This document shows, in pieces, positions 1 to 64,000 of a DNA stretch of 64,000 bases. The notes under the pieces were generated by a model that had not been told where the DNA came from, ran no database searches, and was given only the letters and a program-made list of their open reading frames with translations. The stretch spans positions 17,902-81,901 of the forward strand of contig JABIPA010000019.1 of NCBI GenBank assembly GCA_018698675.1, read 5' to 3'. Source of the DNA: a bacterium (GTDB lineage: Bacteria; Margulisbacteria; Marinamargulisbacteria; JABIPA01). The translations under genes and the position numbers were made by a program. The first letter of the stretch is position 1, and the number at the start of each line of letters is the position of its first letter.

Positions 1-2679
1 CTTAAAAAATCTAGTTTTCCTACCGAATATTCAAATAATATTGCTAAAGAAGAAGTTGAAAAATTTATTCAAAAACGGATTAAAGAGTTGGATGTTAAGA
101 TAATTAATTCTCAGTATAGCAATAAAATGTTAATAGATAATTTAGAGGATTATTGTACGAATTTGGAATCTGACGATTCATTGAAAGGTACACGAAATCC
201 TGTATTAGGGCCTTTAAAAGAGCTCCTTAAAAAAATTCAAACTACTCCTTTATACCTATTGTCCAATCATCTTACTGGAAAAATATTGGATAGTAATATT
301 GGTATTACAAATGAAAAATTTGAAGAACTCGTGTTAAAGACATTCATGATGTATGAAAAATTAAATGAGCCTAGTAATTTATTTAAGTTATTACCACCTT
401 TGTTATTAGACCAGGCGTCAGTAAATAAAATTCAAGAATTGCCGGAACGATATAACAAGACATTTAATTATTTGGGAGTATCGACTGTTTATAATGATGA
501 GATGATTAAGGCATACGAACTTAAAATAGGTAGTAAAAATCGATATTTTATTCCTGTTTTAGATACAACAACGGGTAGAGTTTTTAAGGTGACTGATATA
601 GAGCATGCTTTAGAGCTTCCGGATGACCATTCTTTATTATCTTATAAAAATCATGCAACTTTTTGGTTTAAATCAGACGGGTTTTTTGATAGTTGCACGG
701 ATGTTTCTCAAGATGATGTAAATCAGTCAAATACCTCTGTATCGATAGAAAATTTTATTATTCAGTTAGAAGACATATCTAAACTTATAGCTAATTTGAA
801 TCAACAGGATGAAGAATACTTTGATATTGAACTTGAAGCTCTTGAAAAAGGTATTGTTTCATCGGGTCAAGATGCAACACAATATAAACTTACATCGTTT
901 GAAGATCTTTGTAGAAAATTTAATAATGAATTTCTAAGTTCTTCTCCTAACTATAGTGATTTTAGTAAGTTTATTATGGAAAATATATTATTAAAGGGCG
1001 AAGAACTTGTTCTTCCTGAACAGTTTTCGGAAAACTTTTTGAGTACTATTTCTAATAAAAGATATAAAACTACGATTAATAAATTTTTGAAAAAATTTAA
1101 AGAACAGTTTACCACTTTTAAAGTGGATATTATGGAAGGAGATATTGTTGCTACAGTTCATCATCGTCTTACATATTTGAAGTCAATTTGTGACAAAATT
1201 GATGAACTTCGAGAAAATCACCAAGATGGATTGATTCCTTTTGTTTTGGATGACAATTTTGAAAAAAATGAACCTCTTATTGTCTCTCTATTAAGTTTAA
1301 AAGAAAGGCAAACGCTAATATCATTTACTCAAAAGGATGATGAAATTACGACATATAATCGAAAGTCCATTGAATCAAGCAAAGGTTTGAAATCAAGAAA
1401 AAATACTGTGGGTGTTTCAAATACACCTTCTATGTTGCCAAAAAATAAGGTTTCTAAAGATGTAGATCCTGGTTTGAAAATTGTTAAAAATAAGTTATTT
1501 GTAGCCGTAAAAACTTTTTTTGGACTGTTTTTTCTTCATTGGATATATAATATTGTAAATCAGAACTCAGTTCATTCTATATTTAAAAATTCGGAAAATG
1601 CTAGAGGTTTAAGTTTGTTAGAAGTAGATGCTCTTAAATCCGGAAGTGCGAGTGATCAACTGAAATGGTTGAGGCTAAGTCAAACGAATAAGATGACGAC
1701 AAATGACGTTCATTTCGATCGCAATAATTTAGATCTTTTTATTCACTTTTTAGGATCCGATAAGAATGATATTCGTCAAATGAGTAGTAATCTTTTAGTT
1801 TCTCACCTTGATTCATTGATAGATAGAAACGTTATAGAAAAAAATGGAAATTTGGTGCCCGTTTTAATACATAATTTGAAGAGTAACAAAGCCAGGAAAA
1901 TAGTTAATACGGTTGTATTGCTGGATGAATTCTCTAGGTATGATGGTTTATGTCTCATGTTAAAGTCTAAATTAGATGTTCTTGAATCAATCTTAGATAT
2001 TATAGTTAGAGACAGAGAAAAACCTCATTTCAATGATACTTTAAAAACATTTTTTAATATCGTACAACCAACTGGAAATAAATTATTAACTTATCCGATG
2101 GTTACTACAGATAATTTTCAATTTAATGAGAAAATGTCATATGCTACATTAGAATTTGCGAAAATGTTTAGGGCCCTTCGAAGTCGGGATGTATTTTTAG
2201 ATACTCAATCATTGTCATCAACTATTTGTCACTTATTGCAAAGTAAAAAGAGAGAATATAGACACGGTGGGTTTACGTTACTTCATCATATGGGAGACAA
2301 CCCTAGGTATAGGACTTTACTAAATGAAGAAAGCAAGATTCATTCAGAGGTAATAAAATTGGTCGAGTCGTTGTCTACAAATGTTCGAGAAGACGGAATT
2401 AGTCATTTAACAATGTTGTCTCGGATGGAGGCGTTTAATGGGCTTTATTTTAAGTCTCCGTTGTTGTTAGAAAAACTTATTTTAATTTTTACAGAGGAGT
2501 CTACATTCTCTCAACAAAATATTATAGAGACATTTGCTCATTTAAGTACGAAAAAAGAGGGTCGTCTATTTTTATCATCTAATCCTAGATTCATTGACAC
2601 TCTAAACAATATGAGAAGCCAATTTGAAGATGAGAGTGTTCTTATAAATATTGAAGTGATAAGACGGAGTACTTTGTAG
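1..2679 (+). CDS. Large hypothetical protein, 5'-partial. The reading frame is open from window position 1. The ORF track starts at TTG 88. No recognisable catalytic motif.
   Basis: Uninterrupted frame from nt 1 through 2679 (29 sense codons upstream of the TTG at 88, no stop). At least 863 aa. Convergent with the OMP gene ending at 2695. No TM segment or known motif seen. Confidence 0.45.
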   Translation, partial: LKKSSFPTEYSNNIAKEEVEKFIQKRIKELDVKIINSQYSNKMLIDNLEDYCTNLESDDSLKGTRNPVLGPLKELLKKIQTTPLYLLSNHLTGKILDSNIGITNEKFEELVLKTFMMYEKLNEPSNLFKLLPPLLLDQASVNKIQELPERYNKTFNYLGVSTVYNDEMIKAYELKIGSKNRYFIPVLDTTTGRVFKVTDIEHALELPDDHSLLSYKNHATFWFKSDGFFDSCTDVSQDDVNQSNTSVSIENFIIQLEDISKLIANLNQQDEEYFDIELEALEKGIVSSGQDATQYKLTSFEDLCRKFNNEFLSSSPNYSDFSKFIMENILLKGEELVLPEQFSENFLSTISNKRYKTTINKFLKKFKEQFTTFKVDIMEGDIVATVHHRLTYLKSICDKIDELRENHQDGLIPFVLDDNFEKNEPLIVSLLSLKERQTLISFTQKDDEITTYNRKSIESSKGLKSRKNTVGVSNTPSMLPKNKVSKDVDPGLKIVKNKLFVAVKTFFGLFFLHWIYNIVNQNSVHSIFKNSENARGLSLLEVDALKSGSASDQLKWLRLSQTNKMTTNDVHFDRNNLDLFIHFLGSDKNDIRQMSSNLLVSHLDSLIDRNVIEKNGNLVPVLIHNLKSNKARKIVNTVVLLDEFSRYDGLCLMLKSKLDVLESILDIIVRDREKPHFNDTLKTFFNIVQPTGNKLLTYPMVTTDNFQFNEKMSYATLEFAKMFRALRSRDVFLDTQSLSSTICHLLQSKKREYRHGGFTLLHHMGDNPRYRTLLNEESKIHSEVIKLVESLSTNVREDGISHLTMLSRMEAFNGLYFKSPLLLEKLILIFTEESTFSQQNIIETFAHLSTKKEGRLFLSSNPRFIDTLNNMRSQFEDESVLINIEVIRRSTL

Positions 2680-2694
2680 TTGTCTCGTTTCGAA

Positions 2695-3993
2695 TTAAAA
2701 CTTTAAACTAATTTGAGATCTTAAATCAATCGACTTTCCTGTACCTTTATATTCTGAATTTGAATCTCCGAAATAGAAAATTAATGAATTGTTAAATGTA
2801 AGTTCGTTAATTAACGTATACGTCCATCCCAAGTTCATTAACCCAGACCCGTCGTTAAAGTTTTGAAGAATATTCACGAATGTATTACTTGAGTGATAAG
2901 GAAATTCTGAAATTGTAATAAATGCGGAATGATAATGTTTAGATAATTGATTTGGGATATAGATATTCTCTTCAACTAAGCTATCTATAAGTGATGTATC
3001 AGTCCAGTTTAAAGTCTCAAATCCATTTGTTTGATAATAGTGTTCATAAGTTACCCGGACTCTATTAGGTCGTTCCCAATTGATTGATTTGGATAATTGA
3101 CCCATCCATTGATACTGTCTGGATTCTGATTTGTACTGAACGTCTGACCCATTCATAAAAGGTTCTTTGCCATTAAATATACTTAATTCGCTTAAAATAT
3201 CGAACCCAAAAAGATAGGTAGATGCTTCAAGACCGAAACGGCTACTTTGATTTCGTTTAATCAAAGTAGAAATGCCCAGCTCAATATTTTTTAGGGCTAT
3301 TTCATACTTTGAAACTAGACTTAAGTCACTTGGTTCGTCTGACTGTTGAGAATTTAAAAAGAAGTAAAGATTACTTCGTGTTCCATTTGGTATGTGAACT
3401 TTTAATCCATAAACACCTTCTAGCGCTTGATTTAGATTCAAAAAGTCTTTTTTGTCGACATTTACAAAATCAATTGGATTCCAAAAATGCCCTTGGCCCC
3501 ATTTTAGATATTGTTTTCCAACCCTAAAATAAGAGGTGTAGTCTAAATTGAAATCGACGAAGTATTCTTTAATGTTAATGATAAGGGATTGAGCTGAGGG
3601 GACATTCGGATCATTTATTTGACCTAAGTAGATGTCCATAAACCCCTTAACTCCTTTTTGAAATCGAAAATCCAAGAAGAAATCAGCGTCTGAATAAAAT
3701 TGTAGTCTGTTGTTTGATACGGTGCTTTCAAATAGATTTGAGTTTCTATTTACTTCGTAGAGCCCATACATATTAATTATTCCAGTAAAATTTACAGAAT
3801 TTCTTTTCTCTATTAATGACGTCGTAGAAGGTTGAATCGTTTCAATTGTCATATCGATAGTTTCATTTTCGAATAATGATCCTTTGAAATCAAAAAAGGG
3901 TTCGCTGATGATATCTTCCGATAATAATACAGAAGATAGGCTTAGGAATGTGATTAGAAAAGATAATATCAAAGACTTTTTTAATGATTGCAT
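2695..3993 (-). CDS. Putative outer-membrane β-barrel protein of the exporter cluster
   Basis: N-terminal signal peptide (MQSLKKSLILSFLITFLSLSSVLLS). Alternating amphipathic β-strand character. C-terminal ...SLKF with terminal Phe, typical of BAM-assembled OMPs. Same strand as, and directly downstream of, the LolA-like and ABC genes. Confidence 0.45.
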   Translation of the reverse strand: MQSLKKSLILSFLITFLSLSSVLLSEDIISEPFFDFKGSLFENETIDMTIETIQPSTTSLIEKRNSVNFTGIINMYGLYEVNRNSNLFESTVSNNRLQFYSDADFFLDFRFQKGVKGFMDIYLGQINDPNVPSAQSLIINIKEYFVDFNLDYTSYFRVGKQYLKWGQGHFWNPIDFVNVDKKDFLNLNQALEGVYGLKVHIPNGTRSNLYFFLNSQQSDEPSDLSLVSKYEIALKNIELGISTLIKRNQSSRFGLEASTYLFGFDILSELSIFNGKEPFMNGSDVQYKSESRQYQWMGQLSKSINWERPNRVRVTYEHYYQTNGFETLNWTDTSLIDSLVEENIYIPNQLSKHYHSAFITISEFPYHSSNTFVNILQNFNDGSGLMNLGWTYTLINELTFNNSLIFYFGDSNSEYKGTGKSIDLRSQISLKF

Positions 3994-4000
3994 CGTGTTA

Positions 4001-4816
4001 TTAATTAGATAAATTTTCTAAATACGCCTTTGTGAATATATGATTGTCGATAGGACTAAACGTTATATCTGTAATTTCCCAAACCGTTTTGTTTCCTTTT
4101 TCAAAATTATCAATAACCATTTGCTTAATAGCAATAAATTTATCGTTAATTTTTGAATATTTTAGAAAATATTGTGTTGAAATAAGGGAGTTTGAATAAG
4201 ACTTATTTTGAATTTTTAAAGGAAGTAGGTTGTCCTGTCTGACCCATATCGTCAAATTTGGATAAGCGACATTTGGGAGGTCGGAGGAAACGTCAATTTT
4301 GTAAGCTGGAATCTTTCCTAAATTTACCGTTTGAATAATATCTTCATTGTCAGAGTCTTTTTTTCCTTTATACTGCAATTCATATTTAGGTGTTTCGAAA
4401 TCGCTCGTGTTAGCATCTGACCCGGCTATGCTTTCATCTCTGCTTATGTGCTGAAATGTTCGAGTATTTCTTCGGTACATCCAAAAATGATCATCGGCTT
4501 TCAGATACCCATTTCCTTTTTCCGATTCTGGAGCAGTCATGACAATTAAAAATTGGTCCGTAGATCCTTTTGCAAAATAAATAGATTCCATTTGCTTGAT
4601 CCCTTGTTCAATATCTTGTTGAAGAATGGTTACTTTTGCCGTGACATCTTTTTCTATTGTTTGTTGTTTATCTATTTTTTTTAAAATTTTATTGATAGAT
4701 GGTTTTAGTTTAAGGGATGTTGCCGAAAGTGAGGATGCTATCAATATGGTCGTTAAAAAAATAGTTATTGTTAATGGTCTGTTGTTTGAAACTGGGTAGT
4801 TTGTTTTATCATTCAT
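4001..4816 (-). CDS. LolA-like / outer-membrane lipoprotein-sorting-like periplasmic protein
   Basis: N-terminal signal anchor (LTITIFLTTILIASSLSATS). About 270 aa, the size and position typical of LolA_like proteins that accompany FtsX-type ABC exporters. 7-bp gap to the OMP gene and 14-bp gap to the permease gene. Confidence 0.4.
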   Translation of the reverse strand: MNDKTNYPVSNNRPLTITIFLTTILIASSLSATSLKLKPSINKILKKIDKQQTIEKDVTAKVTILQQDIEQGIKQMESIYFAKGSTDQFLIVMTAPESEKGNGYLKADDHFWMYRRNTRTFQHISRDESIAGSDANTSDFETPKYELQYKGKKDSDNEDIIQTVNLGKIPAYKIDVSSDLPNVAYPNLTIWVRQDNLLPLKIQNKSYSNSLISTQYFLKYSKINDKFIAIKQMVIDNFEKGNKTVWEITDITFSPIDNHIFTKAYLENLSN

Positions 4817-4830
4817 TAAATAATCCTTTC

Positions 4831-6531
4831 TTAACGCCTTAGTGCTTCTGATGGACTTAATTTTGCAGCATTTCTACACGGGAAGTAAACTGTAATTAGA
4901 GTGAATCCTAGAACTAATAATAAATTTTTAATGATATGAGATAGAGTTGGTAAAAAATAAATGCCGTTATCTACAAGTATCATACTTAGTGCATTGTCTG
5001 TATTGAATTCGAATAGTGAGATACCTTTCATGATACCAAACGAAATTAATATGCCGATTACAGAACTAATAGAAACAAGGATTAACATCTCTAAAAGAAA
5101 TATCCATTGCAGTTGTGATTTTTTAAGACCTATTGCTCTTAACGTTCCAATTTCCCTATAACGTTCCTTTATTGTCATTCTTAAAGAATTTAGGACTCCA
5201 ATCATAATAATAAAGAAGAGAATAATTGAAACGGAAAGAACAACTAAATTAAACATTTGTTCGAACTGAATGACTTCCTTTGCGGTTTCATACATCGAAG
5301 ACACATCAATCGTTGGTTGTGCTTTTTTATTTTTCATTAACGTTTTTAATTTTTTATTGAATGAAATGGTATCCTTTGTTCTTTTTGTTAACGTCCATTC
5401 TGTATCTATGACGTCTAGTATGGAGATATCAAAATTATTTTCTGTAAAATATTTTTGTAGATTTATTTTTTTATTTGGATAGGTGGTTTGGAATAGTTTA
5501 AAGAATCTTTCGCTTGGTAAGAAAATGATATTTTTTGATGTTTTAGAATAGATTCCTTTAACGGAGTCTTTTATGGGTATCGTCCCATATTTATTTGGCT
5601 CTCTTTGTGAAAATGTTAATTTTGAATGGGATGCATCAAGAGTATTTGAAATTATAGGAACATTTAGTACCGTTGCACGTTTTTTAGTTGTAGTAACGTC
5701 ACTTAGTTTGATTCCTAAACGTGTTGAAATGTTGTTTTGGGATGGTATGGTCCCTATTGGGACTACGATGATAGTTTTATTTCCTAATTTTGCCTGAATA
5801 CCTATTTTTTGAGGTGATAAATGTTGATGAATAGAGTCGGCCGTTGTTTTTGCCGTTTTAGGGTTTTTTAGAAGCAGCTTGAATGAACCCGACTCTTGGA
5901 GTTTATAGCCTAATAACGTTTTTAATGTGGCTGTTTTTGAAAAAATGGCATAGTCCATAAACATGTTTTTATTTTTCGTTATTATGGAAAGAATAAACGT
6001 ACCAGTGTTTGTTTGTCCGTTTACATTTGTTGCACGGATATTAACGGAATCTCCGATAGAAATGTTTAAATTTTTGGCCTTTTGTTCGGAAAGTATGATG
6101 GGATTATCTATAGATTCGAAAAGCTCATAACTACCTTCTAGTGGTTTATAGAGCTGCTTAAAATCCTCATCTAAATTTGTGTTGCTTACCCATGCATAAT
6201 CTCCTTTTCCATTCCCGACAACTCTTACTAGGCTTCCTATATCTTCATAAATGGTTTGAATATTTGGGTCACTTTTAAGGATGAGTGATTTTATTTTTTC
6301 TTTGTCTCTAAAAATAGGAGAAATGATTCGGCCGTTTTCAATTCCTTGAACTTTTACGTGTCCAGTCATGTATATAACCATTTTATTTAAAATATTGTCA
6401 GAAATACCGTTTGAAAATGCATTTGCTAACATCATGATCATGATGCCAAAACTTATAGATGCACCAATCATAAGGTTCCTTCGTTTTTGTCTTAAAAAAT
6501 TTCTAAAACTAATTTTCCAAATAGTAAACAT
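4831..6531 (-). CDS. ABC transporter permease, FtsX/MacB/LolCE family (permease 2)
   Basis: N-terminal TM (MIGASISFGIMIMMLANAF), a large periplasmic domain, and a C-terminal FtsX domain with the family motif RMTIKERYREIGTLRAIGLKKSQL plus three more TM helices. Confidence 0.8.
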   Translation of the reverse strand: MFTIWKISFRNFLRQKRRNLMIGASISFGIMIMMLANAFSNGISDNILNKMVIYMTGHVKVQGIENGRIISPIFRDKEKIKSLILKSDPNIQTIYEDIGSLVRVVGNGKGDYAWVSNTNLDEDFKQLYKPLEGSYELFESIDNPIILSEQKAKNLNISIGDSVNIRATNVNGQTNTGTFILSIITKNKNMFMDYAIFSKTATLKTLLGYKLQESGSFKLLLKNPKTAKTTADSIHQHLSPQKIGIQAKLGNKTIIVVPIGTIPSQNNISTRLGIKLSDVTTTKKRATVLNVPIISNTLDASHSKLTFSQREPNKYGTIPIKDSVKGIYSKTSKNIIFLPSERFFKLFQTTYPNKKINLQKYFTENNFDISILDVIDTEWTLTKRTKDTISFNKKLKTLMKNKKAQPTIDVSSMYETAKEVIQFEQMFNLVVLSVSIILFFIIMIGVLNSLRMTIKERYREIGTLRAIGLKKSQLQWIFLLEMLILVSISSVIGILISFGIMKGISLFEFNTDNALSMILVDNGIYFLPTLSHIIKNLLLVLGFTLITVYFPCRNAAKLSPSEALRR

Positions 6532-6532
6532 A

Positions 6533-8053
6533 TTAGTTCCTTAGTACTGAATCGAGGGGCGTTATTTTTCTAGCTAAATAGATAGGATAAATTGATGAGA
6601 GGCAAACGATTAGGCTGAGTTGAAGAACACAGAGCCCCACACTTATAAAATCAAGAGTAGGGGAGAATGTATCTCCACCATATAAAATTTGCAACATTTC
6701 ATGGCTTGTTGATAACTTTAAAAGTTTGAATCCAATAATTGTGATTGAGCCTAATATGATTCCAGCCCCGCCAAATACAAATGACAGTAGACTCGTTTCT
6801 GCCAAAAACATTGTTTGAATGAATCTTTTCTTTGTTCCAATTGCCCTCATCATGCCAATTTCAGGAATACGCTCCATAGTTGCCATGCTTAAGGTGTTCA
6901 TAATTATGATTATAGCGACGATGAAAATGAAAAGAACAAATAAGAAGAGAGATCCCTTCATGAGCATCGCAATTTGTCCGAACATTCCAATAGCGTCATT
7001 CCATGATATGGCTTGCAATGGAATGTTTTTCTCCTTAAGTAAATTGTTTATTTGAGTGATCGTTTTATTTAAGTTTACGTCTTTTTTTAATTTTACAAAG
7101 ATAATGTTATAGGTTCCCAATTTTTTATCTAGTTGGGATGTTTTGATGTGCTTTATGTCTGATAGGTCATTTTTTATTTTTGTCGTTGATTCATTTACTG
7201 TATCAAAGGAATCGTTAAATAAAGTGTCAATGGAATCTAAGCTTGAAGTCATTAAATTTTGATTTTTTGTGCTCAAATGAACGGCTTCGTCTGAAGATTC
7301 AAAGTATCCCATACATTCTCTAAATGAACTCATATCAACAATGCAGTAAAACCCTAGGATACTATTTAATTCTTTAAATTTTACGATACCTATAACATCA
7401 GTCAAAATATCTAAACTCGCATTTTTACTACTTAGTCCCATATATACAATTGATTTTTTTGTTTGTAGGGAGGAGCCATTCTTTTTTACTTTTTCAGGGG
7501 CTTTTTCTTGGTCAAATGAAGTATTTATCGGTACTGTCCATGAATCTGTAAAATCAAAATACCAGTCTCTCATTCGGGTTGATACAAGAACTCCCCTTTG
7601 GTTTTTTTTGAGAAGTGAGCCTTTTTCAACGATTAAATTATTATTAAAAAATTCTAAATATGATTCAATGTCGACGCCTAATAAATATTGGTCCAACGGA
7701 TTTCCATTTTCGTTGAGAACCCAAACATAGCCAGCTCCTGCGGGAAGAATTTTATCTATTGATGGGATATTTAATATTTGAGGCTTTAACTCAGTGAAGT
7801 TAGTAATAGGTTTTAAGGTATGACCTGTCATACTTGCGAGAACAGTTTTTTCGATTTGTTTATCTGAAACTAGAACCAGGTCCCCTGAAAAGTTGTTAAC
7901 AATATTTTTTTGAAGGCCTGTATCTAATCCGTTTATAACTCCATTTCCAATTGTCATAATGAAGGAACCTAGGCATAAGATAAGTCCTATAACGAAAGAC
8001 TTTCCTTTATGTCTATAGAGATTTCGCCATGCAATTTTTAGTTCAATTGGCAT
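6533..8053 (-). CDS. ABC transporter permease, FtsX/MacB/LolCE family (permease 1)
   Basis: Same architecture as the adjacent permease. FtsX motif ERIPEIGMMRAIGTKKRFI. Overlaps the ATPase gene by 11 nt. Confidence 0.8.
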   Translation of the reverse strand: MPIELKIAWRNLYRHKGKSFVIGLILCLGSFIMTIGNGVINGLDTGLQKNIVNNFSGDLVLVSDKQIEKTVLASMTGHTLKPITNFTELKPQILNIPSIDKILPAGAGYVWVLNENGNPLDQYLLGVDIESYLEFFNNNLIVEKGSLLKKNQRGVLVSTRMRDWYFDFTDSWTVPINTSFDQEKAPEKVKKNGSSLQTKKSIVYMGLSSKNASLDILTDVIGIVKFKELNSILGFYCIVDMSSFRECMGYFESSDEAVHLSTKNQNLMTSSLDSIDTLFNDSFDTVNESTTKIKNDLSDIKHIKTSQLDKKLGTYNIIFVKLKKDVNLNKTITQINNLLKEKNIPLQAISWNDAIGMFGQIAMLMKGSLFLFVLFIFIVAIIIIMNTLSMATMERIPEIGMMRAIGTKKRFIQTMFLAETSLLSFVFGGAGIILGSITIIGFKLLKLSTSHEMLQILYGGDTFSPTLDFISVGLCVLQLSLIVCLSSIYPIYLARKITPLDSVLRN

Positions 8054-8720
8054 TTATTTGGCCGTCGCGTATCGTGATTGATGAATCGGCGTATTTGAGT
8101 ATTTCTGGGTCGTGAGTAGAGAATAAAAACGTTGTTTTTCTAGTTTTATTTAAATCCTTCATTAGTTTTAGAATGATGGCTCCCGTTTCGGAGTCTAAAT
8201 TTGCGGTCGGTTCGTCAGCGAGCACGATTTCTGGGTCAGTCACCAAGGCTCGGGCAATTGCGACTCGTTGACGCTGGCCCCCCGAGAGTTCTGATGGACG
8301 GTGATCTTTTTGGTCCATTATATGAACGGATTTCATCATATCTAAGGCTTTTTGCCTGATTTCTTGTTTAGAGTATTTATTCATTAATAGAAGAGGGAAT
8401 TCTATGTTTTCTAATACATTTAAAACGGGAATTAAGTGGAAGGATTGAAATATAAATCCAATGTTGAAAAGACGAAGTTCTGTTAGCTGGTTATCTGTTA
8501 ATGAATCTATTTGATTTCCGTGAATTTGAACAGATCCTGAACTTGATTTGTCTATACATCCGATAACGTTAAGTAGTGTGGTTTTCCCACTTCCAGAAGG
8601 ACCAACTATCGCTGAAAAGGATCCTTTTTCTATCTTTAAATTAATGTTTTTCAGAGCATGGACAACTGTTTTACCTAAATAATAGTCTTTGTTTATATTT
8701 TTAAGCTCTACAATTGCCAT
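8043..8720 (-). CDS. ABC transporter ATP-binding protein, LolD/MacB type
   Basis: Walker A GPSGSGKTTLLN, Q-loop, ABC signature LSGGQRQRVAIARAL, Walker B LADEPT, H-loop STHD. GGGAG RBS 7 nt upstream of the ATG. Confidence 0.9.
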   Translation of the reverse strand: MAIVELKNINKDYYLGKTVVHALKNINLKIEKGSFSAIVGPSGSGKTTLLNVIGCIDKSSSGSVQIHGNQIDSLTDNQLTELRLFNIGFIFQSFHLIPVLNVLENIEFPLLLMNKYSKQEIRQKALDMMKSVHIMDQKDHRPSELSGGQRQRVAIARALVTDPEIVLADEPTANLDSETGAIILKLMKDLNKTRKTTFLFSTHDPEILKYADSSITIRDGQINAN

Positions 8721-8756
8721 ATTAGATCTCCCAAATTTATTTTTTTTAAGCGTATT

Positions 8757-8782
8757 AAAGTAACTATTTTATAGTTACTTTA
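8757..8782. promoter_or_regulatory. Perfect 11-bp inverted repeat (aaagtaactat-ttt-atagttacttt) in the 152-bp gap between the nitroreductase operon and the ABC exporter genes
   Basis: Read directly from the sequence. AT-rich palindrome with a 3-nt spacer, so either a weak stem-loop or a dimeric regulator operator. No T-run follows on the coding (minus) strand. Confidence 0.3.
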
Positions 8783-8872
8783 ATTAATATTAAAGCTCGA
8801 GAGTTTGATAAAAGCAAAACTTTTATTATTTCGTTCTGAAGATTCTAGAGTAAAAATAGAGTGGTAGGTAGT

Positions 8873-9901
8873 TTATGCTATTGTTTCATTTTTGGTTAAG
8901 TGAGTTTCTTTTGTTTTTTCTATTGAAAGATAAGGAATTATTTTATTTTGAATACTTTCCCTCTCTATTTGTTCAATTGACGTTGATTTCTTTCGTATAC
9001 CGTATGTAAAAAGTATTTGAGGAGTATGTTTTAGGGAAAACGTTTTTTGTATTTCATCCGACGAGTCTTTTTCAAGAAAAGGAGCGCCATAAAGACATGT
9101 CGATAAGTTTTGTTGCGACAAATGAAGAAGAATACTTTGCAGATCCTGTCCCGTTTGAATTAGGGTTTTCATGTCTGATTTCGAGGATAGTATGATGATT
9201 CCGTCAGCCGTTAAAATATCTGGATATTTTGTTTTAGCGATTGTTTTTCCTATTGATTGATTGGAAGAAATGATAGGCATTATATTTGACGCGAATGTCG
9301 GAATATTTAATGCAGAGAGTGGAATACCTATTTTTGAAGATGAAAGAATAGATGGAAACATTTTATTTAGGGTGTTTTTGAATTTTTTATCAGTAGAATT
9401 TAGGTCAATTCCTTTTTTTGCGTATTTTTCAATTAATTTAAATGATGATTTTTCCTTTAAAATTTTAATTTCCGAATTAATTTCTCTTCTAAAAAATGTT
9501 TTTTCAGTGTTTAAAATGGGTTTGTCGACAACTTGAGGTAAATATTTGTCTCTATAGTTTTGTCTTTTTTTAATGAGTTGAATAAGTTTGTTATAGCTAT
9601 GTTCGTTTGTTATTTGTTTTGAGTCCATGTTTACGACTATTTTAGCGATGTTTGGATACTGTGTTTGATACTCAATATTTACAAACCGTTTACAACTTTT
9701 TAGTAGGAGTATCACATTTTGAACAAAACATCCGATGCTTATTAGTTGAAAAGACTTGCTTGGATCAAGTTTATTTAAATCTAAATTGGCGTCTGCGCTT
9801 ATTAATATCGTGTTATCGTGAAAGGCAATTTTCCATGGTTGAGTATTGTAATAAGATGGCGCTAAATTGGCGTGTTCAAGAAGCTGAAGTAAATTAAACA
9901 T
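8873..9901 (-). CDS. Nitroreductase-superfamily protein (SagB/McbC-type dehydrogenase-like), 342 aa
   Basis: N-terminal nitroreductase hallmark ...YYNTQPWKIAF... (N-x-QPW FMN-binding motif). Longer than classical NfsB-type enzymes, consistent with the two-lobed SagB-type. GGAG RBS 7 nt upstream. Confidence 0.55.
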   Translation of the reverse strand: MFNLLQLLEHANLAPSYYNTQPWKIAFHDNTILISADANLDLNKLDPSKSFQLISIGCFVQNVILLLKSCKRFVNIEYQTQYPNIAKIVVNMDSKQITNEHSYNKLIQLIKKRQNYRDKYLPQVVDKPILNTEKTFFRREINSEIKILKEKSSFKLIEKYAKKGIDLNSTDKKFKNTLNKMFPSILSSSKIGIPLSALNIPTFASNIMPIISSNQSIGKTIAKTKYPDILTADGIIILSSKSDMKTLIQTGQDLQSILLHLSQQNLSTCLYGAPFLEKDSSDEIQKTFSLKHTPQILFTYGIRKKSTSIEQIERESIQNKIIPYLSIEKTKETHLTKNETIA

Positions 9902-9925
9902 TGATACTCCTTTTATTTGATTTCT

Positions 9926-10600
9926 TTAAATTATAATGCATGGCAAATTAATATTTTTAATTTCATCTGGGATATCTTTATCATAGTCAAAGTAGTGTAT
10001 TTCCATTGGAAATTTTTTGGATACGTATTTGTTGTGACAAAAGTAGTGAGGGAAGTTTTTTAAAAAATGTGTTTTTATCCCTGATGCATGGAAAAAAGCT
10101 TTTAATACAGATCTTTTACTGCAAATTAACACAATTTTTTTTGAATCAGTTTTTTTAAATTTTAGAAATTGACTATTTAATGTTGATTTAACTAAATTAA
10201 TTCCAATTTGTCTGGAATTTATATACGTTTCTTTTACAACAAGTTTAGTTAATTCTCGGATTTCAAAATTAGAGGTAAGATCGATCTTTTGATTAATTTC
10301 GTCAAAACTCACGTTACCGTATTCTAAGGCGTAGCTGTTTTCTAAATAGGCACCAATCGACCCAATAACTTTTCCATTGGATTTTGCCATTAAAAGTTGG
10401 TCGGGGAAACGTTCGATAGGTTCATTTGAAACAGGTTGTTGGTTTATTAAGGTAACACCATATTTTTTAAAATAAATAGAGGCCATTAACTCTTGGCATT
10501 CTTTTTTTTCGGTTTCATGTTTAACAATTTCTAATGTATGGCTGGACGCGAATTTCGTATTCGTATCATTTAGTTGTTTGATTAATGTTTTGCTAATCAT
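9926..10600 (-). CDS. Hypothetical protein; possibly a GNAT-fold N-acyltransferase / N-acyl-amino-acid-synthase-like protein
   Basis: 224 aa, no TM. Segment NFEIRELTKLVVKETYINSRQIGINLV resembles the E-x-R...V / Q-x-x-G-x-G core of the GNAT/LuxI/NAS fold. Start overlaps the upstream gene's stop (ATGA), indicating translational coupling. Confidence 0.3.
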   Translation of the reverse strand: MISKTLIKQLNDTNTKFASSHTLEIVKHETEKKECQELMASIYFKKYGVTLINQQPVSNEPIERFPDQLLMAKSNGKVIGSIGAYLENSYALEYGNVSFDEINQKIDLTSNFEIRELTKLVVKETYINSRQIGINLVKSTLNSQFLKFKKTDSKKIVLICSKRSVLKAFFHASGIKTHFLKNFPHYFCHNKYVSKKFPMEIHYFDYDKDIPDEIKNINLPCIII

Positions 10601-12885
10601 AGAAATTGGGATACCTTTTCAACGGGTCTTTTTAAGGATGCTATTGGCTCTTGATCCGAATAAAATAATCGAAACAGAAGGACGAGCCCGTTGTCTGACG
10701 AATGTGGAATAATTGGGGTAAATTTATTTTTTAATGAAAGTAGATCTTTTTTAAGCCAAGCTGGAAGAGTTTCTGGCTTTAAATAAAGACGAGTCAGTAA
10801 ATAACAGATGCTCGTCATTGGTTGTAAGCTAAGACCTTCTTTACTTGCTGTTAACCATAATTTTTCAAGTGCCTGTCCTCCATGAAAAAAGCTTAAGGGA
10901 TCATTCTTATCAGTTATAATACATCCAATAGCAGGGCTTTTTTCTATTTGTTTTAAGGAGAAGCTTTCTATCCCTTTTCCTCCCTTAACTTTTTTAAGAA
11001 GTTCAACAACTGACCAGCTTTTTGATAATTTTAATCCAGCGAGATCCAAATTTGATAGATAAAGAGTATCGATATCGATACCATCTCTAGAATCATCAAC
11101 TTCTTTTTTATTCCATCGGATTTCGTTATACATTTCTTCGTGGCATTGTTTGTGAAAGAATCGACATTTTTCTGATTCGGCGAAAATATCCGAAAGTTCT
11201 GCAATGTCTGAAGGGTCTGTTTTAAAAATTACTTTTGTACCTTCAATGCTTTCGCAGGCAGTTGTTAGTTTTGAAAATGTTGACGTTTTAATTTCCTGTT
11301 TTGATGCTTTTTTACGGTTCGTTTTTCGTTTGAATATTTCATTGAATAAATCTGGCATTGTAGTTGTTAGTTCTAATTTTTTAGTTTGTTTAAAAATAGC
11401 AACACATGGAAACGAATCTGGATAAATTGTTTCAAAGGTCATTCCATTTTTTTCGGCGGCTATTTTAAAATTTTCAGCGGCAGCTCCAAGGGCTAAATGA
11501 GAGGCTAGGTAATTTATATCTAAAAATATACCTGCTCTAGATTTGTCTATAAAAAGAAAAACGAGATCGTTGTGGATAATCCACTTCCATGGCTGGATAT
11601 TTCCACCTGAAGGGGCTTGGTTTGCACAATCAATGCATTCGGATATTTTTGATTTTATAATTGGGACTGTAGCTGATAGGTTTTTATCGATTATTATTTT
11701 TTTTGCACAGCTGAATTCATATTCATTAGCGGATATGTCTTTAACTAGCTCCTTATTAGTAGTAATAGATTCCTGAGATTTATTTAAATTATTAGATTCT
11801 GTTTTAGTCGAAGTGGGTTGGTTTTTATCTAGTTCTTCGTCTAAATCGAAATAATAACGCCCCGATTGAGTGTGAGTAGATAACAGAATTCTTCTTGCTA
11901 CGTGAGTTGCAATTCCTGCTCCATTAGAAACTGACGAAGCAAGTTGGGGCCAAGAATTTATGCTTTGTTCAATTTCTAACATACTTGATTTTAATCTATC
12001 GGAAGCATCATTTATTCCAAGAATATCTAAAACTAATGGTATTTTTTCTTCATTTGTAAGATTTTTTAAGTTGGTTTTATTTTCTAAATTAGTAAGTCCA
12101 TGAAATAAAGGTCTGTCAGGCTCTAAATCGAATCGTTCAATATCTAAAAGTTCTCTGTCAGTTGTATGCATGATTACAGGAATGTTTAAGTTTTTACATT
12201 TTTTTCTTATTTCAATTTTTGTTTCAAAGCAGTCACATTCTTCAATAACGAGGTCAAGTTGAGCTGTTTCTGTAAGAAATTCAGAATAATTTTGGGTGTT
12301 TAAACCTTTGTCGAATATTGTTAATTTTAAAAATGGGTCAATTTCAAGTATTTCACGTGCTGTTAAAATTGCTTTGTTCATACCGATGTTTTTTACATTT
12401 GTTCTAATTCTATTTAGATTTGAAAGTTCAATTGAATCGAAATCAGCAAGTCTAATTTCACCGCATATTCTTTCTTGTGCAATAGTTAGCGCTATTGCGT
12501 GACCTACGGATAGCCCGACGACGCCTATTTTTTTTGCTTTTAATTCGATTTGTTCTTCTTCTGAAATTTTGTACATGTTTCTTGCTGTTCTTAATTTAAT
12601 GAATTTATTTTCATCAAGAAGATGCACGAGGTGATTATTCCACGGGTAATATACCCAAACCCCAATGTTATTTTTATTACCTGTGTCAAAATACTGTTTT
12701 TTAGCATTTTCTATGACTTTGTCTGATTTTTCGTTAGGAATAAAGAGTTTTGTATATTCTAATAGTTGACTTTCGATTTCATCAAAAATTTGGATATTGG
12801 AATTGTTTTTTAAATGCACAAGTTTATCAGCGTCGATTGGATTATTAGGATCTAGTATATCTACTTGAAATTTATATTTTTCCAT
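10597..12885 (-). CDS. ThiF/MoeB/E1-like adenylyltransferase domain fused to tandem nitroreductase-like domains (MoeY/Rv1355c-like architecture)
   Basis: E1 Rossmann motif IGVVGLSVGHAIALTIAQERICGEIRLADFDSIELSNLNRI (G-x-x-G-x-x-x-G ... D-x-D ... SNLNR, as in ThiF/MoeB/MccB). C-terminal half carries the nitroreductase hallmark APSGGNIQPWKW. 762 aa. Confidence 0.7.
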   Translation of the reverse strand: MEKYKFQVDILDPNNPIDADKLVHLKNNSNIQIFDEIESQLLEYTKLFIPNEKSDKVIENAKKQYFDTGNKNNIGVWVYYPWNNHLVHLLDENKFIKLRTARNMYKISEEEQIELKAKKIGVVGLSVGHAIALTIAQERICGEIRLADFDSIELSNLNRIRTNVKNIGMNKAILTAREILEIDPFLKLTIFDKGLNTQNYSEFLTETAQLDLVIEECDCFETKIEIRKKCKNLNIPVIMHTTDRELLDIERFDLEPDRPLFHGLTNLENKTNLKNLTNEEKIPLVLDILGINDASDRLKSSMLEIEQSINSWPQLASSVSNGAGIATHVARRILLSTHTQSGRYYFDLDEELDKNQPTSTKTESNNLNKSQESITTNKELVKDISANEYEFSCAKKIIIDKNLSATVPIIKSKISECIDCANQAPSGGNIQPWKWIIHNDLVFLFIDKSRAGIFLDINYLASHLALGAAAENFKIAAEKNGMTFETIYPDSFPCVAIFKQTKKLELTTTMPDLFNEIFKRKTNRKKASKQEIKTSTFSKLTTACESIEGTKVIFKTDPSDIAELSDIFAESEKCRFFHKQCHEEMYNEIRWNKKEVDDSRDGIDIDTLYLSNLDLAGLKLSKSWSVVELLKKVKGGKGIESFSLKQIEKSPAIGCIITDKNDPLSFFHGGQALEKLWLTASKEGLSLQPMTSICYLLTRLYLKPETLPAWLKKDLLSLKNKFTPIIPHSSDNGLVLLFRLFYSDQEPIASLKRPVEKVSQFL

Positions 12886-13113
12886 ATGGTTGTTTGCCTT
12901 ATTTTTTATTTAAAATAGTTTCAAATATTAATTTACATAGTAACTAGATTAGTAGTTGAATATGTGAAATTTTAACCTAATAAAACTTTTTATTTTTTAA
13001 TATTAAGGGAACGCCTTACTAAGAAGTATAAACTTTTTTTTGATTAAAGCAAATGTTTTTCAATTGCGTTTATTTAAGTATAAGTTTTAATGGTTTATGA
13101 CATTGTAATGCAG

Positions 13114-13119
13114 TATAAT
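13114..13119 (+). promoter_or_regulatory. Candidate sigma-70 -10 hexamer (TATAAT) about 45 nt upstream of the PP2C gene start
   Basis: Exact TATAAT at 13114-13119, with TTATGA 13 nt upstream as a weak -35. The divergent 278-bp intergenic region probably serves both flanking operons. Confidence 0.25.
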
Positions 13120-13163
13120 TAATTCTGTTACCAAGTTTATCTTTTACGCTATAAATATAATAT

Positions 13164-14561
13164 ATGAACACAATTACAAACCTTTTGATGCTGTATGGTG
13201 GTATTTTATTAATAAATACTATTATTTCAATTTTTCTTTGGATAAATGATAAATCTAAAACTAGTTTCTATAAAATTATGTTTTATATTTGGTTTTCGAG
13301 TGTTGTTGCTTTTGTTTTTCAAGGAATATTGCAGCAAAATGACTTAGCTATTGTATCTGGTTTTGCTTTTACATTGTTTACTGTTTTTTCTTTAGTTTTC
13401 CTATTTAAAGATATTTATTCTTTTCGGGTACCTATTAAACGATTAGTCGGGTTTTTCGTCGTTTCTTATGGAACAACTATTTTACTTTTAATTAATGGTA
13501 TTGAATTTGTTTATGCTGTTTTGCCTTTGTCCTTTAGTGTTGCATTACCCTTACTTGTTACGGCATATCATGGTTTTTTTAAACGATGGAACGAGCTTAC
13601 CTTTCCCGGGAAAGGATATATTTGGGTAGCTGTAATGTTTTCTATCCATATTTTAGATTTTCCATTTTTGAGAAAGGTTGATTCCGCAGCGACTCTTGGT
13701 TTTTTAATTGCTATTCTCATCGTTTTTGGATTTTCTATTTTCGCGCCTGCCATGGTTATAGAAATTCTTGCAAAAAGGCAAACTCGGATTGTTGCTGAAA
13801 TTGATGTTGCTAAGAAGATTCAAACTGAAATTTTACCTAAAGACCCTCATGTTCCTGGGATGGATCTTACATGTTTTATGAGGCCTGCAGATGAGGTTGG
13901 GGGCGATTATTATGATATTTACTCTGTTGGAGACAAGACATGGTTGTTTCTTGGAGATGTGACTGGACATGGTCTCGGATCCGGCCTCGTGATGTTTATG
14001 GCTCAAAGTATTATTACTTCTATATTAGAGACAAACCAGTCGATTACTCCTATGGGTTTAAATCTGTTGTTTAACCAAATATTATTTAACAATTTGGAAC
14101 GATTGAATGAAAAGCGTCCGATGGCTCTAATTTCTTTATGTTTTGGAAAAAATAATTCGGTTGCTCTTAGTGGTAATCACGATCTTATTTTTGTGTACCG
14201 ATATAAAACTAAATTGATTGAAAAATTGGAACTTTATCAATTTCCTATGGGACTAGGGTTTACCGATAATTTTGATGAGTCTGCGGTAAAAGATGAATCA
14301 TTGGTTTTAGAAGACGGAGATATTTTATTCTTGGGAACAGACGGAATTACTGAAGCGGCGAGACATGGGGACGTTAATTTAGGCATGTTTGGTGAAGAAC
14401 TTTTGGAAAAATGGTTGGAAGAGAATTGTGAAAACACCGTTGATGAAATGAAGAAGTCATTGCTTGAAAAATTGGACAATTATACCAATGGAAATTACTT
14501 TGATGACATTACTTTTGTAATTGCACGTTTAGATTCTCAAAAACTGGGTAAAATTATTTAA
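13164..14561 (+). CDS. Membrane-anchored PP2C-family (SpoIIE/RsbU/SiaA-like) Ser/Thr phosphatase with an N-terminal 6-7-TM sensor domain
   Basis: About 200 aa of successive hydrophobic helices, then a PPM domain with motifs DEVGGDYYD, GDVTGHGLGSGLVM, GTDGITEA and DDITFV (metal-binding Asp residues). Confidence 0.8.
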   Translation: MNTITNLLMLYGGILLINTIISIFLWINDKSKTSFYKIMFYIWFSSVVAFVFQGILQQNDLAIVSGFAFTLFTVFSLVFLFKDIYSFRVPIKRLVGFFVVSYGTTILLLINGIEFVYAVLPLSFSVALPLLVTAYHGFFKRWNELTFPGKGYIWVAVMFSIHILDFPFLRKVDSAATLGFLIAILIVFGFSIFAPAMVIEILAKRQTRIVAEIDVAKKIQTEILPKDPHVPGMDLTCFMRPADEVGGDYYDIYSVGDKTWLFLGDVTGHGLGSGLVMFMAQSIITSILETNQSITPMGLNLLFNQILFNNLERLNEKRPMALISLCFGKNNSVALSGNHDLIFVYRYKTKLIEKLELYQFPMGLGFTDNFDESAVKDESLVLEDGDILFLGTDGITEAARHGDVNLGMFGEELLEKWLEENCENTVDEMKKSLLEKLDNYTNGNYFDDITFVIARLDSQKLGKII

Positions 14562-14563
14562 GT

Positions 14564-15172
14564 ATGGATACAAGTATATTTAAAATTAATAAATTAAGCC
14601 CCAAGAGTTTGTTTTCGGATTCAAAACAATCTTGGTTCTTTGGTGACTACATAACATTAGAAGAAGACGAAATGATTTTTTCGGAATGTCATCTAAAATT
14701 TTTGCCACTCCATTTAATTTCTAAATGGTCTAGATGTGGATTAACAGCCGAATATTTATCAAAGTACATTGCCTTGAATTCAGAGAAGATTATTGAAGTC
14801 GAAAATTTTGCGTCGACTGTGATTAATGAATTGATTGAAAACGCAGTTAAGTTTTCGTTTGATAAGTCAGAATCAATATTGGTATCTATGCACCAAACTG
14901 AAAAAGCAGTGTTGGTTAGGATAGAAAATGTTGCCGATTACGATTCGGTAAAAAAATTCGTGGATTTTTTAGAAGAAATCGACTTAACGGATATAGAAGA
15001 AACGATGATTAAACGAATAGAAAAGAGTGCAACGTCAGATGGAGATGTGTCTGGTTTGGGGATTTTATCTATCATCAATGATAGTGATGTTACCTTTGGT
15101 ATGAAAATTTGTTCAGAATCGGCAGAAGACGAGACGTTTTCAGTAGATATAAAAATATTATTTAAAATTTAG
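14564..15172 (+). CDS. SiaB/RsbW-like anti-sigma-factor-type Ser/Thr kinase (GHKL ATPase-like), paralog 1
   Basis: N-box-like INELIENAVKFS and glycine-rich GDVSGLGILSI. Paralogous to the 15541..16107 product (shared ...SKWSRCGLTAEYLSKY... / ...SEWERCGLISDYLARY...). 2-nt gap after the phosphatase gene. Confidence 0.55.
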   Translation: MDTSIFKINKLSPKSLFSDSKQSWFFGDYITLEEDEMIFSECHLKFLPLHLISKWSRCGLTAEYLSKYIALNSEKIIEVENFASTVINELIENAVKFSFDKSESILVSMHQTEKAVLVRIENVADYDSVKKFVDFLEEIDLTDIEETMIKRIEKSATSDGDVSGLGILSIINDSDVTFGMKICSESAEDETFSVDIKILFKI

Positions 15173-15189
15173 GGAAAAGGGGAGATTTA

Positions 15190-15528
15190 ATGTTTAATAA
15201 AGATTATCAGATAATAGAAGCAAGCGTTGGAGTAATTGGTTTAACAGGAGTTTTAAGATTACCGTCACCAGGTGCTTATGATGCCCCTTTTGCACCTATA
15301 TACGAAAAAATGCAAAATGAAGAATTTCCTACGTTTGTTTTAGATGTAACGGAGCTCGTTTTTTTAAATAGTGCGGGACTAACGGCTTTGGCTCAATTAA
15401 TTATTTATTGTCGGGAACATAATATTCCATTGACGTTAAAGGGAAAGAAAGGTGTTCCTTGGCATGAGAAAAGTATTTCAAGGTCTCTTGCCCGTTTATG
15501 GAAAGAAATGATAGTGGAGCTTGTTTAA
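15190..15528 (+). CDS. Partner-switching target protein, DUF1987 (SiaC-like) / STAS-like
   Basis: 112 aa. ...LRLPSPGAYDAPF... and FVLDVTELVFLNSAGLTALAQLI resemble the SiaC/DUF1987 signature (GDSYPENS ... LYLNTSS) more than canonical RsbV/SpoIIAA. Confidence 0.5.
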   Translation: MFNKDYQIIEASVGVIGLTGVLRLPSPGAYDAPFAPIYEKMQNEEFPTFVLDVTELVFLNSAGLTALAQLIIYCREHNIPLTLKGKKGVPWHEKSISRSLARLWKEMIVELV

Positions 15529-15540
15529 TAGATATTTTAA

Positions 15541-16107
15541 ATGGAAGAAATAGTATACGGACTATATAACGAATTAGATAAAGTTGGAGTAGGTAGCTCT
15601 GAGATAACAATGGATTTTGTGATACCTCTCGAACTAATGTCTGAATGGGAACGTTGCGGGCTAATATCTGATTATTTGGCCCGGTATGAAGCGTTTTCAT
15701 TTGATGATCAAGAGTTAGCAACGCAAGTTCTCTCTACGATAATAAATGAACTTCTAGAAAACGCTGTTAAATTTTCGACTGATAAAAATAAAATTGTGAA
15801 TATTACTATCAAGCATTTTGGGAGTTTTTTGTCTGTTGAAGCAGTAAATAATACAGATGAGGAACATGCCGTAGATTTAGAAACTTTTGTTTCTAAATTG
15901 AAAAAATCTACCCCTGAAGAGTTTTTTTATGAGCAAATCGAAAAAAATGCTTTGGCTCAAAGTGGTAATTTGTCTGGTTTGGGTTTACTGACTTTAGTGA
16001 ATGATTATGAAGCAAAATTAGGTATAAAAATTCAGAAAAGGATTAAAACTGGGTATGACATTTTTACGATGGTTTTGTTTTTTACAAATAATTTTTCAAA
16101 CTCTTAA
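15541..16107 (+). CDS. SiaB/RsbW-like kinase, paralog 2
   Basis: INELLENAVKFS and GNLSGLGLLTL motifs. Clear paralog of the 14564..15172 product. Confidence 0.55.
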   Translation: MEEIVYGLYNELDKVGVGSSEITMDFVIPLELMSEWERCGLISDYLARYEAFSFDDQELATQVLSTIINELLENAVKFSTDKNKIVNITIKHFGSFLSVEAVNNTDEEHAVDLETFVSKLKKSTPEEFFYEQIEKNALAQSGNLSGLGLLTLVNDYEAKLGIKIQKRIKTGYDIFTMVLFFTNNFSNS

Positions 16108-16128
16108 TATATGGTATGTTTGATTTCT

Positions 16129-17601
16129 TCAGAAAGACGTAGTTTCGTCAATTATTTCGTTTTTTAGACGAATCTCTTTTTGGTCGGCTCGTTTGATTGA
16201 AACATTTCCACTAAAAGTAACATTTTTTTCAATGTGAACATTTCCTTCAATTTTGAGACTTTTTACAGTTTTAAGAGAAGGTGTTTCTAATACCCGGTTT
16301 TCATATTTTTCAACAGTATCGAATTCTTTTCCAAGTGATATAGATGGAAGGTCGTTTACATCTACTTGTTCCGAAAACCTGTAGGTATTGTTTTCTTTAA
16401 TCAGAAAATCAGATCGAAGAAGCATAAGGTCTGATGTTTTTTTTACCGGAAGAAATCTCGTTCTAGGTACGACACAAGTAATTGCGTTATCAAACAAATT
16501 TATTGCCGCTCCCATCGCTGTTTCAAGCTGAATAATATTAGTATTATTTATCGTTTTTGGATTTGCAATTAATGGAAGTAGGAAATTTTCTTTTTCCATT
16601 TTTCTTTTCAATTGTTTCAGATTTATCCAAATGTTATTTGTGTTAAATATTTTGAATTTTTGAATGTTTTCAAACTCTGGAAGATGCTCTGTTTCTACTT
16701 GGGCACGTTCAAGGAGAGTTAGTTTATTGTTTACTCTAACTAATGTTCCACCTTTTACATCTAGTTTTGTTTTTTTAGTGGTTTCCATAAGAAAGTCTAC
16801 GTTATTTTCTGACATATAGTTTGGAATAGCTATATCGATAGTCGCTCCAATATTGTCAGAATTGGAAATAAAAATATATTCCTTATTATCGTTTATTAAT
16901 TTATCGATCCATCCAGATTCATTTAATGTTAAAAATACGTCTCCGTGCCCGGGAGGATTCCATTCTTGGTCTGAATTAGTACGCATCGTAAATGGTTCGC
17001 CTGATTGTTTATTTATTTTTGGAAACTGGTTTTGTATGATCGCATTGAATGGTTTGTTTTCTTTTTTAAAAAAACGTTCGGTTTGAGAATGTGTGTTAAA
17101 GCTATTTAATAAAATGAGAGGCAACTTCACTTTATATGTTGATTCAAAAAATGAAAGTTGTTCTTGAATAATAGTTAAGAAATTTTTGTTTTTGAATATC
17201 GGAACTAATGATTTTGGCCCTACACAACCCATTGACGTTCCTAGCCCACCATTTAATTTTAGAACCGCAATTTTTTTAAGGATTGATTGTGGAGAGTCTG
17301 GTTTTTTTAAATCGTCATAATTTATTTCGTCGGATATATTTAAGGGGTTTATTTTAGACCATTCTATTTTAGCTTCTGGGTTAAAAAGGTAGTTTAAATA
17401 GAGTAAGGAAAACGTTAATTTTGTTCCGATTGATTGTTTTTTAAGAGTCATTTTATCTAGATAAATTGGAAGTTTTGTTAGAAATGTTTGCTTCGTAGCT
17501 TCAAAGTTTTGATAAGAACGATATGTCTCAATGTTTGTGTTTATTTTACCTAATTCAGCTTCGTTGAAAAACGCGTTAAGAATATTTTTCATATTACTCA
17601 T
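16129..17601 (-). CDS. UTP-glucose-1-phosphate uridylyltransferase, eukaryotic-type UDPGP family
   Basis: UDPGP-family signature LNGGLGTSMGCVGPKS and C-terminal left-handed β-helix-like region. 490 aa, the size of eukaryotic UGPases rather than GalU. Confidence 0.75.
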   Translation of the reverse strand: MSNMKNILNAFFNEAELGKINTNIETYRSYQNFEATKQTFLTKLPIYLDKMTLKKQSIGTKLTFSLLYLNYLFNPEAKIEWSKINPLNISDEINYDDLKKPDSPQSILKKIAVLKLNGGLGTSMGCVGPKSLVPIFKNKNFLTIIQEQLSFFESTYKVKLPLILLNSFNTHSQTERFFKKENKPFNAIIQNQFPKINKQSGEPFTMRTNSDQEWNPPGHGDVFLTLNESGWIDKLINDNKEYIFISNSDNIGATIDIAIPNYMSENNVDFLMETTKKTKLDVKGGTLVRVNNKLTLLERAQVETEHLPEFENIQKFKIFNTNNIWINLKQLKRKMEKENFLLPLIANPKTINNTNIIQLETAMGAAINLFDNAITCVVPRTRFLPVKKTSDLMLLRSDFLIKENNTYRFSEQVDVNDLPSISLGKEFDTVEKYENRVLETPSLKTVKSLKIEGNVHIEKNVTFSGNVSIKRADQKEIRLKNEIIDETTSF

Positions 17602-19142
17602 TATAGAAATAATTTGTACGCAGGATTATTTGATTCGTTTTTTGTAAAAAATCCTGTTGATTTGAGAAAAGTTTCAAATTTCTCAGAGTCTGGGTTCGGA
17701 ACTTGAATCCCAGCTAGAACCCTACCATAAGCAGCTCCATGGTTTCTGTAATGAAATAGACTGATATTCCAATTATCTCCTAATTGCTTTAGAAAAGTTA
17801 AAAGAGCTCCGGGCCTTTCGGGAAATTGGAAACGATATATCTTTTCGTCTTCTAAATTATTTGTTTTTCCACCGACCATATGACGGATATGTATTTTTGC
17901 CAGCTCATTGTCGGATAAGTCTTGTGCTTTAAAATTTGAAGAGTCAAAAAGTTTCATTAGCTCTAAACGTTCCGAAGATCCATTTGTAAGTTCAATTCCA
18001 ACAAAAATATGCGCATTTTTGGAGTCCGCATACCTGTAATTAAACTCAGTTATAGACCGATTTCCAAGAGAATTACAAAATTTGTTAAAACTACCAGCCT
18101 TTTCAGGAATGGTGACAGCGAATAAGCCTTCTTTGTTTTCCCCAATCTCGGTTCGTTCGGATACATGTCTAAGCCTATCAAAGTTTATATTCGCTCCGGA
18201 GTTTATCGCAACATATGTTTGATTCTTTTTAGATTGAGCGTATTTTTTTAAGCCGGCTAATGCAAGAGCGCCCGAAGGTTCGGCAATAGAACGTGTGTCG
18301 TCAAAAATATCTTTAATCGAGGAACAAATTTCGTCAGTTGTTACTAAAATTACGTCATCGACAGTGTGGGTTAATAGTTTATAAGGTTCTTTTCCAATTT
18401 GTTTTACAGCGACACCATCCGCAAAAATTCCAACATGTTCTAGAATTTCTCTTTTTCCAGACTTTAATGAGTTATATAGAGCTGGGGAATCTTCTGGCTC
18501 AACGCCAATAATTTTGATAGAAGGATCAACAAACTTTAAATAAGCACTAACTCCGGCAATAAGACCTCCACCACCAATCGGAATAAAAACTGCATCAATT
18601 TTTTCTTTCTTTTGGCGCATGATTTCCATTCCAATAGTGCCTTGTCCTGCAATGACTTCTTCGTCGTCATACGGATGAATAAACGTGATGTTTTTCGTTT
18701 TTGCATATTTTGAAGCGAATTCAAAAGACTCGTCGTAGCTATCTCCATGCAGAATTACAGTAGAGCCTAATGCTTTTACCGCGGAAACTTTTATTGAAGG
18801 TGTCGTTTTTGGCATGACTATGGTTGCTTTTAAATTCAATTTTTTAGCTGAAAGGGCAACTCCTTGTGCATGATTTCCAGCGGAGGATGTTACCACTTCT
18901 TCAATTTTTTCAGTTTTTAGAATAGATGAGATTTTATTATAGGCGCCTCTTATTTTAAAAGAGAATACAGGCTGAAGGTCTTCTCTTTTTAAATAAACGT
19001 TATTGTTTGTTCGAGAAGAAGCTAATGCTAGTTTTTGAAGAGGCGTTTCTGTGATGATGTCATAAACAGAGGATCTCAGTATTTTTTCTACAATTTTATT
19101 TAGCATTGTAAGCACCTTATCAAGCCTATTATTTGTCGTCAA
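17601..19142 (-). CDS. ilvA: Threonine dehydratase, biosynthetic (IlvA) with C-terminal regulatory domains
   Basis: PLP-lysine motif SFKIRGA, glycine-rich loop GGGGLIAG. 513 aa with two C-terminal ACT-like repeats. Confidence 0.85.
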   Translation of the reverse strand: MTTNNRLDKVLTMLNKIVEKILRSSVYDIITETPLQKLALASSRTNNNVYLKREDLQPVFSFKIRGAYNKISSILKTEKIEEVVTSSAGNHAQGVALSAKKLNLKATIVMPKTTPSIKVSAVKALGSTVILHGDSYDESFEFASKYAKTKNITFIHPYDDEEVIAGQGTIGMEIMRQKKEKIDAVFIPIGGGGLIAGVSAYLKFVDPSIKIIGVEPEDSPALYNSLKSGKREILEHVGIFADGVAVKQIGKEPYKLLTHTVDDVILVTTDEICSSIKDIFDDTRSIAEPSGALALAGLKKYAQSKKNQTYVAINSGANINFDRLRHVSERTEIGENKEGLFAVTIPEKAGSFNKFCNSLGNRSITEFNYRYADSKNAHIFVGIELTNGSSERLELMKLFDSSNFKAQDLSDNELAKIHIRHMVGGKTNNLEDEKIYRFQFPERPGALLTFLKQLGDNWNISLFHYRNHGAAYGRVLAGIQVPNPDSEKFETFLKSTGFFTKNESNNPAYKLFL

Positions 19143-19836
19143 ATAAATGTGTGAAACGTGGGTCCTCTTTTAGAAAATTTAATGTGTGAATTGGTGAAAT
19201 AGTGTCAGTATTCGATATAGGTGAGTGCTTGTTTTTTTGGTCTGATATTAGGTTTTTTAGGTCTTTTAACGTGTCTATGTCAGATAGTTTTGGGAGGATA
19301 TGAATAGTCTTGTTTTGGGAAAGAATTTTTGTTTTTGTTTCGTTGAAAACGGATTCAGTGCTCCAATTTATATCTTTAAAAATATTATCAAAAAACGCGT
19401 TTTTGTTTATACCTATTAAGTAGTAACCACCATCAAAGGCGGGTCCAATTACTGTATCATTTGTTTCAAGAGAGTCTGACGCTTTTTTAATTAAGGTTCC
19501 AGAAATTTGTGGCGAGTCGGTTCCAATTACGATGACCTTAGAATGCCCATTTTCAAACTCTTTCTTAAACGAATGAATGAGTTTCTCACCAAGGTTTCCA
19601 TCACATTGAAAATTGATTTCTAATGAGGTATTTAACCATTTTTCGTATGCGTTTAAAGATTCGTTTTTTTTTGCATAAATAACGGCGTCGATGTTGTTCG
19701 AGGTTATTGTATTTAAAACATCGGTCGTAAACTTTTTGTAGATTGATGAGGAAAAAGTCATTGAGGTATTCGTTCCGAGCCTCGATTTAACATCCCCGGG
19801 AGTGGGGTACTTTAAGAAAACAATGAGTTTTGTCAT
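19129..19836 (-). CDS. DUF2064 (TIGR04282-type) nucleotidyltransferase/glycosyltransferase-like protein
   Basis: N-terminal KLIVFLKYPTPGDVKSRLG and C-terminal GPAFDGGYYLIGI...INWSTESV match the DUF2064 consensus (PxPGxVKTRL ... PAxDGGYyLlG ... idWsT). Confidence 0.55.
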   Translation of the reverse strand: MTKLIVFLKYPTPGDVKSRLGTNTSMTFSSSIYKKFTTDVLNTITSNNIDAVIYAKKNESLNAYEKWLNTSLEINFQCDGNLGEKLIHSFKKEFENGHSKVIVIGTDSPQISGTLIKKASDSLETNDTVIGPAFDGGYYLIGINKNAFFDNIFKDINWSTESVFNETKTKILSQNKTIHILPKLSDIDTLKDLKNLISDQKNKHSPISNTDTISPIHTLNFLKEDPRFTHLFDDK

Positions 19837-19922
19837 TTGATAAGTTTATTTTTCAACAATAATCTTTTCAAGGGTTTTTTGAAAATACGCTTAAACGTAT
19901 ACCTTAATATCCACGCGATTAT

Positions 19923-20111
19923 TTATTGAGCTCTTTGTAGTTTTTTATAGAATATTGTTTGGAAGTCTTTATCTTCTGTTTGGGAAGACAGGTGCGAAAT
20001 TAAATGACCTAATATTAATTTTGCCGCCGATGACTCATGAACGTCTAGATGTCCTGATTGTTTTGGTTTTTTGAATAATTTGTTTTTTGATAATATTTTT
20101 TTTTTGGTCAT
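19923..20111 (-). CDS. Small basic hypothetical protein (62 aa); may be non-coding
   Basis: ORF only. K-rich N-terminus. No RBS or motif support. Confidence 0.15.
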   Translation of the reverse strand: MTKKKILSKNKLFKKPKQSGHLDVHESSAAKLILGHLISHLSSQTEDKDFQTIFYKKLQRAQ

Positions 20112-20192
20112 AGCTTTCCCCTTTTTCTTTCTGCCCTTGCTATCTCTGATACATTTTTTTTATGTTAAATAATGTTTTATCAACTTTCTTTT

Positions 20193-20666
20193 CTATTTTT
20201 TGTTTAAATGAATTTCTTGTCGGATTGGTGTCTGTGAATGTTTAAATTTAAATTTCACTTTTCTATGGCAATACATTCGTAGTTTGTTTTTTTCTAAGTC
20301 ATCAAATATTTGAATGATGTAATGAATAAAAAGAAGGTTGTACGTATAGTTTGATGGCACGCCATCCAGTGTTAGTTTTTCATTTTTAAAATTGTATAAA
20401 AATATATGCTTTGCTTTTAATGTATCTACGCTTAATTTGACTTCAGTTCGTGAGATCATCATGTCAAAATTTATAGGGTGACTTTTTTCTTCTTGAGTAA
20501 TGAATAATTTATCAACTTTCCTTGTAAACGAATCTTTAAAAATATTTTTTATTAAAATTGAAAGGGGAGGTGCGATGGTAGATGTCGTTTCAAGACCTTT
20601 TTGTAGCTCTTTTGTTTTAAAAATGTTAATATCTACCGCTAAATATTGGGTGTCATTTGTGTTCAA
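20193..20666 (-). CDS. Hypothetical protein (157 aa)
   Basis: ORF with a plausible start. No recognisable motif. Confidence 0.3.
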   Translation of the reverse strand: MNTNDTQYLAVDINIFKTKELQKGLETTSTIAPPLSILIKNIFKDSFTRKVDKLFITQEEKSHPINFDMMISRTEVKLSVDTLKAKHIFLYNFKNEKLTLDGVPSNYTYNLLFIHYIIQIFDDLEKNKLRMYCHRKVKFKFKHSQTPIRQEIHLNKK

Positions 20667-20774
20667 TTTTTGATCCTTTTATAGTGATTTTTTGAAAATA
20701 GCAAAAGATGCTATTACTAAATAAATACCCAGTACATTAATTGTTAAAACATGTTTTTTTTGGAGGATGTTGTT

Positions 20775-22178
20775 ATGAGTAAAGAATTTGATTTAATTGT
20801 TATAGGTGGAGGGCCTGGTGGCTATGTTGGTGCAATTCGTGGTGCACAACTCGGTCAATCGGTGGCTATTGTTGAAATTAGGAAAACACTAGGTGGAACG
20901 TGTCTCAATGTAGGATGTATACCTTCGAAAGCATTATTAGACTCAAGTGAACATTATTTTCAGGCAAAAAATGATTTTAAAGTTCATGGTCTTAATATAA
21001 AAGGACTAAGTATAGATTTTAAACAGATGATTCAAAGAAAGAATGACGTTGTTACTCAAACTACTGGTGGGATTGATTTCTTGATGAAGAAAAATAAAAT
21101 CCAACGGTTTTATGGAGAAGGATCTTTTGTGGATGGTAATACTATTCAAATTAAAGACGGTAAATCTGTCGAGACTATTAAGGGGAAATCAATATTGATA
21201 GCGACTGGTTCCGAGACAACGCCTCTTCCTCCTGTTCCTTTTGATGGAAAGCAAATTATTTCGTCTGATGAGGCATTATCTTTATCTAAGATTCCTAAAT
21301 CGATGTCTATCGTTGGGGGCGGGGTAATTGGTGTTGAAATGGGATCAATATTTGCGAGATTAGGCACTAAAGTTACTATTGTTGAATTTATGGACCGCTT
21401 GCTCCCAACTATGGATAAACAGCTCGGTAAAACCTTAGAACGTTCTCTTAAAAAACTTGATATGACGTTTCATTTTAAAACTAAGGTGACTGGTTTTAAG
21501 AAAACGAAGTCTTCTGTCGAATTAAATGCTGAAGATAAAAAAGGTGAATCGGTTTCTATTAAGAGTGATTTAGTATTAGTGGCAATAGGACGACGTCCGT
21601 TTACAAAAGGGCTTGGATTAGACAAAATTTCGGTATCATTGGACGAAAGAGGCCGTGTACCAGTTGATTCTAATTATCAAACAAAGGCAGCCGGTGTTTA
21701 TGCAATTGGAGATGTTATCGAAGGACCTATGTTAGCTCATAAGGCTTCAGAAGAGGCAGCTGTCTGTATCGAAAAAATTGCTGGGCAGAAGCCTCATTTA
21801 AATTATCAAGCAATTCCAGGTGTTGTTTATACTTGGCCAGAAGTAGCCTCTGTTGGGTATACCGAAGAAGAATTGAACGAGAAAAAAATTGCGTTTAAAA
21901 AAGGAAGCTTTCCTTTTAAAGCAAGTGGACGAGCAAGAGCTGCAGAAGAATCTGAAGGATTTGTTAAAGTTTTAGCAGATAAAGAAACAGACGAAGTTTT
22001 AGGCGTTCATATGATTGGCCCTAGAGTTTCCGATATGATTGGCGAAGGTGTTTTAGCTATAGAGTACAGAGCTTCAGCTGAAGATCTTGGTAGTATTGTT
22101 CATGCGCATCCAACATTTTCTGAAGCATTGAAAGAAGCTGGTCTTGGAGCTACAGCTAATCGAGCTATTCATATTTAA
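20775..22178 (+). CDS. lpdA: Dihydrolipoyl dehydrogenase (E3)
   Basis: FAD motif GGGPGGYVGAIR, redox-active disulfide GGTCLNVGCIPSK, NAD motif GGGVIGVEMG, C-terminal HAHPTFSE. Start moved to ATG 20775 because GGAGG sits 9 nt upstream. The 20751 ATG gives a non-conserved MFFLEDVV extension. Confidence 0.9.
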   Translation: MSKEFDLIVIGGGPGGYVGAIRGAQLGQSVAIVEIRKTLGGTCLNVGCIPSKALLDSSEHYFQAKNDFKVHGLNIKGLSIDFKQMIQRKNDVVTQTTGGIDFLMKKNKIQRFYGEGSFVDGNTIQIKDGKSVETIKGKSILIATGSETTPLPPVPFDGKQIISSDEALSLSKIPKSMSIVGGGVIGVEMGSIFARLGTKVTIVEFMDRLLPTMDKQLGKTLERSLKKLDMTFHFKTKVTGFKKTKSSVELNAEDKKGESVSIKSDLVLVAIGRRPFTKGLGLDKISVSLDERGRVPVDSNYQTKAAGVYAIGDVIEGPMLAHKASEEAAVCIEKIAGQKPHLNYQAIPGVVYTWPEVASVGYTEEELNEKKIAFKKGSFPFKASGRARAAEESEGFVKVLADKETDEVLGVHMIGPRVSDMIGEGVLAIEYRASAEDLGSIVHAHPTFSEALKEAGLGATANRAIHI

Positions 22179-22200
22179 AACCGTTTATTTAATTTGTTGG

Positions 22201-22249
22201 AAATCTTTACCTATGTAACTTTAGTAGTTAAATGGGTGAAGATTTTTTT
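22201..22249 (+). terminator. Putative intrinsic terminator after lpdA
   Basis: aaatctttacc ... ggtgaagattt forms an 11-bp stem with one G-U pair, followed by TTTTTTT. The roughly 23-nt loop is long, so this is weak. Confidence 0.3.
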
Positions 22250-22296
22250 GGTGACTCGAAATAGAGTTATTTAGTTAATTTAAAGGTAGTGAAATT

Positions 22297-22971
22297 GTGA
22301 AAAAAATTCTTAAGTTCGGATTGATATTATTTTTAGCTTTGTTTGTTATTTTAGTTGTAAAAATGGGATGGTTGTCTCATCTTTCGCTTGATTCTATCAA
22401 GGCAAATCAATCTCAATTGAGTTCTTATTATGAAGACCATCAATTCCTATTTATTTTGGTTTATATGTTGATTTATATTATTTCGACAGCATTATCGTTA
22501 CCTGGTGCTACCGTTCTTACGTTGCTAGGAGGGGCTCTGTTTGGAGCATTACTTGGCTCACTTGTTGTGATTTTTAGCGCTACAGTTGGAGCGTCCTTGG
22601 CTTTTTTAAGTGCACGGTTTGTTTTTAGAGACATTTTAGAGGGGAAATATAAATCTACTTTAGATACGTTTAATGAAAAATTGAAAAATAATGATTTTCA
22701 GTATTTGTTATTTTTAAGACTTGTTCCGGCCTTTCCCTTTTTTCTTATTAATTTGGTTATGGGTTTAACTCGTATGAGATTGAGTACATTTTTTTTAGGA
22801 AGTGCCATTGGAATGTTTCCTGGTTCGTTTGTTTTTTGTAATGCCGGAAAGCAATTGAGTACTATTTCATCTTTAAATGATCTTGTTTCAGGTCAATTGC
22901 TGTTCGCTTTTTCACTTCTTGGATGTTTAGCATTAGCTCCTTCTGTGTATAAAAAATTTAAGTCAAAGTGA
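22297..22971 (+). CDS. DedA/TVP38 (SNARE-associated) family membrane protein
   Basis: Multi-TM. DedA-type motif LVPAFPFFLINLVMGLTRMRLSTFFLGSAIGMFPG. Confidence 0.7.
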   Translation: MKKILKFGLILFLALFVILVVKMGWLSHLSLDSIKANQSQLSSYYEDHQFLFILVYMLIYIISTALSLPGATVLTLLGGALFGALLGSLVVIFSATVGASLAFLSARFVFRDILEGKYKSTLDTFNEKLKNNDFQYLLFLRLVPAFPFFLINLVMGLTRMRLSTFFLGSAIGMFPGSFVFCNAGKQLSTISSLNDLVSGQLLFAFSLLGCLALAPSVYKKFKSK

Positions 22972-23006
22972 TTGTGAAAAAAGATTTGTTAGGTTAAGAT
23001 AAAATT

Positions 23007-23279
23007 ATGTCAATCCAAAATTTAGGTCAGCCTTTAGCCAATAATAATATCGGTCCTTTAAACAATGCCGGTGAAGTTGGGTCTGTTTTATTAAATTTCA
23101 ATCAAAAAAAGGTTAAAGTTGAAAAAGGCGGCGTCAAGGAAATGGCAAGAGGATTGGCTAAGATTATGAAGGATCTTGGGGAAACGAATGATGAAGAAAA
23201 ATTTGCAGAAGACATTACAGAAGATCTAATGGAAGCGTTTAAGAAAGTAAAAGAGCGTCAAGAAAAAAAGAATAAATAA
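23007..23279 (+). CDS. Small hypothetical protein (90 aa), Lys/Glu-rich C-terminus
   Basis: ORF only. Confidence 0.3.
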   Translation: MSIQNLGQPLANNNIGPLNNAGEVGSVLLNFNQKKVKVEKGGVKEMARGLAKIMKDLGETNDEEKFAEDITEDLMEAFKKVKERQEKKNK

Positions 23280-23286
23280 AAGATTA

Positions 23287-25389
23287 TTATCTTTTTTGAA
23301 GCTGTGATTGAATGCAGCGAAGAAATGACAGTATTAACTCCGGAAGTCTACCAAATCTATCCTCCATTTCATTAAATAAATCCTCGATTTCATCTTTGTA
23401 TTTAAACGATAATAGGCGTTGATAAATCGATAATCGCTCGTTTTCGCATGGAATGTAATCGGTTGGAAAATAGGTCATGATGTCAGCAGCAAATCGAACT
23501 GGTCTTTTTTTAGCTTCTTTTTTTGTTTGAGTGATATTCTCGACGGCAGTTTCTAATAATTTACAATAGAGTTCGAATCCGATTGAGGTCATGTGACCAT
23601 GTTGTTTGTTTCCTAAAAGTGTTCCAGAACCCCTTATTTCCAAATCTTTCAAAGCTAGTTGGTATCCTGACCCTAGGGCAGCATACGCCTGAATTGCATT
23701 TAATCTGTTTTTTCCTTTTTCTGTGATTCTCTCTGGGTTGAAAAGTAAGTAGGCAAAGCTTTGTCTGTTTGAGCGACCGACACGGCCCCGAAGTTGATGT
23801 ATTTGAGAAAGCCCAAGATATTCTGTTTTTTCTACGATTATTGTATTTGCGTTAGGTAAATCAATTCCCGATTCAATTATTGTAGAACAAAGAAGAATAT
23901 TTGTTTTTCCGGATTTGAAGTCTGTGAATATTTGTTTTAGGTCTTTTTCATTCATTTGCCCGTGTGCCATTTGAACAGATAGATCTGGGAACGTATGTCT
24001 TAATTTTACAAGTTTTGAATCCATTGTTTGGACATTGTTATAGAGGTAAAAAATTTGGCCGTTTCTCTCGATTTCTTTGTTAACGGCTCGTTTAACAACG
24101 TCATTTTTATAAGGAGCGACGTATGTTAGTACAGGTTTTCTATTCGTTGGAGGTGTTTTGATGAGAGATAAGTCTCTTGCTCCTGATAAGGCCATATATA
24201 GTGTTCTTGGTATTGGAGTGGCGCTTATAGATAGAAAGTCTACAAGGGGGTGTTTATGTTTTATTTTTTCTTTATGGGTAACTCCAAAACGTTGTTCTTC
24301 ATCGATAACAAGTAATCCTAAATCAGAAAACTCTATATCTTTTTGTAATAAACGGTGAGTACCAATAACGACATGTATTTTGTTTTCTTTTAGTTTTTCG
24401 ATAGTATTTTTTTGATTTTGTTTTGGTTGCATTCTAGAAAGAATTCCTATTTTTATTGGGAAGTTGATAAATCTTTTTTTGAATGTTTGATAGTGTTGAT
24501 CTGCTAGTAGAGTAGTCGGGGCAATAATTGCTACTTGTTTATTGTTTTCCGCTGCTTTAAAGGCTGCTCTTAATACAATTTCTGTTTTTCCGTACCCAAC
24601 ATCTCCACAGATTAGTCGTTCCATAGGAGCTGTTGATTCCATGTCTTTTTTAACTTGTTCAATAGATAGTAACTGATCTCTTGTTTCTTTGAATTCAAAC
24701 TCTTGTTCAAAATCTATTTGGTTTTCAGTATCTTCTTGAAATGGGAATCCTGGTTTTGATTGTCGGATTTTGAAGGTCATTACAACTTCTTTTGCTAGTT
24801 TAATTATTTGTTTTTCGGCTTTTTGTATGTTTTTTTGCCATGATCCATCATGTAATTTTCCAATTTTTGGAGAATCTGCGTTTGCGTATTTATGGACAAG
24901 GTTCATTTGTTCAAAGGGGACGTATACTTTGTCTTCTCCTTGATATTGAATGTGAATGAAGTCTCCGTCTCGACCACACACCGTCAGATGTTTTAGGCCT
25001 TTGTAAACTCCGATTCCGAATGTCTCGTGGACAACGAAATCTCCGCTTTGAAGCTGATTGAATAAATTTTCATTTTTAGGGACATCGATAAATTCGAAGA
25101 AGGGCATTGATGTGGATGGTTCTTTATGTATTGTTGTTGATGTTAGAGATGTTACAGATCGTTGTGTAGCAATAGAAAAAGAACAGACCCTGTCTAAGTC
25201 ATTGCCAAAATACTCGAGTCTCAAAGGAAGGCTATGATCATAGCTAAAAATGTCTACGATCCCTCCACGTACGCAGAATTCTCCAGGTTTCATGAGCATT
25301 GTTACTCGCTCGTAGTTATTGTCGATTAATGTTTTTTTTAGTGTATCAAAAGATGGATATTCTTTTTTACTAATGTCTATCGTAATCAT
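23287..25389 (-). CDS. mfd: Transcription-repair coupling factor Mfd, short form (about 700 aa) lacking the N-terminal D1a/D2 UvrA-recruitment module
   Basis: RNAP-interacting CarD/TRCF domain GDFVVHETFGIGVYKGL. SF2 translocase motifs GDVGYGKTE (I), DEEQRFGV (II), SATPIPRTL, ESGIDLPNANTIIV (V), QLRGRVGRS (VI). Begins inside the UvrB-homology segment (RGGIVDIFSYDHSLPLRLEYFGNDLDRV). Only 132 bp separate it from the upstream GT2 gene. Confidence 0.8.
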   Translation of the reverse strand: MITIDISKKEYPSFDTLKKTLIDNNYERVTMLMKPGEFCVRGGIVDIFSYDHSLPLRLEYFGNDLDRVCSFSIATQRSVTSLTSTTIHKEPSTSMPFFEFIDVPKNENLFNQLQSGDFVVHETFGIGVYKGLKHLTVCGRDGDFIHIQYQGEDKVYVPFEQMNLVHKYANADSPKIGKLHDGSWQKNIQKAEKQIIKLAKEVVMTFKIRQSKPGFPFQEDTENQIDFEQEFEFKETRDQLLSIEQVKKDMESTAPMERLICGDVGYGKTEIVLRAAFKAAENNKQVAIIAPTTLLADQHYQTFKKRFINFPIKIGILSRMQPKQNQKNTIEKLKENKIHVVIGTHRLLQKDIEFSDLGLLVIDEEQRFGVTHKEKIKHKHPLVDFLSISATPIPRTLYMALSGARDLSLIKTPPTNRKPVLTYVAPYKNDVVKRAVNKEIERNGQIFYLYNNVQTMDSKLVKLRHTFPDLSVQMAHGQMNEKDLKQIFTDFKSGKTNILLCSTIIESGIDLPNANTIIVEKTEYLGLSQIHQLRGRVGRSNRQSFAYLLFNPERITEKGKNRLNAIQAYAALGSGYQLALKDLEIRGSGTLLGNKQHGHMTSIGFELYCKLLETAVENITQTKKEAKKRPVRFAADIMTYFPTDYIPCENERLSIYQRLLSFKYKDEIEDLFNEMEDRFGRLPELILSFLRCIQSQLQKR

Positions 25390-25521
25390 AATGATCGAAG
25401 GCTCAGGCTAACTTCCTTTACTTAAAATACTAATTTTTTCTTACTTTATTTAATTTTAGTAATATTTCTCTAGTTGTACAAATGTCTCTGAACATAATTA
25501 GAGTAGGCGTTTTATTTTTAT

Positions 25522-26454
25522 CTATTTCCTATAATAGGAAGACCATTTCTTTAGAATAGCTGGGTCTGATTGAGATGTGGAATTAGATATTCTGTATTTG
25601 AGTATATACGGTATTTTTTTTGCCGCTCTAATAATGGCTTTTATGTCCCGAAGTTGAATCGTTACTATTTTTAATAGAACTGTAAATATATGTGACAGTA
25701 CGAAGGGTGGATAGCTTAGGTTTTTCCACATAAATATATATAGATTGGCATCATGAATTTGCTCAATTTGCTTTTTAGAAAAATAAGATCCTATAGTTGC
25801 TTGATGTTGGTGAAAAAATGATGTTTCGGATGTATATAGTATTTGCCACCCTTGTTTCCAAGCACGATAACTAAGATCTAGATCTTCGCAATAAAAAGGA
25901 GAGAACGCCGTATCGAATCCAGACAAGGTAACGAATTTTTCCTTGTTTATGAAACATGCGCCTCCACAAGCCCAAAGAATTTGAAATGGTGATGTGTTTT
26001 TATGGTTTTCATAATCTGGAGTAACTTCGGATGAAAACCAACCACCTTTAAAATAACCCGTTGTAATCGCTTCGTTTATTATGATTCCAGACTTATCTTT
26101 CCGTTCTATTTTAGGAGAAAGGGCGAATAATGAAGGATCTTTGAATTGGTTTAATATGAATTCGAGGTTTAGTTTTTGGGGAAGCATGTCCGTATTTAAA
26201 AACAATAAGATGGACTCTTTGGCTTCTTTGGCCCCTTTATTACATGTATAACTAAACCCTTGGTTTTTTTTGTTTACGAGCACATTTATTTCGGGAAACG
26301 TTTCCTTCAAATATGTTACGCTATTATCAGTACTGGCATCATCAACAATAATTATATCTGTGATTCCCATCGACTTAAAAAATAAGAATGTATCGTTTAA
26401 ATGAGCCTTAAATAAGGCTTCTCCATTAAAATTAGGTAGGATCACTGAAATCAT
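25522..26454 (-). CDS. Family-2 glycosyltransferase
   Basis: N-terminal GT-A signature ISVILPNFNGEALF ... IIVDDASTDNS and DxD-like region. Confidence 0.75.
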   Translation of the reverse strand: MISVILPNFNGEALFKAHLNDTFLFFKSMGITDIIIVDDASTDNSVTYLKETFPEINVLVNKKNQGFSYTCNKGAKEAKESILLFLNTDMLPQKLNLEFILNQFKDPSLFALSPKIERKDKSGIIINEAITTGYFKGGWFSSEVTPDYENHKNTSPFQILWACGGACFINKEKFVTLSGFDTAFSPFYCEDLDLSYRAWKQGWQILYTSETSFFHQHQATIGSYFSKKQIEQIHDANLYIFMWKNLSYPPFVLSHIFTVLLKIVTIQLRDIKAIIRAAKKIPYILKYRISNSTSQSDPAILKKWSSYYRK

Positions 26455-26613
26455 AAATCGTAGTATATCATGATTTTGGATGTTTTTTTTTATTCAGGGT
26501 TTGTTTTGTTTTCGTGTTTGTTTTTGAATATTTTAATTAAATTAGATGTGTATTATTTTTTCGTTATATAGAAAGTAACGATTATGAAATGGTTATTTTA
26601 GTATAGGCGAATC

Positions 26614-27324
26614 TTACAAAGACTGATAAGCAAGGCTGAACGCAATAACTTGTTTGAAATTTAGATTTTTTGTCATTTTTTTTAGTTCGATTAGCGTTTG
26701 TCCCGTTGTACAGATGTCGTCGAATATGATTAGAGTCATGTTTTTGTTTTTACTATTTTTGTTTTTGGCTGTTATTGAAAATGCGTTATTTAGTTGTATG
26801 TATCTATTTTTTTTGTCTAACACAAATAGTGGTTTTGTATCTTTTATACGTGTGAAAAAATTAGGGTTAAAATTTATGTATTTGTTATTTTTTTGAAGGT
26901 CAATTATGTGTTCGGAGTAAATATCTAATACTATATTGTAACCTCTTTTCTCGAGCCTGTTTTTATGAGAGGGGACGATTGTCGTTAGTATTGGTCCAGA
27001 GATACTTTTAGTTAATGAATCTATTGCATTTTTTAGACCTTTTGATTTAGACCAAAATTGAATCATCTCTTTTTTATGATCAAATTTTATGGAGTGTAGG
27101 ATTTTTTTTATTTTTTGATAGTCTGTTGAATAATATATTTTTATGCTTGTATCGTTAAACGCGTTTTTTTCTCTTTTTAACAGAATATTTTTATTATTTA
27201 ATGAAAATTTTATTGATTCTTGGCATAAAGGACAGAATAAATCTCCAAGTTTATTGCATGAAATGCAAGATTCGGGAAATAAGAGGTTGAATATGCTTGA
27301 TAAGTAATCTAAAAATCGGTTCAT
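26614..27324 (-). CDS. comF: ComF-family protein (double zinc-ribbon plus phosphoribosyltransferase domain)
   Basis: N-terminal CxxC...CxxC (CISCNKLGDLFCPLCQ) and C-terminal PRTase motif LIIFDDICTTGQTL. Confidence 0.7.
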   Translation of the reverse strand: MNRFLDYLSSIFNLLFPESCISCNKLGDLFCPLCQESIKFSLNNKNILLKREKNAFNDTSIKIYYSTDYQKIKKILHSIKFDHKKEMIQFWSKSKGLKNAIDSLTKSISGPILTTIVPSHKNRLEKRGYNIVLDIYSEHIIDLQKNNKYINFNPNFFTRIKDTKPLFVLDKKNRYIQLNNAFSITAKNKNSKNKNMTLIIFDDICTTGQTLIELKKMTKNLNFKQVIAFSLAYQSL

Positions 27325-27701
27325 GTATAGTATCTTACAGTTAGGTCGTATAAAATAAAATAAAATATTTTTCTTACGTAATAATCGATTCTCCTCAATT
27401 TTATTGTTGATATTTTTTCTTAAATATTTTAGTAGAACTATGTCACTTATGCTTAACTCGTTTTCTGTACGAATTAGGTAGTGGGATAGATAGTAGGAAT
27501 CTTTAACTTTATACTCGTGACAACGGGGACTTAATAGCGGTTCTGATTCTTTTTCGTTTTGTTTTTAGTGATATATTTTTTTAAAAATTTGATGTATAGA
27601 TGTGGGAGCATTTTTGTTGTTTTTTATTAAGTACCTAATTGTTCAATATATTTATTAAATTCTCTTTTTTTTATACGTGATTGGAGGTATGATATCGACA
27701 T

Positions 27702-28358
27702 ATGATTATTGCGCCTTCAATACTTGCAGCGGATTTCTCAAAATTAGGGGATGAAGTATCATCTGTTCTCCAAGCAGGTGCAGACTGGGTTCATATTGAT
27801 GTTATGGATAATCACTATGTTCCTAACTTAACAATTGGACCTCTTATTCCTTCTTCTTTAAGAAAATCTGGAATTAATGCATTCTTTGATGTGCATTTAA
27901 TGATAAAGCCGGTTGATCTAATTATTCCTGAATTTGCTAAGGCAGGTGCTAATTTAATTACGGTTCATCCAGAAACAACGGAACATCTTCATCGAACGCT
28001 CCAGTTGATAAAGTCACTTGGTTGTAAAGCGGGCGTAGCGTTTAATCCGTCCACCCCCTTGTCATATTTGGACTATATAATGGATTCAGTTGATTTGATT
28101 TTGATTATGTCAGTTAACCCTGGTTTTGGTGGACAGTCTTTTATTCCGTCTTCATACGACAAAATAAGAGAAGTTCGTTCATTGATAGAACAGTCAGGAA
28201 GAGATATTTCATTGCAAGTTGATGGTGGAGTTAAGGTCTCTAATATTAAAGATGTTAGAGATGCAGGGGCTGATAACTTTGTAATGGGTTCTGCTATTTT
28301 TAGTACCACTGATTACCAAAAAACAATTTCCGATGTTCGTCATGAGCTTTCTCGATAA
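27702..28358 (+). CDS. rpe: Ribulose-phosphate 3-epimerase
   Basis: [16 protein letters not shown]...[22 protein letters not shown] and ...[12 protein letters not shown] (TIM-barrel Rpe signatures). Confidence 0.9.
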
Positions 28359-28397
28359 TTTTCTTCTTTATATTTTTAAACCCTCTAATTATTTATA

Positions 28398-29192
28398 ATG
28401 TTTCTCTTTAATACGACAAAACAATCTGATCAAGAAATTGAAGAACTTTCATATTTGGAACGTTTAGTTTCTGTTGAAAAAAGAAATCGTAGAACCTTTT
28501 GTATAAAGGTTGAGTCGTCTAATAAAATTGTCCTTTTGTCACCTAAGAGGGCTTCAAAAAAAGATATTCAGTTTGTTTTGAAGCGGCACAAAAAATGGTT
28601 GGATATTCAAATTGAAAAGAAAAAGAAAATGGAAACTGAACTTCAACAAGGTCAATTTGTTTCTGGACGACATGTATTTTTATTCGGGTCTACGTATCAA
28701 TTGCAAATTATGTCAGGTGGATCTGATGCTATTTTTATATTAGGTAAAAAGATAGTTGTAGAGGTTGATTGTAGAAAAGTAATCGATGGGAAAAATGTTA
28801 GCGATATTTCGAATGAAGAAGATAGTGATATCTTGATTCAAGAACATATTCAGATACGTTTAACAGAATGGTATAAAGAGATGGCTAAAGAATTTTTGGC
28901 TGAAAGGACTATTGAACTTGCTACTCGGTTTAGATTTAAAGTAAATACAATTCGAATAAAATCGATGAAAACCAGGTGGGGGAGTTGTTCCTCAAAAAAT
29001 AATATTAACTTATGTTATAGATTAATAATGGCCCCCAAAGACGTTATTGATTACGTTATTATTCATGAACTATGCCATTTGAAAGAAATGAACCATTCAC
29101 ATAAATTTTGGAGATTGGTAGAGTCAATTTGCCCTACCTATGTCGATGATAAAAATTGGTTGAAAGTTAATGGATTTAAGTTAATTCTTTAA
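28398..29192 (+). CDS. YgjP/DUF45-family predicted zinc metallohydrolase
   Basis: C-terminal HExxH-type motif VIIHELCHLKEMNHSHKFWRLVE, characteristic of the UPF0054/DUF45 family. Confidence 0.65.
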   Translation: MFLFNTTKQSDQEIEELSYLERLVSVEKRNRRTFCIKVESSNKIVLLSPKRASKKDIQFVLKRHKKWLDIQIEKKKKMETELQQGQFVSGRHVFLFGSTYQLQIMSGGSDAIFILGKKIVVEVDCRKVIDGKNVSDISNEEDSDILIQEHIQIRLTEWYKEMAKEFLAERTIELATRFRFKVNTIRIKSMKTRWGSCSSKNNINLCYRLIMAPKDVIDYVIIHELCHLKEMNHSHKFWRLVESICPTYVDDKNWLKVNGFKLIL

Positions 29193-29237
29193 TTTTATTA
29201 TAGCTGTTTTTTAACGTATTTGTTTTTAGTAGGGCTC

Positions 29238-29525
29238 TTAAATATCGGAATAGTGTTCTACAGAAGGAAATGGATCATAAAAATGGTGTAATAAATCGCT
29301 CCATTCTTTATATTTTTCAGAGGATCTAAATCCTATTGTATGGTCTTCAAGAGTTTCCCACTTTACTAGTAGAATGTACTGATTTTTATTTTCTATACAT
29401 TTCTTGAGTTGATGAGAAATATATCCATCCATACTTGAAATAATGAGACATGCCTTTGAAAATGCTTTCTCGAAGGCATGTGTTTGATTTTTCTTAACAT
29501 TTAAAATTGCTACTTCTAATATCAT
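29238..29525 (-). CDS. Small ABM (antibiotic-biosynthesis-monooxygenase-like) domain protein
   Basis: 95 aa, ...LLVKWETLEDHTIGFRSSEKYKEW... typical of the ferredoxin-like ABM fold. Confidence 0.4.
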   Translation of the reverse strand: MILEVAILNVKKNQTHAFEKAFSKACLIISSMDGYISHQLKKCIENKNQYILLVKWETLEDHTIGFRSSEKYKEWSDLLHHFYDPFPSVEHYSDI

Positions 29526-29558
29526 ATTGTTTTTTTTAATGAACTTAGAAATTTATCT

Positions 29559-30305
29559 CTAGTCTCGTCTACTATTTAATTTCATTAGAAGGCGAAGAAT
29601 TTCTAAGTAGAGCCATACGAGAGTAACTGTTAATGCAAATGCTCCGTACCATTCGAAGTACTTAGGAAGTCTTTTTTCGGCGGCTTTTTCGATGAAATCA
29701 AAATCTAATACTAAATTTAATGCGGCTATGATTACTACAAATACACTAAAGCCTATTCCAAAAAGCCCCGAACTATGAATAAGTGGAACTTGAATTCCAA
29801 ATATTCCAAGAACAAAAGATGCTAGATAAACGATAAAAATACCGCCCATTGCAGATACCATACCTGCTTTAAAGTTTTCAGTTGCTTTTATGTATCCAGA
29901 ATTATATGCGAAAAGAAGGCAAAAAAATGTTCCAAATGTTAGTGTTACTGCTTGAAATACGATTCCAGGAAATTGTGTTTCAGCGAAAATAGAAATACCT
30001 CCAATAAGAAGTCCTTCAGTTACAGCATAAAAGGGAGCCGTATATGATGACCATTCTTTTTTAAAGGTTGTAACGATTGCTAGGATTAGGCTGGCAATGA
30101 ATCCGAATCCCGTCCACAGAGTGATTGATTCTAGGCCAATAGATGATGCTTTTGTCCAAACGAACATTGCCGAAGCAATTAATAAAAAAAGCATAACGAA
30201 GCTATTTTTAATCGTTCCTTGAACAGTCATTACTTCATTCGTTTGTTCTTGAGAGTAATGGTTAAATGCTTTTTCGCTTAATGTTGGGTTGCCTGATCGA
30301 AACAT
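29559..30305 (-). CDS. Bax-inhibitor-1/YccA family membrane protein
   Basis: Seven hydrophobic helices. Lys-rich C-terminal tail RLLMKLNSRRD typical of BI-1. Confidence 0.7.
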   Translation of the reverse strand: MFRSGNPTLSEKAFNHYSQEQTNEVMTVQGTIKNSFVMLFLLIASAMFVWTKASSIGLESITLWTGFGFIASLILAIVTTFKKEWSSYTAPFYAVTEGLLIGGISIFAETQFPGIVFQAVTLTFGTFFCLLFAYNSGYIKATENFKAGMVSAMGGIFIVYLASFVLGIFGIQVPLIHSSGLFGIGFSVFVVIIAALNLVLDFDFIEKAAEKRLPKYFEWYGAFALTVTLVWLYLEILRLLMKLNSRRD

Positions 30306-30503
30306 AGTGATTCTCCTATTTCAAATTTTAATATATTTTACCAGAATTTGTGTATTTTTGAATGCTTCTAATATATTTGGTCGGACTTTATATTTTTTGA
30401 GGTTTATTTGTTTAATGGTTTTTAGTCCACATTTTTTTATTTATTTTAATTTCCTGAAAGATTTCTTTTAAAAGAAAACATTATTTGTAATAATTTTGTC
30501 TCG

Positions 30504-31151
30504 ATGGCAAAAAAAAAGTTTTATGTAGTTTGGAAAGGTAAGCAACCTGGTATTTTTTTGACTTGGGCAGAATGTGAAAAACAGATAAAGGGGTTTCCGG
30601 GTGCGAAATATAAATCGTATCCGACCAAAGGTGAAGCCGAAACTGCATATGCCAATGAACCAGTTTTTTCGAAAAAATCGTCTTCTACCTTTAAATCTTC
30701 TCAATTTTATTTGTCCGATGAAATTAGAAGTTTAGGTTCAAATGGACCTATTTACAAAAGCATGGCAGTAGATGCTGCCTGTAGTGGTAACCCTGGTACG
30801 GTAGAATATCGGGCAGTTATGGTTGATTCAGGAAAAGAAATATTTAAAAAACACCCAATGGCTTTTGGCACAAACAATTTAGGTGAGTTTTTGGGCTTGG
30901 TTCATGGGATAGCTTATATTACAAATAATAAACTTAATATCCCTCTTTATTCAGATTCTTTAACAGCAATGTCATGGGTTAAGAAGAAGAAAGTTAAATC
31001 TACGTTGTTTCGAGATTCTACAAATGAAGAGATTTGGGGATTGGTTGATAGAGCTGAAAATTATCTTAAAGAAAATGTTGTATCTGTAACGCTTTTGAAG
31101 TGGAATACTGAAAAATGGGGAGAGATTCCTGCAGATTTTGGAAGGAAGTAG
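30504..31151 (+). CDS. rnhA: Ribonuclease HI with N-terminal hybrid-binding (caulimovirus-VI-like) domain
   Basis: HBD motif KFYVVWKGKQPGIFLTWAECEKQIKGFPGAKYKSYPTKGEAETAY. Catalytic domain has DAACSGNPG...EYR ... NNLGEF ... YSDS (DEDD carboxylates). Confidence 0.8.
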   Translation: MAKKKFYVVWKGKQPGIFLTWAECEKQIKGFPGAKYKSYPTKGEAETAYANEPVFSKKSSSTFKSSQFYLSDEIRSLGSNGPIYKSMAVDAACSGNPGTVEYRAVMVDSGKEIFKKHPMAFGTNNLGEFLGLVHGIAYITNNKLNIPLYSDSLTAMSWVKKKKVKSTLFRDSTNEEIWGLVDRAENYLKENVVSVTLLKWNTEKWGEIPADFGRK

Positions 31152-31183
31152 TCGTCTGGAATTTGAAAATAACGAAATCGTTT

Positions 31184-33205
31184 TTATAGGGTTCGTTTAT
31201 ATGGGTTATTTATGATAATTTGTTTTACATTATTAATTGCGTTAAGACTGGATGCTGTTGATAGAGGTTTTGAACCAAATCTAAATACTTGTCGTTTATC
31301 TCTGTATTTTTTTGCTAATACGTTATGAAAATCATTTTTTAAAAAACCATCGTATTTATGTTGGTGATTGATATATTCTTCTCCTTCTTTATGATAGTAA
31401 TTAAATTTTATAAGAGTTGATATAGGCCAAGCACCATCTTTAGACTGTCTGCTTATTAGTTCGTTTGTAAAAGAATCAATTTTTTTTATATTTGATTTAG
31501 GATATGTGGGGTCAAAGCTACTTAAGTACCCTGAAATTTCAATCGGAGATAGTTTTTGTAAGGGAATATTTTGACTATCAAAATCGGCCCTTAATTTTTG
31601 AATAAATGAGCGAAGCTTAAAATTACTGTATTGGTTTCCTATTGAACCCATGTTTAGGATTGTTCCAAGAGTTTTATAAAAACTGGTCTTAATCCAATAT
31701 TCGTTTTGAGCCAATAGATGATGTAATCGATATTCTCTCTCATTTGTATTAAAACCATGTTTTTTGTGCCAACCTAATACCACCAATGTGTCTCCTATGG
31801 CAGCACCATAGTAGGCAATCGTTCGAGTTTTATTCCAGTGAATATCGTCGAAAAAAAATCCTCGAAAAAGTCCTGATTCAAGTTTAATGGCATTAAATTT
31901 TTGTTTCAGATAATGTTTGTCAAATGAGTTTATCTTTGATTCAAAAATATAGTTTCCTAATGTGGTGCTGAACGTATCCGTGTCTGTAAAAATATAGGGG
32001 GTAATTTTATCTAAATCATCGTCGTATTCGCCGTAGTAGGACCAAATATTTTTATATCGTCTTTTACTCCATACATAGTTTTTTGATTTTTTTATCCAGG
32101 TGGTAGATGGATTTATAAAATTTAGTTTAACAAGAATATATTCCGTGCCACCAAGATTGGACTCTCTAACTGTTTTTTTAAATGTAGGATCAAAGCCATA
32201 ATATTGGTTCCACGATCCATCTTCGTTTTGTTCGTTTTCTAAGAATATTAATCCTTTATTCACTGTTTTATTAATTTTTGAAATATATAAAAGGTCGTTC
32301 GTTTTTAGAGCACACAATAAAAATGTTCCTGTAACTAAAAGAATTAAAAAGAAGATTTGGGCGAATTTTAGTTGAAGGTATTTATTTTTTCGAGGCAGAA
32401 AAATCAGATAGATAAGAATATGAATTGTTAAAATAGTTACCGTAAAAGGGATGAGTATTTCGAGGTTTGCATTGTAAATTAGAAAAATAAATAAAAGATA
32501 ATTATAAAAAAATATACGTTTTGATAAAGAGAATAAGTTATGGGGATTTGGTTTAATTCTGTGGACTATTTTTGAAGATGATTTTTCATTGCTAGACGTC
32601 GCAGATTTATTGGATGGTTTTTTTTTTTGAATATTTTTAGCTATATTATGAATGTTGTTCGCGAGGAAGATAAAGGAAACCATTGTTGAAAACCCAATTG
32701 AATAAATTGTAATTGTGTCCCACGCTTCAAAAGCTAGGAGCGTTAAAGACAAGATAAATAATGTTAGGAAAAATGAATTGAGACTATCTGGAGAATTTTT
32801 ATTGGGAGCGTTTCGTTTATATAAAACGAAAAATAATATAGTGAGAAGAAGGAATATAAAACTGAGTATATTTTTTTCTAAGATAAAGATTGTTATTGGA
32901 AGTAAGAGGGTAACTGGCAATAAAGCTATCGTGTAATGATTGGATGGTTTTTTTTGAAATGTGCTTTTATCAAAAATAGTTCTAATTAGATATAATGAAA
33001 TTAAAGTAAAAACATATGCAAGAAAATACAGTTTTAGTTTACTTATATGGGGATATATATGATTTTTTGATAAAATGAACGGAATAAAAAACAATAACGA
33101 TTGAAAAAATAAGGGTAGTAGAGTTTGAAATATTTTAGATCTTTCTAAAGATAAGAATTTCATATTAATTTTTATAAAATTATCAAACTTATTTTTAAAT
33201 AGCAA
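31184..33205 (-). CDS. Polytopic membrane protein with C-terminal prenyltransferase/terpene-cyclase-like QW repeats (α/α-toroid-like)
   Basis: At least 8 N-terminal TM helices. C-terminal repeats ENEQNEDGSWNQYYG and SRQSKDGAWPIST match the Q-x-x-DG-S/A-W motif of squalene cyclase/prenyltransferase β-subunit repeats. Confidence 0.4.
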   Translation of the reverse strand: MLFKNKFDNFIKINMKFLSLERSKIFQTLLPLFFQSLLFFIPFILSKNHIYPHISKLKLYFLAYVFTLISLYLIRTIFDKSTFQKKPSNHYTIALLPVTLLLPITIFILEKNILSFIFLLLTILFFVLYKRNAPNKNSPDSLNSFFLTLFILSLTLLAFEAWDTITIYSIGFSTMVSFIFLANNIHNIAKNIQKKKPSNKSATSSNEKSSSKIVHRIKPNPHNLFSLSKRIFFYNYLLFIFLIYNANLEILIPFTVTILTIHILIYLIFLPRKNKYLQLKFAQIFFLILLVTGTFLLCALKTNDLLYISKINKTVNKGLIFLENEQNEDGSWNQYYGFDPTFKKTVRESNLGGTEYILVKLNFINPSTTWIKKSKNYVWSKRRYKNIWSYYGEYDDDLDKITPYIFTDTDTFSTTLGNYIFESKINSFDKHYLKQKFNAIKLESGLFRGFFFDDIHWNKTRTIAYYGAAIGDTLVVLGWHKKHGFNTNEREYRLHHLLAQNEYWIKTSFYKTLGTILNMGSIGNQYSNFKLRSFIQKLRADFDSQNIPLQKLSPIEISGYLSSFDPTYPKSNIKKIDSFTNELISRQSKDGAWPISTLIKFNYYHKEGEEYINHQHKYDGFLKNDFHNVLAKKYRDKRQVFRFGSKPLSTASSLNAINNVKQIIINNPYKRTL

Positions 33206-33328
33206 GCAGTTTTCGGACTCTTCGTTTATTCAAAAAATTGCCATATATTTCATTTTATTGTCAATTAAAAACGGATCCTATAGGATACAAAAAATGGTGA
33301 TACACTTATTCTTAAATTTGGCGTCATC

Positions 33329-35200
33329 TTGGATATAAAAATGAATTGTATACAAAAATTGAGAATTATTTTTAATAACGTTTTTTGTCGACAATTTAAA
33401 CTTATATTTATTGGGTTATTAGTTCTTATTTTTGGTGTATGGATTGGTTTTTTTAAACATAAAGATATAGCTTCTATATTTAATAGTTCGAACATTTTGA
33501 ATTCTAAAATCGTGGATAATTTTCGTTTAGTCGATCATAATGGAAATGGCCATGAACTTTATTATTATTCTAATAAAAAAGCGATTGTAATAATTTCTCA
33601 TGGGATAGGGTGTCCAATTGTAAGAAAGAATATTTCTGCAATTCAATTATTAAATGAACAATTTTATTCGAAAGGTATTCAATTCTTTTTTTTGAATGCA
33701 AATATTCAAGATACATGTTCTTTAATTAAAGAAGAAGCTGACTCGTATTCAATTGATATTCCGATCTTAAAAGATAATACTCAATTCATTTCTCATTCGT
33801 TAGGATTTTTGAGGACGGCGAATGCCATTATTATTGATCCAAAAACATGGACTGTTGTATTTGAGGGACCTGTTGATAGCTCTCAAAATTATGGATTTCA
33901 GTCACGGATGAAAGAAATACCGTTTTTAAAAAATGCATTAAATCAGATTTTATCTAACCAGGTTATATCTCCTTCTAAGGAGGATGCTAAGGGTTGTTTA
34001 ATTGCATATGAGGATTCGTTTCAACTTGATGGAGAAACTATTTCTTACAATATGCAAATTGTACCTATTTTTCGAGATAATTGCTTAAAATGTCACAAAA
34101 AAGAGGGTGTCGCTCCATGGGCTATGTCAAATTTTTTAAACGTTAAGGGATTTTCCTCGATGATCAAGGAAGTTGTTTTAACTAAAAGAATGCCTCCTTA
34201 TCATATAGATCCTTCAGTTGGCGAATTTTCAAATACGACAAATATGTCTTTTGAAGATGAACGATTGTTATTGCAATGGATAAACAGTGGTGCGAAAAAA
34301 GACAAAAAAGCTATCGATTCTTTAGGTAAATATCACGATGATCTGGTGGCGTTGGATAAAAAACAAAACAAAGGAAAACCAGATTTTTCTATAAACCTTG
34401 GGGAACAGATTGGGCATGCAAATGAACTTATGGAATATAGGTATTTTTTAAATCCATCAGGGATAACGGAGGACAAGTGGATTAAACGCAGCGACTTTAA
34501 AACTTTAAATAAGGAAGGTTTACATCATGCTGTTTCCTATTTTGTTTCTTTAGATATGATTCAAAAAGTAGGTTACGATATGGAAAGGCTAATGGATCTA
34601 TTAAGTTCAGATAGTAATATTGTGAATATATATGCACCAGGTTATGATTCTTTTGTGTTACCTCCTGATACAGGAGTTCTTCTTCCAAAAGACTCATATA
34701 TTTTGACTGAACTGCATTATACGCCCATAGGGAAAGAGGTTGTTGATTTTCCAATGATTGATTTGTTTTTTTGGGAAGATAAACAATCATTTTCGATGGA
34801 ATTCGATTTGATTATTGATGTCGATTTTTTGATTCCGGCTAATGAAAAGTCTCATACGATTTCTAAAGAAATTAGAATTGATCAAGATATAAAATTGGTC
34901 TATTTGAACCCCCACGGGCATTTGAGAGTAAAACGTTTTTTTGTAGATGTTATTTATCCTGAGGGAACTAAAGAGAGTTTGATAAATGTGCCCTTTTTTG
35001 ATTTTAATTGGCAGAATTTATATTCGTTTGAAAAATTGAAATTCATCCCTAAAGGAAGTGTTCTTAAGTTTGAAGGTATTTATGACAACTCTGCTATGAA
35101 TTTAACAAACCCTGATTCGTCAAATGAGGTACGTCACGGACATCAGGCCGAAGATGAAATGTTTGTTCTATTATTTGGTTTTATTAAAGTAAAACCGTAA
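33329..35200 (+). CDS. Signal-anchored protein with redoxin-like N-domain and a single cytochrome-c CXXCH motif
   Basis: N-terminal TM. Redoxin-like segment with single Cys (IVIISHGIGCPIV). Heme-binding motif FRDNCLKCHKKEGVAPWAM. Unassigned C-terminal domain (...VRHGHQAEDEMFVLLF). Confidence 0.4.
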   Translation: MDIKMNCIQKLRIIFNNVFCRQFKLIFIGLLVLIFGVWIGFFKHKDIASIFNSSNILNSKIVDNFRLVDHNGNGHELYYYSNKKAIVIISHGIGCPIVRKNISAIQLLNEQFYSKGIQFFFLNANIQDTCSLIKEEADSYSIDIPILKDNTQFISHSLGFLRTANAIIIDPKTWTVVFEGPVDSSQNYGFQSRMKEIPFLKNALNQILSNQVISPSKEDAKGCLIAYEDSFQLDGETISYNMQIVPIFRDNCLKCHKKEGVAPWAMSNFLNVKGFSSMIKEVVLTKRMPPYHIDPSVGEFSNTTNMSFEDERLLLQWINSGAKKDKKAIDSLGKYHDDLVALDKKQNKGKPDFSINLGEQIGHANELMEYRYFLNPSGITEDKWIKRSDFKTLNKEGLHHAVSYFVSLDMIQKVGYDMERLMDLLSSDSNIVNIYAPGYDSFVLPPDTGVLLPKDSYILTELHYTPIGKEVVDFPMIDLFFWEDKQSFSMEFDLIIDVDFLIPANEKSHTISKEIRIDQDIKLVYLNPHGHLRVKRFFVDVIYPEGTKESLINVPFFDFNWQNLYSFEKLKFIPKGSVLKFEGIYDNSAMNLTNPDSSNEVRHGHQAEDEMFVLLFGFIKVKP

Positions 35201-35201
35201 T

Positions 35202-37379
35202 TTAAATACTTTCATTATAAATAGTCGAATATATTTCATAAGTATTTAAAACTTTGTTTAAAAATTCATTTGTTTCAGGATAAACAACCTGATCTTGAAA
35301 AACTTGAAGGTCTTGTTCTATGCCTCCTTTTATCCATTTTTGAACGATTTTTGGGCCGACATTATAACTGGCTATTGCGTAATGAAAATAGTAATTAAAT
35401 GTTTCTAATAACCAAGATGTATAAAATGATCCGAATTTTATGTTTTGTTCAGGATTGAATAATGTGTGTTTCCCTTTCCATTGCATACCTAACCTAGTGT
35501 TTAGCCGCTTGCATACGTCCAACTCAAGTTGAGTGAGTCCGTATTTTTCTTTTTTTAATAGAAGGGGGTTAAACTGGCTTGATTCTTTAATAAGGGCCAT
35601 GACAAGCAAAGGGTCTACTCTGTATTTTTTAGAGAATTCTTTGATTTCGTTAGCATAAACTATTGGATATGCCATTTTTATCATCGGACGAGGGTATAGT
35701 CCATATTTTTTTAATTTACTCTTAATACCTGTATCGATTGATTTTATTGCGAGTTCGGGTTTACCTAGTTTGTAGAGGATTTTTGTTTTGTGGAATACAT
35801 GCATTTTTGAAAACCTATCAATACTTGTTAAATAGAATTGGATTTCTTCTAAAGCCATATCCGCAAGTCCTATCATAAAAAGAGTATTAAATTTTTTGAA
35901 CTGCTTATTTGTTTTGTTTTCAATTCCAGTTGGTTCAAACTCACTTTCTTGAAATGGTTTACTAAAATATTCATTGTATATTTGGTTTGTATAAAAACTT
36001 TGAGGATATTGAATGACAGCATTTCTGAATATTTTGTCGCCAAAAATATTTTCATTGCGTTCTGTAATTAATTTTTCATACCAGGTTATAATTTTCGAAG
36101 AAGCGATCGGATTCGTAATACATTTTTTAAAATATGGTATATGTGTTTCAGACGGTTTATTTTTTACAGCTAGTTTTAAATTTGCCCATTTTGACTCCCA
36201 TTCATATTGTTTGAACGGCATTGTATTGTAATATTTAGTTTCGAATACGTTTAAATATTTTTTATAATCTTCGTATGGCCCAAAACGTCTGTAATAGTCG
36301 TTTAGGAAATAATACGCTGTCGCAAAATATGATTCATTTATTGATTTTTTAAACTGTGTCGACTTTTGTGCTCGATTTAGAAAAGCAATAAAGCTTGTTT
36401 TTGCCGATTTGAAGTCTCTTTTTTTTTCGTAGCTTAAGCCTAGAAAAAACATAACATCGCCAATATCTTTGTCACTCGGATAAAATAGTAAGGCTCTTCT
36501 TAATGTTGGTATAGAACGTCCAAATTTGTATTGAAAATAATATGTTTTACCTAAAATTACATAAATTTGACTAATGTATTTAAAGTCCGGAAACTTTTTG
36601 ACCATGTATGTTGCTTGTTTTTCGACTTTTTCATAATCTTTTAATCGGTATAAGTTTTTTAAGTAAAGCAAGTTTTCGTATGGACCAAATAAACTATCAT
36701 GAATTGTTAACTTGTGTTTAAAGTTTTTTTGGATACGTTTGAAAAGAGTTCTGTCGCTATCTGCTTCAGGAAAGTGTTGAATAAGTTGTCCGTATTCTGT
36801 TAATACTTGGTCAATGTTTTGGGCGTCTAAGGCAATGTCTATAAGGAGCCGTCTAGCGCCTGTAAATATTACTTCATCTTTTCTAGGATCTGAGAGTAAT
36901 CTGTCAATGTGCCTTTTTGAAGTTGCTATTTCATTTTCTTTAAAATAAAAATTTGCTAAAGCTAAAATCGATTTTTTCGATATATATGGTGATTCGGCAG
37001 AACTGAGAGAGTTTCTTAGGATTTGTTTTGCCTTCTTTTTTTCATTTTTTTTGAGGTGTCGAACAAATGTTAAATAGTGAATATATGCACCTACCTCTGG
37101 GGGCGTATTATTCGACTTTAGATATTTTGAGGCAGATTGAGGGTCATTTAATTTAGTTAAAATGACTCCCATTAATGTATTTCGATATGGGTTTGATTTA
37201 GGATCAATTTCCTCAAGGAGAGCTTTTGCTAACGGATAATTACCATCGTAAAAGTGTCGTAATGCTTGTAGATATGGTGTCGAAGGTGTGATTCCTGGAT
37301 AATTTTCGAATGCTTGAATACTTGAGCAAAAGCCCAAGAAAAGCAGCATTAGTCCTAAAAAAAACCGGTTAATTATCAC
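35202..37379 (-). CDS. slt: Soluble lytic murein transglycosylase (Slt70-like: superhelical N-domain plus C-terminal SLT domain)
   Basis: Signal peptide. C-terminal SLT catalytic region LIKESSQFNPLL...YGLTQL...ASYNVGP (E-S ... GLMQ ... AYNxG motifs). Confidence 0.75.
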   Translation of the reverse strand: MIINRFFLGLMLLFLGFCSSIQAFENYPGITPSTPYLQALRHFYDGNYPLAKALLEEIDPKSNPYRNTLMGVILTKLNDPQSASKYLKSNNTPPEVGAYIHYLTFVRHLKKNEKKKAKQILRNSLSSAESPYISKKSILALANFYFKENEIATSKRHIDRLLSDPRKDEVIFTGARRLLIDIALDAQNIDQVLTEYGQLIQHFPEADSDRTLFKRIQKNFKHKLTIHDSLFGPYENLLYLKNLYRLKDYEKVEKQATYMVKKFPDFKYISQIYVILGKTYYFQYKFGRSIPTLRRALLFYPSDKDIGDVMFFLGLSYEKKRDFKSAKTSFIAFLNRAQKSTQFKKSINESYFATAYYFLNDYYRRFGPYEDYKKYLNVFETKYYNTMPFKQYEWESKWANLKLAVKNKPSETHIPYFKKCITNPIASSKIITWYEKLITERNENIFGDKIFRNAVIQYPQSFYTNQIYNEYFSKPFQESEFEPTGIENKTNKQFKKFNTLFMIGLADMALEEIQFYLTSIDRFSKMHVFHKTKILYKLGKPELAIKSIDTGIKSKLKKYGLYPRPMIKMAYPIVYANEIKEFSKKYRVDPLLVMALIKESSQFNPLLLKKEKYGLTQLELDVCKRLNTRLGMQWKGKHTLFNPEQNIKFGSFYTSWLLETFNYYFHYAIASYNVGPKIVQKWIKGGIEQDLQVFQDQVVYPETNEFLNKVLNTYEIYSTIYNESI

Positions 37380-37423
37380 ACCTTTAAATTATCATATAAA
37401 AAATCGTTTATAAAACTGTATTT

Positions 37424-38956
37424 TTAGTGTTTAAAATGACGTATGCCAGTAAATACCATCGTCATATCGTTTTCATTACAACAATCTATTGATTCTTGGT
37501 CTCTTTTTGATCCACCTGGTTGAATGACAGCCTTAACGCCATGTTTTGCTGCAAGTTCTAATGAATCAGAGAAAGGAAAAAATGCATCAGATCCGACAAC
37601 AGCTCCTTTAGCTAAGTCTCCTGCTTTGGACAATGCGATTTCCATCGCATCAACTCGACTCATTTGACCAGCACCTACACCTACAGCTCGTCCATCATTT
37701 ACTATAACGATTGCATTCGATTTAACATACTTCACTAGGGTGAATACAAATGCAAGATCGATTAGTTCTTTGGCCGTTGGTTTTTTGTCAGTGACAGCAT
37801 TTAAGTTATTCATATCTACTTTAAATGTATCCGTAGTTTGAACGAGGCACCCTCCATCAATGTTTTTCATTTCAAATGAAGGATCGTTATTAAAAAAGTC
37901 ATCAAGTGAGATTAGTCTAAGCGACGATTTTTTTGAAAGTAGAGATAACGCTTCGTCATCAAAAGAAGGTGCTACTATAACTTCGATAAATGTTTTTGCA
38001 AGTTCTTCAGCTGTTTTTTTAGTTACACTTCTGTTAAGCCCTACTATTGAACCAAATGCGGATTTTGGGTCGCATTCAAATGCTTTTGTATATGCTTCCG
38101 TTATGTCTTCTCCAATTGCAGCACCACATGGATTAGTATGTTTAATAACAGAAGCACAGGGAAGGTCAAAACTTTTAACAATTTTCCAAGCTGCTTCAAT
38201 ATCAACGATGTTGTTATAGGAAAGTTCTTTTCCTTGATGCTGTTTTAATTTTGGAAGACCTTTTGTGTCTGTCAGTTTGTAAAAAGCGGCGTCTTGATGA
38301 GGGTTTTCTCCATATCTTAAGTCTGAGATTTTTTGTAAATTAGGTGAAAGAAAATCTGGAAGGCCTTTTTTAGACATAAGCGTTTTTTCTAAGTAGCTTG
38401 AAATTATTCCATCGTATCTAGCTGTATGGCTAAACGCTTCACATGCAAGAGATTCTTTTGTTTCTTTGCTTAGTTTTGAATCACTGTTTTTTAATTCAGC
38501 GATAATAGTATCGTAGCGTTCAGGATTTACAACGACTCCTACAGATTGGTAATTTTTTGCGGCCGAACGGATCATAGAAGGCCCGCCAATATCGATATTG
38601 GCAATTGCTGTTTCTAGGGTAACGTCTTTAGAGTTAATTGTTTTTTCGAAAGGATATAGATTCACAACAACCATATCTATTAATGGGATTCCATGTTCTT
38701 TACATGTAGCCATGTGTTCTTCGTTTTCTCTTAAAGATAGTAATCCGCCATGAATTTTGGGATGTAAGGTTTTTACACGATTGTCCAACATTTCTGGAAA
38801 CTCTGTAATGTCTTCTACAGGAATAGCTTTTACTCCATTTTCTATTAGTACTTTAAAAGTTCCACCAGTTGAAACAATTTCATATCCTAGTTTAACTAGT
38901 TCACTACAAAAATTTACGATACCTGCTTTGTCAGATACACTTACTAGTGCTTTCAT
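37424..38956 (-). CDS. purH: Bifunctional AICAR transformylase / IMP cyclohydrolase
   Basis: N-terminal MGS-like ALVSVSDKAGIV...VKTLHPKIHGGLL. 510 aa with the AICARFT domain. 4-nt overlap with purN. Confidence 0.9.
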   Translation of the reverse strand: MKALVSVSDKAGIVNFCSELVKLGYEIVSTGGTFKVLIENGVKAIPVEDITEFPEMLDNRVKTLHPKIHGGLLSLRENEEHMATCKEHGIPLIDMVVVNLYPFEKTINSKDVTLETAIANIDIGGPSMIRSAAKNYQSVGVVVNPERYDTIIAELKNSDSKLSKETKESLACEAFSHTARYDGIISSYLEKTLMSKKGLPDFLSPNLQKISDLRYGENPHQDAAFYKLTDTKGLPKLKQHQGKELSYNNIVDIEAAWKIVKSFDLPCASVIKHTNPCGAAIGEDITEAYTKAFECDPKSAFGSIVGLNRSVTKKTAEELAKTFIEVIVAPSFDDEALSLLSKKSSLRLISLDDFFNNDPSFEMKNIDGGCLVQTTDTFKVDMNNLNAVTDKKPTAKELIDLAFVFTLVKYVKSNAIVIVNDGRAVGVGAGQMSRVDAMEIALSKAGDLAKGAVVGSDAFFPFSDSLELAAKHGVKAVIQPGGSKRDQESIDCCNENDMTMVFTGIRHFKH

Positions 38957-39570
38957 TTTTTATCTCCTTTAACAATTGTTTTATTGTTTATAATTTTTAT
39001 TTGATTTTTACCAAAAGAGTTAATCGCTTTAGGTAATGCTTTATGTTCTTCAATAAGAATTTTATTGCATAATGTTTCTTCTGTATCCTCGGAATTAACT
39101 AGGACTGCGTTTTGACTAATAATAGCGCCACCATCTAGAGTCTCGTCTACGAAATGAACAGTGCAACCACTTATTCTTACACCAGCTTCGATCGCTTGTT
39201 TTTGAGCATTTAAGCCTTTAAAAGAAGGAAGCAAGGAAGGGTGTATGTTTATTATTCTATTTTTATAGGCCGTTAATATTTCGGTCTGAACGAGTTTCAT
39301 ATATCCTGCAAGGACGACAAGGTCTACGTCCTTTTTTAATAGGTTTGATACTATTTCTTTTTCATAATCTTTTTTTGATTCGAATTGATTTTGTTCGATA
39401 GAAATTGTATTCAATCCAAAGGCTTTGGCTTTTTTTACACCATCAGCCTTTGAATTGGAGCTAATAACAAGTTCTATGCTCGCGGCTAAGGATTTATTTT
39501 CAATAGCATTTTGGATTGCTACCATATTTGATCCACGACCAGAGATTAAAATTCCTAATTTTAATTTCAT
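38953..39570 (-). CDS. purN: Phosphoribosylglycinamide formyltransferase
   Basis: LGILISGRGSNMVAIQNA ... INIHPSLLPSFKG (formyl-transferase motifs). Confidence 0.85.
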   Translation of the reverse strand: MKLKLGILISGRGSNMVAIQNAIENKSLAASIELVISSNSKADGVKKAKAFGLNTISIEQNQFESKKDYEKEIVSNLLKKDVDLVVLAGYMKLVQTEILTAYKNRIINIHPSLLPSFKGLNAQKQAIEAGVRISGCTVHFVDETLDGGAIISQNAVLVNSEDTEETLCNKILIEEHKALPKAINSFGKNQIKIINNKTIVKGDKK

Positions 39571-39576
39571 TATAAA

Positions 39577-40539
39577 TTATTGTTTTTGGATTGAAACTTT
39601 TCCAGACCCACTTTTTGTTTTTCCTAAGAAAATGAGTTCTGTGTCATCTATTTCGGATTCCGAAATGATAACCATTCCGATTCCCATGTTAAATACACGG
39701 TACATTTCATCATCTGTAATATTCCCCATTTTTTGAAGGTTTTTGAATATAGAAGGGACGTCCCATGGGGAGATATCGATATCGATATTTTTTGGGATGA
39801 TTCTTTCAAGGTTTTCTTCGAAACCTCCACCAGTAATATGGGCGATTCCTTTAATAGGGTTTTTATCAATTAAGTCTAATACTTTTTTGACGTAAATTTT
39901 TGTAGGAATTAACGCATCTTCATTTGAAACGAGACGTTCTTTTGAATTAGAATCTAATACCTTTCTCACAAGAGAATACCCATTGCTGTGAAAACCCGAA
40001 GAAGTTAATCCATAGACAAACTGGCCGTCTTTAATTTGTTGTCCGTCAATGATTTCTGATTTTTCAACGATACCAACACTGAATCCAGCTAAGTCAAAGT
40101 CCCCACTTTTATATAGATCATTCATTTCTGCCATTTCGCCGCCAATAAGAGCACAGTCTGATTGTTTACAGCCGTCTACAATTCCGGAAATGATTTCGTC
40201 CATCTCTTTTGGAACCGTTTTATGACAAGCAATATAGTCTAAAAAGTAAAGTGGTTTTGCTCCACAACAAATGAGATCATTCACGCACATTGCTACTAAA
40301 TCGATACCAATTTTTGAATTGTCGTTTGCTTCGATAGCTAATTTAACTTTTGTACCTACTCCGTCTGTACACGATACAAGAACGGGTTGTTTATAACCTT
40401 CTGGAATTTCGTACATTCCAGCGAATCCACCAATTGAATTTAATACTGACGAATTAAATGTTGATTTAACTTTATTTTTTATAAGATCGACGGCTTTGTT
40501 TCCCGCATCTATATCTACACCTGAAGATTTATAATCCAC
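39577..40539 (-). CDS. purM: Phosphoribosylformylglycinamidine cyclo-ligase (AIR synthetase)
   Basis: MDYKSSGVDIDAGNKAV... and GVGTK / AIRS C-terminal domain. Confidence 0.9.
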   Translation of the reverse strand: MDYKSSGVDIDAGNKAVDLIKNKVKSTFNSSVLNSIGGFAGMYEIPEGYKQPVLVSCTDGVGTKVKLAIEANDNSKIGIDLVAMCVNDLICCGAKPLYFLDYIACHKTVPKEMDEIISGIVDGCKQSDCALIGGEMAEMNDLYKSGDFDLAGFSVGIVEKSEIIDGQQIKDGQFVYGLTSSGFHSNGYSLVRKVLDSNSKERLVSNEDALIPTKIYVKKVLDLIDKNPIKGIAHITGGGFEENLERIIPKNIDIDISPWDVPSIFKNLQKMGNITDDEMYRVFNMGIGMVIISESEIDDTELIFLGKTKSGSGKVSIQKQ

Positions 40540-40953
40540 TTAAAGACTCCTTTGTTTTGAATCTAAATATCCTTGCAAGAAAAAGGCTGCAGCATGTGCA
40601 TCTAATGACTTTTTCTTTTTTCTCGATTTTAAATTCGTTTGAATCATAGCTTGTTTTACCGCTTTTGTAGAGTATCTTTCGTCCCAATACGTGATTGGTA
40701 TATTTGTTGTTTCTCTTAGCTTTTCACCGAAGGTTCTGACTTCAGTAGCTTTTTTCGAATCGTTTCCTTCTTTATCTTTTGGAAGTCCAAAAACGATTTC
40801 GGATATGTCATATTCTTCTATTATTTCTTTTAGTAGTTTAATTGTATTTTGTGATGATTCAATAATTCGAATTGGCAACGATACTTTTTGGTCGGGATCA
40901 GACGCTGCAATTCCAATTCGTTTTTCTCCATAGTCTATGCCTAATACTCTCAT
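40540..40953 (-). CDS. ruvX: Putative pre-16S rRNA nuclease / Holliday-junction resolvase-like YqgF
   Basis: MRVLGIDYGEKRIGIAASD (RNase H-fold catalytic Asp) ... LDESGTS-type core. 137 aa. Confidence 0.85.
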   Translation of the reverse strand: MRVLGIDYGEKRIGIAASDPDQKVSLPIRIIESSQNTIKLLKEIIEEYDISEIVFGLPKDKEGNDSKKATEVRTFGEKLRETTNIPITYWDERYSTKAVKQAMIQTNLKSRKKKKSLDAHAAAFFLQGYLDSKQRSL

Positions 40954-40959
40954 AATTGT

Positions 40960-43488
40960 TTAAACGCTCGTTTTTATAAGGTGTTTACGAAGAGAGTCTA
41001 ATGCGGATGGTAATTTAGAAGAATCTAAACCTCCTGCTTGAGCCATGTCTGGTCGACCTCCACCTTTTCCACCAGTTATATCCGTAATAAAAGAAATTAT
41101 TTTGGGAGCCGTAATTTGGTTAATCACAGATTTGTCGCAACGAACTAATACTTGTCCATTTTTGATGGATGATAGAACTGCAATTAATGATGGTTTTAAC
41201 GTCATTATTTTGTCTGACATAGCTTTTAAGCCTTTTATATCGGTTCCTTCTACATCTTTTATGAGAAGGTTTGAGTTATTTTGTAGTGAAAGAATTTCGT
41301 TCATAAATTCATCAATAGAATCATTTAGTTTGGAATTGTTTTCTTTGTTTATTCGTTTTTCTAGTTCCTTGATTTTAGATAGGATACTTTTTTCTCGATT
41401 TTGAAGTTCGTTAATTTCTAGGGTTTCCAAATCAATTAGATTTTCTATAACTTTATCGTCAATTGAAAGTTGTTTTGATAGTTTTTTAAGAATGTCTAAT
41501 TTAGGAGAAATACCTTTTTTTAGTTTTTTCTTTACATTGTCTTCATGAATTTGAATATTTTCATTTCCTGCAATTGCTTCAATTCGACGGGTGCCTGCAG
41601 AAATTGCAGATTCACTAAGAATTTTTATTGCCTCAATATCTTTAGTATTGATGACGTGTGTTCCACCACAAAGTTCGAAGGAATAGTCTCCTATTTTAAC
41701 GGTTCTGACGATGTCTCCGTATTTTTCTCCAAAAAGAGCCATTGCTCCAATATCTTTTGCTTGTTTTATAGGCATATTTTCGATTTCGATTGATATGTTT
41801 TCTGAAATTTTTTCATCTATAATTTTTTGAATTTTTTCTAAATCTTCTTTAGATATTGATTTGAAATGAGAAAAATCGAATCGTAGTCGTGTCGTGTCGA
41901 CAAGACTTCCTGCTTGGAATACGTGTTCTCCTAAAACTATACGAAGGGCTTCGTGTAATATATGTGTTCCCGTATGATGTCGGGCCATTTTTAATTTTTC
42001 AGGAATAGTGTTCAGTAAACGAGCCTCTCCACCTTTTGCAACCAATTGATCGGGTGCGTGGTGTAGGCTTTTATTCGATACGAGTTGTTGTATCAGTTTT
42101 AGTTTTTCTTCGTCAGTTTTTAACGATGTTTTTGTATTAGAAGATAGGTCGGAAGCTGATGGTGCATCTGTAAACTGTTGTGCGTTTCTACTTCTATTTT
42201 TTTGCTCATTTAATAGTTTTTGAAAGCCTTCTTCATCGATAGAACAATTTTTTTCTTCGCAAAAATCTTTAGTTAAATCTAATGGGAATCCGAATGTGTC
42301 GTAAAGTTTAAACGTAACTTCTCCAGATAGTCTTTTTAAATTTGGTGTTTCTGAAAATATTTTTTCAAGTAATTCTAATCCTGAATCAAGAGTTTTTAGA
42401 AAACTAATTTCCTCTGATTTTATAATATCAATCATGACGTTCTGTTGACGTTCAATTGATTCAAAGAATCCGTCCATGGTTGAAATTACAGTAGGAACAA
42501 GTTTATGGATGATTGGTTCTTTTATTCCTATGTTATTGGCATATCTAAGTGCTCGTCGTAAAAGACGTCGTAAAACATAGCCTCGACCTTCATTAGACGG
42601 ATAAACATTGTCAGAAATTCCGAATATGAGGGTTCTTACATGATCTGCCATTACTCTGTGCGGAGTGCCTGGTTCATCTGATGAATAAGTAATCCCACTA
42701 ATCTCTTCAATTTTTCGTATGATCGGTTTAAATACATCGGTATCGTAAACAGAAGGAACATTTTGCAAGATTGCGCACAGACGTTCGAATCCGGCTCCCG
42801 TATCAACGTGTTTGTTTGGAAGGTCATTTAAGGTGCCTTCAGAATCTCGATTGTATTGAATGAAAACAAGGTTCCATAGTTCTAAATACCGTTCGCAGTC
42901 GCCGTTTACAAAGCAGACATGATTAGGATCTTTGTGATGACAGTGTTCTGGGCCTCTATCCATGTGGATTTCAGAAGAAGGTCCGCATGGCCCTGTTTTA
43001 CCCATTTCCCAAAAATTATCTTTTTCGTCGTATTTTAAAATGTGTTCTGGGTTTATATCTGTCAAAGATTTCCATAAATCTTTGCTTTCATCATCTGTTC
43101 TATAAACAGTTGCATAAAGTTTACTTTTTGGAAGATTAAATTTTGTTGTTAATAGTTCCCAAGCCCATGATATCGCTTCTTTTTTATAGTAATCTCCAAA
43201 TGACCAATTTCCTAACATTTCAAATAAGGTTAAATGACTCACATCGTGACCAACATCTTCCAGATCATTATGTTTTCCTGAGACTCTAATACAAATTTGA
43301 GAATTAACAGCTCGTGTATAGTCTCTCGTTCCAGTTCCTAAGAAAACATCTTTGAATTGATTCATACCTGCATTGATAAATAAAAGACTAGGATCATTTT
43401 GAGGCGCAACAGGACAACTTTTAACGAATGTATGTTTTTTGTTTAAAAAGAAGTTTATGTAGTGTTGTCTAATTTCTGTATTTTTCAT
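40960..43488 (-). CDS. alaS: Alanine-tRNA ligase
   Basis: 842 aa. Class II catalytic core. Editing-domain HxxxH (HTGTHILHEALR) and CGGTH (ELCGGTHVINT). C-terminal DHHA1-like region. Confidence 0.95.
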   Translation of the reverse strand: MKNTEIRQHYINFFLNKKHTFVKSCPVAPQNDPSLLFINAGMNQFKDVFLGTGTRDYTRAVNSQICIRVSGKHNDLEDVGHDVSHLTLFEMLGNWSFGDYYKKEAISWAWELLTTKFNLPKSKLYATVYRTDDESKDLWKSLTDINPEHILKYDEKDNFWEMGKTGPCGPSSEIHMDRGPEHCHHKDPNHVCFVNGDCERYLELWNLVFIQYNRDSEGTLNDLPNKHVDTGAGFERLCAILQNVPSVYDTDVFKPIIRKIEEISGITYSSDEPGTPHRVMADHVRTLIFGISDNVYPSNEGRGYVLRRLLRRALRYANNIGIKEPIIHKLVPTVISTMDGFFESIERQQNVMIDIIKSEEISFLKTLDSGLELLEKIFSETPNLKRLSGEVTFKLYDTFGFPLDLTKDFCEEKNCSIDEEGFQKLLNEQKNRSRNAQQFTDAPSASDLSSNTKTSLKTDEEKLKLIQQLVSNKSLHHAPDQLVAKGGEARLLNTIPEKLKMARHHTGTHILHEALRIVLGEHVFQAGSLVDTTRLRFDFSHFKSISKEDLEKIQKIIDEKISENISIEIENMPIKQAKDIGAMALFGEKYGDIVRTVKIGDYSFELCGGTHVINTKDIEAIKILSESAISAGTRRIEAIAGNENIQIHEDNVKKKLKKGISPKLDILKKLSKQLSIDDKVIENLIDLETLEINELQNREKSILSKIKELEKRINKENNSKLNDSIDEFMNEILSLQNNSNLLIKDVEGTDIKGLKAMSDKIMTLKPSLIAVLSSIKNGQVLVRCDKSVINQITAPKIISFITDITGGKGGGRPDMAQAGGLDSSKLPSALDSLRKHLIKTSV

Positions 43489-43563
43489 GTGCTTGTTTAC
43501 CTTAGTTTTATTTTATGGATATTAAATTTAGATATTTTATAAATGCTTGCCTTGTTTTACTTC

Positions 43564-43767
43564 TTACTTATTTTTTCGTTTAAACTTAGATAAAAAAGAA
43601 AGTAGACCTACAGCATTTTTTACATCTGTGATTGTATCAAGTCTATTCAATAATACGTTTACCGAATTAAGGCTTTTTATTGTTTTTACTGTAAGTACAA
43701 TTAGTGCGCAACATAATCCAAAAAATATGACATAACAGCTAATTTGTAGATAAAAAAGAATATCCAT
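43564..43767 (-). CDS. Small membrane protein, DUF948-like (single TM plus heptad region)
   Basis: 67 aa. N-terminal TM, then LNSVNVLLNRLDTITDVKNAV repeats as in DUF948/YtxG-type proteins. Confidence 0.3.
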   Translation of the reverse strand: MDILFYLQISCYVIFFGLCCALIVLTVKTIKSLNSVNVLLNRLDTITDVKNAVGLLSFLSKFKRKNK

Positions 43768-43776
43768 AATTAATTG

Positions 43777-44046
43777 TTACTTGGTATCAGATTGTTTAAT
43801 GTCCGAAATCATTGTGTTAATTTTTTCAAACCCTTGATCAATAGCGTTTAACGTTTTATTGATCAGATCTTCAGTTTTTTCCTTTTCCACTGGTTCAGTT
43901 TTTTCGTCTTTTTTACTTGGTTTGATAGACGTCGTTGCTTCAGCTGATTGAACATTAGTTATAAAAAGTCCAAGTAAAAGTCCTCCAACAGCGCCAAGTA
44001 CCAAACCTTGAGAAAATTTGCATTTATTACATTTTTTTTCCATCAA
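43777..44046 (-). CDS. Small membrane protein, YtxH-like
   Basis: 89 aa. Gly-rich TM GLVLGAVGGLLLGLF followed by a charged helical tail, as in the YtxH family. Confidence 0.35.
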   Translation of the reverse strand: MMEKKCNKCKFSQGLVLGAVGGLLLGLFITNVQSAEATTSIKPSKKDEKTEPVEKEKTEDLINKTLNAIDQGFEKINTMISDIKQSDTK

Positions 44047-44183
44047 ACATCCCTTTCTTTTGGAAAATAATTATTTCCAATAAAGGACCTGTGTTTCATG
44101 ATGGTCCTTCTCAAAAAAAGTATAGCTAATTTGCAAAGATATTCAAAGCTATGGGATGATAAATTTTTGGAGAACATAATTTA

Positions 44184-45392
44184 ATGGAACAGTTTCAACA
44201 TTTTACAGTTTCGCAGTTTAATGGGTTTGTAAAAGAACTTATTGAAGGACCTCCCATTTTTAAAAATATTTGGATAAAAGGTGAATTGTCTGGCGTTAAA
44301 TACTATCAGTATGGTCAGCAGTTGTATTTTAGCGTGTTAGAAGGGGATTCTAAATTAAGCTGTGTAATGTATAGCAGATCCATACAATCTATGAATTTCA
44401 AGCCTGCAAATGGGGACCAGGTGGTTATTAGAGGTCAATTGAAATTATTTCATAAAAAGGGTCAGCTCGTATTTCAAGCGCATGCAATTACGAAAGATGG
44501 AACGGGTGAGAAATCTCAAAAATTAAGCGAATTAAAAGAGAAATTAACAAAAGAAGGTTTGTTTGACGAGTCTGCAAAAACTGCATTACCTACGTTTCCT
44601 AAAACAATAGGTTTGATTACTGCATTTAAATCGGCCGCTATGTCTGATTTTTTTAAAGTTTCTCGGTTAATTTTCCCTGGGGTTAAATTAAAAGTGTTTC
44701 CTGCCGTTATGCAAGGTGATTTTAGTGCTCCAACTATAATTGAATCTATTAATAACGCAAAAGAATACGGAAAATGCGATGTTTTAGTTTTATTAAGAGG
44801 GGGAGGGTCAAAAGAAGATTTATCGTCATTTAATTCTGAGGCATTGGTTCGTGCAATTTCTACGATAGATATTCCTTTTGTGAGTGCAATAGGGCATGAG
44901 TCTGATTGGACTTTAGTAGACTTTGTATCTGACTATCGAGCATCTACTCCTTCGTCTGCAGCTCAACATTTAATGTCAGATTATTCAAAAATTGACGAGT
45001 TGTTTCGCGCTATTGTGAATAACGAAAATTTAATTAAGTTGGAATTGCAGTCAGTCTATCAGGAATTAACGTATAGATTGAAAATAGGAAGTCAGAAAAT
45101 CGAGTCAAAATTATTTTTTTATCAAGATAAAATTTCATCGTTAATTAAGCGTGCAGAGTCTTCAAATCCCTTGCATAAACTTATTCAAGGATTTAGTATA
45201 TGTGGGCTCAAAAAGTATCCTGTTGAAGAAGCTAAAAATAAGGATGTTATCGAAGGGTCTAAATTTGATTCTATCCGAGTTTTGAAAACAATAAATGGAC
45301 TTAAAAAAGGACAACGTTTACAAACTGTTTTAAATGATGGAGTAATAGAGTCTGAGATTGTTACCATTAAAAAAGAGAAAATATGTCTATAG
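44184..45392 (+). CDS. xseA: Exodeoxyribonuclease VII large subunit
   Basis: N-terminal OB-fold plus catalytic domain of about 400 aa. Immediately followed by the overlapping xseB gene. Confidence 0.85.
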   Translation: MEQFQHFTVSQFNGFVKELIEGPPIFKNIWIKGELSGVKYYQYGQQLYFSVLEGDSKLSCVMYSRSIQSMNFKPANGDQVVIRGQLKLFHKKGQLVFQAHAITKDGTGEKSQKLSELKEKLTKEGLFDESAKTALPTFPKTIGLITAFKSAAMSDFFKVSRLIFPGVKLKVFPAVMQGDFSAPTIIESINNAKEYGKCDVLVLLRGGGSKEDLSSFNSEALVRAISTIDIPFVSAIGHESDWTLVDFVSDYRASTPSSAAQHLMSDYSKIDELFRAIVNNENLIKLELQSVYQELTYRLKIGSQKIESKLFFYQDKISSLIKRAESSNPLHKLIQGFSICGLKKYPVEEAKNKDVIEGSKFDSIRVLKTINGLKKGQRLQTVLNDGVIESEIVTIKKEKICL

Positions 45393-45592
45393 AAAAGAAA
45401 GTAAAATCATTGGAGCTATTATTAGAAGAAATGGAATCCGTTTCTTTGGAAGATGCTGTTAAAAAGTATGGTAAAGCTATCGAGTTATCAACAAAATTAA
45501 AAAAAGAGTTAAATAAGGTTGAATCTTCATTTTCTCTAATTCAAAAACAGGGTGAAGCATTGGTTTCAGAAAAGTTTAACTATGACGATTGA
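45383..45592 (+). CDS. xseB: Exodeoxyribonuclease VII small subunit
   Basis: 69-aa coiled-coil protein (LEEMESVSLEDAVKKYGKAIELSTKLKKEL) overlapping the xseA 3' end. Confidence 0.7.
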   Translation: MSIEKKVKSLELLLEEMESVSLEDAVKKYGKAIELSTKLKKELNKVESSFSLIQKQGEALVSEKFNYDD

Positions 45593-46535
45593 AAAACAAA
45601 AGCGAAATATTTTAACAAATGACTTAAATTCAGATAATTCAAATTCGTTAGATTTGAGTTTTGAGGATTTTACATTGCGGTATAAAGATGTTTTTGAAAA
45701 GGAACTCCTATCTTATATAACCTCTAATCAATCAGATAAAAGAAAAATATTAGAAGAAGCAATGACTTATTCCTTGATGGCTAAAGGGAAACGGTTTCGA
45801 CCAATGTTAGTAATTGCGACTTTTTTAATGTTTTCTTCGGACATAAAGAAAATAATGCCATTAGCTTGCGCGATCGAAATGTCACATACCTATTCTTTGA
45901 TTCATGATGATTTACCAGCAATGGATAATGATGATTTTAGGAGAGGTGCTTTAACGTGCCATAAAAAATTTGGTGAGGATGTTGCAATTTTGGCTGGGGA
46001 TACTCTTAATACCTATGCATATGAAATATTAAGTTCAAATTTAACTTATGAATCTAAAAAGATTCTTAATGTCATTGTTGAATTTTCAAAGGCACAAGGC
46101 ATTGATGGAATGGCCGGTGGACAAATGCTTGACCTGGCTGGGCATTCATTGCAAAAAAAAGCGTCACATCATTTAGAGACGACGCACCGTTTAAAAACAG
46201 GTAAGATTATTGAATCGTGTATTATTTTGCCAGCGATATTGGAAAATGCTCCTGATGGAGTAAAACAATTGTTAAAAGAATTCGGACAGATTGTTGGTTT
46301 GCTTTTTCAAATTACTGACGATATTTTGGATGTCGTAGGAACATCCAAAGAATTAGGGAAAACTAGTAATAAAGATGTAGAGCAAAATAAGTTAACATAT
46401 GTTACCTATTACGGATTAGATGAGTCTAAAAGAATGGCATCTAATCTTGTAATGAAGGGGCAAGAAATTGCAGATAAATTAAATAATAAGGTTTACCGTG
46501 ATATTATGAGTTTTATGATAAAAAGGACATTTTAA
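45582..46535 (+). CDS. ispA: Farnesyl-diphosphate synthase (trans-isoprenyl diphosphate synthase)
   Basis: First DDxxD (LIHDDLPAMDNDDFRRG) and second DDxxD (FQITDDILD). Start set to ATG 45582 (MTIEKQ...), overlapping the xseB stop by 11 nt. The 45552 ATG is the alternative. Confidence 0.85.
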   Translation: MTIEKQKRNILTNDLNSDNSNSLDLSFEDFTLRYKDVFEKELLSYITSNQSDKRKILEEAMTYSLMAKGKRFRPMLVIATFLMFSSDIKKIMPLACAIEMSHTYSLIHDDLPAMDNDDFRRGALTCHKKFGEDVAILAGDTLNTYAYEILSSNLTYESKKILNVIVEFSKAQGIDGMAGGQMLDLAGHSLQKKASHHLETTHRLKTGKIIESCIILPAILENAPDGVKQLLKEFGQIVGLLFQITDDILDVVGTSKELGKTSNKDVEQNKLTYVTYYGLDESKRMASNLVMKGQEIADKLNNKVYRDIMSFMIKRTF

Positions 46536-46999
46536 TGCCGACTAGTATATTAGAATTATTTCAAGTTTTATTTCCTTTATGGGCAGGTTTAATTAGTTTA
46601 GGTTTGGTTCAGGTATTAAAGGTTATTGTGATGTCAATTTCTCAACGGAAATTAGGATTGCATTATTTTTTTTCGACAGGTGGGATGCCTTCTTCTCATT
46701 CAGCAATGGTTACTGGATTGACCACCGGGTTAGGATTAACTTCAGGGTGGACTAGTCCTGAGATATGCGTCTCAGCCATATTTTCTTTTGTGGTACTATA
46801 TGATGCAGCTGGCATTCGGCGAGCAGCTGGAAATCATGCAGCAATATTAAATAGATTGATTGATAATCATATTAATCAAAAAGAATTCGAGGGCGAAAAA
46901 CTTCGAGAATTACTTGGACACACCAGAAATGAAGTTTTTGTTGGCGTTGGATTTGGTATTTTAATTGCATTTTTATTGTATTATTTATTTTATATTTAA
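46535..46999 (+). CDS. Divergent-PAP2 (DUF212) family membrane protein
   Basis: Motif FFSTGGMPSSHSAMVTGL and a second ...DAAGIRRAAGNHAA... segment typical of DUF212. Confidence 0.7.
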   Translation: MPTSILELFQVLFPLWAGLISLGLVQVLKVIVMSISQRKLGLHYFFSTGGMPSSHSAMVTGLTTGLGLTSGWTSPEICVSAIFSFVVLYDAAGIRRAAGNHAAILNRLIDNHINQKEFEGEKLRELLGHTRNEVFVGVGFGILIAFLLYYLFYI

Positions 47000-47019
47000 G
47001 GTAACTAAAAGTTAAAAAC

Positions 47020-48945
47020 ATGGATAAAAAATCGTTATTGTATAGTTTGAATTTTCCGGATGATTTGAAAGATTTATCTAAATCTGAATACGAACAACTT
47101 GCTGATGAAATTCGCGAAGAATTGATTCAAATTGGACAAACTTGTGGTGGACACTTGGCTTCTAATTTGGGAGTTGTTGAATTAACGTTAGCAATTCATT
47201 CCGTTTTTGATAGCCCTATTGATAAAACAGTTTGGGACACGTCTCATCAGTGTTATGTTCATAAAATGCTAACTGGACGATTGGATAAAATGTATTCGAT
47301 CCGTCAAAATGGTGGCTTATCTGGATTCGCTAAAATTTCCGAAAGTGAACACGATATGTTTGGAGCTGGTCATGCGTCTACAGCGTTGTCAGCGGCTTTA
47401 GGAATTGCTCAAGCGCGAGATATAAAAAAAGAAAATTTTTCCGTTATTTCTGTAATCGGAGATTCCACTTTAACTGGTGGAATGGCTTTTGAAGCTTTAA
47501 ATAATATTAAATATTTAAAATCTAATTTTATATGCATTTTAAATGATAATAATATGGCAATTTCACGGCCTGTTGGAAATATGGCCGATTATATGACTCG
47601 ATTAAGAACATCTCCTGGATATGGCGTTTTAAAGGATAAGTTTGAAAGTGTTTTTGATAGAATCCCAAGAATCGGAACACCCTTAAAACGAAGAATCGAG
47701 AAAGCTGTTGAACGGATGAGGTCTATTGTTTTAGATTTTAAAGTCGGTGTTATATTTGAAGAATTTGGTTTTAAATACTTAGGTCCTATCGATGGACATA
47801 ATATATCGATGGTAATGGCCGCATTAAAATTTGCTAAAAATTATGATGGTCCGATTATGATTCATATGATTACGAAAAAGGGAAAAGGGCATACTCCTGC
47901 TGAAGAAAATCCTATTAAATATCATGGCGTTTCTCCTAAGAAGAAAGTTTCAGTCGTTGAAACTAAACCAATGAAACCAACAAAATCTTACTCAGAAGTT
48001 CTTGGAGACGCTGTTTGTGAATTAGCAGATGAAGATCCTTCAATCGTTGTTGTTACACCTGCAATGAAAGAGGGAAGTGGGTTAACTAAATTTGCAGACC
48101 AATTTCCTGATAGATTTTTTGATGTTGGTATAGCTGAAGAACACGCTGTCACTTTTTGTGCCGGTTTAGCATTTCAAGGTATTAAGCCAATTTTATCTAT
48201 ATATTCAACATTTTTACAACGAGGTTTCGATCAGATTATCCATGATGTTTGTCTTCAAAAATTACCTGTAATATTTACTTTGGATAGATCAGGACTTGTA
48301 GGAGAAGATGGGCCGACTCATCACGGGGTTTTTGATATTGCCTTTTTATTGATGATTCCGAGCCTTATTTTGCTTGCACCTAGAGATGGGCAAGATTTGA
48401 AATCAATGGTGAAGTGGGCTGCTAAACAATCAATAGCTACATTCGTTCGATTTCCAAAAGGAACTCTTGAAGATCGACCAATCGAAATTGACGACACTGC
48501 GTCAGATAAATCTCAAATACTTGTTGAATCGGGGCCTGAAATTGTCGTTTTATCTATTGGTTCTATGGTATGGCCTGCTTATAAAGCCGCGATAGCTTTA
48601 AAGGCTAAGGGAATTAATTGTACTGTTGTTGATTTGAAGTGTCTGAAACCCCTAGATAAGGAAACGTTGTTGCCTTTGTTAGAAAAGGCTAGAGATTGTT
48701 TGGTAATTGAAGAGGGTGTATCAATAGGTGGTGTAGCTTCTTATATCCGCCAAGTATTTATTGACCTTCCAATTAGATGGCATGAACTTGGAATTGGCGA
48801 CGAGTTTGTTTCTCATGGGAAGATAGACTATTTAAGAGGTAACTTAGGTCTTTCTGAAAGTGGCATTCAGAAAAAAATAGAAGATGTTTTTTTTTGTCAA
48901 AAACAACCTAACAAAAAATCAAAAAATTTAGAATTTGTATCTTAG
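47020..48945 (+). CDS. dxs: 1-deoxy-D-xylulose-5-phosphate synthase
   Basis: GGHLASNLGVVELTLAIHSVF...WDTSHQCYVHKMLTGR and TPP-binding GDSTLTGGMAFEALNN. 641 aa. Confidence 0.95.
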   Translation: MDKKSLLYSLNFPDDLKDLSKSEYEQLADEIREELIQIGQTCGGHLASNLGVVELTLAIHSVFDSPIDKTVWDTSHQCYVHKMLTGRLDKMYSIRQNGGLSGFAKISESEHDMFGAGHASTALSAALGIAQARDIKKENFSVISVIGDSTLTGGMAFEALNNIKYLKSNFICILNDNNMAISRPVGNMADYMTRLRTSPGYGVLKDKFESVFDRIPRIGTPLKRRIEKAVERMRSIVLDFKVGVIFEEFGFKYLGPIDGHNISMVMAALKFAKNYDGPIMIHMITKKGKGHTPAEENPIKYHGVSPKKKVSVVETKPMKPTKSYSEVLGDAVCELADEDPSIVVVTPAMKEGSGLTKFADQFPDRFFDVGIAEEHAVTFCAGLAFQGIKPILSIYSTFLQRGFDQIIHDVCLQKLPVIFTLDRSGLVGEDGPTHHGVFDIAFLLMIPSLILLAPRDGQDLKSMVKWAAKQSIATFVRFPKGTLEDRPIEIDDTASDKSQILVESGPEIVVLSIGSMVWPAYKAAIALKAKGINCTVVDLKCLKPLDKETLLPLLEKARDCLVIEEGVSIGGVASYIRQVFIDLPIRWHELGIGDEFVSHGKIDYLRGNLGLSESGIQKKIEDVFFCQKQPNKKSKNLEFVS

Positions 48946-49056
48946 CTTTTATAGGTTTATTCAATTTATTGTAAGAGATAGTCTGCTGTAACCATAAATG
49001 GTGAAGGCTATTTTTTTGAAATTGGATTTATTCTAAATATTTTGGCGTGGTATCTT

Positions 49057-50646
49057 TTAATCTTCAGACGTGAATTTAAATAAAATCTCAGAGTTCTCAG
49101 ATATTTCTCTATCTAAACTCCATTGGGTTTCAGCTAAAAATACAGTGTTCCCGTCTCTATCTTCTGCGATTTGACGTGGGTGCATTTTTACAAAATCATA
49201 AAGAGCTTTTTCAGATTCACTTGTAATCCAACATGCTTTAAAGAAATTTAGTGTATCGAATCGACACTCTGCTCCATATTCATGTTTGAGTCTGTATTGA
49301 ATGACTTCAAATTGAAGTGCTCCAACAGTACCAACTATTTTTTTTGTGTCATATGGCCGAGCAAAATGCTGTGCGACACCTTCTTCACATAATTGGGTGA
49401 GTCCTTTTTCTAACTGTTTTGTTTTAAGAGGATTTAGATTTACAACAACTCGAAAAAGTTCTGGGGAGAAATTTGGGATACCTTTGAATTTTAAGACTTC
49501 GCCTTCCGTAAGAGTGTCTCCAATTTTTAGATTTCCGGTATCGTGGAGTCCGATAATATCTCCAGCATACGCTGTTTCAATTACACTTTTTTCTCGGGCC
49601 ATAAATGCAGTAGGAGAACCGTATCTTACAAGTTTACCTGTTCTTACATGAAGAATTTTTTTGTTACGTTGAAACTCTCCAGAACATATTCGTAAAAAAG
49701 CGATTCTATCACGATGTTTAGGATCTATATTTGCATGAATTTTAAAGATGAAACCAGAAAATTTATCTTCGGATGGAGTAATTTCTCTGGAGACTGTTTG
49801 TCGAGCTAATGGAGCAGGAGATATCTGAATAAAGCAGTCTAATAGTTCTTTTACTCCAAAATTGTTAAGGGCGCTTCCAAAGAAAATAGGAGTCACTTTT
49901 CCTGATAGATAGTCTTCAATGTTGAATTCAGGATAAACCCCTGTGACTAAATCAATATCATTGCGTAGTTCTTCAGCAGCATCATCCCCAATGATTTCAT
50001 TTAACCTTGGGTCGCTCAGATTTTCTATTTTTTCGGCTGTTTGGCTTGCGCCTTGCTTTTCGTGTGGCTTAAACAGATATAGTTGCTTTTCGAATATATT
50101 GTAGACTCCTTGAAAAGCCTTACCTCTTCCAATCGGCCAACTCATTGGGCAGACACTTATTGAAAGTTTTTCTTCTATCTCGTCAAGAAGGTCGATAGGA
50201 TCATGTCCTTCTCTATCAAGTTTATTTATAAATGTTATTACTGGTGTGTTTCTCATTCGACATACGTCTAAAAGTTTGTATGTTTGAGTTTCAACACCCT
50301 TTGCACTGTCTAATACCATTATTACGCTATCTACTGCTGTAAGTGTTCTATAGGTATCTTCACAAAAATCTTGGTGACCTGGAGTATCGACTAAATTAAT
50401 ATTTACGTTTTTATAACAAAACCCCATGATAGACGATGCAACTGAAATTCCTCTTTGTTTTTCAATTTCCATAAAATCGGATGTAGCATGTTTTGTTTTC
50501 TTTTTTGCCTTAACGGCGCCTGCTATTTGAATCGCGCCTCCAAACAGCAATAGTTTTTCTGTAAGTGTAGTTTTTCCTGCATCTGGATGACTTATGATGC
50601 CAAAGGTTCGTCGTTTATTTATTTCTTCTTCTAAATTTAGTGCCAT
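49057..50646 (-). CDS. prfC: Peptide chain release factor 3 (GTPase)
   Basis: G1 ISHPDAGKTTLTEKLL, G3 DTPGHQDF, G4 NKLD. 529 aa. Confidence 0.9.
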   Translation of the reverse strand: MALNLEEEINKRRTFGIISHPDAGKTTLTEKLLLFGGAIQIAGAVKAKKKTKHATSDFMEIEKQRGISVASSIMGFCYKNVNINLVDTPGHQDFCEDTYRTLTAVDSVIMVLDSAKGVETQTYKLLDVCRMRNTPVITFINKLDREGHDPIDLLDEIEEKLSISVCPMSWPIGRGKAFQGVYNIFEKQLYLFKPHEKQGASQTAEKIENLSDPRLNEIIGDDAAEELRNDIDLVTGVYPEFNIEDYLSGKVTPIFFGSALNNFGVKELLDCFIQISPAPLARQTVSREITPSEDKFSGFIFKIHANIDPKHRDRIAFLRICSGEFQRNKKILHVRTGKLVRYGSPTAFMAREKSVIETAYAGDIIGLHDTGNLKIGDTLTEGEVLKFKGIPNFSPELFRVVVNLNPLKTKQLEKGLTQLCEEGVAQHFARPYDTKKIVGTVGALQFEVIQYRLKHEYGAECRFDTLNFFKACWITSESEKALYDFVKMHPRQIAEDRDGNTVFLAETQWSLDREISENSEILFKFTSED

Positions 50647-50650
50647 GATA

Positions 50651-51256
50651 TTAAATTACGTTAAAGGTTTTTAATTCTTTTTTAAGTTGTTCAGGATTTT
50701 TGTAAACAATTCCATGCCAACCTGCATCTTTGGCCGCTTTGATATTTGCGTCTAAATCATCGATGAAAAGTGTTTTTTCTGGAGTTAGATTAAATGTTGA
50801 TTCAGTTAGTTTGTAAATTTCTGGTTCAGGTTTAATTTTGTTGATTTTGGCGGAAATTATTTTTCCTTTTGATTTTTGAAAAAATGGATATAATTGTTCT
50901 AATTTATCAAATGGTTCCGATTGAAAGTTTGAAAGAACATACACAGAATGGGTATCTGATATTGAGTCGAACAAATTGTGGGTATCATAAATTGGATCTA
51001 AATGTAGATAAAAATTATCTATTAAATTTTTTAAATTACATTTGTCTAAAGATGGAATGTTTTTAAGTATGATCTCGCAAGCTTGATCTCCACTTACATC
51101 ACCTCTATCAAGACTTTGCCATATATCTGCAAGAAATAAATTTGTTACATATTCTGATATAGGAATATCTGTTGGCAAAAGTGTTGTTGCAATCTTATTA
51201 GGGTTATACCCAAACAACACATTGCCAACGTCAAAGACAACGTTTTCGATTTTCAT
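50651..51256 (-). CDS. HAD-superfamily hydrolase
   Basis: Motif I VVFDVGNVLF (DxG) and motif IV FIDDLDANI. Confidence 0.6.
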   Translation of the reverse strand: MKIENVVFDVGNVLFGYNPNKIATTLLPTDIPISEYVTNLFLADIWQSLDRGDVSGDQACEIILKNIPSLDKCNLKNLIDNFYLHLDPIYDTHNLFDSISDTHSVYVLSNFQSEPFDKLEQLYPFFQKSKGKIISAKINKIKPEPEIYKLTESTFNLTPEKTLFIDDLDANIKAAKDAGWHGIVYKNPEQLKKELKTFNVI

Positions 51257-51276
51257 TTATAAAATTAAATAGTGAA

Positions 51277-51480
51277 TTAAGCTTCTTGCTTAACTACGCC
51301 TTTTTTTACATATGTTTTTAAACAATTTGTACAAAGGTTAATTTTTTTAGCGATTCCATCAATAGGTAATTTTACTTGTTGTAAATTTGGTTTCCAAAAT
51401 TTACGACTTTTTCTATTTGAGTGACTAACTTTGTGTCCCTTTTGAGACGATTTTTCGCAAACTTCGCATTGTTTTGCCAT
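51277..51480 (-). CDS. rpmB: 50S ribosomal protein L28
   Basis: MAKQCEVCEKSSQKGHKVSHSNRKSRKFWKPNLQQVKL matches the L28 consensus (C-x-x-C/G...SHS..K..R.F.PNLQ). Confidence 0.8.
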   Translation of the reverse strand: MAKQCEVCEKSSQKGHKVSHSNRKSRKFWKPNLQQVKLPIDGIAKKINLCTNCLKTYVKKGVVKQEA

Positions 51481-51552
51481 TGTAGATCCTTTTTTTTGAC
51501 TAAATTTTCTGGATTAAAAAGCTATCATAGTTTTACTTGTTAAACAAGTGAA

Positions 51553-52323
51553 TTATGCAACTGATGAGGTTGTTGATCGGCACGATTTGTAAAACGTCAG
51601 CAAAAATGATTGGCTGAACGTCACAAATATTGTTTTTACGATAGCTACCAATATGCTTTTTCCAATAATAGGAATTCCTACTGCGAGAAAGATACTAAGG
51701 ATAGTTGCAGAGAGTGCTAACGACGTGATGACGCAAAAAAAAGTAATGATTGCTCTTATGTTATGTATGACAAAGTAATAACTTGATTTAACGACGTTTC
51801 TCCACTTTTTTTTGTCTATCACGGCAGAAACTGGTATGAATTCAAGAATACAAAACATAGGAATCGCGATTAATAGCCCTATATATGTTTCTATATTTAA
51901 ATGAACTTCGGCATTTACTTGAGAAGGAAGGAACGAAAAAATTGTTCTCAAAACATTTCTAACCGTTTGTTGTTGAGATATAAGATAATAAATACTGATG
52001 TAATAAGGAATGGAAAGACTCGCATAAGCAAGATACATTGCTTTTGTTTTTGTTGAAAATGTTTTTGCAATGATTTTGAAGTCAAGATCATCGAACTTGT
52101 TCAAATGGTTCAGGCTTATTAACGTGTAAAATTTAAAAGCAACTTCTATAAATCCGATGCTTGCAAAGATTATCATTTCTTTTTTTTGAAACGTTTGAAG
52201 AATGGAAAATTCAAAAAAGTTACTTATGCTTCCTAAAGCTAGGAAAAAAATTAGATAGGGAGCAAATATGAATTTATCTTTTTTAAGACGGCTTATAGCG
52301 TCTGAGATTAGATGACGTATCAT
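51553..52323 (-). CDS. Hypothetical polytopic membrane protein
   Basis: 256 aa with about 6 hydrophobic helices. 4-nt overlap with the upstream NYN gene. Confidence 0.35.
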   Translation of the reverse strand: MIRHLISDAISRLKKDKFIFAPYLIFFLALGSISNFFEFSILQTFQKKEMIIFASIGFIEVAFKFYTLISLNHLNKFDDLDFKIIAKTFSTKTKAMYLAYASLSIPYYISIYYLISQQQTVRNVLRTIFSFLPSQVNAEVHLNIETYIGLLIAIPMFCILEFIPVSAVIDKKKWRNVVKSSYYFVIHNIRAIITFFCVITSLALSATILSIFLAVGIPIIGKSILVAIVKTIFVTFSQSFLLTFYKSCRSTTSSVA

Positions 52324-52841
52324 CCTATTTTTTTTCGCTTTGAAGACTCTCTAAAGAGTAAATCTTTTTCAATAGGAAAGTGAATATCTACTGCATTAAT
52401 TAAATCTTCATTTGTACTTTTTAGAAAGGATATAGCTTCTACTAGGACGCCTCTACTTTTAAGATGGTAGACAAGATCCGCGAAGTCTCCATCACCAGAT
52501 ACTAAAACGATGATATCTAGTTTCTCCGCCAGTGTGATGGCATCTATAGCTATTCCCATGTCCCAGTCCCCTTTAGAAGAACCATCAGCACGCATTCGTA
52601 ATTCTTTGCGTTTGGTTTCGTATCCATTGCTTTTTAGCATTTCGATGAAATTTGTTTGATCAATATCTGGAGCATCTACTATATAAGAAATAGCTCTTAT
52701 TAATTGGCGGCCTCGCACTGCTTTTTCCATTAATTTTGAAAAATTTAGACGAGAATTTGTGATTTTTTTCGCAGAATAAAACATGTTTTGGACATCCACA
52801 AAGACGCCTACACGTTGATATTTACTGAATTTTGTTAACAT
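52320..52841 (-). CDS. NYN/LabA-like domain protein (predicted RNase-like)
   Basis: ...RVGVFVDVQNMFYSAKK... ...IIVLVSGDGDFADLV... match the NYN (LabA/PIN-like) acidic motifs. Confidence 0.6.
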   Translation of the reverse strand: MLTKFSKYQRVGVFVDVQNMFYSAKKITNSRLNFSKLMEKAVRGRQLIRAISYIVDAPDIDQTNFIEMLKSNGYETKRKELRMRADGSSKGDWDMGIAIDAITLAEKLDIIVLVSGDGDFADLVYHLKSRGVLVEAISFLKSTNEDLINAVDIHFPIEKDLLFRESSKRKKIG

Positions 52842-53692
52842 TTTTTAACCTCGTTATACATGATGTCAAAGGGCGCATCATGGGATGTGAATTTTTTGAA
52901 AGCAAGAGCTCCTTGGCCTACTAGCATTCCTAGACCATTTAATGTCTTTGCTCCTTTTAAACGTGCTTGTTTTAGAAAATTGGTTTCGGGAGGGGAGTAG
53001 ATGATGTCATAGACAATTTGATTTTGATTTGACCAATTATCAGTCGGGAAAATGGTCGAGTTATCGTTTAACCCGACGGATGTCGTATTTATGATAATGT
53101 CATATTTTTCAAGAGTTTTTTCGTCAATTACTGAAGAAAGGCTACCCGTTTCAATAGGAATATTTGTTATATCATTATTCATAGAATCGATTAAATTGAA
53201 TTTAAGTCTTTCTGCTTTTTCTACCGTTCTATTAAGTATAAGTAATGATGTTATATTTTGTTCGAGTAATGAGAAGCAAATTGATTTAGAAGATCCACCT
53301 GCTCCGAGAATGGCAATTGATTTGTTAGATAAAGATATTTTGTTTATCGATAAGTCTGAAATAAGACCGTATCCATCTGTATTATATCCAGTTAAAACTC
53401 CATTTTTGTTAACTATTGTGTTTACGGCACCTATTTTTTTTGCCAGAGGGTCAATTTTGTCTAGAAATGGAATGACACTTTCTTTAAAAGGTACGGTAAC
53501 ATTTATTCCGGAAATATTATTTGATTTTAGAGATGCCATACACGTTTCGATTTGTGTTTTTTCTACTAAAAAAGGGATGTATATATAGTTTAAATTTAGG
53601 TGATTAAATGCAGCGTTATGCATTTGAGGAGATTTTGAATGATGGATGGGGTTACCGATTACTCCAAGGATTTTTGTAGAACCATTAAGCAT
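52835..53692 (-). CDS. aroE: Shikimate dehydrogenase
   Basis: LGVIGNPIHHSKSPQMHNAAF substrate-binding motif. NADP-binding GAGGSSKS. Confidence 0.85.
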   Translation of the reverse strand: MLNGSTKILGVIGNPIHHSKSPQMHNAAFNHLNLNYIYIPFLVEKTQIETCMASLKSNNISGINVTVPFKESVIPFLDKIDPLAKKIGAVNTIVNKNGVLTGYNTDGYGLISDLSINKISLSNKSIAILGAGGSSKSICFSLLEQNITSLLILNRTVEKAERLKFNLIDSMNNDITNIPIETGSLSSVIDEKTLEKYDIIINTTSVGLNDNSTIFPTDNWSNQNQIVYDIIYSPPETNFLKQARLKGAKTLNGLGMLVGQGALAFKKFTSHDAPFDIMYNEVKKC

Positions 53693-53781
53693 AGTTTAAT
53701 CGTATCAAGGTGATGTTGGAGATGCAATCCTATAGTCATGGCGACTTTATATTTTTATATTGATTTTTAATTCGCAAGTGT

Positions 53782-55311
53782 TTGACGATTGACGGCAATG
53801 GGAATAATAATTTAGATATGATTTCCTTTATTTTAAAAAGTTTTAAATTTTCACTAATTTTTAGTTTACTCTCTTGGAGTATCTTTTTTTCATACAATTT
53901 TATTAAATCCTTTGGACATAAAGAAGGATCTTTAATTGTAAAAATCTGTCCTTTAATTCAAACTCACTCAAACGAAGAATTTGATGTTAAATCTGTGTTT
54001 TTATCTTTAAAAAAGAATTTTAAGTCTCAAAACATCGCTATTAATATGAAATTTAGTAAGAATGGTCCGGATAATCAAAAAGATGATGATTTAAATTATT
54101 ATACAGCGGTTGGAATTGGAATGGATAAATCTGATCCTGCGGATATAGTCATTTGGGGATATAGGCGAGGAGATGTTAATACATATTATTTAACACTTTG
54201 TCAGGATTTGTCTCCTCTAGATATAAATGGACAAAAGATAGCTCCTATCCATAGTTATTATGAACAAGAATTAAAATTTCAGACTACTAGATTTCGAAAT
54301 ATTAAAGATATTGAATATCTATTGAAAGGTCTTGTTTATTATAAAGGCAAGAATTGGGATGAATCAGTTGATGCTTTTAATAATGTTTCATTGCCGATTG
54401 GTATTTTTTATAAAGGTATTTCTGTTTTTTCGAAATATTCAGGGCATCTTAAGGCTCAATCGAGTCATTTTAACGAGGACATATCTTCTGAACCTTCTGA
54501 TAGGAAAGTAGAACAGGGTTCTGTTGCTGATAGAGTAAATGAGTCTGTTTTTATCTCTAAGCAGAGTTCTCAATCAAGTTTAAGTAATTCCTTAGAAAAA
54601 GAACGTTCACAGATAAATTTTGGAGATAGAAGTGAAGAAAATGGTTCTGTAAAAACTCAAATGACGTCTCTTGTTCAGGGTATTTTTATTCAACAGATAA
54701 AAAATAAATTTCAATCTGAACAAAATCAGTCAGGTTTAGGAAATATGGAGGCTGACCAAGAGAATAAAAATGATCGGAACTTAAGAACTTTTAATCAAAT
54801 GACGAACGAAGGATTAGGAGACTTTTCTACATTTAATTTAGAAGGTTCGAATACTTCTGACAATGACGCGGATTCTTCTTTTTTGCTTAATATTCTTTCT
54901 TCCATACCTGGGCTTTCTGAAAAAATTCAGCCATTATTATCAATGCTTTTACCAGGTCTAGAAACTACTAAAAAGGACGGTGATGGAAACTCCTCGGTTA
55001 ATACTTCAGAAATACTCCAAGTTCTTCAGCAAATGATGTCTAGTGGTGTTTTAAGCTCTGTAGGAGGTGGGGGTAGTTCTTCTGGACAACTGGATATGAT
55101 AAATTCTGTTACGAAAATGATGGGCCTTCCTGCAGTTGATGAATCTAAAATTCAAGCAATTTTGAAAGATTTACCTGATATTGGAAAAAATGGAATAGAT
55201 TCTACCGCTATTATGGACGTTGTTAAAAAACATAGTAATGGTTCGTCATTATCAATTGAAAACACGTCTGATTTGGAAAAAATCATGCAAGACATGTTAA
55301 ATCAAAACTAG
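53782..55311 (+). CDS. Membrane-anchored low-complexity (Ser/Asn/Gln-rich) protein, unknown function
   Basis: N-terminal TM (FSLIFSLLSWSIFFSYNF), then about 450 aa rich in S/N/Q/G and predicted disordered (e.g. SSVGGGGSSSGQ). Confidence 0.35.
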   Translation: MTIDGNGNNNLDMISFILKSFKFSLIFSLLSWSIFFSYNFIKSFGHKEGSLIVKICPLIQTHSNEEFDVKSVFLSLKKNFKSQNIAINMKFSKNGPDNQKDDDLNYYTAVGIGMDKSDPADIVIWGYRRGDVNTYYLTLCQDLSPLDINGQKIAPIHSYYEQELKFQTTRFRNIKDIEYLLKGLVYYKGKNWDESVDAFNNVSLPIGIFYKGISVFSKYSGHLKAQSSHFNEDISSEPSDRKVEQGSVADRVNESVFISKQSSQSSLSNSLEKERSQINFGDRSEENGSVKTQMTSLVQGIFIQQIKNKFQSEQNQSGLGNMEADQENKNDRNLRTFNQMTNEGLGDFSTFNLEGSNTSDNDADSSFLLNILSSIPGLSEKIQPLLSMLLPGLETTKKDGDGNSSVNTSEILQVLQQMMSSGVLSSVGGGGSSSGQLDMINSVTKMMGLPAVDESKIQAILKDLPDIGKNGIDSTAIMDVVKKHSNGSSLSIENTSDLEKIMQDMLNQN

Positions 55312-55324
55312 TATTATTTAAATT

Positions 55325-56095
55325 ATGGCTAAGTTTGAATTCCCATCAGAATATTCTTTGGTTTCTAATACGGATTTATTGAGTCCTGAATTTTTTACGG
55401 GTAGGGAAATAGAACTATCTGTTTTAAGAGACGTTCTAAATGGTGTAAAAATCGAAGCATTACCTTCAGGAAATATTGATGTTTTTAATGAAAAATATGG
55501 AGGGATTTTCCAGTCGGTTGAACATCCAAAGTGGGTTATACAAGGTGACAAAGGAATTGGAAAGTCTGCTTTAGCCATTGAATATATTTCTAAATTTAGA
55601 AAAGAATATGATTTGATTTGGTGGATTCCATGCTCGATTGAGAGTTCAATCGTAGAAAGCTTGAGACAATTGTGTCAAAGAGTTACAGAGAAAGAACCCG
55701 AAAATTTAGAAGAACCTTTTCCGACAGAATTAAATACCTATTTGTCGAATCAAAAGCGATGGTTGTTGATTTATGATGGATTAAACGATCCAAAACTTAC
55801 TAAATACTTGCCGTCAGAAATGGATGGGCACTGTCTATTGACCTCTACCTTTTTTGAATGGACAGATTCTGCAAATGTTATGCCACTATCGGCTATTTCT
55901 GAAAAACATGCCGTTGAACTTGTAAGAAATTATATTAGTGAAGATGATTCAGAGTTAATAAGTAAGTTCACAAAATTGTTAAATAGAAACCCTCTTAGCA
56001 TTCGACAAGCGATTGATTATACGCTTTTAAATGAGTATAAACTTAATGACTATTTGGAAAGTCAAATTAAAGGTAATATTGAATATTCGTTATAA
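55325..56095 (+). CDS. Minimal NB-ARC/STAND-like P-loop NTPase (256 aa, no sensor or effector domains)
   Basis: Walker A GDKGIGKSALAIEY, Walker B-like WLLIYDGLND, and GHCLLTSTF resembling the NB-ARC 'GxxxLxTTR' (RNBS-B) motif. Upstream FTGREIELSVLRDVL segment. Confidence 0.45.
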   Translation: MAKFEFPSEYSLVSNTDLLSPEFFTGREIELSVLRDVLNGVKIEALPSGNIDVFNEKYGGIFQSVEHPKWVIQGDKGIGKSALAIEYISKFRKEYDLIWWIPCSIESSIVESLRQLCQRVTEKEPENLEEPFPTELNTYLSNQKRWLLIYDGLNDPKLTKYLPSEMDGHCLLTSTFFEWTDSANVMPLSAISEKHAVELVRNYISEDDSELISKFTKLLNRNPLSIRQAIDYTLLNEYKLNDYLESQIKGNIEYSL

Positions 56096-56119
56096 TATAT
56101 TAGAAAAGGATTTTAAGAA

Positions 56120-56839
56120 TTGAAAAATAAAGTAACACCAAACAGTAAATATGTGCGTCTTCAAAAATATTGTTCCGAACAAGGCCTTTTGTCTCGTAGA
56201 GAGGCAGAAACTTACATCAAGAATGGATGGATATTTGTAAATGGAGAGGTTGCAACTCTTGGTCAAAAAGTTCATTCTGAACGAGATAAAATCATGGTAA
56301 ATGGGCCTGGGAAACGTAAAACTTATGTAAAGTATTACAAGTCTAGAGGGATTGTTACAAATTGTGCTCAAAAAGATGAAAAGCAAATTAGTAATGTTAT
56401 TGAAAAAAAATATAGACAATTATCAGCTATAGGTCGTTTAGATAAGGAATCAGAGGGATTGATTCTTTTATCAGATGATGGACTTTTTGCAAAAAGTTTT
56501 TTAGATCCAAATAATGAGCATGAAAGAGAATACTTCGTTCGTGTTGATAGACCTTATCCTGGCCAAATGATGGAAGAGTTTTATCAAGGCGTTATTATTT
56601 TAGGGCAAAAAACAAAACCTGCTAAAATGAAACGACTATCGGATACCACGTTTTTACTTACTTTGAGAGAAGGGAAAAATAGGCAAATTCGACGTATGGT
56701 TGAAGCTTATGGCTGCGAAGTTATTCAGTTGAAACGTATTAGAATTGGTGTGATGGAACTGGATAAAATGAGACCAAATCAAGCTGTTTCTTTATCAAAA
56801 AAAGAAGTTGATAGTCTTTTGAAAATGACGGCTCAATAA
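56120..56839 (+). CDS. RsuA/RluB-family pseudouridine synthase (S4 plus catalytic domain)
   Basis: S4 domain (VRLQKYCSEQGLLSRREAETYIKNGWIFVNG). Catalytic motif GRLDKESEGLILLSDDG. Confidence 0.8.
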   Translation: MKNKVTPNSKYVRLQKYCSEQGLLSRREAETYIKNGWIFVNGEVATLGQKVHSERDKIMVNGPGKRKTYVKYYKSRGIVTNCAQKDEKQISNVIEKKYRQLSAIGRLDKESEGLILLSDDGLFAKSFLDPNNEHEREYFVRVDRPYPGQMMEEFYQGVIILGQKTKPAKMKRLSDTTFLLTLREGKNRQIRRMVEAYGCEVIQLKRIRIGVMELDKMRPNQAVSLSKKEVDSLLKMTAQ

Positions 56840-56882
56840 GCTTTTTATATTTTTTTATAGATTATAGTTAAAGAAGATTGAA

Positions 56883-56923
56883 ATTATAAAAAGGCAGAAG
56901 GACTTAGACTAATATTCTTCTGC
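56883..56923 (+). terminator. Intrinsic terminator after the pseudouridine-synthase gene
   Basis: ggcagaag-(16-nt loop)-cttctgcc followed by TTTTTTT. Confidence 0.5.
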
Positions 56924-57371
56924 CTTTTTTTAGAGCCGTGGACGTCGTTTGTACGAGTAATAAACGTGAGTTTTTTACTTGAGGAGAGACCGCATCTAAA
57001 TTTGTTACCGGGCAATGAGTATAAAATGTATTAAAATAAGTTGCTAGTTTGGATAAATAGGTTCCAATTCTATGAGGTTCTTTTTTCGAATATGCTAGTT
57101 CGATTGCTCTTGGAAATTCAGCTAAAGTATTTATTATATTTTGTTCTTCAATTGTTTCAAATTTTAGCTCTAAAGATGGATCTATTTCTGTATCTGGTTT
57201 TGGTAATATTTTTTGTCCGCGAACTGCAGCGTATTGAATGTAAGGACAACTACCATCTTCTACTTTTAGCATTTTATCTTGGTCGAAGTAGATATCCGCT
57301 CGTCTGTCTTGTCCAAGGTCATTAAAAATGATTGCTCCTAACGTAATATCTTTTGCTGTTTTTTGTGTTTG
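56904..57371 (-). pseudogene. argS: 3' remnant of arginine-tRNA ligase (DALR anticodon-binding domain only, about 155 codons, frame intact)
   Basis: Translation ...GAIIFNDLGQDRRADIYFDQDKMLKVEDGSCPYIQYAAVR...LAEFPRAIELAYSKKEPHRIGTYL...LLLVQTTSTALKKG follows the ArgRS C-terminus (AIRYFLL ... FDxDxxL ... GxTxPYxQYAHAR ... LxxFPEVVxxA ... EPHRLxxYL ... RLxLxxATxxVLxxGL). An in-frame stop lies at 57372-57374, so about 400 N-terminal codons are absent. Confidence 0.6.
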
Positions 57372-57402
57372 TCAGTTTTGAATTTCAAGATTGTGATAAC
57401 AA

Positions 57403-57438
57403 CCTTAAAACTCCTTTTAATTTTAAAAGGAGTTTTAA
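57403..57438. terminator. 16-bp perfect inverted repeat (ccttaaaactcctttt-aatt-aaaaggagttttaagg) just downstream of the leuB-family gene
   Basis: Read from the sequence. On the + strand it is followed by a T-rich tract. Possible bidirectional terminator between the leuB-family gene and the argS remnant. Confidence 0.45.
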
Positions 57439-57463
57439 GGCGAATTCAGTTTTTGTTTTTAAT

Positions 57464-58570
57464 TTACTTTGATATTAAATTTTCACAAACTAAGCTTCCA
57501 ACGTCAGTCGTAGTCATTCCCATTTTTGCGGCTAACATGCTGTCCATTTTGAGAACGGTTTTTTCGACTGCTTGAACTACATTTTTGCTTGCATCTGTTT
57601 CTCCTAGGTGGTCTAACATCATGGCTGCAGCAAGAATACAAGCACAAGGATTGATTGCATTTTGTCCAGTAAATGAAGGAGCTGTTCCTCCTATTGGTTC
57701 AAACATTGATGTTCCATTAGGGTTAATATTTCCACTAGGTGCGATTCCCATTCCCCCTTGAGTCACAGCTGCTAGATCCGTAATGATATCTCCAAACATA
57801 TTTCCGGTTACAATGATATCAAAACGTTCTGGGCATTCGATCATATAGATACAAACTGCATCGACGTGTACATAGTCCCAGGCAATTTCTGGAAATTCTT
57901 TTCCAACGTCTTCCATAACTCTTAACCAAAGGTCATATACAAATTGAAGAACGTTACTTTTTCCGCAAAGTGTAACTTTTCCTGTTTTTCCCTCGTTAAT
58001 TTCTTTTTCTGATAAACCTTTCCATGGCTTATCAGCATGTCGTTTTTTAGCATGTTCAAAAGCAAATCGCACACAACGCTCTACCTGATGTCTCGAATAC
58101 ACCATCGCTTGTTCTGCAACTTCATGTTCGGTGTTTTTCATTGTACAACCACCATGACCTGTATATAGCCCACCAGTGTTTTCTCTTACGACAACATAGT
58201 CGATGTCATCTGGCGTTTTATTTTTGATTGGTGTGTATACATTTTGAAATAATTTGATAGGACGAAGATTGATGTATTGGTCTAGCTCAAATCGTAGTTT
58301 TAAAAGAATTCCTCGTTCTAATATTCCTGGCTTAATATCCGGGTGACCAATCGCTCCTAAAAGGATTGCATTGTATTGTTTTAGACCTTCTAATTCGTCA
58401 TCTGTTAGTGTTTTTCCTGTATCGATATATCTTTGGCCATCATAAGGAAGATCTGTGAAATTTAGCGTTAATGAATGGGTTTCTGAAACTTTGTTAAGAA
58501 CCTTGATCGCTTCGTTTACAACTTCTGGTCCAGTGCCATCACCTTTTATAATTCCTATATCATATGCCAT
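57464..58570 (-). CDS. Isopropylmalate/isocitrate/tartrate-dehydrogenase family NAD-dependent decarboxylating dehydrogenase
   Basis: MAYDIGIIKGDGTGPEVV... and NMFGDIITDLAAVTQGGMGIAPSGNINP. Start chosen at the conserved MAYDIG; the ORF-track ATG at 58618 adds 16 non-conserved residues. LeuB and TtuC cannot be separated by eye. Confidence 0.75.
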   Translation of the reverse strand: MAYDIGIIKGDGTGPEVVNEAIKVLNKVSETHSLTLNFTDLPYDGQRYIDTGKTLTDDELEGLKQYNAILLGAIGHPDIKPGILERGILLKLRFELDQYINLRPIKLFQNVYTPIKNKTPDDIDYVVVRENTGGLYTGHGGCTMKNTEHEVAEQAMVYSRHQVERCVRFAFEHAKKRHADKPWKGLSEKEINEGKTGKVTLCGKSNVLQFVYDLWLRVMEDVGKEFPEIAWDYVHVDAVCIYMIECPERFDIIVTGNMFGDIITDLAAVTQGGMGIAPSGNINPNGTSMFEPIGGTAPSFTGQNAINPCACILAAAMMLDHLGETDASKNVVQAVEKTVLKMDSMLAAKMGMTTTDVGSLVCENLISK

Positions 58571-58742
58571 TGTATTTCCTTTCAATCTATCGGTTATTTT
58601 TTTATTTGAAATATCCATTGAGTAATATATTTTAAATAGTTCTCGAATTATCTTTAATCATTTATTAGACAATCTATTTTATTATATGTAAAAAATAGCA
58701 CAAGCTTGTAAATTTCGGGAATAGGCTGCACCATTAATTTTA

Positions 58743-59522
58743 ATGTTAGATTCAGAGGCTTTAAAATATCTTGATGATTATGTTTTAAAAAATGATCCAA
58801 AAAGTTTTTTAAGGAGATACTTTGATTATGTAGCAGCAGGTAAAAACTTGGGTATTCCAGAAACTACTGGAAGTGAAGGTTTAAATAGTTGGTTGGTTTT
58901 TTTACATGGTATTTCAAGCAATATCTCCAAAGAATTTTTAGATGGGTTAATGACAGTTTGGGATGATATTGTCGAAAAAACGGGAAGTCTTCCTTCGAGT
59001 GATAACGTCTATTTGTATTTAAATTTACTAGATGATAAGCCCTTGGATTTTCCCAATAGGCCGACTGATGGCCTAGATCCTGGCTATATTTATGGACAAG
59101 TCGATGAGCAAGAAGACGCAAATAAGAAACTTAATTTACCTGGTATATCCATTAGTGGTGTGTATCAAAAAACCCCTTCAGTAAAAAATCAAAATACGCT
59201 CGAGTTATCTAAGGTGCAAGATAAAATTAAAAAATCTATTTCTAAGTCCGATGCTGCTGCTGTTATTGCTAATAGTTTAAGTCTTAGAGAATATATGGAC
59301 AAAATTCCAATTCCAAAAAGTACGGCTCTCGGAAAGATTAAACGTGAATGGGTGGCCATCTGTTTATCTGACTATGATAAAAAAATATCTGATACGTTTC
59401 AGGACTTGTTAGCTAACAAGTGGTATTCCTCAATTATGAAATATACATATCCCTTAACTAAAGATGACTATCAACTATTTTTGCTTAAATTTTTAGCCGA
59501 CGAAAAAATAGACTTAGATTAA
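58743..59522 (+). CDS. Hypothetical protein (259 aa)
   Basis: ORF only. No motif. Confidence 0.3.
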   Translation: MLDSEALKYLDDYVLKNDPKSFLRRYFDYVAAGKNLGIPETTGSEGLNSWLVFLHGISSNISKEFLDGLMTVWDDIVEKTGSLPSSDNVYLYLNLLDDKPLDFPNRPTDGLDPGYIYGQVDEQEDANKKLNLPGISISGVYQKTPSVKNQNTLELSKVQDKIKKSISKSDAAAVIANSLSLREYMDKIPIPKSTALGKIKREWVAICLSDYDKKISDTFQDLLANKWYSSIMKYTYPLTKDDYQLFLLKFLADEKIDLD

Positions 59523-59557
59523 ATATATCTATTCTTAGAACTATTGTTTTACTACGT

Positions 59558-60604
59558 TTAATTCTGTCTAAATATTTCTAAAGATTTTTTTCGCATAGGA
59601 TTTCTAAGTTTAGAAAGCGCTTTTTCTTCAATTTGCCGGATACGTTCACGCGTGACTTTGTATACGTTCCCAACTTCTTCCAATGTTCTTGGTCGTCCGT
59701 CGTCGAATCCATACCTCAATTTAAGGACAAGTTTTTCTCTTTCTGTTAAAAAAGAAATTGATTTTAATATTTCAGTTCGTAGAATTTTCGTATAGGCTTT
59801 TTTGACAGGAGAATTGGCTTTTGTGTCTTCAATAAAATCGACTAAGTCAGCACTTGATTCGTCTCCAAATGGAACATCCAGAGATAATGGAAGTTGAGAA
59901 ATACGTTTCACATTTTCTACCATATCCATTGTGAGTTCTGTTTCTTTACATATTTCTTCGTCTGTCGCATTTCGACCTAAGTCTTGAGAAATGGTTTTTC
60001 TAGCTTTTTTTACTTTAGATATGAGTTCCATCATGTGCACGGGAACCCGTATAAGTCGACTTTGATCGGATATTGCACGGGTAATCCCTTGTTTTATCCA
60101 CCACGTAGCATAGGTAGAGAATTTAAATCCTTTTCTATAGTCAAATTTTTCTACACCACGAATTAGACCGGCATTTCCTTCTTGGATTAAGTCTTGAATG
60201 GATAAACCTTGTCCTACATATCGCTTGGCTACGGAAACAACTAATCTTAAATTTGCATTTACAATACTATTTTTTGCGTCGATATTTCCCATTTCTACTT
60301 CTTTTGCGAGTTCAATTTCTTCTTCAAATGTGAGCAGTTTGATCGCGCCAATTTCTCTCAAGTATAGTTTGATAGTGTCTTCAGTGTAGATGTGTTTTTC
60401 GTTTTTTTGTTTAGAGTTAATTCTGTTTTTTTGGTCGTTGATTATGGATTCGACTTTGGAAAAACTTTTGTCGGGGTTTTCGCATAGGTTGATTATTTCA
60501 TTTAGAGAAATATCACTTGATTTGGAATTAGTTGAGGTACCGGAATTTGAGACTGTTGTATTGTCTTCTTTTTCTATTGTTTTTTGAGTTCGGTCGTTTT
60601 TCAC
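59558..60604 (-). CDS. RNA polymerase sigma factor, sigma-70 family (group-2-like; lacks region 1.1)
   Basis: Region 1.2 [21 protein letters not shown]. Region 2 [41 protein letters not shown]. Region 4.2 [31 protein letters not shown]. 348 aa. Confidence 0.8.
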
Positions 60605-60684
60605 GTAATTCTCCCATAAATTTTCTCCCTTTTTTTATGTTTTTGAGTCATACCCTAATGTTAGAACTGGGTATTAACGTCGAT

Positions 60685-61359
60685 TTATTTTTGCTGCAAT
60701 ACCTCGTTGTTTTTTGAAGGAACGAAGGATTCGTTTTTTGTACTTTCAAAAATAAGTCTCGTGATTTCAGATGCGATACTTTCTTTGGACACAGTTTTAA
60801 TTTTCTTTTTTGTGATATTTGAAACTAAAATGTCACTTTGAATTCCCCCGATAACGATTAATGCTAGAGCATGTCCGTTAATATTTTTTGTTTTATATTT
60901 TTGGCCACATCGATAGAACCATTGGCTAAGTTCAGAAATTAAAATTGTAATAAAATTTCCGTGTTCTTTCGGGTATTCATTTTTTGGTAATCCACTACTT
61001 GCTAATGTGACAAATGAAACATGATTTGCTTCGAAAAAATCATACAGGTGATCGATAGTTGTACGTATTTCTTCTTCGTAACTTTCTTTAACAGGTCCTT
61101 TTTTAAGCAGCTTAAACCAATGGGGCATTCCTTTAAGCTCTAAAGACTTTGTAAAAAGATTGTTTTTACTTTCAAATCTTTGAAAAAGAACGGGTTGCGT
61201 GATACTCAAGCTGTTTGCGATTATTTGAGTAGAAACGGTATATCCTTTTTCTACAAAAATGGACCTAGCTTTTCTAAGAATAGCTGCATCGGAAATGGAT
61301 CTTTTACGACTCATAATTTTTTCCCGCTTTATTAAATTTATTGTTTTTTTTGGTGTCAT
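60685..61359 (-). CDS. TetR/AcrR-family transcriptional regulator
   Basis: N-terminal HTH ILRKARSIFVEKGYTVSTQIIANSLSITQPVLFQRFESK. Confidence 0.7.
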   Translation of the reverse strand: MTPKKTINLIKREKIMSRKRSISDAAILRKARSIFVEKGYTVSTQIIANSLSITQPVLFQRFESKNNLFTKSLELKGMPHWFKLLKKGPVKESYEEEIRTTIDHLYDFFEANHVSFVTLASSGLPKNEYPKEHGNFITILISELSQWFYRCGQKYKTKNINGHALALIVIGGIQSDILVSNITKKKIKTVSKESIASEITRLIFESTKNESFVPSKNNEVLQQK

Positions 61360-61473
61360 TAATTAGTGACTGTTAACTAATTAATTAGTGGTCATTTTAC
61401 CAAAAATGTGGCTAAATGTCAACGTGAAAGATATGTATCTACAGGGGATTTATAAAAATACGTTGAGATGTTC

Positions 61474-62283
61474 CTAATGGTTATTTGTGTAATTTTCTAT
61501 AATTACTGCACGCATTTTATCTAAATAATCATTTTCTTTAGACACATATAATACGCCTCTAGAAACATTGATTAGGACGACGTTATCCTTATTTTTTGTT
61601 TGCATTGATGTACTATCATAGTCGCCGCCCTGAGCTCCAACTCCGGGGACTAGGAAAGGAAGATTTTTATCTCGGGTTCTAACAGATGCTAGCTCAGATT
61701 TTGTTGCTCCGATCACGCAGCCAACATTCCCATAGGTTTTGTTCCATTTTGTACAAGTATCTATTACTTGCTCATAAAGGAATTTTCCCGACTTTAACAT
61801 CAGTTTTTCAAAGTCTTCAGCTCCAGGGTTAGATGTAAGAGCAAGAATAAAGTGAAATTTATCTTTGTATTCAAGAAATGGTTCTACACAATCTGATCCC
61901 ATAAGAGGATTGACTGTAGACGCATCTGCTCCGAATATATCGAAAAGGTAGCTAGCTTGTTTTTTAGCAGTATTTCCAATATCTCCTCTTTTTGCATCAA
62001 GAATAATTGGAACTGTTGAAGGAATTAGCTTACAGAGACGTTCTAGAACTCGTAAACCTTCGATTCCCAATGCTTCAAAGAACGAAATGTTTGGTTTATA
62101 GGCAATGCATAAATCACTTGTATTTTTAATTACTTCCGTTAAAAATTCTTCTGTCCCTTTTACAGTTGGTTCAAACTTTGAAGGTATCTTTAACGGATCT
62201 GGGTCTAAACCTATACACAAATGTGAGTTTGTTCGTTTTGTATTTTCGATAATTTTTGAATAAAACGGGTTTACTGAATTCAT
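61474..62283 (-). CDS. pyrF: Orotidine-5'-phosphate decarboxylase (long, type-2 form)
   Basis: CIGLDPDP...ILDAKRGDIGNT... 269 aa. Confidence 0.85.
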   Translation of the reverse strand: MNSVNPFYSKIIENTKRTNSHLCIGLDPDPLKIPSKFEPTVKGTEEFLTEVIKNTSDLCIAYKPNISFFEALGIEGLRVLERLCKLIPSTVPIILDAKRGDIGNTAKKQASYLFDIFGADASTVNPLMGSDCVEPFLEYKDKFHFILALTSNPGAEDFEKLMLKSGKFLYEQVIDTCTKWNKTYGNVGCVIGATKSELASVRTRDKNLPFLVPGVGAQGGDYDSTSMQTKNKDNVVLINVSRGVLYVSKENDYLDKMRAVIIENYTNNH

Positions 62284-62306
62284 AATAGTATTTATTTTTT
62301 TAAATT

Positions 62307-62849
62307 CTAAATAGACTCAAGATCTGTTTTTGATAATAATGCTTTTACAGGAAGGTTCTCGTTTTTGAAATTTTCAAGAGCGCCTTCTTCTCTATCTATA
62401 ACGCCAATTACCTCAGTAACTGTTATTCCTAGTTTGTTTAAAATTTTCGCTGATTTAATAGCTGTTCCACCTGTCGTTAATATATCTTCAAGCAAGACCA
62501 TTTTTTCGCCTTTGTTATAAGACCCTTCAATATCTTTTTGTGTTCCATAATCTTTTTGTTGCTTTTTAACAATTATAAAAGGTTTATTCAGTTTGATGGA
62601 AACAACGGCAGCTATCGGGACCGCTCCAAGTTCTGGAGCTGCAATTCTGTCGTAGGTTGAAGGATCTGGAAAAAGTTGAACAAGTTCTTCAGAAAGAAGT
62701 TCTAAAGCAGCAGGGTCCGTTTCAAAAAGATATTTATCTATGTAATAACTTGTTTTTTTACCAGCTCTTGTTGTGAAATCACCTTTTAAATAAGCTAAGT
62801 CTTTTATTTTTTTAAGTAATGTTTTGTTAGGTGTTTTTTGTGTATTCAT
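62307..62849 (-). CDS. pyrE: Orotate phosphoribosyltransferase
   Basis: PRPP-binding motif VLLEDILTTGGTAIKSA. Confidence 0.85.
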   Translation of the reverse strand: MNTQKTPNKTLLKKIKDLAYLKGDFTTRAGKKTSYYIDKYLFETDPAALELLSEELVQLFPDPSTYDRIAAPELGAVPIAAVVSIKLNKPFIIVKKQQKDYGTQKDIEGSYNKGEKMVLLEDILTTGGTAIKSAKILNKLGITVTEVIGVIDREEGALENFKNENLPVKALLSKTDLESI

Positions 62850-62862
62850 TCTTCTTATCCTT

Positions 62863-64000
62863 TTAAATATCTTTATAATAATCTTGCAATGGTTTTACAG
62901 AAATTGCTTGTTTTCCATAAACATCAATTGCTTTTACGGTGGCTGTTGCTCCAGAAATGGTCGTTACGACTGGAATGTTTTGGATCAATGCATTTTTCCT
63001 AATTTTAAGTTCATCTTCGAGAGGCTTTTTACCTTGAGGTGTATTGAAAACGAGTTGAATTTCTCCATTTTTAATTTTATCAACAATATGGGGTCGGCCT
63101 TCGGAAACTTTATGTACTGAATTTACTGTTAAGTTATGCTCTTTTAAGAATATAGCTGTTCCTTTAGTAGCAATGATACCGAAACCAAGTTCAATTAGTT
63201 TTGTAGTGAATTCAATAATTTTAGGCTTGTCTTTATTTTTTACGCTAATAAAAACTTGACCTTTTGAAGGTATTTCTTGCCCAGCGCCAAGTTGTGACTT
63301 TAAAAATGCCATTCCAAAGTCTTTATCAATTCCCATTACTTCTCCTGTTGATTTCATTTCAGGACCTAATAATATATCTGAACCTGGGAATCGTTTAAAT
63401 GGGAGAACTGCTTCTTTAACGGCAACAAATGGAAGTTTTATTTCTTTTATGTTTAGTTCTTTTATCGTTTTACCTAGCATGATTTTTGTTGCTAGTTTAG
63501 ACCATGATACTCCAGTTGCTTTACTGATAAATGGAACTGTTCTAGATGCTCTAGGGTTTACTTCAATTATGAAAACTTTGTTATTTTTAATAGCGAATTG
63601 TACATTTATTAATCCAACAACGTTTAATTCTTTGGCTAGATTATATGTGGCTTTTTTGAGTTCATTTTGAAGTGATTCTGAAACCGAAATAGGAGGTAGT
63701 GTACAAGCTGAATCTCCTGAGTGAATCCCTGCTTCTTCAATATGCTCCATAATTCCTGCTATTACACAGTCTGTTCCGTCAGACAATGCATCTACATCTA
63801 ATTCTGTGGCATCTTCTAGATATTGGTCGACAAGAATAGGGTGCTCAGGTGAAACATTAATTGCTTTAGAAATATAATGAGTGAGACTTTCTTCATCATA
63901 AACGATTTCCATCGACGAACCACCAATAACATAAGAAGGACGAACCACACATGGGAATCCAATCTTTCTAGAAATATCTAGCGCTTCTGATAATTTCGTT
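62863..64000 (-). CDS. carB: Carbamoyl-phosphate synthase large subunit, C-terminal portion (runs off the window end)
   Basis: Second ATP-grasp region and MGS-like allosteric domain (...SVIGGSSMEIVYDEE..., ...GFGIIATKGTA...). Frame stays open past 63948 to the window end. Confidence 0.85.
   Translation of the reverse strand, partial: TKLSEALDISRKIGFPCVVRPSYVIGGSSMEIVYDEESLTHYISKAINVSPEHPILVDQYLEDATELDVDALSDGTDCVIAGIMEHIEEAGIHSGDSACTLPPISVSESLQNELKKATYNLAKELNVVGLINVQFAIKNNKVFIIEVNPRASRTVPFISKATGVSWSKLATKIMLGKTIKELNIKEIKLPFVAVKEAVLPFKRFPGSDILLGPEMKSTGEVMGIDKDFGMAFLKSQLGAGQEIPSKGQVFISVKNKDKPKIIEFTTKLIELGFGIIATKGTAIFLKEHNLTVNSVHKVSEGRPHIVDKIKNGEIQLVFNTPQGKKPLEDELKIRKNALIQNIPVVTTISGATATVKAIDVYGKQAISVKPLQDYYKDI

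Follow-up and report, generated by a model that had tools for sequence, protein, structure and literature searches.

A probable oxazolone-lipid operon next to a divergent partner-switching operon in a Marinamargulisbacteria contig

Eight consecutive minus-strand genes at 2695-12885 of a 64,000-nt stretch of Marinamargulisbacteria DNA (the whole of which is called the window here) raise the question of what their products make, and to what end. All eight ORFs lie where a sequence-only reading of the window had placed them. That reading took them for an uncharacterised modification cassette of no described class, with a dedicated exporter. The enzymatic logic it recognised holds: E1-like ATP-dependent activation, nitroreductase-type FMN-dependent dehydrogenation, and a GNAT-type acyltransferase. 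However, a ThiF-like cyclase, an Acg oxidase and an N-acyl synthase together make up the described oxazolone pathway, and the core of the cassette is this known, non-RiPP route from fatty-acylated amino acids to oxazolone lipids. With a probability of roughly 0.7, 8873-12885 is an operon for an oxazolone lipid (or N-acyl-2,3-dehydro amino acid) that is coupled to a partner switch, the transporter genes being a lineage-specific neighbour. The conserved functional partner of the cassette is a divergent operon at 13164-16107, outside the region first singled out.

The gene at 10597-12885 encodes a TrzS/OxzB-type oxazolone synthetase of 762 aa. It is a full-length member of the Rv1355c (TrzS) family, matching NF005901 at 719.2 bits over residues 3-760, where the curated equivalog cutoff is 476 bits. 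The proposed fusion of ThiF and nitroreductase domains is borne out: a ThiF-like ATP-dependent cyclase (PF00899, 72.8 bits) occupies residues ~100-350, and an Acg-type flavin-dependent oxidase (FDO) residues ~417-760 (NF047509, 131.7 bits on residues 417-694). G121, G124, G128, D148, D150, R159, K171, and D218 are invariant among homologues; D218, R575, and Q688 align with the presumed D217, R540, and Q651 of TrzS_Msmeg, an equivalence judged from spacing (PMC12856293). Family membership and these conserved residues point to ThiF and Acg chemistry for the fusion.

[quoted passage not shown] Described examples are OxzAB (bioRxiv 10.1101/2020.06.11.147165), TyzACB (PMC10404671), TrzAS, which is Rv1356c/Rv1355c (PMC12856293), and stieleriacine-type clusters (PMC12479983). 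The biochemistry of TrzS, OxzB, and TyzBC has been published (PMC12856293; 10.1101/2020.06.11.147165; PMC10404671), and the cyclase and oxidase steps have been demonstrated for homologues from Mycobacterium and Pseudoalteromonas. The substrates of the pathway are small molecules, not peptides. If the window proteins act as their homologues do, a 224-aa acyltransferase with a FeeM fold would N-acylate an amino acid, probably an aromatic one, from acyl-CoA (or acyl-ACP); and the 762-aa protein would use its ThiF-like domain to adenylate the carboxylate and close the oxazolone ring, and its Acg-type FMN domain to desaturate the C-alpha/C-beta bond with O2. A separate 342-aa Acg-type oxidase might perform a second or alternative desaturation. 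What the operon would yield is an oxazolone derived from an N-acyl amino acid, or else the N-acyl-2,3-dehydro amino acid formed from it by hydrolysis.

The acyltransferase gene (9926-10600, minus strand) starts within the end of trzS, the start and stop codons overlapping by 4 nt. Its product had been called GNAT-like, which stands at the family level, with weak GNAT-model matches in 15 of 31 relatives (and FeeM matches in 2 of 31), and by AlphaFold model, although a Pfam search gave no match for the window protein itself. The best PDB matches found with Foldseek for the AF2 model (pLDDT 87.9) are FeeM (2G0B, E 1.7e-6), LasI, EsaI, and BjaI; the structural neighbours given for TyzA, of the same FeeM/AHL-synthase fold, are the same (PMC10404671). 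From fold and context, it is predicted to be an N-acyl amino acid synthase supplying TrzS. The family is small, with 35 representatives among 1.84 billion proteins, and has no significant sequence similarity to a FeeM-type gene (hhalign probability 2%) or to the Bacteroidota TrzS-locus family (1.5%). An acyltransferase adjoins TrzS at other loci too: members of a family 238-269 aa long, with weak GNAT/FeeM resemblance, are present at 68 of 79 loci, a FeeM (PF21926) at L076, and a GNAT at L015. The window family is not tied solely to oxazolones, because its nearest non-orthologous relatives (L118, L119) are paired with a FAD_binding_4 oxidase or NRPS, not with ThiF/FDO, and homologues L087 and L090 are located in aryl-CoA-type clusters.

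The stand-alone 342-aa oxidase (8873-9901, minus strand) follows 24 nt downstream of the acyltransferase gene. “SagB-like nitroreductase,” as it was first described, proves imprecise: there is no SagB/TIGR03605 match, and SagB identity is rejected in favor of an Acg-type one. It matches the NF047509 Acg-family FMN oxidoreductase model at 126.2 bits over residues 7-305, below the cutoff of 199, and MsAcg (2YMV) at E 1.4e-3, and keeps the APSxxNTQPW motif. It shares 24% identity with the fusion's own FDO domain, and in size it is similar to TyzC. A separate copy was not detected in any locus found via the acyltransferase.

The divergent plus-strand operon begins with a membrane-bound PP2C phosphatase of SpoIIE/RsbU/SiaA type (13164-14561; PF07228, 89.9 bits on residues 257-456), which also matches SiaA weakly. 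Its N-terminal domain of ~200 aa has ~6 TM (hydrophobic segments 7-25, 38-56, 63-81, 95-124, and 181-199), with W43, Q53, H162, D165, and R170 invariant or nearly so among homologues; Pfam models match this domain in none of 10 members. Next are two slr1658-superfamily, anti-sigma-kinase-like GHKL paralogues (14564-15172; NF047703, 119.6 bits, cutoff 100, with weak HATPase_c_5 and DUF6272 matches; and 15541-16107; NF047703, 136.9 bits), on either side of a gene for an slr1659-like, anti-sigma-antagonist-like STAS protein (15190-15528) whose matches are both sub-cutoff (PF01740, 21.9 bits, cutoff 22.6; NF047705, 64.2 bits, cutoff 100). The STAS protein keeps a serine at the position equivalent to SpoIIAA Ser58 (F-L-N-S-A-G; family consensus N-S-S-G). 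Kinase activity of the GHKL proteins is uncertain, because they are without an obvious G1 (DxGxG) box.

In other genomes, the acyltransferase gene is mostly part of such an operon. Among 29 loci found via the acyltransferase, SpoIIE is upstream in 22, GHKL downstream in 22, and STAS present in 17, with start and stop codons overlapping inside the operons; 13 loci, or nearly every contig with adequate flank, have ThiF and/or FDO genes in fused or split form. Judged by sequence, the GHKL gene downstream of the acyltransferase elsewhere is closest to window paralogue 2, its best match in 22 loci (E 1e-19 to 1e-42). In two natural fusions (P0140, P0144), acyltransferase and GHKL protein occupy exactly the two-gene slot, and their C-terminal halves share the motifs W-x-R-C-x-L-T-A-E-Y/F-L and EL-x-ENA-x-KF with GHKL paralogue 1. 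The region between the two window operons (12886-13163) is 87% identical to that of relative L001, vs. 80.5% across the whole collinear block, with long invariant runs, among them CTTAGTAAGGCGTTCCCTTAA; a small-ORF search of it gave none that was credible. It is probably a common control region of the trzS and SpoIIE operons.

Conserved operon structure and gene fusions both suggest coupling of the acyltransferase to the partner switch. Most likely, the GHKL protein would bind and restrain the acyltransferase, and the membrane phosphatase would release it by dephosphorylating the STAS protein, by analogy with SiaABC control of SiaD. A membrane-sensor signaling switch as the conserved partner of oxazolone genes hints at the purpose of these lipids, and the locus thus bears on the question of the biological role of oxazolones. 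In Bacteroidota, a 7TMR-DISM sensor kinase is found downstream of trzS in 68 of 79 loci.

The remaining minus-strand genes encode a LolD/MacB/DevA-type ABC ATPase of 225 aa (8043-8720; PF00005, 119.7 bits; LolD TIGR02211, 250.8 bits vs. a cutoff of 307.75); two FtsX-type permeases, of 506 aa (6533-8053; PF02687, 59.2 bits; lolCE TIGR02212, 58.8 bits vs. a cutoff of 362) and 566 aa (4831-6531; PF02687, 66.1 bits); a 271-aa LolA-like, TP_0789-like periplasmic protein (4001-4816; PF17131, 113.9 bits, cutoff 30); and a 432-aa secreted protein (2695-3993). The first four are as the sequence-only reading had them. Both permeases have the MacB/LolC topology of TM1, a periplasmic domain of ~320-390 aa, and three further TMs, and they are paralogues, 34% identical in the C-terminal TM region. 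The LolA-like protein has one N-terminal hydrophobic segment (15-33), a signal or an anchor, and lacks a lipobox Cys. Nothing in Pfam, NCBIfam, or the PDB matches the 432-aa protein, and its AF2 single-sequence model (pLDDT 31) is unusable; with a signal peptide, no Cys, a C-terminal SLKF ending in Phe, and 71 amphipathic-beta windows vs. 47±12 in shuffles, it is possibly an outer-membrane beta-barrel.

These genes could conceivably form a Lol-like conveyor that takes the amphiphilic product, oxazolone or N-acyl (dehydro) amino acid, out of the inner membrane and delivers it either to the outer membrane or into the medium. This would be an addition to the oxazolone-lipid reading and is compatible with it. 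They are on the same strand as the cassette, 152 bp away, and the block is intact in an 82%-identical relative, collinearity ending exactly at the stop codon of the putative barrel gene. MacB-type pumps export lipids and lipopeptides. Stieleriacines are secreted, and N-acyl tryptophans build up in the supernatants of cultures (PMC12856293; PMC12479983); mmpL9 adjoins the tyz cluster (PMC10404671). Against this, the association is known from a single lineage: the 82% relative alone has homologues of the FtsX, LolA-like, and barrel genes beside the fusion, and neither the 79 other TrzS loci nor the 33 acyltransferase-found loci have the set. Synteny with the relative is uninformative, because the two are collinear over the whole region. 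The 152-bp gap (8721-8872) does hold the palindrome noted earlier, a perfect 14-nt inverted repeat (8754-8767/8771-8784) with a 3-nt spacer and no T-run after it on either strand. Relative to L001, its left arm and loop are within a conserved block and its right arm is not kept; a weak promoter-like match (8793-8766, minus strand) overlaps it, of a kind as frequent in shuffles. Conserved block and promoter-like match suggest separate transcription. A conveyor is therefore possible but rather unlikely, and the operon is a lineage-specific neighbor whose part in outward transport of the lipid is no more than possible. As a dedicated exporter it fails, because the linkage is absent from related loci, which the sequence-only reading had itself named as decisive; nor is it tripartite, having no HlyD/MFP periplasmic adaptor gene.

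The 224-aa protein could instead be a signaling component, acylating STAS or GHKL or making a different signal, with the TrzS substrate coming from elsewhere. Outside the window lineage its gene is inside the SpoIIE-GHKL-STAS operon, not beside trzS; it is fused to a GHKL protein in the two cases above; and the operon occurs without ThiF/FDO at L119 and at L085, a 13.7-kb contig lacking any TrzS. However, in structure it comes closest to small-molecule N-acyl synthases (FeeM, LuxI-type) and not to protein acetyltransferases, its gene in the window shows translational coupling with trzS, no alternative acyltransferase candidate is found near TrzS at the loci concerned, and other members of the family also occur alongside CoA ligases and NRPS in clusters. 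The supply of TrzS is thus the preferred role, and a purely signaling one improbable.

A new RiPP-like or peptide-nucleotide system, in which the E1-like and nitroreductase enzymes act on a ribosomal peptide sent out by a tripartite exporter, is now very improbable. In its favor, peptides are the substrates of such enzymes in TOMM and microcin systems, the ThiF core has MccB and PaaA among its weak PDB matches (E ~1e-3), and the genes are co-oriented across the short gap. But no YcaO or SagB model matches any of the eight proteins or is recorded for called genes in ~20 kb around the locus, and there is no Cys-, Ser-, or Thr-rich small ORF, nor anything in the gaps, to serve as precursor; this agrees with the earlier view that the locus is neither TOMM nor microcin C. 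The lack of precursor and YcaO, the unlinked exporter, and the assignment of the fusion to a family acting on N-acyl amino acids (PMC12856293) largely refute a peptide substrate. Least probable of all is a MoeB/MoeZ/ThiF-type sulfur-carrier activator (the old “MoeY” annotation): the Rossmann core of the fusion scores a weak 50-62 bits against MoeB and ThiF models, far under their cutoffs of 152-650, there is no rhodanese domain, no ThiS/MoaD gene, and no ORF in 1-20 kb with a Gly-Gly end, and the protein once so annotated, Rv1355c, is now assigned as TrzS (PMC12856293).

Eight consecutive minus-strand genes at 2695-12885, all found at exactly the positions given for them in the sequence-only reading, fall into a biosynthetic group and a transporter group. 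In the first, a trzS-like gene encoding a 762-aa ThiF-FDO fusion (10597-12885; FDO, flavin-dependent oxidase) overlaps by 4 nt the gene for a 224-aa acyltransferase (9926-10600), and the gene for a 342-aa stand-alone FDO (8873-9901) follows 24 nt further on. The second (2695-8720) comprises five tightly packed genes, with overlaps or spacings of at most 14 nt, for an ABC ATPase, two FtsX permeases, a LolA-like protein, and a 432-aa candidate outer membrane protein.

The fusion of a ThiF-like to a nitroreductase-type domain, recognized first from the sequence alone, was confirmed by Pfam and NCBIfam. The 762-aa protein matches the “Rv1355c family” equivalog NF005901 over residues 3-760 of 762 (719.2 bits, cutoff 476), with a ThiF-like N-terminal domain (PF00899, 72.8 bits) and a C-terminal Acg-type FDO domain at residues 417-694 (NF047509, 131.7 bits). 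In alignments of 16 and of 5 sequences, G121, G124 and G128 of the Gly-rich ATP loop, D148, D150, R159, K171, and D218 are invariant. R575 and Q688 are also conserved; they are 113 residues apart, vs. 111 in the mycobacterial homologues, as published for TrzS. With two plasmid-borne mycobacterial Rv1355c homologues as rulers for residue mapping, D218, R575, and Q688 appear by their spacing to be equivalent to D217, R540, and Q651 of TrzS_Msmeg. The “hypothetical protein” encoded downstream of these plasmid-borne genes is unrelated to the acyltransferase, so that no TrzA sequence comes from them. Homologues of the 762-aa protein number more than 4,500, mostly from Sphingobacteriaceae and other Bacteroidota.

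The core genes are a member of a described, non-ribosomal pathway leading from N-acyl amino acids to oxazolones. In Mycobacterium and Rhodococcus, N-acyl tryptophan made by TrzA (Rv1356c) is converted by TrzS (Rv1355c) to N-acyl tryptazolones, by ATP-dependent cyclization and then O2-dependent desaturation (Kleetz et al., JBC 2025; PMC12856293). The same logic was demonstrated earlier for OxzAB of Pseudoalteromonas rubra (de Rond et al., bioRxiv 10.1101/2020.06.11.147165), has been shown for TyzACB (Rv2336-2338c) of M. tuberculosis (PMC10404671), and is proposed for the NasY/ThiF/nitroreductase clusters of stieleriacines, thalassotalic acids, and kyonggic acids (PMC12479983). The discovery of oxazolone synthetases dates from 2021; that Rv1355c is TrzS was recognized in late 2025 (PMC12856293).

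Shared with TrzAS are a ThiF-like cyclase at the N-terminus and an Acg-type FDO at the C-terminus, a score above the Rv1355c-family cutoff, an adjoining acyltransferase in the operon, and retention of the catalytic Asp and FDO Arg/Gln positions, at ~31-33% identity to the mycobacterial homologues. Unlike that of TrzA, the acyltransferase gene here lies downstream of the synthase gene, and its family is a rare one of its own; there is an extra stand-alone FDO; the neighboring genes encode a partner-switching module rather than c-di-GMP functions; and the locus comes from an uncultured marine bacterium of low GC content (about 31%). OxzAB likewise combines an N-acyltransferase with a ThiF-nitroreductase didomain enzyme, which together convert an acyl-CoA and an aromatic amino acid to tyrazolones and phenazolones, with a suspected role in signaling or stress; the window protein, however, falls far below other ThiF-nitroreductase models (PRK14851, 243 bits vs. 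1170) and lies in the Rv1355c branch. In TyzACB, TyzC is a separate FDO of ~340 aa resembling the 342-aa protein, and the nearest structures to TyzA are FeeM and BjaI, as for the 224-aa protein. TyzACB and stieleriacine-type clusters can yield N-acyl dehydro amino acids that are secreted. The ThiF and FDO functions of these clusters are on separate polypeptides, whereas the window has one FDO fused and a second alone.

By analogy with these systems, the 224-aa enzyme is predicted to combine an acyl-CoA and an amino acid into an N-acyl amino acid. The ThiF domain would then adenylate this and close the ring, and the FDO domain would carry out an FMN/O2-dependent desaturation to the oxazolone, hydrolysis of which would yield an N-acyl dehydro amino acid. 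These steps have been shown for the homologues; for the window proteins we infer them.

Before these comparisons the eight genes had been taken for an undescribed class of RiPP-like modification cassette with its own exporter, a tempting annotation that is not supported and that the assignment to a known non-ribosomal oxazolone pathway corrects. One part of that reading, the lack of a YcaO, is upheld: PF02624 is unmatched in the eight proteins, and no match is recorded for the called genes in ~20 kb around the locus. The label “SagB-like” is imprecise, the 342-aa protein being a second Acg-type oxidase; neither nitroreductase-type sequence matches the SagB/McbC-type model TIGR03605 at E ≤ 0.01, and both match the Acg-family model. 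No Cys/Ser/Thr-rich ORF of 20-60 aa that could encode a precursor peptide was found in 2600-13200, and the ORFs in the gaps are implausible. Sulfur-carrier activation in the manner of MoeB, ThiF, or MoeZ was also considered. The MoeB, ThiF, and TcdA models do match the 762-aa protein, but at only 35-62 bits (best MoeB/ThiF 61.5, cutoff 266), and no ORF at 1-20 kb of the window ends in GG, as a ThiS/MoaD-type carrier would; this function was rejected. A microcin C-type system can be dismissed, since MccB matches the Rossmann core only (E 1.3e-3) and there is no ORF for a precursor heptapeptide ending in Asn.

Neither the 224-aa nor the 432-aa protein has a family match. An AlphaFold model of the former (pLDDT 87.9), whose gene adjoins trzS, has a FeeM-type fold: the best solved structure in Foldseek was FeeM (2G0B; E 1.7e-6, TM 0.56/0.67), followed by LasI, EsaI, and BjaI. 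Its family is rare, with 35 representatives in 1.84 billion proteins, and was recovered by exhaustive HMMER search; a word-indexed search gave only the protein itself and its orthologue. Half of the members match GNAT models weakly, and only two of 31 relatives match FeeM (PF21926) or Acetyltransf_5, again weakly.

Divergent to trzS, on the plus strand, is a partner-switching module: a SpoIIE-type phosphatase (13164-14561), two GHKL proteins (14564-15172 and 15541-16107), and between them a STAS protein (15190-15528). The PP2C domain of the phosphatase (PF07228, 89.9 bits) keeps the GGDYYD, DVTGHG, TDG, and DD motifs. The STAS protein falls just short of PF01740 (21.9 bits, cutoff 22.6) and below slr1659_superfam (64 vs. 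100); the Ser at the position equivalent to SpoIIAA S58 is conserved across 18 homologues. Both GHKL proteins exceed the slr1658-superfamily cutoff (119.6 and 136.9 vs. 100) and keep an N box and a GxGL (G2) box; a clear DxGxG G1 box is absent. The two are slr1658-type paralogues, 34% identical, and most related operons have one; one other acyltransferase locus (L117) is duplicated in the same way.

The N-terminal ~200 aa of the phosphatase (13164-13800) contain about six transmembrane (TM) segments with the polar residues W43, Q53, H162, D165, and R170 retained. Among homologues in the acyltransferase loci (L083-L119), there is no variation at W43, Q53, H162, and D165, and a motif H-N-L-D-F-x-F-L-R is likewise conserved. 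Ten members gave no Pfam family match for this region, which is a candidate new sensor module.

SiaABCD of Pseudomonas aeruginosa and slr1658/slr1659 of Synechocystis provide the nearest described combination of a membrane PP2C phosphatase, a GHKL kinase-like protein, and a STAS-type partner. There are weak NCBIfam matches to SiaA and SiaB, and no sigma factor gene in the window operon; in the control of SiaD by SiaABC, partner switching acts on an enzyme rather than on a sigma factor. Where SiaD is a diguanylate cyclase, the proposed target in the window would be an N-acyl synthase, and the window operon also differs in its undescribed sensor domain of ~6 TM and in GHKL proteins without a clear G1 box.

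The association with the acyltransferase is not confined to this bacterium. In Anaeromyxobacter and other Myxococcota, genes for a SpoIIE phosphatase, an acyltransferase of this family, a GHKL-like protein, and a STAS protein follow in this order with overlapping stops and starts, and a ThiF-FDO gene is ~2 kb away. A metagenome scan with a narrow acyltransferase alignment added 26 loci. Of 29 acyltransferase loci, 22 have SpoIIE upstream, 22 have a GHKL gene downstream, and 17 have STAS. Genes for ThiF, FDO, or both, either fused or separate, are present in 13 loci, close to all of those whose contigs extend far enough to show them. There are also two natural acyltransferase-GHKL fusions, each in precisely the place that the two separate genes take between SpoIIE and STAS, one of them with a TrzS-type gene nearby.

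The acyltransferase family is not bound exclusively to ThiF/FDO. Its closest non-orthologous relatives (L118, 1545-10281, and L119, 27-4911) both lack ThiF/FDO and both have a SpoIIE protein; each is paired with a FAD_binding_4 oxidase, 40% identical between the two loci. L118 adds an NRPS C-A-T-TE module and a longer SpoIIE protein, and L119 has the full signaling operon. A FAD_binding_4 gene near the TrzS gene of another locus (L084) is unrelated to theirs, and was therefore taken as coincidental. Two further relatives (L087, 9-4245, and L090, 4206-13428) lie in clusters of another, aryl-CoA type. Aromatic amino acid lyase, AMP-dependent CoA ligase, heme-oxygenase-like enzyme, AurF-like N-oxygenase, DAHP synthase, or halogenase genes occur there, gene content that suggests aryl-acyl products. 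Since the partners differ among these four loci, the most constant pairing is that of the acyltransferase with the SpoIIE module, and the tailoring enzymes vary.

TrzS-type genes of Bacteroidota belong to a conserved operon with a different kind of membrane sensor. Of the 79 other TrzS loci collected, 68 also have, in the same orientation, a gene for a 238-269-aa protein that weakly suggests GNAT/FeeM. In every one of these 68 a co-oriented gene for a 7TMR-DISM sensor histidine kinase lies downstream, at a median distance of 824 bp. Genes for a hybrid kinase (RR-kinase) and response regulators come after it (L004-L082; for example L002, 9128-16631). The loci without the 238-269-aa protein and those without the kinase are one and the same set of 11; among these, one has a FeeM-family gene (L076), one a GNAT gene (L015), and one a HisKA_7TM kinase (L055). 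Profile comparison detects no homology among the acyltransferases of the window family, the 238-269-aa Bacteroidota family, and the FeeM family, with an hhalign probability of 2% for the window family against the TrzS-adjacent FeeM-type gene of L076; no more can be said of the three than that they are analogous GNAT-fold enzymes. Nor is homology supported between the SpoIIE membrane domain and the 7TM region of 7TMR-DISM (hhalign probability 1.7%). As judged from these sequences, Bacteroidota and the window are alike in architecture rather than through descent.

Both the chemistry and the pair of genes, then, are already known. What sets the locus apart is the distinct acyltransferase family, the second FDO, and the systematic linkage to partner switching (in Bacteroidota, to 7TM kinases), and the interest of the locus lies in this signaling linkage, outside the eight genes first singled out. 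Near trzAS only c-di-GMP genes have been noted, and the physiological role of oxazolones has been called “a major unresolved question” (PMC12856293). The oxazolone literature examined does not mention a kinase or phosphatase linkage, and a full-text search returned nothing pairing oxazolones with partner switching and nothing for DUF6272; reports outside the searched literature are possible.

Two modes of action can be envisaged, singly or together. In the first, a GHKL protein would bind the acyltransferase, and the membrane phosphatase would dephosphorylate the STAS protein, which would then compete for GHKL. This gating we infer from genomic context alone, with its logic taken from SiaABC and SiaD. 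Alternatively or in addition, the lipid could be a ligand of the membrane sensor. A bolder reading is that oxazolones, their acyl-amino-acid precursors, or their hydrolysis products are signals with dedicated membrane receptors, with the partner switch gating the synthase directly via GHKL; we put its probability at roughly one in four. In this bacterium and in Myxococcota, the ~6-TM domain of the SpoIIE protein would be the receptor, acting on an slr1658/slr1659-type partner switch; in Bacteroidota the synthase would share an operon with its receptor, the 7TMR-DISM histidine kinase, and in another lineage a HisKA_7TM kinase would take this part. Such synthase-receptor circuits would be widespread, and analogous to LuxI/LuxR or LuxM/LuxN. 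Should the link be real, post-translational signaling would control the production of oxazolones, or else the oxazolones would themselves be signals. The locus and its relatives offer a concrete handle on what these compounds do, and the linkages have culturable carriers in Pedobacter, Mucilaginibacter, and Anaeromyxobacter.

The transporter genes are less closely tied to the pathway. The initial identification of an ABC ATPase, two FtsX permeases, and a LolA_like protein stands (Pfam/NCBIfam), and there are MacB-type features: matches to PF00005 and PF02687, and a permease topology of one TM segment, a loop of 320-390 aa, and three more TM segments. As in MacB/LolCDE-type (type VII) ABC systems generally, the LolD-like ATPase is a protein of its own, the FtsX permeases have large periplasmic domains, and a LolA-like protein (PF17131) is present. 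Unlike them, the window has no MacA-type adaptor, and its last gene, for the 432-aa protein, belongs to no known family. The description “tripartite” fails, with no HlyD/MFP adaptor or TolC-family (OEP) match among the eight proteins, as does “Lol” type: the permeases score 58.8 and 66.9 bits against lolCE (cutoff 362) and the ATPase 250.8 against LolD (cutoff 307.75), and the LolA_like domain alone passes (113.9, cutoff 30). That the exporter is dedicated to the pathway is not supported by its distribution. When 80 TrzS loci were searched with all window proteins, homologues of the FtsX, LolA-like, and 432-aa proteins were found only in L001/L003. These two are a single contig, from a MAG that is 82% identical, and its gene order follows that of the window from 2694 to beyond 16299. 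The 33 loci recovered with the acyltransferase family also lack all three kinds of homologue. Because related compounds are secreted, a functional link peculiar to this lineage is conceivable, though rather doubtful.

The gap between the two gene groups is of 152 bp and does contain a palindrome, as first observed, with perfect 14-nt arms (8754-8784). Neither a terminator nor a conserved hairpin was accepted as a reading of it: a T-run is lacking, and the relative does not keep the right arm. Scans for promoters and terminators gave no excess over shuffled sequences, and neither an Rfam family nor a tRNA was detected in the window. The 278-bp divergent region between trzS and the phosphatase gene (12886-13163) is better kept between the two relatives, at 87% identity, than the flanking genes (about 80%) or the block as a whole (80.5%). 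Invariant blocks within it, CTTAGTAAGGCGTTCCCTTAA and AATTATACTGCATT among them, are possible sites for the binding of a regulator.

Two neighboring loci deserve mention. Adjoining the cluster, 88-2679 (+) encodes a large eukaryote-like ARM/HEAT-repeat protein (1025 aa in the JGI gene call) with a weak match to a plant U-box ARM region (32.7 bits); the 82%-identical relative has a TonB_C gene in its place, so that synteny breaks there. Farther along, the ORF for the transcription-repair coupling factor Mfd (23287-25389, -) is only 700 aa long and matches its model from position 305 onward. A 310-aa ORF just upstream (25522-26454, -) is a candidate for the missing N-terminal part, and mfd might be split or frameshifted here.

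Follow-up and report, generated by a model that had tools for sequence, protein, structure and literature searches.

Five consecutive genes on the minus strand of the window (the whole 64,000-nt stretch of DNA that was analysed) probably constitute a self-contained, Lol-paralogous type VII ABC envelope module that ends at an outer-membrane barrel and not at LolB. The initial annotation had proposed a hybrid trans-envelope route in which a periplasmic carrier delivers to a dedicated outer-membrane pore. Synteny and homology support this interpretation, to which we made three corrections. The five ORFs run from 8720 to 2695, with exactly the coordinates first assigned to them.

8721..8872, minus strand: gap 5' of the ATPase gene, 152 nt, likely promoter region (sequence read)
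8043..8720, minus strand: ABC ATPase, 225 aa, LolD/DevA/MacB-type nucleotide-binding subunit
6533..8053, minus strand: permease FtsXa, 506 aa
nt 6956-7933, minus strand: FtsXa periplasmic domain, residues ~41-366, between TM1 (residues 22-40) and TM2-4 (residues 367-485), from hydropathy
4831..6531, minus strand: permease FtsXb, 566 aa
nt 5248-6417, minus strand: FtsXb periplasmic domain, residues ~39-428, between TM1 (residues 20-38) and TM2-4 (residues 429-548), from hydropathy
4001..4816, minus strand: LolA-superfamily protein, predicted soluble and periplasmic, 271 aa
Residues ~1-30 of the 271-aa protein, minus strand: signal peptide, the sole N-terminal hydrophobic segment (hydropathy)
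nt 4013-4561, minus strand: PF17131 domain of the 271-aa protein, residues 86-268
2695..3993, minus strand: predicted outer-membrane 18-strand β-barrel, distant DUF1302 relative, 432 aa
Residues 1-25 of the barrel protein, minus strand: signal peptide, a single N-terminal hydrophobic segment (hydropathy)
3865..3915, minus strand: short conserved motif D/E-x-x-D-E-...-L-F-x-D/E at the mature N-terminus of the barrel protein, residues 27-43
nt 2701-3798, minus strand: barrel region, residues 66-431 (AlphaFold2)
3400..3531, minus strand: most conserved block of the barrel family, YFRxGKQxLxWG..FWNPxDxxN..K..F...G.YG.K, residues 155-198

The genes had been described as overlapping or at most 14 bp apart, and the junctions, read from the ATPase gene, are indeed an 11-nt overlap followed by gaps of 1, 14 and 7 nt (medians across related loci: 2, 9, 17.5 and 7 nt). 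The gap upstream of the ATPase gene contains a 25-nt palindrome (8757-8781) and a block, CTCGAGCTTTAATATT...AAAGTA.CTATAAAATAG, that is partially retained in the closest relative (L004). A consensus promoter scan of this gap did no better than on shuffled sequence.

Two tests had been set beforehand, a LolA-fold and β-barrel prediction for the 271-aa and 432-aa proteins and co-occurrence of the five genes elsewhere, and neither refuted the idea. The order ABC-FtsXa-FtsXb-LolA-like-barrel was found in 60 of the 62 informative loci, meaning related loci with sufficient upstream DNA, and the other two keep three of the four partners, an insertion having displaced the ATPase gene beyond the stretch searched. 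These loci come from Margulisbacteria, Elusimicrobia, Spirochaetota, Fibrobacterota, Desulfobacterota and other phyla. The five-gene arrangement is not due to chance, and its occurrence across so many phyla suggests that it is probably an uncharacterised route of greasy cargo to the outer membrane. Rare insertions are genes unrelated to the cassette (GGDEF, amylase, transposase and radical SAM enzyme among them), leaving no sixth component. Flanking genes are not conserved: the biggest flank cluster accounts for 8 of 346 ORFs, no family recurs among the 55 immediately upstream genes, and regulators are rare there (two response regulators and one each of LytTR, AraC-type and HTH_34 among the 25 families listed). 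In the window, the cassette is surrounded by housekeeping genes. Neither a membrane-fusion adaptor nor a TolC-type protein was found among the five proteins or the neighbouring ORFs scanned.

Domain searches and hydropathy bore out the description of an ABC ATPase with two FtsX permeases carrying large periplasmic domains. The ATPase matches PF00005 (ABC_tran, E 1.9e-34), and its top NCBIfam model is LolD (TIGR02211, 250.8 bits, below the cut-off of 307.75), followed by DevA (212) and the MacB nucleotide-binding domain (205). Both permeases match FtsX (PF02687; E 5e-16 for FtsXa and 4e-18 for FtsXb) and have four TM segments, with about 325 (FtsXa) and 390 (FtsXb) periplasmic residues between TM1 and TM2. 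The likeness between them is confined to the TM regions (28-34 % identity). The initial annotation called the system Lol/MacB-like. The first half of that label fared better: the FtsXa family profile ranks LolF (7e-15), YtrF (7e-14) and LolE (3e-9) above MacB (1e-8), and the FtsXb profile ranks LolE (2.5e-18) and LolF (1e-17) above MacB (8e-9) and additionally hits the periplasmic domain of LolE on its own (5udf, 1.4e-4). The suggested MacB_PCD search was positive for 15 of 34 FtsXb orthologues (best 1e-11) and for none of the 34 FtsXa orthologues. We therefore lean towards permeases of the Lol type (LolE/LolF) rather than of the MacB type. Both permeases fail the curated LolC/E cut-off of 362 (66.9 and 58.8) and, as the LolD cut-off is also missed, the sequences point to a Lol paralogue and not to LolCDE itself. 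The periplasmic domains of the permeases are mostly unrecognisable in domain searches; together with the sub-cut-off scores, this means that the Lol analogy could mislead.

The 271-aa protein is, by sequence, a member of the LolA superfamily, and the claim of a LolA-like protein with a signal peptide held. It matches LolA_like PF17131 at E 9e-33 (113.9 bits; cut-off 30), with no other LolA family reported by Pfam, and its PDB matches are 3BUU (1e-9), 9TP6 (LolA3 of Porphyromonas gingivalis, 6e-6), 3BK5 (4e-5) and 4Z48 (2e-3). Its N-terminus lacks Cys. Hydrophobic, signal-peptide-like N-termini are general across the 75 ORFs of the carrier family, and lipobox-pattern matches occur in only three, all outside a signal-peptide context. 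The carrier is therefore predicted to be soluble and not membrane-tethered like LolB. Carrier identity in other phyla is 42-59 % and that of the ATPase 59-68 % in nearly all of them (49-56 % at three loci), which fits a conserved cargo.

We are confident, from structure modelling, that the 432-aa protein is an 18-strand outer-membrane β-barrel. Pfam and NCBIfam searches found no family for it, and a sequence-level search of solved structures gave no match. AlphaFold2 with a 77-sequence alignment produced a model with 18 β-strands (pLDDT 86.7, pTM 0.80), for which Foldseek against the PDB returned exclusively outer-membrane barrels (MOMP, AlgE, OprD/Occ, OmpF, ChiP; E ~1e-10, TM ~0.5). The C-terminal Phe pointed out at the start (...SLKF) is retained in at least 90 % of the 77 relatives. 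The family comprises 1482 relatives at 50 % clustering. The early guess of DUF1302 membership was close: PF06980 matches weakly in 34 of the 77 relatives, and hhalign of the family against the DUF1302 alignment gives 91 % probability (E 1.1e-6, 201 columns), so that the barrel is, on these alignments, a distant relative of DUF1302. The most conserved block spans strand 5 and the long loop joining strands 5 and 6 (residues 162-193 are modelled as loop), and aligns with the DUF1302 block RVGRQIVVWG. Five of its positions are invariant (G159, Q161, G166, P173 and G193) and three almost so (W165, W171 and D175). The N-terminal motif (D30 in 56, E31 in 64, L40 in 54 and F41 in 75 of 77 sequences) falls within a stretch that the model leaves disordered (residues 23-57, pLDDT <50). 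Barrel topology would place this stretch in the periplasm, and the motif is a putative docking peptide.

A Lol-like mechanism appears most likely. A dimer of the LolD-like ATPase would power a heterodimer of FtsXa and FtsXb, which are dissimilar to each other, as are LolC and LolE. The permeases would transport nothing across the inner membrane; their large periplasmic domains would extract lipid-anchored or strongly hydrophobic cargo from its outer leaflet and pass it to the soluble PF17131 carrier, which would cross the periplasm and dock on the DUF1302-like barrel. The barrel would act as cargo receiver in place of LolB, taking cargo into or through the outer membrane. Beyond the observed gene content, families, barrel fold, signal peptides, spacing and cross-phylum synteny, we infer each of the physical contacts, the outward direction and the cargo. 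As cargo, an envelope lipid, a glycolipid or a special lipoprotein subset, endogenous and conserved widely, seems to us likelier than a xenobiotic or a secondary metabolite of local origin.

The cassette might instead serve tolerance or efflux, pumping out through the barrel hydrophobic toxins of exogenous origin such as terpenes, hydrocarbons, detergents or antibiotics, a credible but unlikely reading. Toxins would be cleared from the periplasm or the inner-membrane surface, as in the AmeABCD proposal and MacAB-TolC. MacB and other type VII ABC pumps drive substrates out of the periplasm, AmeABCD (DUF1302/DUF1329/RND) is tied to monoterpene growth and tolerance (PMC6394551), and a related Bacteroidota MMPL operon adjoins a TetR-family regulator gene and is strongly induced at low iron (PMC10434189). 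However, cassette loci usually lack an adjacent TetR- or LuxR-type regulator, the five parts are highly conserved despite very different habitats, and a soluble LolA-fold carrier would be odd where an adaptor and TolC would suffice.

Distinctly unlikely is a housekeeping lipoprotein pathway, with the ABC part as LolCDE, the PF17131 protein as LolA and the barrel as an acceptor or insertase replacing a missing LolB. The best ATPase and permease matches (LolD; LolE/LolF), the housekeeping neighbours and the general lack of an adjacent regulator would suit it. LolB is reported missing in spirochaetes and in alpha-, delta- and epsilon-proteobacteria (PMC11326224), and TP0789 of Treponema pallidum is listed among LolA structural homologues (PMC10600179). 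The TP0789 annotation, 'outer membrane lipoprotein-sorting protein', is the current Pfam name of PF17131. Against this pathway, scores fall far under the LolC/E equivalog cut-off, and spirochaetes, in lineages of which the cassette also occurs, have a distinct canonical LolA, the essential BB0346, homologues of which are found throughout the phylum (PMC11326224). LolA3 of P. gingivalis (PF17131) does not bind its own LolB and is separate from the canonical pathway, whose LolA is present alongside it (PMC13103446). Flavobacterium johnsoniae tolerates loss of lolA3 (PF17131), with gliding and type IX secretion unaffected (PMC11885536), a result that also counts against our main reading. The barrel family is also of modest size, at 1482 clusters.

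Uptake, in which the barrel would admit a hydrophobic nutrient, the LolA-like protein carry it inward and the ABC part deliver it to the inner membrane, is decidedly improbable. Pseudomonas putida DUF1302/DUF1329 mutants are impaired on fatty esters, phenotypes that were read as catabolic (bioRxiv 10.1101/2020.07.04.188060) and could conceivably reflect uptake; they, too, weigh against our main reading. The 18-strand OprD/Occ relatives are uptake channels, but Pfam reveals neither a substrate-binding protein nor an importer-type permease in the cassette. To our knowledge, the characterised type VII (MacB/FtsX) ABC systems all work outward or as mechanotransmitters and include no importer. Finally, it is very unlikely that the barrel is a mere neighbouring porin functionally unlinked to the other genes: this has no direct evidence beyond the barrel's lack of a family annotation, and the slot right after the LolA-like gene is kept in 60 of 62 loci (median gap 7 nt), with a matching LolA-like/DUF1302 pairing behind MMPL pumps.

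Lol transporters are LolCDE in E. coli and LolDF in other bacteria. The proposed module shares with LolCDE-LolA-LolB a separate LolD-like ATPase polypeptide, two unlike 4-TM FtsX permeases with LolE/LolF-like profiles (a likeness that extends to the periplasmic domain of LolE), a soluble LolA-superfamily partner in the periplasm and the absence of both adaptor and TolC. It differs in its larger permeases (506 aa with a periplasmic domain of 325 residues and 566 aa with one of 390, where the Lol permeases measure about 400 aa overall), in scores far under the curated LolC/E and LolD cut-offs, in a PF17131 carrier, and in encoding an 18-strand barrel where LolB, a lipoprotein of LolA fold, would act. 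With MacAB-TolC it shares the type VII ABC fold and, in 15 of 34 FtsXb orthologues, a MacB-like periplasmic core domain. In contrast to that system, its ATPase is a separate polypeptide, and it encodes a soluble carrier and an 18-strand, monomer-type barrel and no membrane-fusion adaptor or TolC-type protein.

[quoted passage not shown] Its permease is a proposed homodimer, whereas the cassette has two unlike permeases; its barrel is of the Omp85 family and not of DUF1302 type; and it includes two TPR proteins and is confined to Borrelia plasmids (PMC13078400). A tblastn search of a plasmid collection with the cassette carrier detected no Borrelia plasmid record, and BBJ28 was thus undetected. 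AlgE and OprD/Occ, the best Foldseek matches (E ~1e-10), resemble the barrel in overall size and strand number, but with a TM-score of only ~0.5 and 8-12 % sequence identity. That the likeness to substrate channels such as OprD and AlgE goes no further than this TM counts against our main reading.

Other relatives are the clusters that combine DUF1302, DUF1329/PF17131 and RND/MMPL proteins (Sama_1588-1591; PP_0765/0766 with PP_2018/2019; AmeABCD) and a Bacteroidota counterpart operon, TetR-ABC-ABC-MMPL-LolA-like-DUF1302. Their engine is an RND/MMPL pump, driven by proton-motive force, whereas that of the cassette is a type VII ABC transporter. The cassette also lacks a BNR or Ycf48-like protein and usually a neighbouring TetR or LuxR regulator, and its barrel has diverged beyond what the Pfam model recognises. 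In Proteobacteria, DUF1302, DUF1329 (LolA superfamily), a BNR protein and the RND pump are cofit, and export of a hydrophobic or cell-envelope component was proposed (bioRxiv 10.1101/072470; PMC6394551). Common to these clusters and the cassette is a LolA-superfamily gene followed at once by a gene for a DUF1302-type 18-strand barrel of ~435 aa, and a DUF1302-DUF1329 complex is predicted by AlphaFold-Multimer with an ipTM of 0.84 (PMC13499233). Behind an MMPL pump of Prevotella nigrescens, a PF17131 gene directly precedes one for DUF1302. The barrel, first described as appended, is no ad hoc addition but half of a recurrent pair. This LolA-like and DUF1302-type pair was already known with RND/MMPL pumps in Proteobacteria and Bacteroidota; in the cassette, a Lol-type ABC transporter would drive it instead.

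A five-gene minus-strand cassette, proposed in the initial annotation, was confirmed, with each open reading frame (ORF) lying exactly where it had been placed:

8043-8720, minus strand, ABC ATPase gene (225 aa)
6533-8053, minus strand, FtsXa permease gene (506 aa)
4831-6531, minus strand, FtsXb permease gene (566 aa)
4001-4816, minus strand, gene of the LolA-like carrier (271 aa)
2695-3993, minus strand, gene of the outer-membrane barrel (432 aa)

The first two genes overlap by 11 nt, and gaps of 1, 14, and 7 nt follow. The window, from the metagenome-assembled genome of an uncultured bacterium with Candidatus Marinamargulisbacteria as its closest named relatives, has a G+C content of ~31%. 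Most genes in the scanned part of its remainder are common housekeeping genes, among them alaS, mfd, purH, dxs, and prfC. A promoter and terminator scan of the AT-rich cassette region returned sites no more numerous than in shuffled sequence. The ATPase gene is separated by 152 nt from the next upstream gene on the same strand, and this gap contains a perfect 25-nt palindrome (AAAGTAACTATTTTATAGTTACTTT, 8757-8781) that could be a promoter or operator. In L004, the closest related locus, one palindrome half and the adjoining CTCGAGCTTTAATATT block are retained.

Three genes lie directly upstream on the same strand (8873-12885, minus strand). They encode an Rv1355c-family ThiF-nitroreductase fusion of 762 aa (NF005901, 719 bits), a 224-aa protein that matched no family, and a 342-aa protein resembling Acg-family FMN oxidoreductases. 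This trio was considered as a set of cargo makers and rejected as a general explanation, because it is absent beside the cassette in other loci. An 863-aa ORF (88-2679, plus strand) is convergent with the barrel gene, their stop codons lying 15 nt apart; its product matched nothing but the model of a plant U-box ARM-repeat region, and that below threshold (32.7 bits, cut-off 33). The gene at 13164-15172 (plus strand) encodes a protein with a SpoIIE/PP2C phosphatase domain and an N-terminal half that reads as hydrophobic and multi-pass, and the gene of a 202-aa protein without Pfam match begins 2 nt later. By their arrangement, these two look like a partner-switching signalling pair. Two other long ORFs (31184-33205, minus strand, 673 aa; 53782-55311, plus strand, 509 aa) had no Pfam match at E up to 1e-5.

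We profiled the cassette in other genomes by scanning for barrel relatives, with one genome per species. This yielded 198 relatives, and 80 of the 198 loci were fetched; the genome pattern scan was run from alignment A1, as the 77-sequence alignment of barrel relatives (A2) was too diverse. Sixty-two loci had 5.6 kb or more of upstream sequence; the order ABC-FtsXa-FtsXb-LolA-like-barrel was present in 60 of these, and the other two have insertions. Median gaps across loci, in cassette order, are 2, 9, 17.5, and 7 nt. The cassette occurs in Marinamargulisbacteria, Elusimicrobia, Spirochaetota (Brevinematales and Leptospirales), Fibrobacterota, Desulfobacterota, several candidate phyla, and metagenome-assembled genomes (MAGs) labelled Bacillota, and an independent look-up of two distant barrel-family members returned the same five genes. 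Across phyla, identity is about 60-68% for the ATPase and 42-59% for the carrier. The flanks of the related loci contained no conserved neighbour or regulator hinting at the cargo; flanking genes are not conserved, and regulators among the upstream neighbours are rare and varied. The conserved order and tight gaps, together with these flanks and regulators, establish the cassette as a self-contained five-gene module.

Inserts of 1.4-3 kb interrupt the cassette in L024, L026, L043, and L044, with the five-gene order otherwise intact. They contain a GGDEF response regulator with a DUF1207/BON protein, an oppositely oriented gene of the α-amylase family, a B12-binding radical SAM enzyme, and an IS110 transposase. 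A sixth conserved gene, sought in loci with enlarged gaps, was not found, the inserts being unrelated genes. The MAGs labelled 'Bacillota' (L010, L014, L015, L029, L037, L041, L047, and L064) have all five genes, that of the outer-membrane barrel among them, and hence either belong to diderm Firmicutes lineages or include contigs that were mis-binned or mislabelled.

The 225-aa protein is an ABC ATPase whose top NCBIfam model is LolD (TIGR02211; 250.8 bits, below the cut-off of 307.75); DevA, DarD, and the MacB nucleotide-binding domain rank next. Both permeases have a C-terminal FtsX domain (PF02687) over the 25.5-bit cut-off (E 3.9e-18 in FtsXb and 5.2e-16 in FtsXa), which was matched in 34 of 34 orthologues of each. 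Hydropathy predicts a type VII topology: TM1 (residues 22-40 in FtsXa and 20-38 in FtsXb), a periplasmic domain between TM1 and TM2 (~325 residues in FtsXa and ~390 in FtsXb), and three more TM segments. The likeness between FtsXa and FtsXb is confined to the TM regions (28-34% identity).

Profiles built from 34 orthologues per permease were compared with known transporters. The FtsXb profile matched LolE (2.5e-18) and LolF (1e-17) better than MacB (8e-9), and it also matched the isolated LolE periplasmic domain (5udf), while the best match of FtsXa was LolF (7e-15). MacB_PCD (PF12704) was matched by 15 of the 34 FtsXb orthologues (best 1e-11) and by none of the 34 FtsXa orthologues; neither of the window's own permeases matched it at E up to 0.1. 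Against the LolC/E equivalog (TIGR02212, cut-off 362.45), the permeases reach 66.9 and 58.8 bits, with mainly the C-terminal part aligned. With scores this far under the cut-off, the inner-membrane engine is a Lol-like ABC transporter distinct from LolCDE.

The carrier matches LolA_like (PF17131) with an E value of 9e-33 and 113.9 bits against a Pfam cut-off of 30, and is homologous to solved LolA-superfamily structures (3BUU, 1.2e-9; 9TP6, 6e-6; 3BK5, 4e-5; 4Z48, 2e-3). Its N-terminus has a hydrophobic segment and no cysteine. Hydrophobic, signal-peptide-like N-termini are general among 75 orthologous carrier ORFs, and the lipobox pattern occurred three times in this set, never in a signal-peptide context. 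These features predict a soluble protein of the periplasm, which in this respect resembles LolA and differs from LolB. Among 55 upstream-neighbour ORFs of the fetched loci, a second PF17131 gene (E 2.7e-59) lies directly 5' of the cassette in one locus, so the carrier is sometimes duplicated.

The barrel had no match in Pfam or NCBIfam, and the PDB contained no relative at the sequence level. A word-indexed protein search found 7 relatives and suggested an orphan, a view overturned by an exhaustive HMMER profile search that returned 1482 clusters (370 below 1e-30). The family of ~1500 clusters defined here is missed by current domain libraries. An AlphaFold2 model from the 77-sequence alignment (pLDDT 86.7, pTM 0.80) has 18 β-strands and supersedes an earlier run with 7 sequences (pLDDT 55). 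Foldseek searches with this model returned exclusively outer-membrane barrels (MOMP, AlgE, OprD/Occ, OmpF, and ChiP; TM ~0.5). An N-terminal hydrophobic segment spans residues 7-25, and 90% or more of relatives share the C-terminal Phe (F432). The hydrophobic N-terminus, the C-terminal aromatic residue, and the closed all-β model identify the 432-aa protein as a predicted outer-membrane β-barrel. The initial annotation had made this assignment, and had called the 271-aa protein LolA-like; both are upheld, the latter by the PF17131 score and the homology to solved structures.

Its further suggestion of DUF1302 (PF06980, gathering score 23.2 bits) holds as remote homology, although the gathering score is not reached: the window's barrel had no match even at E up to 1. 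Weak matches were present in 34 of the 77 relatives (best E 1.6e-5), and hhalign of A2 against the DUF1302 alignment gave 91% probability (E 1.1e-6, 201 columns), aligning the FRxGKQxLxWG block of the barrel family with the RVGRQIVVWG block of DUF1302. A published model of DUF1302 is likewise an 18-strand barrel, and its matches are AlgE/Occ-like as well (PMC13499233). The hhalign result, the 18 strands, and the gene position directly 3' of a LolA-superfamily gene, as in Prevotella, identify the barrel as a remote DUF1302 homologue. An invariant-rich block (residues 155-198) covers strand 5 and the long loop after it. At the mature N-terminus, a short D-E...L-F motif (F41 in 75 of 77 sequences) lies in a segment that is disordered in the model.

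We interpret the cassette as probably a Lol-like relay from ABC transporter to carrier to barrel, the most likely mechanism, whose contacts, direction, and cargo we infer. ATP hydrolysis would drive the heterodimeric permease to pull cargo that is lipidic or anchored by a lipid out of the inner membrane at its outer face, the soluble carrier would ferry it over the periplasm, and the barrel would take it where LolB would otherwise act. At the level open to sequence analysis, the initial interpretation of a hybrid Lol/MacB-like exporter is supported, and the co-occurrence of its five genes elsewhere extends, in the same order, to multiple phyla.

An endogenous, conserved envelope molecule is the favoured cargo because of the high cross-phylum conservation, the rare adjacent regulators, the variable genomic context, and the housekeeping setting in the window. 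Xenobiotic efflux is unlikely. A housekeeping Lol pathway, with the barrel standing in for LolB, seems improbable. Spirochaetes own a separate canonical LolA (PMC11326224), and LolA3 data weaken this reading further: LolA3 of Porphyromonas gingivalis (9TP6) is found alongside a canonical LolA and fails to bind the LolB of the same species (PMC13103446), and deletion of lolA3 in Flavobacterium johnsoniae left both gliding and type IX secretion unaffected (PMC11885536). An ancient route that bypasses LolB is equally speculative: the barrel instead of a LolB-type lipoprotein would take acylated cargo from the LolA-fold carrier and insert or flip a lipoprotein class (e.g., surface-exposed) or a major outer-membrane lipid in LolB-less phyla, with the N-terminal D-E...L-F peptide as a docking or cargo-release element for the carrier. 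An uptake route is very improbable, and it is scarcely credible that the barrel, whose gene keeps its place across phyla, is an unrelated neighbouring porin.

The proposed Lol-like relay bears on how hydrophobic molecules pass to or across the outer membrane outside Proteobacteria, which is poorly understood. To our knowledge, LolB is missing from most phyla, and we know of no solved DUF1302 barrel structure, no function given to these barrels, and no role of the PF17131 'LolA3' proteins. The cassette joins a Lol-type ABC extractor, a LolA3-type carrier, and a DUF1302-type barrel in one unit conserved in deep-branching diderm phyla. Its carrier and barrel form a portable, putative outer-membrane delivery module attachable to an ABC or RND/MMPL engine, and the whole is a concrete five-gene target for genetics and complex prediction.

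The substrate of LolCDE is a triacylated lipoprotein, which is passed to LolA and then to LolB. The cassette differs from LolCDE in that its permeases fall under the LolC/E cut-off and its ATPase under the LolD cut-off. It differs from MacAB-TolC in that neither an HlyD-family membrane-fusion adaptor nor a TolC-type duct was found in the five proteins or the scanned neighbouring ORFs. We found no description in the literature of a Lol-type heterodimeric ABC transporter combined with a PF17131 carrier and a DUF1302-type barrel.

The pair of LolA-like and DUF1302 genes is already known and not new. In Prevotella nigrescens, an operon of the order TetR-ABC-ABC-MMPL-PF17131-DUF1302 (L084, NZ_CP082843.1, locus coordinates 986-9960) places it behind an MMPL pump, whereas the cassette places a like pair behind a Lol-type ABC transporter. 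Integrase and IS genes come after this operon. Its PF17131 protein also matches DUF1329 (7e-17), linking two LolA-like Pfam families. Iron limitation strongly induces operons that match it in annotated composition in the related species Prevotella intermedia and in P. gingivalis (PMC10434189). In Proteobacteria, a BNR protein and an RND pump are cofit with DUF1302 and DUF1329 (LolA superfamily), a set for which export of an envelope component was proposed (bioRxiv 10.1101/072470); AmeABCD of Castellaniella is a cluster of this DUF1302/DUF1329/BNR/RND type (PMC6394551). In tblastn searches against plasmids, the barrel had no match and the carrier matched no Borrelia plasmid record, and hence did not match BBJ28. 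Borrelia plasmids carry a Lol-like ABC transporter, a LolA-like protein, and an Omp85 barrel, as described computationally in 2026 (PMC13078400); the two systems differ in the barrel, which is Omp85 in the Borrelia cluster and DUF1302-type in the cassette.

Follow-up and report, generated by a model that had tools for sequence, protein, structure and literature searches.

What does a protein make in which an E1-like ThiF domain is joined to a nitroreductase-type domain, and which genes does it work with? The gene that raises this question lies in the window analysed here, a 64,000-nucleotide stretch of a bacterial contig. A first-pass annotation of this DNA had likened its product to the mycobacterial protein MoeY (Rv1355c). 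Its coordinates and those of its neighbors are given in Table 1.

Table 1. Features of the locus, with window positions and supporting evidence.
Feature	Positions	Strand	Evidence
ThiF-FDO fusion, TrzS/OxzB-like oxazolone synthetase of the Rv1355c family	10597..12885	-	NF005901, 719 bits (cutoff 476)
N-terminal region of the fusion, ~aa 1-95	12601..12885	-	Family conservation
ThiF-like adenylating/cyclase domain, ~aa 100-350	11836..12588	-	Pfam ThiF, aa 102-288, E 3.1e-20; invariant residues
Acg-type FDO domain (nitroreductase superfamily), ~aa 405-762	10600..11673	-	NF047509, aa 417-694, 131.7 bits (curated cutoff 199); invariant residues
224-aa acyltransferase, GNAT fold, candidate N-acyl amino acid synthase	9926..10600	-	ATGA overlap with the fusion
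Stand-alone Acg-like FDO, 342 aa	8873..9901	-	NF047509, 126 bits (cutoff 199); PDB 2ymv, E 0.0014
LolD-like ABC ATPase	8043-8720	-	Pfam/NCBIfam
FtsX-type permeases, two	6533-8053 and 4831-6531	-	Pfam/NCBIfam
LolA_like protein	4001-4816	-	Pfam/NCBIfam
432-aa protein, signal-peptide-like N-terminus	2695-3993	-	
Membrane sensor phosphatase, PP2C/SpoIIE	13164..14561	+	Pfam SpoIIE, E 2.6e-25; hydropathy peaks
slr1658-superfamily GHKL-like regulator, copy 1, 202 aa	14564..15172	+	NF047703, 119.6 bits (cutoff 100)
slr1659-like STAS protein, 112 aa, Ser motif FLNSAG	15190..15528	+	NF047705, 64 bits (cutoff 100); Pfam STAS 21.9 (cutoff 22.6)
slr1658-superfamily GHKL-like regulator, copy 2, 188 aa	15541..16107	+	NF047703, 136.9 bits (cutoff 100)

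The fusion protein and its family

The open reading frame proposed for the fusion is real over its whole span but is located on the minus strand, with the ATG at 12885 and the TGA at 10599-10597, and codes for 762 amino acids plus a stop codon. Its product matches the NCBIfam model “Rv1355c family protein” far beyond chance and over the full length (aa 3-760 on profile positions 8-719 of 722), and an identical NCBI entry is named “Rv1355c family protein [bacterium].” The likeness to Rv1355c/MoeY in architecture and family is thereby borne out. The description of Rv1355c as functionally unassigned is superseded, as the protein is now known as TrzS, which cyclizes N-acyl-Trp with ATP and desaturates it with O2 to yield N-acyl tryptazolone (JBC 2025, PMC12856293). 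Because the Rv1355c family has thus gained an assigned function, the fusion is, on sequence criteria, an ordinary member of the Rv1355c/TrzS family and an enzyme of a kind already known.

All three motifs quoted in the first-pass annotation can be located in the protein: aa 121-132 read GVVGLSVGHAIA, aa 148-160 read DFDSIELSNLNRI, and aa 426-433 read SGGNIQPW. In a comparison with 16 homologues (38-83% identical), G121, G124, G128, D148, D150, N156, N158, and R159 are invariant, in agreement with the proposed intact nucleotide-binding site, and so are S426, G428, N429, Q431, P432, and W433 of the nitroreductase motif. Throughout the ThiF domain, the invariant positions comprise the G-loop (121-128), D148/D150, R159, K171, and D218; alignment with E. 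coli ThiF (1zud/1zfn) places D218 on ThiF D127 and SNLNR on SNLQR. The TrzS variant D217A, which affects the same motif as D218, abolishes cyclization (PMC12856293). The fusion sequence does not contain a CxxC motif and is devoid of Cys between aa 231 and 391. The region preceding the ThiF domain (~aa 1-95) has no Pfam match, and is conserved within the family (consensus YGVWVYYPW..LVHLLDE..F..RT.RN.YKI) with G75, W77, W82, H88, L90, R99, T100, R102, and N103 invariant.

A low-complexity linker (aa 351-404) joins the ThiF domain to the C-terminal region, for which “tandem nitroreductase domains” had been proposed. The nitroreductase assignment holds, with a Pfam Nitroreductase match restricted to aa 408-437 (E 1.5e-6) and invariant residues, the FMN motifs included, at APSGGNxQPW (424-433), RxTNR (520-524), R575, H582, E588, R590, and W591. 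A tandem arrangement was not found, as a test for internal repeats revealed a single short helix common to both halves (aa 462-485 vs. 665-688, P 0.013). Judged from its sequence, this part of the protein forms a single flavin oxidase (FDO) domain of the Acg type, ~360 aa long.

A rare candidate acyltransferase and its conserved signaling-gene neighbors

The proposed translational coupling of the fusion to an acyltransferase gene is confirmed on the minus strand, where the end of the fusion gene (...TTT CTA TGA) overlaps the ATG ATT AGC of the downstream gene in an ATGA. No family model matched the 224-aa sequence of this gene product alone, and no library names it directly, yet its predicted fold is that of a GNAT and agrees with the suggested “possible acyltransferase.” The closest structures are FeeM and AHL synthases (PDB 2g0b, 1ro5, 3p2h, 5w8c), at an identity of only 10-13%. 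A strand reading E-x-T-K-L-V-V may correspond to the E-x-S-R motif of FeeM and the AHL synthases, and an extra C-terminal region of ~40 aa bears an invariant FPxYxxHxxY motif. The family is rare and unannotated, with 35 clusters in 1.84 billion representatives; other members match the Pfam GNAT and FeeM models, and half of the family matches generic acetyltransferase models. On the best reading of the modeled fold, the protein is a candidate N-acyl amino acid synthase that would feed the fusion.

The more interesting part of the locus was missed in the first-pass annotation: it comprises the 7TM-PP2C, slr1658, and slr1659 genes that run divergently at 13164-16107. The phosphatase gene is separated from the fusion gene by a 278-bp AT-rich spacer, and its product begins with a hydrophobic block (aa 1-200; six or seven segments) and ends with the PP2C/SpoIIE domain (aa 257-456), in which the motifs GDVTGHG, GTDGITE, and DDIT are readable. 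The N-box INELIENAVKFS of the first GHKL-like regulator is conserved in its family, and the Ser motif of the STAS protein is kept as “fmNSSG” in 29 family members.

A module of 7TM-PP2C phosphatase, GNAT, slr1658-like GHKL, slr1659-like STAS, ThiF, and FDO recurs at loci of the GNAT family, and the window contains all of its parts in two divergent operons. The 51 loci exhibit PP2C in 41 cases, slr1658 in 43, slr1659 in 33, ThiF in 22, and FDO in 23, the lower ThiF and FDO counts being due mostly to short contigs. Where at least 3 kb are available on both sides (13 loci, 12 distinct; median GNAT identity 42%), PP2C, the TM sensor, slr1658, ThiF, and FDO are each found at 12/13 and slr1659 at 11/13, and 11 of the 12 distinct loci carry the complete module. 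The PP2C, GNAT, slr1658-like, and STAS genes of Anaeromyxobacter terrae are joined by 4-nt overlaps, and the next 1.2 kb downstream of the STAS gene lead to a ThiF-FDO fusion. Two proteins (P0140 and P0144) are fusions of GNAT and slr1658. ThiF and FDO are encoded by split genes at about half of the ThiF-bearing loci. Three different kinds of ThiF/FDO partner have been recruited, a pattern that speaks for selection of the combination and against common descent as its cause. Other loci deviate: some carry PP2C, slr1658, and slr1659 with neither ThiF nor FDO in range (L132), at L083 the GNAT is found with an NRPS and an FAD oxidase, and L113 is devoid of any module partner. The best reading is that the fusion-GNAT cassette and the genes at 13164-16107 form a conserved functional unit, present also in about a dozen diverse bacteria. 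What is new here is this context of a rare GNAT and a signaling module rather than the enzyme itself, and a membrane phosphatase module beside an oxazolone synthase hints at the role of oxazolone lipids.

The second nitroreductase-like gene that had been placed downstream was found as the stand-alone FDO (Table 1), which over 120 aa is only 24% identical to the FDO domain of the fusion and was not found at other module loci. The export-like genes at 2695..8720 lie on one strand with intergene gaps of -11 to +14 nt, 152 nt from this FDO gene; their ABC/LolA-like arrangement is conserved only in an 82%-identical relative, and the ABC ATPase is matched by an ORF at only 1/49 GNAT-family loci. These genes are possibly attached to the oxazolone unit, and any role for them or for the second FDO in the pathway would be conjectural.

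Proposed pathway and alternative readings

Enzymes of the TrzS/OxzB type, in which a ThiF-like, ATP-dependent cyclase is fused to an FMN oxidase, produce N-acyl oxazolones from N-acyl amino acids. The chemistry of TrzS, whose acyltransferase is TrzA (Rv1356c; PMC12856293), is likewise performed by OxzAB, which contains the TrzS relative OxzB (2021; bioRxiv 10.1101/2020.06.11.147165), and by TyzACB (PMC10404671); for OxzB, TyzB/C, and TrzS, it has been shown both in the test tube and in living cells. As this family chemistry is known, the substrate of the fusion need no longer be called unknown: its class is predictable as an N-acyl amino acid made by the adjoining GNAT.

Starting from the family membership, conserved catalytic residues, GNAT fold, and gene linkage that the analysis established, the minus-strand genes from 12885 to 9926 are best read as a pathway of the OxzAB/TyzACB/TrzAS type, for which we infer both substrates and product. 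The GNAT, with its FeeM/LuxI fold, would N-acylate an amino acid from acyl-CoA or acyl-ACP, and the ThiF domain, holding Mg-ATP through D218 and the G-loop, would then use ATP to adenylate the free carboxylate. Attack by the amide oxygen would close a saturated 5(4H)-oxazolone; an enzyme thioester is excluded from this step because the fusion has no Cys in the relevant region. The FMN-dependent FDO domain and O2 would finally desaturate the C-alpha/C-beta bond, so that the product would be an alkylidene or arylidene oxazolone, both labile and hydrophobic. The divergent 7TM-PP2C, slr1658-like, and slr1659-like proteins could constitute a partner switch with the GNAT as output, in which an slr1658-like protein (putatively a kinase) would hold or phosphorylate its partner and the membrane phosphatase, upon a membrane cue, would reset the STAS protein, whereupon the released GNAT would begin lipid synthesis; the direction of control is purely conjectural. 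Taken together, the two gene sets probably represent an oxazolone pathway and a partner switch that gates its acyltransferase.

With the same chemistry but with the logic reversed or closed into a loop, the oxazolone or the N-acyl amino acid might instead be a diffusible or membrane-borne signal and the 7TM-PP2C its receptor, akin to the synthase and receptor pairs LuxM/LuxN and CqsA/CqsS; the switch would then relay perception to some output rather than gate the GNAT. A lipid ligand would fit the phosphatase, whose transmembrane block is ligand-sized and which lacks an extracellular domain; the GNAT shares its fold with synthases of AHL and N-acyl-amino-acid signals; and oxazolones, which hydrolyze, are labile like many signals and have already been proposed to act in signaling. 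In Bacteroidota, the nearest relatives of the fusion have another 7TM receptor at their flank, a 7TMR-DISM sensor histidine kinase at 63/79 loci and a HisKA_7TM kinase at one, but homology between the two 7TM domains could not be demonstrated (hhalign probability 7.7%). Moreover, direct control of the enzyme accounts more simply for the GNAT-slr1658 fusions, and bacteria exposed to the compounds gave no phenotype (de Rond and co-authors). We consider a signal-receptor arrangement rather unlikely.

That the GNAT acts outside the ThiF-FDO pathway, as a regulatory protein acetyltransferase or a small-molecule acetyltransferase of the partner switch, while the fusion uses another carboxylate, has a low probability. 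Its tightest partners are PP2C and slr1658 (41-43/51) with slr1659, rather than ThiF and FDO (22-23/51), which are missing from some loci, and the generic acetyltransferase matches within its family would fit such a role. It also has no sequence link to the usual neighbor of Rv1355c-family genes, any relationship to the GNAT-like genes flanking the closest relatives of the fusion being undetectable (hhalign probability 0.7-2.8%). Against this, ThiF and FDO are near-constant at the well-flanked loci, and the window GNAT holds the acyltransferase slot and coupling seen in 71/79 related loci. Its best structural matches are synthases that transfer long acyl chains, not protein acetyltransferases, and no other candidate acyltransferase adjoins the fusion in the window.

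ThiF-like and nitroreductase-type proteins co-occur in RiPP/TOMM-like systems, and the ThiF domain weakly matches MccB and PaaA in the PDB (E 8e-5 to 4e-4), so that the fusion might dock or adenylate a precursor peptide and oxidize azolines as McbC/SagB do. This is highly improbable: YcaO was unmatched among the nine neighboring ORFs scanned, the intergenic regions contain no convincing small ORF, the ATP site is intact, unlike that of docking-only “ocin-ThiF” proteins, and at the equivalog level the fusion belongs to a family whose proven substrates are small N-acyl amino acids. The comparison with TOMM, MccB, and RRE peptide systems, suggested earlier, is not the relevant frame. A MoeB/ThiF/MoeZ-type E1 for a ubiquitin-like sulfur carrier, for which the old “MoeY” name and generic ThiF-family similarity speak, is effectively refuted, in line with the first-pass annotation, by low model scores (MoeB and ThiF 50-62 bits vs. 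cutoffs of 152-376; with MoeZ, 34-62 vs. 152-647), by the lack of a Zn-binding CxxC pair and a catalytic Cys, by rhodanese, MoaD, and ThiS families unmatched in the same nine ORFs, and by tryptazolone synthesis shown for Rv1355c itself (PMC12856293).

Comparison with known systems

The closest counterpart of the preferred oxazolone pathway is TrzAS of Mycobacterium tuberculosis and M. smegmatis (Kleetz et al., JBC 2025, PMC12856293), whose ThiF-FDO fusion falls into the same equivalog family of NCBIfam. Further features in common are an intact ATP site that includes the Asp of the motif altered in D217A, an FMN-type FDO domain on a disordered linker, an acyltransferase gene within the same operon, and adjoining signaling genes (c-di-GMP turnover in M. 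tuberculosis). In the window, however, the acyltransferase is located downstream instead of upstream and belongs to another, rare GNAT family lacking sequence-level annotation, an additional stand-alone Acg-like FDO is present, the cassette is conserved with 7TM-PP2C, slr1658, and slr1659 genes, and the host is an uncultured bacterium from the sea with a low GC content (32%). Both FDOs of the window resemble the Acg/Rv3131 family (PDB 2ymv) in its model and N-terminal APSxxNxQPW motif, though their scores of 126 and 132 bits fall short of the curated cutoff of 199.

OxzAB of Pseudoalteromonas rubra (de Rond, Asay & Moore; bioRxiv 10.1101/2020.06.11.147165) combines an N-acyltransferase with a ThiF-nitroreductase didomain oxazolone synthetase, and its labile products were proposed as stress signals; OxzB falls into FDO subcluster A8 and Rv1355c into A4, and, unlike in the window, no adjoining regulatory module was reported. 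The same three activities occur in TyzACB of M. tuberculosis (Grigg et al., JBC 2023, PMC10404671) and in NAS/ThiF/nitroreductase triads, which make N-acyl dehydrotyrosines (PMC12479983). There too, the acyltransferase folds like FeeM and the AHL synthases, and its sequence has next to nothing in common from one lineage to another; tyzB and tyzC are split as at about half of the ThiF-bearing module loci, whereas ThiF and FDO are fused in the window, and the tyz genes adjoin mmpL9 where the window cassette adjoins the ABC/LolA-like set.

The divergent genes most resemble SiaABCD of Pseudomonas aeruginosa and RsbU/V/W-type partner switches, with a membrane-anchored PP2C phosphatase, a small GHKL kinase-like protein, and a small phospho-acceptor (PMC7647112, PMC8457831). 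The slr1658-like proteins are only faintly SiaB-like (22.5 bits, cutoff 85). As in the Sia system, where SiaD is controlled, the target would be an enzyme and not a sigma factor, the presumed output in the window being a lipid-forming GNAT instead of a diguanylate cyclase.

The ThiF-FDO fusion and the chemistry of its family

The ORF described in the first-pass annotation as an Rv1355c-like fusion does exist, and its assignment to the Rv1355c family is borne out by the NCBIfam equivalog NF005901 (“Rv1355c family protein”), which aligns end to end (fusion aa 3-760 with profile positions 8-719 of 722) and scores 719.2 bits against a cutoff of 476. An identical protein deposited at NCBI from an uncultured “bacterium” already carries this name, and more than 4,580 proteins match the fusion with E < 1e-10. 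By these profile and homology matches, the protein is placed as a new member of a known and recently characterized family. [quoted passage not shown]

The description of Rv1355c/MoeY as functionally unassigned is outdated, as Rv1356c and Rv1355c are TrzA and TrzS (Kleetz et al., PMC12856293). The ThiF-nitroreductase didomain protein OxzB, together with the N-acyltransferase OxzA, yields N-acyl tyrazolones (de Rond, Asay, Moore, bioRxiv 10.1101/2020.06.11.147165), and the same chemistry was reported for TyzACB, a split system of M. tuberculosis (Grigg et al., PMC10404671). TrzA N-acylates tryptophan, and TrzS then performs an ATP-dependent cyclization followed by a desaturation with O2 and FMN; the exchange D217A kills cyclization, R540A impairs desaturation, and R540 and Q651 are FMN-binding residues of the FDO domain (Kleetz et al., PMC12856293). 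Triads of NAS, ThiF and nitroreductase genes are furthermore implicated in N-acyl dehydrotyrosines in Planctomycetota and Pseudomonadota (PMC12479983). The chemistry of the family was solved between 2021 and 2025, and the fusion, taken purely as an enzyme, holds no surprise.

The catalytic residues are conserved. Three motifs quoted in the first-pass annotation are found at aa 121-132, 148-160 and 426-433, with key residues invariant among 16 homologues of 38-83% identity. In the homologue alignment, the Mg-ATP site is complete (G121, G124, G128, D148, D150, R159, K171, and D218, all invariant), and the same holds for the FDO-domain motifs APSGGNxQPW and RxTNR as well as R575 and R590. Alignment to E. 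coli ThiF (1zud/1zfn) pairs SNLNR of the fusion with SNLQR and D218 with D127, which places D218, by way of ThiF rather than by direct alignment to D217, in the adenylation motif that holds TrzS D217. A test for an internal repeat in the FDO domain yielded nothing beyond a single helix, which matched weakly. A 1078-aa ORF of a Burkholderiales MAG carries about 430 residues without assignment before ThiF-FDO and could be either a triple fusion or a first-start artefact of ORF calling.

Other identities of the fusion fared poorly. A TOMM/RiPP cyclodehydratase-dehydrogenase was rejected, as the nine neighboring ORFs scanned contain no YcaO match and the intergenic regions contain only chance-like ORFs of 20-33 aa in place of a precursor peptide. 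The MoeB/ThiF/MoeZ sulfur-carrier E1 models of NCBIfam reach 34-62 bits against cutoffs of 152-647, the fusion lacks a CxxC motif, and no rhodanese or MoaD/ThiS match was obtained among the same nine ORFs; this reading was rejected as well, and the placement in MoeB/MoaD sulfur transfer with a rhodanese partner, one of the findings that the first-pass annotation had named as refuting it, was not observed. Because CxxC is missing and the stretch from aa 231 to 391 is free of Cys, a thioester or persulfide mechanism is unlikely, and the natural route for a protein of this sequence would be for the amide oxygen to attack the acyl-adenylate directly.

Features of the locus and of related loci, with positions in the window (nt), in the fusion (aa) or in numbered genome and metagenome loci (L)
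Feature	Position	Strand	Evidence or remark
ThiF-FDO fusion	10597-12885	-	762 aa
Fusion, N-terminal region	aa 1-95		family-conserved; matches no assigned family
Fusion, ThiF domain	aa 100-350		Pfam; alignment to E. coli ThiF (1zud/1zfn)
Fusion, low-complexity linker	aa 351-404		
Fusion, Acg-type FDO domain	aa 405-762		NF047509 spans aa 417-694
GNAT ORF	9926-10600	-	224 aa
Stand-alone Acg-like FDO	8873-9901		
7TM-PP2C	13164-14561	+	six or seven hydrophobic segments; Pfam SpoIIE 89.9 bits, cutoff 25
slr1658-superfamily GHKL, copy 1	14564-15172	+	NF047703 119.6 bits, cutoff 100
slr1659-like STAS	15190-15528	+	NF047705 64 bits, cutoff 100; Pfam STAS 21.9, cutoff 22.6
slr1658-superfamily GHKL, copy 2	15541-16107	+	NF047703 136.9 bits, cutoff 100
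Pyrophosphorylase/dehydratase/CofC-like string	16129-19836	-	
432-aa protein	2695-3993	-	
Long ORF	88-2679	+	
P0140, GNAT-slr1658 fusion	L084:8001-9146		
GNAT with NRPS	L083:1545-10281		
1078-aa ORF, Burkholderiales MAG	L016:2149-5385		
Fusion with HisKA_7TM sensor kinase	L056:10313-12019		
Bacteroidota signaling locus	L003-L081		e.g., L007:10910-13066, L007:13075-14154, L007:7315-7779

The coupled GNAT protein and its gene neighborhood

The operon partner of the fusion, joined to it by a confirmed ATGA stop/start overlap, is a 224-aa protein of predicted GNAT fold, in the place of the same-operon N-acyltransferase gene typical of the Rv1355c/TrzS family. The earlier label “possible acyltransferase” is upheld at the level of the modeled fold, which points to an acyl-transferring GNAT of the FeeM/LuxI type. 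Sequence comparisons are far less telling: the ORF alone gave nothing meaningful against Pfam, NCBIfam, and PDB (a single CDI-toxin match, E 0.027, is attributed to chance), and a profile of its family found no match in PDB. When 5.8 billion proteins were searched by word index, nothing came back except the protein itself and a relative of 87% identity. Twenty proteins were collected with the family profile, the named members all being annotated as “hypothetical protein,” and the family proved to be rare, with just 35 clusters among the 1.84 billion representatives searched exhaustively with HMMER. Half of the members match Pfam GNAT models and two match FeeM. Little mutual sequence similarity is reportedly also a trait of characterized N-acyl amino acid synthases (Grigg et al., PMC10404671).

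The structural prediction depended on these relatives. AlphaFold2 reached a pLDDT of only 33.8 with a two-sequence alignment, and 30 more relatives from the HMMER search were needed to obtain a good model (32 sequences, pLDDT 90.1, pTM 0.86). This model shows the three-layer alpha/beta/alpha GNAT fold of FeeM and AHL synthases, and Foldseek independently ranked LasI, EsaI, FeeM, and BjaI at the top. FeeM and BjaI, both among these matches, were reported as the closest structural homologues of TyzA (Grigg et al., PMC10404671). The 224-aa GNAT sits in the slot where the oxazolone pathway needs an acyltransferase. In the reaction order taken from homologues (acylation, ATP-dependent cyclization, and O2/FMN desaturation), it would supply an N-acyl amino acid to the fusion, which by analogy would cyclize this substrate at the expense of ATP and then desaturate it with O2 and FMN.

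The second nitroreductase-type gene noted after the acyltransferase was confirmed as a stand-alone, Acg-like FDO. Its product aligns with NF047509 over nearly the full length (aa 7-305 with profile positions 2-303 of 319) at 126.2 bits, below the cutoff of 199, and matches PDB 2ymv with E 0.0014; it is a relative of the Acg/Rv3131 family from outside the curated subfamily. Its identity with the FDO domain of the fusion amounts to only 24% over 120 aa, and no counterpart was found in the other module loci described below. Beyond a gap of 152 nt follow a LolD-like ABC ATPase, two FtsX permeases, a LolA_like protein, and a 432-aa protein. The last of these ends the string, exhibits a signal-peptide-like N-terminus and the C-terminal residues SLKF, has no Pfam or NCBIfam match, and is a possible outer-membrane component. 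That the ABC/LolA-like set exports a hydrophobic product is an attractive guess that gains no support from comparison. The set is conserved only in the 82%-identical relative, and just one of 49 GNAT-family loci contains an ORF matched by the window's ABC ATPase.

The window derives from a marine MAG, whose relative is SI072_bin15 (GCA_018699495.1). The 82%-identical relative also retains in synteny a string of genes located directly beyond the signaling genes, coding for a UDPGP-family pyrophosphorylase (490 aa), a threonine dehydratase (513 aa), and a DUF2064/CofC-like protein (235 aa). A long ORF at 88-2679 comprises 863 aa from its first start in the window and 1025 aa on the source contig, with a faint ARM_PUB match as the sole hit. 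Across the whole 64-kb window no Rfam family, tRNA families included, was found at its gathering score. Promoter and terminator scans gave counts comparable to those of shuffled sequence and thus say nothing on operon boundaries.

Conserved linkage to membrane signaling genes

Divergent from the fusion, across an AT-rich spacer of 278 bp, lie genes for a membrane PP2C phosphatase (7TM-PP2C), two slr1658-superfamily GHKL proteins, and an slr1659-like STAS protein. The metal-binding motifs of PP2C are readable as GDVTGHG, GTDG, and DDIT, and the STAS protein, which scores below the cutoffs of both models, keeps the Ser of the family's NSSG motif in the form NSAG. To place this arrangement in context, loci of the GNAT family were gathered from genome locations and from a scan of metagenome contigs with a 10-sequence subset of the alignment, and HMMs for which proteins of the window served as seeds were used to label their neighbors. 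Among the 51 loci obtained, many of them on short contigs, PP2C was present in 41, an slr1658-like gene in 43, an slr1659-like gene in 33, ThiF in 22, and FDO in 23. Where at least 3 kb of sequence is available on both sides (13 loci, two identical and hence 12 distinct, with a median GNAT identity of 42%), 12 carry PP2C, a TM sensor, slr1658, ThiF, and FDO, and slr1659 occurs in 11 of the 13. The recurrent order is 7TM-PP2C, GNAT, slr1658-like, slr1659-like STAS, and then ThiF and FDO, the last two being split or fused and located on either side or divergently. Every part of this module is contained in the window.

Named hosts include Anaeromyxobacter terrae, a Myxococcota UBA796 MAG, and a Phycisphaerales MAG. 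Overlaps of 4 nt join the four core genes in A. terrae, where an 824-aa ThiF-FDO fusion follows downstream at a distance of 1.2 kb from the STAS gene. Two proteins (P0140, 89.5 bits, and P0144) are natural fusions of an N-terminal GNAT with a C-terminal slr1658-superfamily domain; their genes are followed by an slr1659-like and then a second slr1658-like gene, so that the order slr1658-slr1659-slr1658 matches that of the window. The ThiF/FDO partners are of three kinds, namely Rv1355c-like fusions (355-455 bits to the window protein), split Rv1355c-like genes, and very distant ThiF proteins (about 36-42 bits), which argues that the combination was selected rather than merely inherited. Three exceptions were encountered. 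One locus (L132) has the four core genes with no ThiF/FDO in range, and another (L113) has the GNAT without any module partner. In a third (L083), the genes after the GNAT code for an FAD_binding_4 oxidase, a 1328-aa NRPS of C-A-T-TE organization, and a 718-aa SpoIIE phosphatase, likewise with no ThiF/FDO, and a different lipid or peptide product may be under the same kind of control there. The locus as a whole is a variation on the known ones, in that it combines an unannotated acyltransferase family with a conserved link to partner-switching genes.

The nearest homologues of the fusion outside the window's lineage are found in Bacteroidota (about 43% identity) and have different neighbors. 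In 71 of 79 related genome loci, a GNAT-like protein of 230-269 aa is encoded upstream or downstream, to which the window GNAT shows no detectable relationship (no significant profile-profile match between the families, probability 0.7-2.8%) and whose profile gave only weak acetyltransferase hints against PDB; a bona fide FeeM-family neighbor is found in one related locus. Directly downstream of the fusion, 63 of the 79 loci carry a 7TMR-DISM sensor histidine kinase of about 715 aa (PF07695, E 6e-51), followed by a hybrid response-regulator/kinase of about 361 aa and single-domain response regulators. The PP2C/slr1658/slr1659 module was found in none of the 79. A third kind of 7TM signaling neighbor, a HisKA_7TM sensor kinase, follows the fusion in a MAG labeled Patescibacteria group. 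The 7TM block of the PP2C protein and that of 7TMR-DISM could not be shown to be homologous (probability 7.7%). Two branches of the fusion family are each wedded to a membrane 7TM signaling protein, and these are of different kinds. A text search of four oxazolone-pathway papers gave no mention of a neighboring phosphatase, sensor, or histidine kinase.

Possible roles of the linkage and comparison with known systems

The position of the GNAT inside the switch operon and its occasional fusion to an slr1658-like protein favor a reading in which the partner switch formed by PP2C, slr1658, and slr1659 would gate the GNAT and, through it, the supply of acyl amino acid. Such fusions are classically taken to indicate that two proteins interact physically. 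The main rival assumes the same chemistry and takes the 7TM-PP2C protein as the receptor of the resulting lipid; it gains from the parallel with the 7TM kinases of Bacteroidota, and the placement and fusions of the GNAT gene speak for gating.

A broader form of the receptor idea, which we regard as unlikely, holds that N-acyl oxazolones or N-acyl (dehydro)amino-acid forms are the lipid signals of self-contained circuits, made by a FeeM/LuxI-fold synthase and ThiF-FDO and read by the neighboring 7TM receptor. This receptor would be fused to a PP2C feeding the slr1658/slr1659 switch in the window's lineage and in Myxococcota-type loci, and to a 7TMR-DISM histidine kinase in Bacteroidota. If true, oxazolones would gain a physiological role, a new class of autoinducer-like systems would emerge across several phyla, and the slr1658/slr1659 regulators would acquire a function.

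What oxazolones are for has been called “a major unresolved question” by the authors of the TrzAS study (Kleetz et al., PMC12856293). A signaling role is a matter of speculation in the pathway papers, and c-di-GMP genes are noted there as adjoining trzAS. The linkage of the GNAT family with ThiF-FDO, 7TM-PP2C, slr1658, and slr1659, extending up to gene fusion, offers an experimental handle on this function. Should the link be functional, a new lipid class would be tied to post-translational signaling, and the poorly understood slr1658/slr1659 proteins would gain a concrete output. For the favored gating of the GNAT, the SiaABCD system, in which an enzyme is the target of a switch made up of a membrane PP2C, a kinase, and a small phospho-protein (PMC7647112; PMC8457831), is offered as an analogy.
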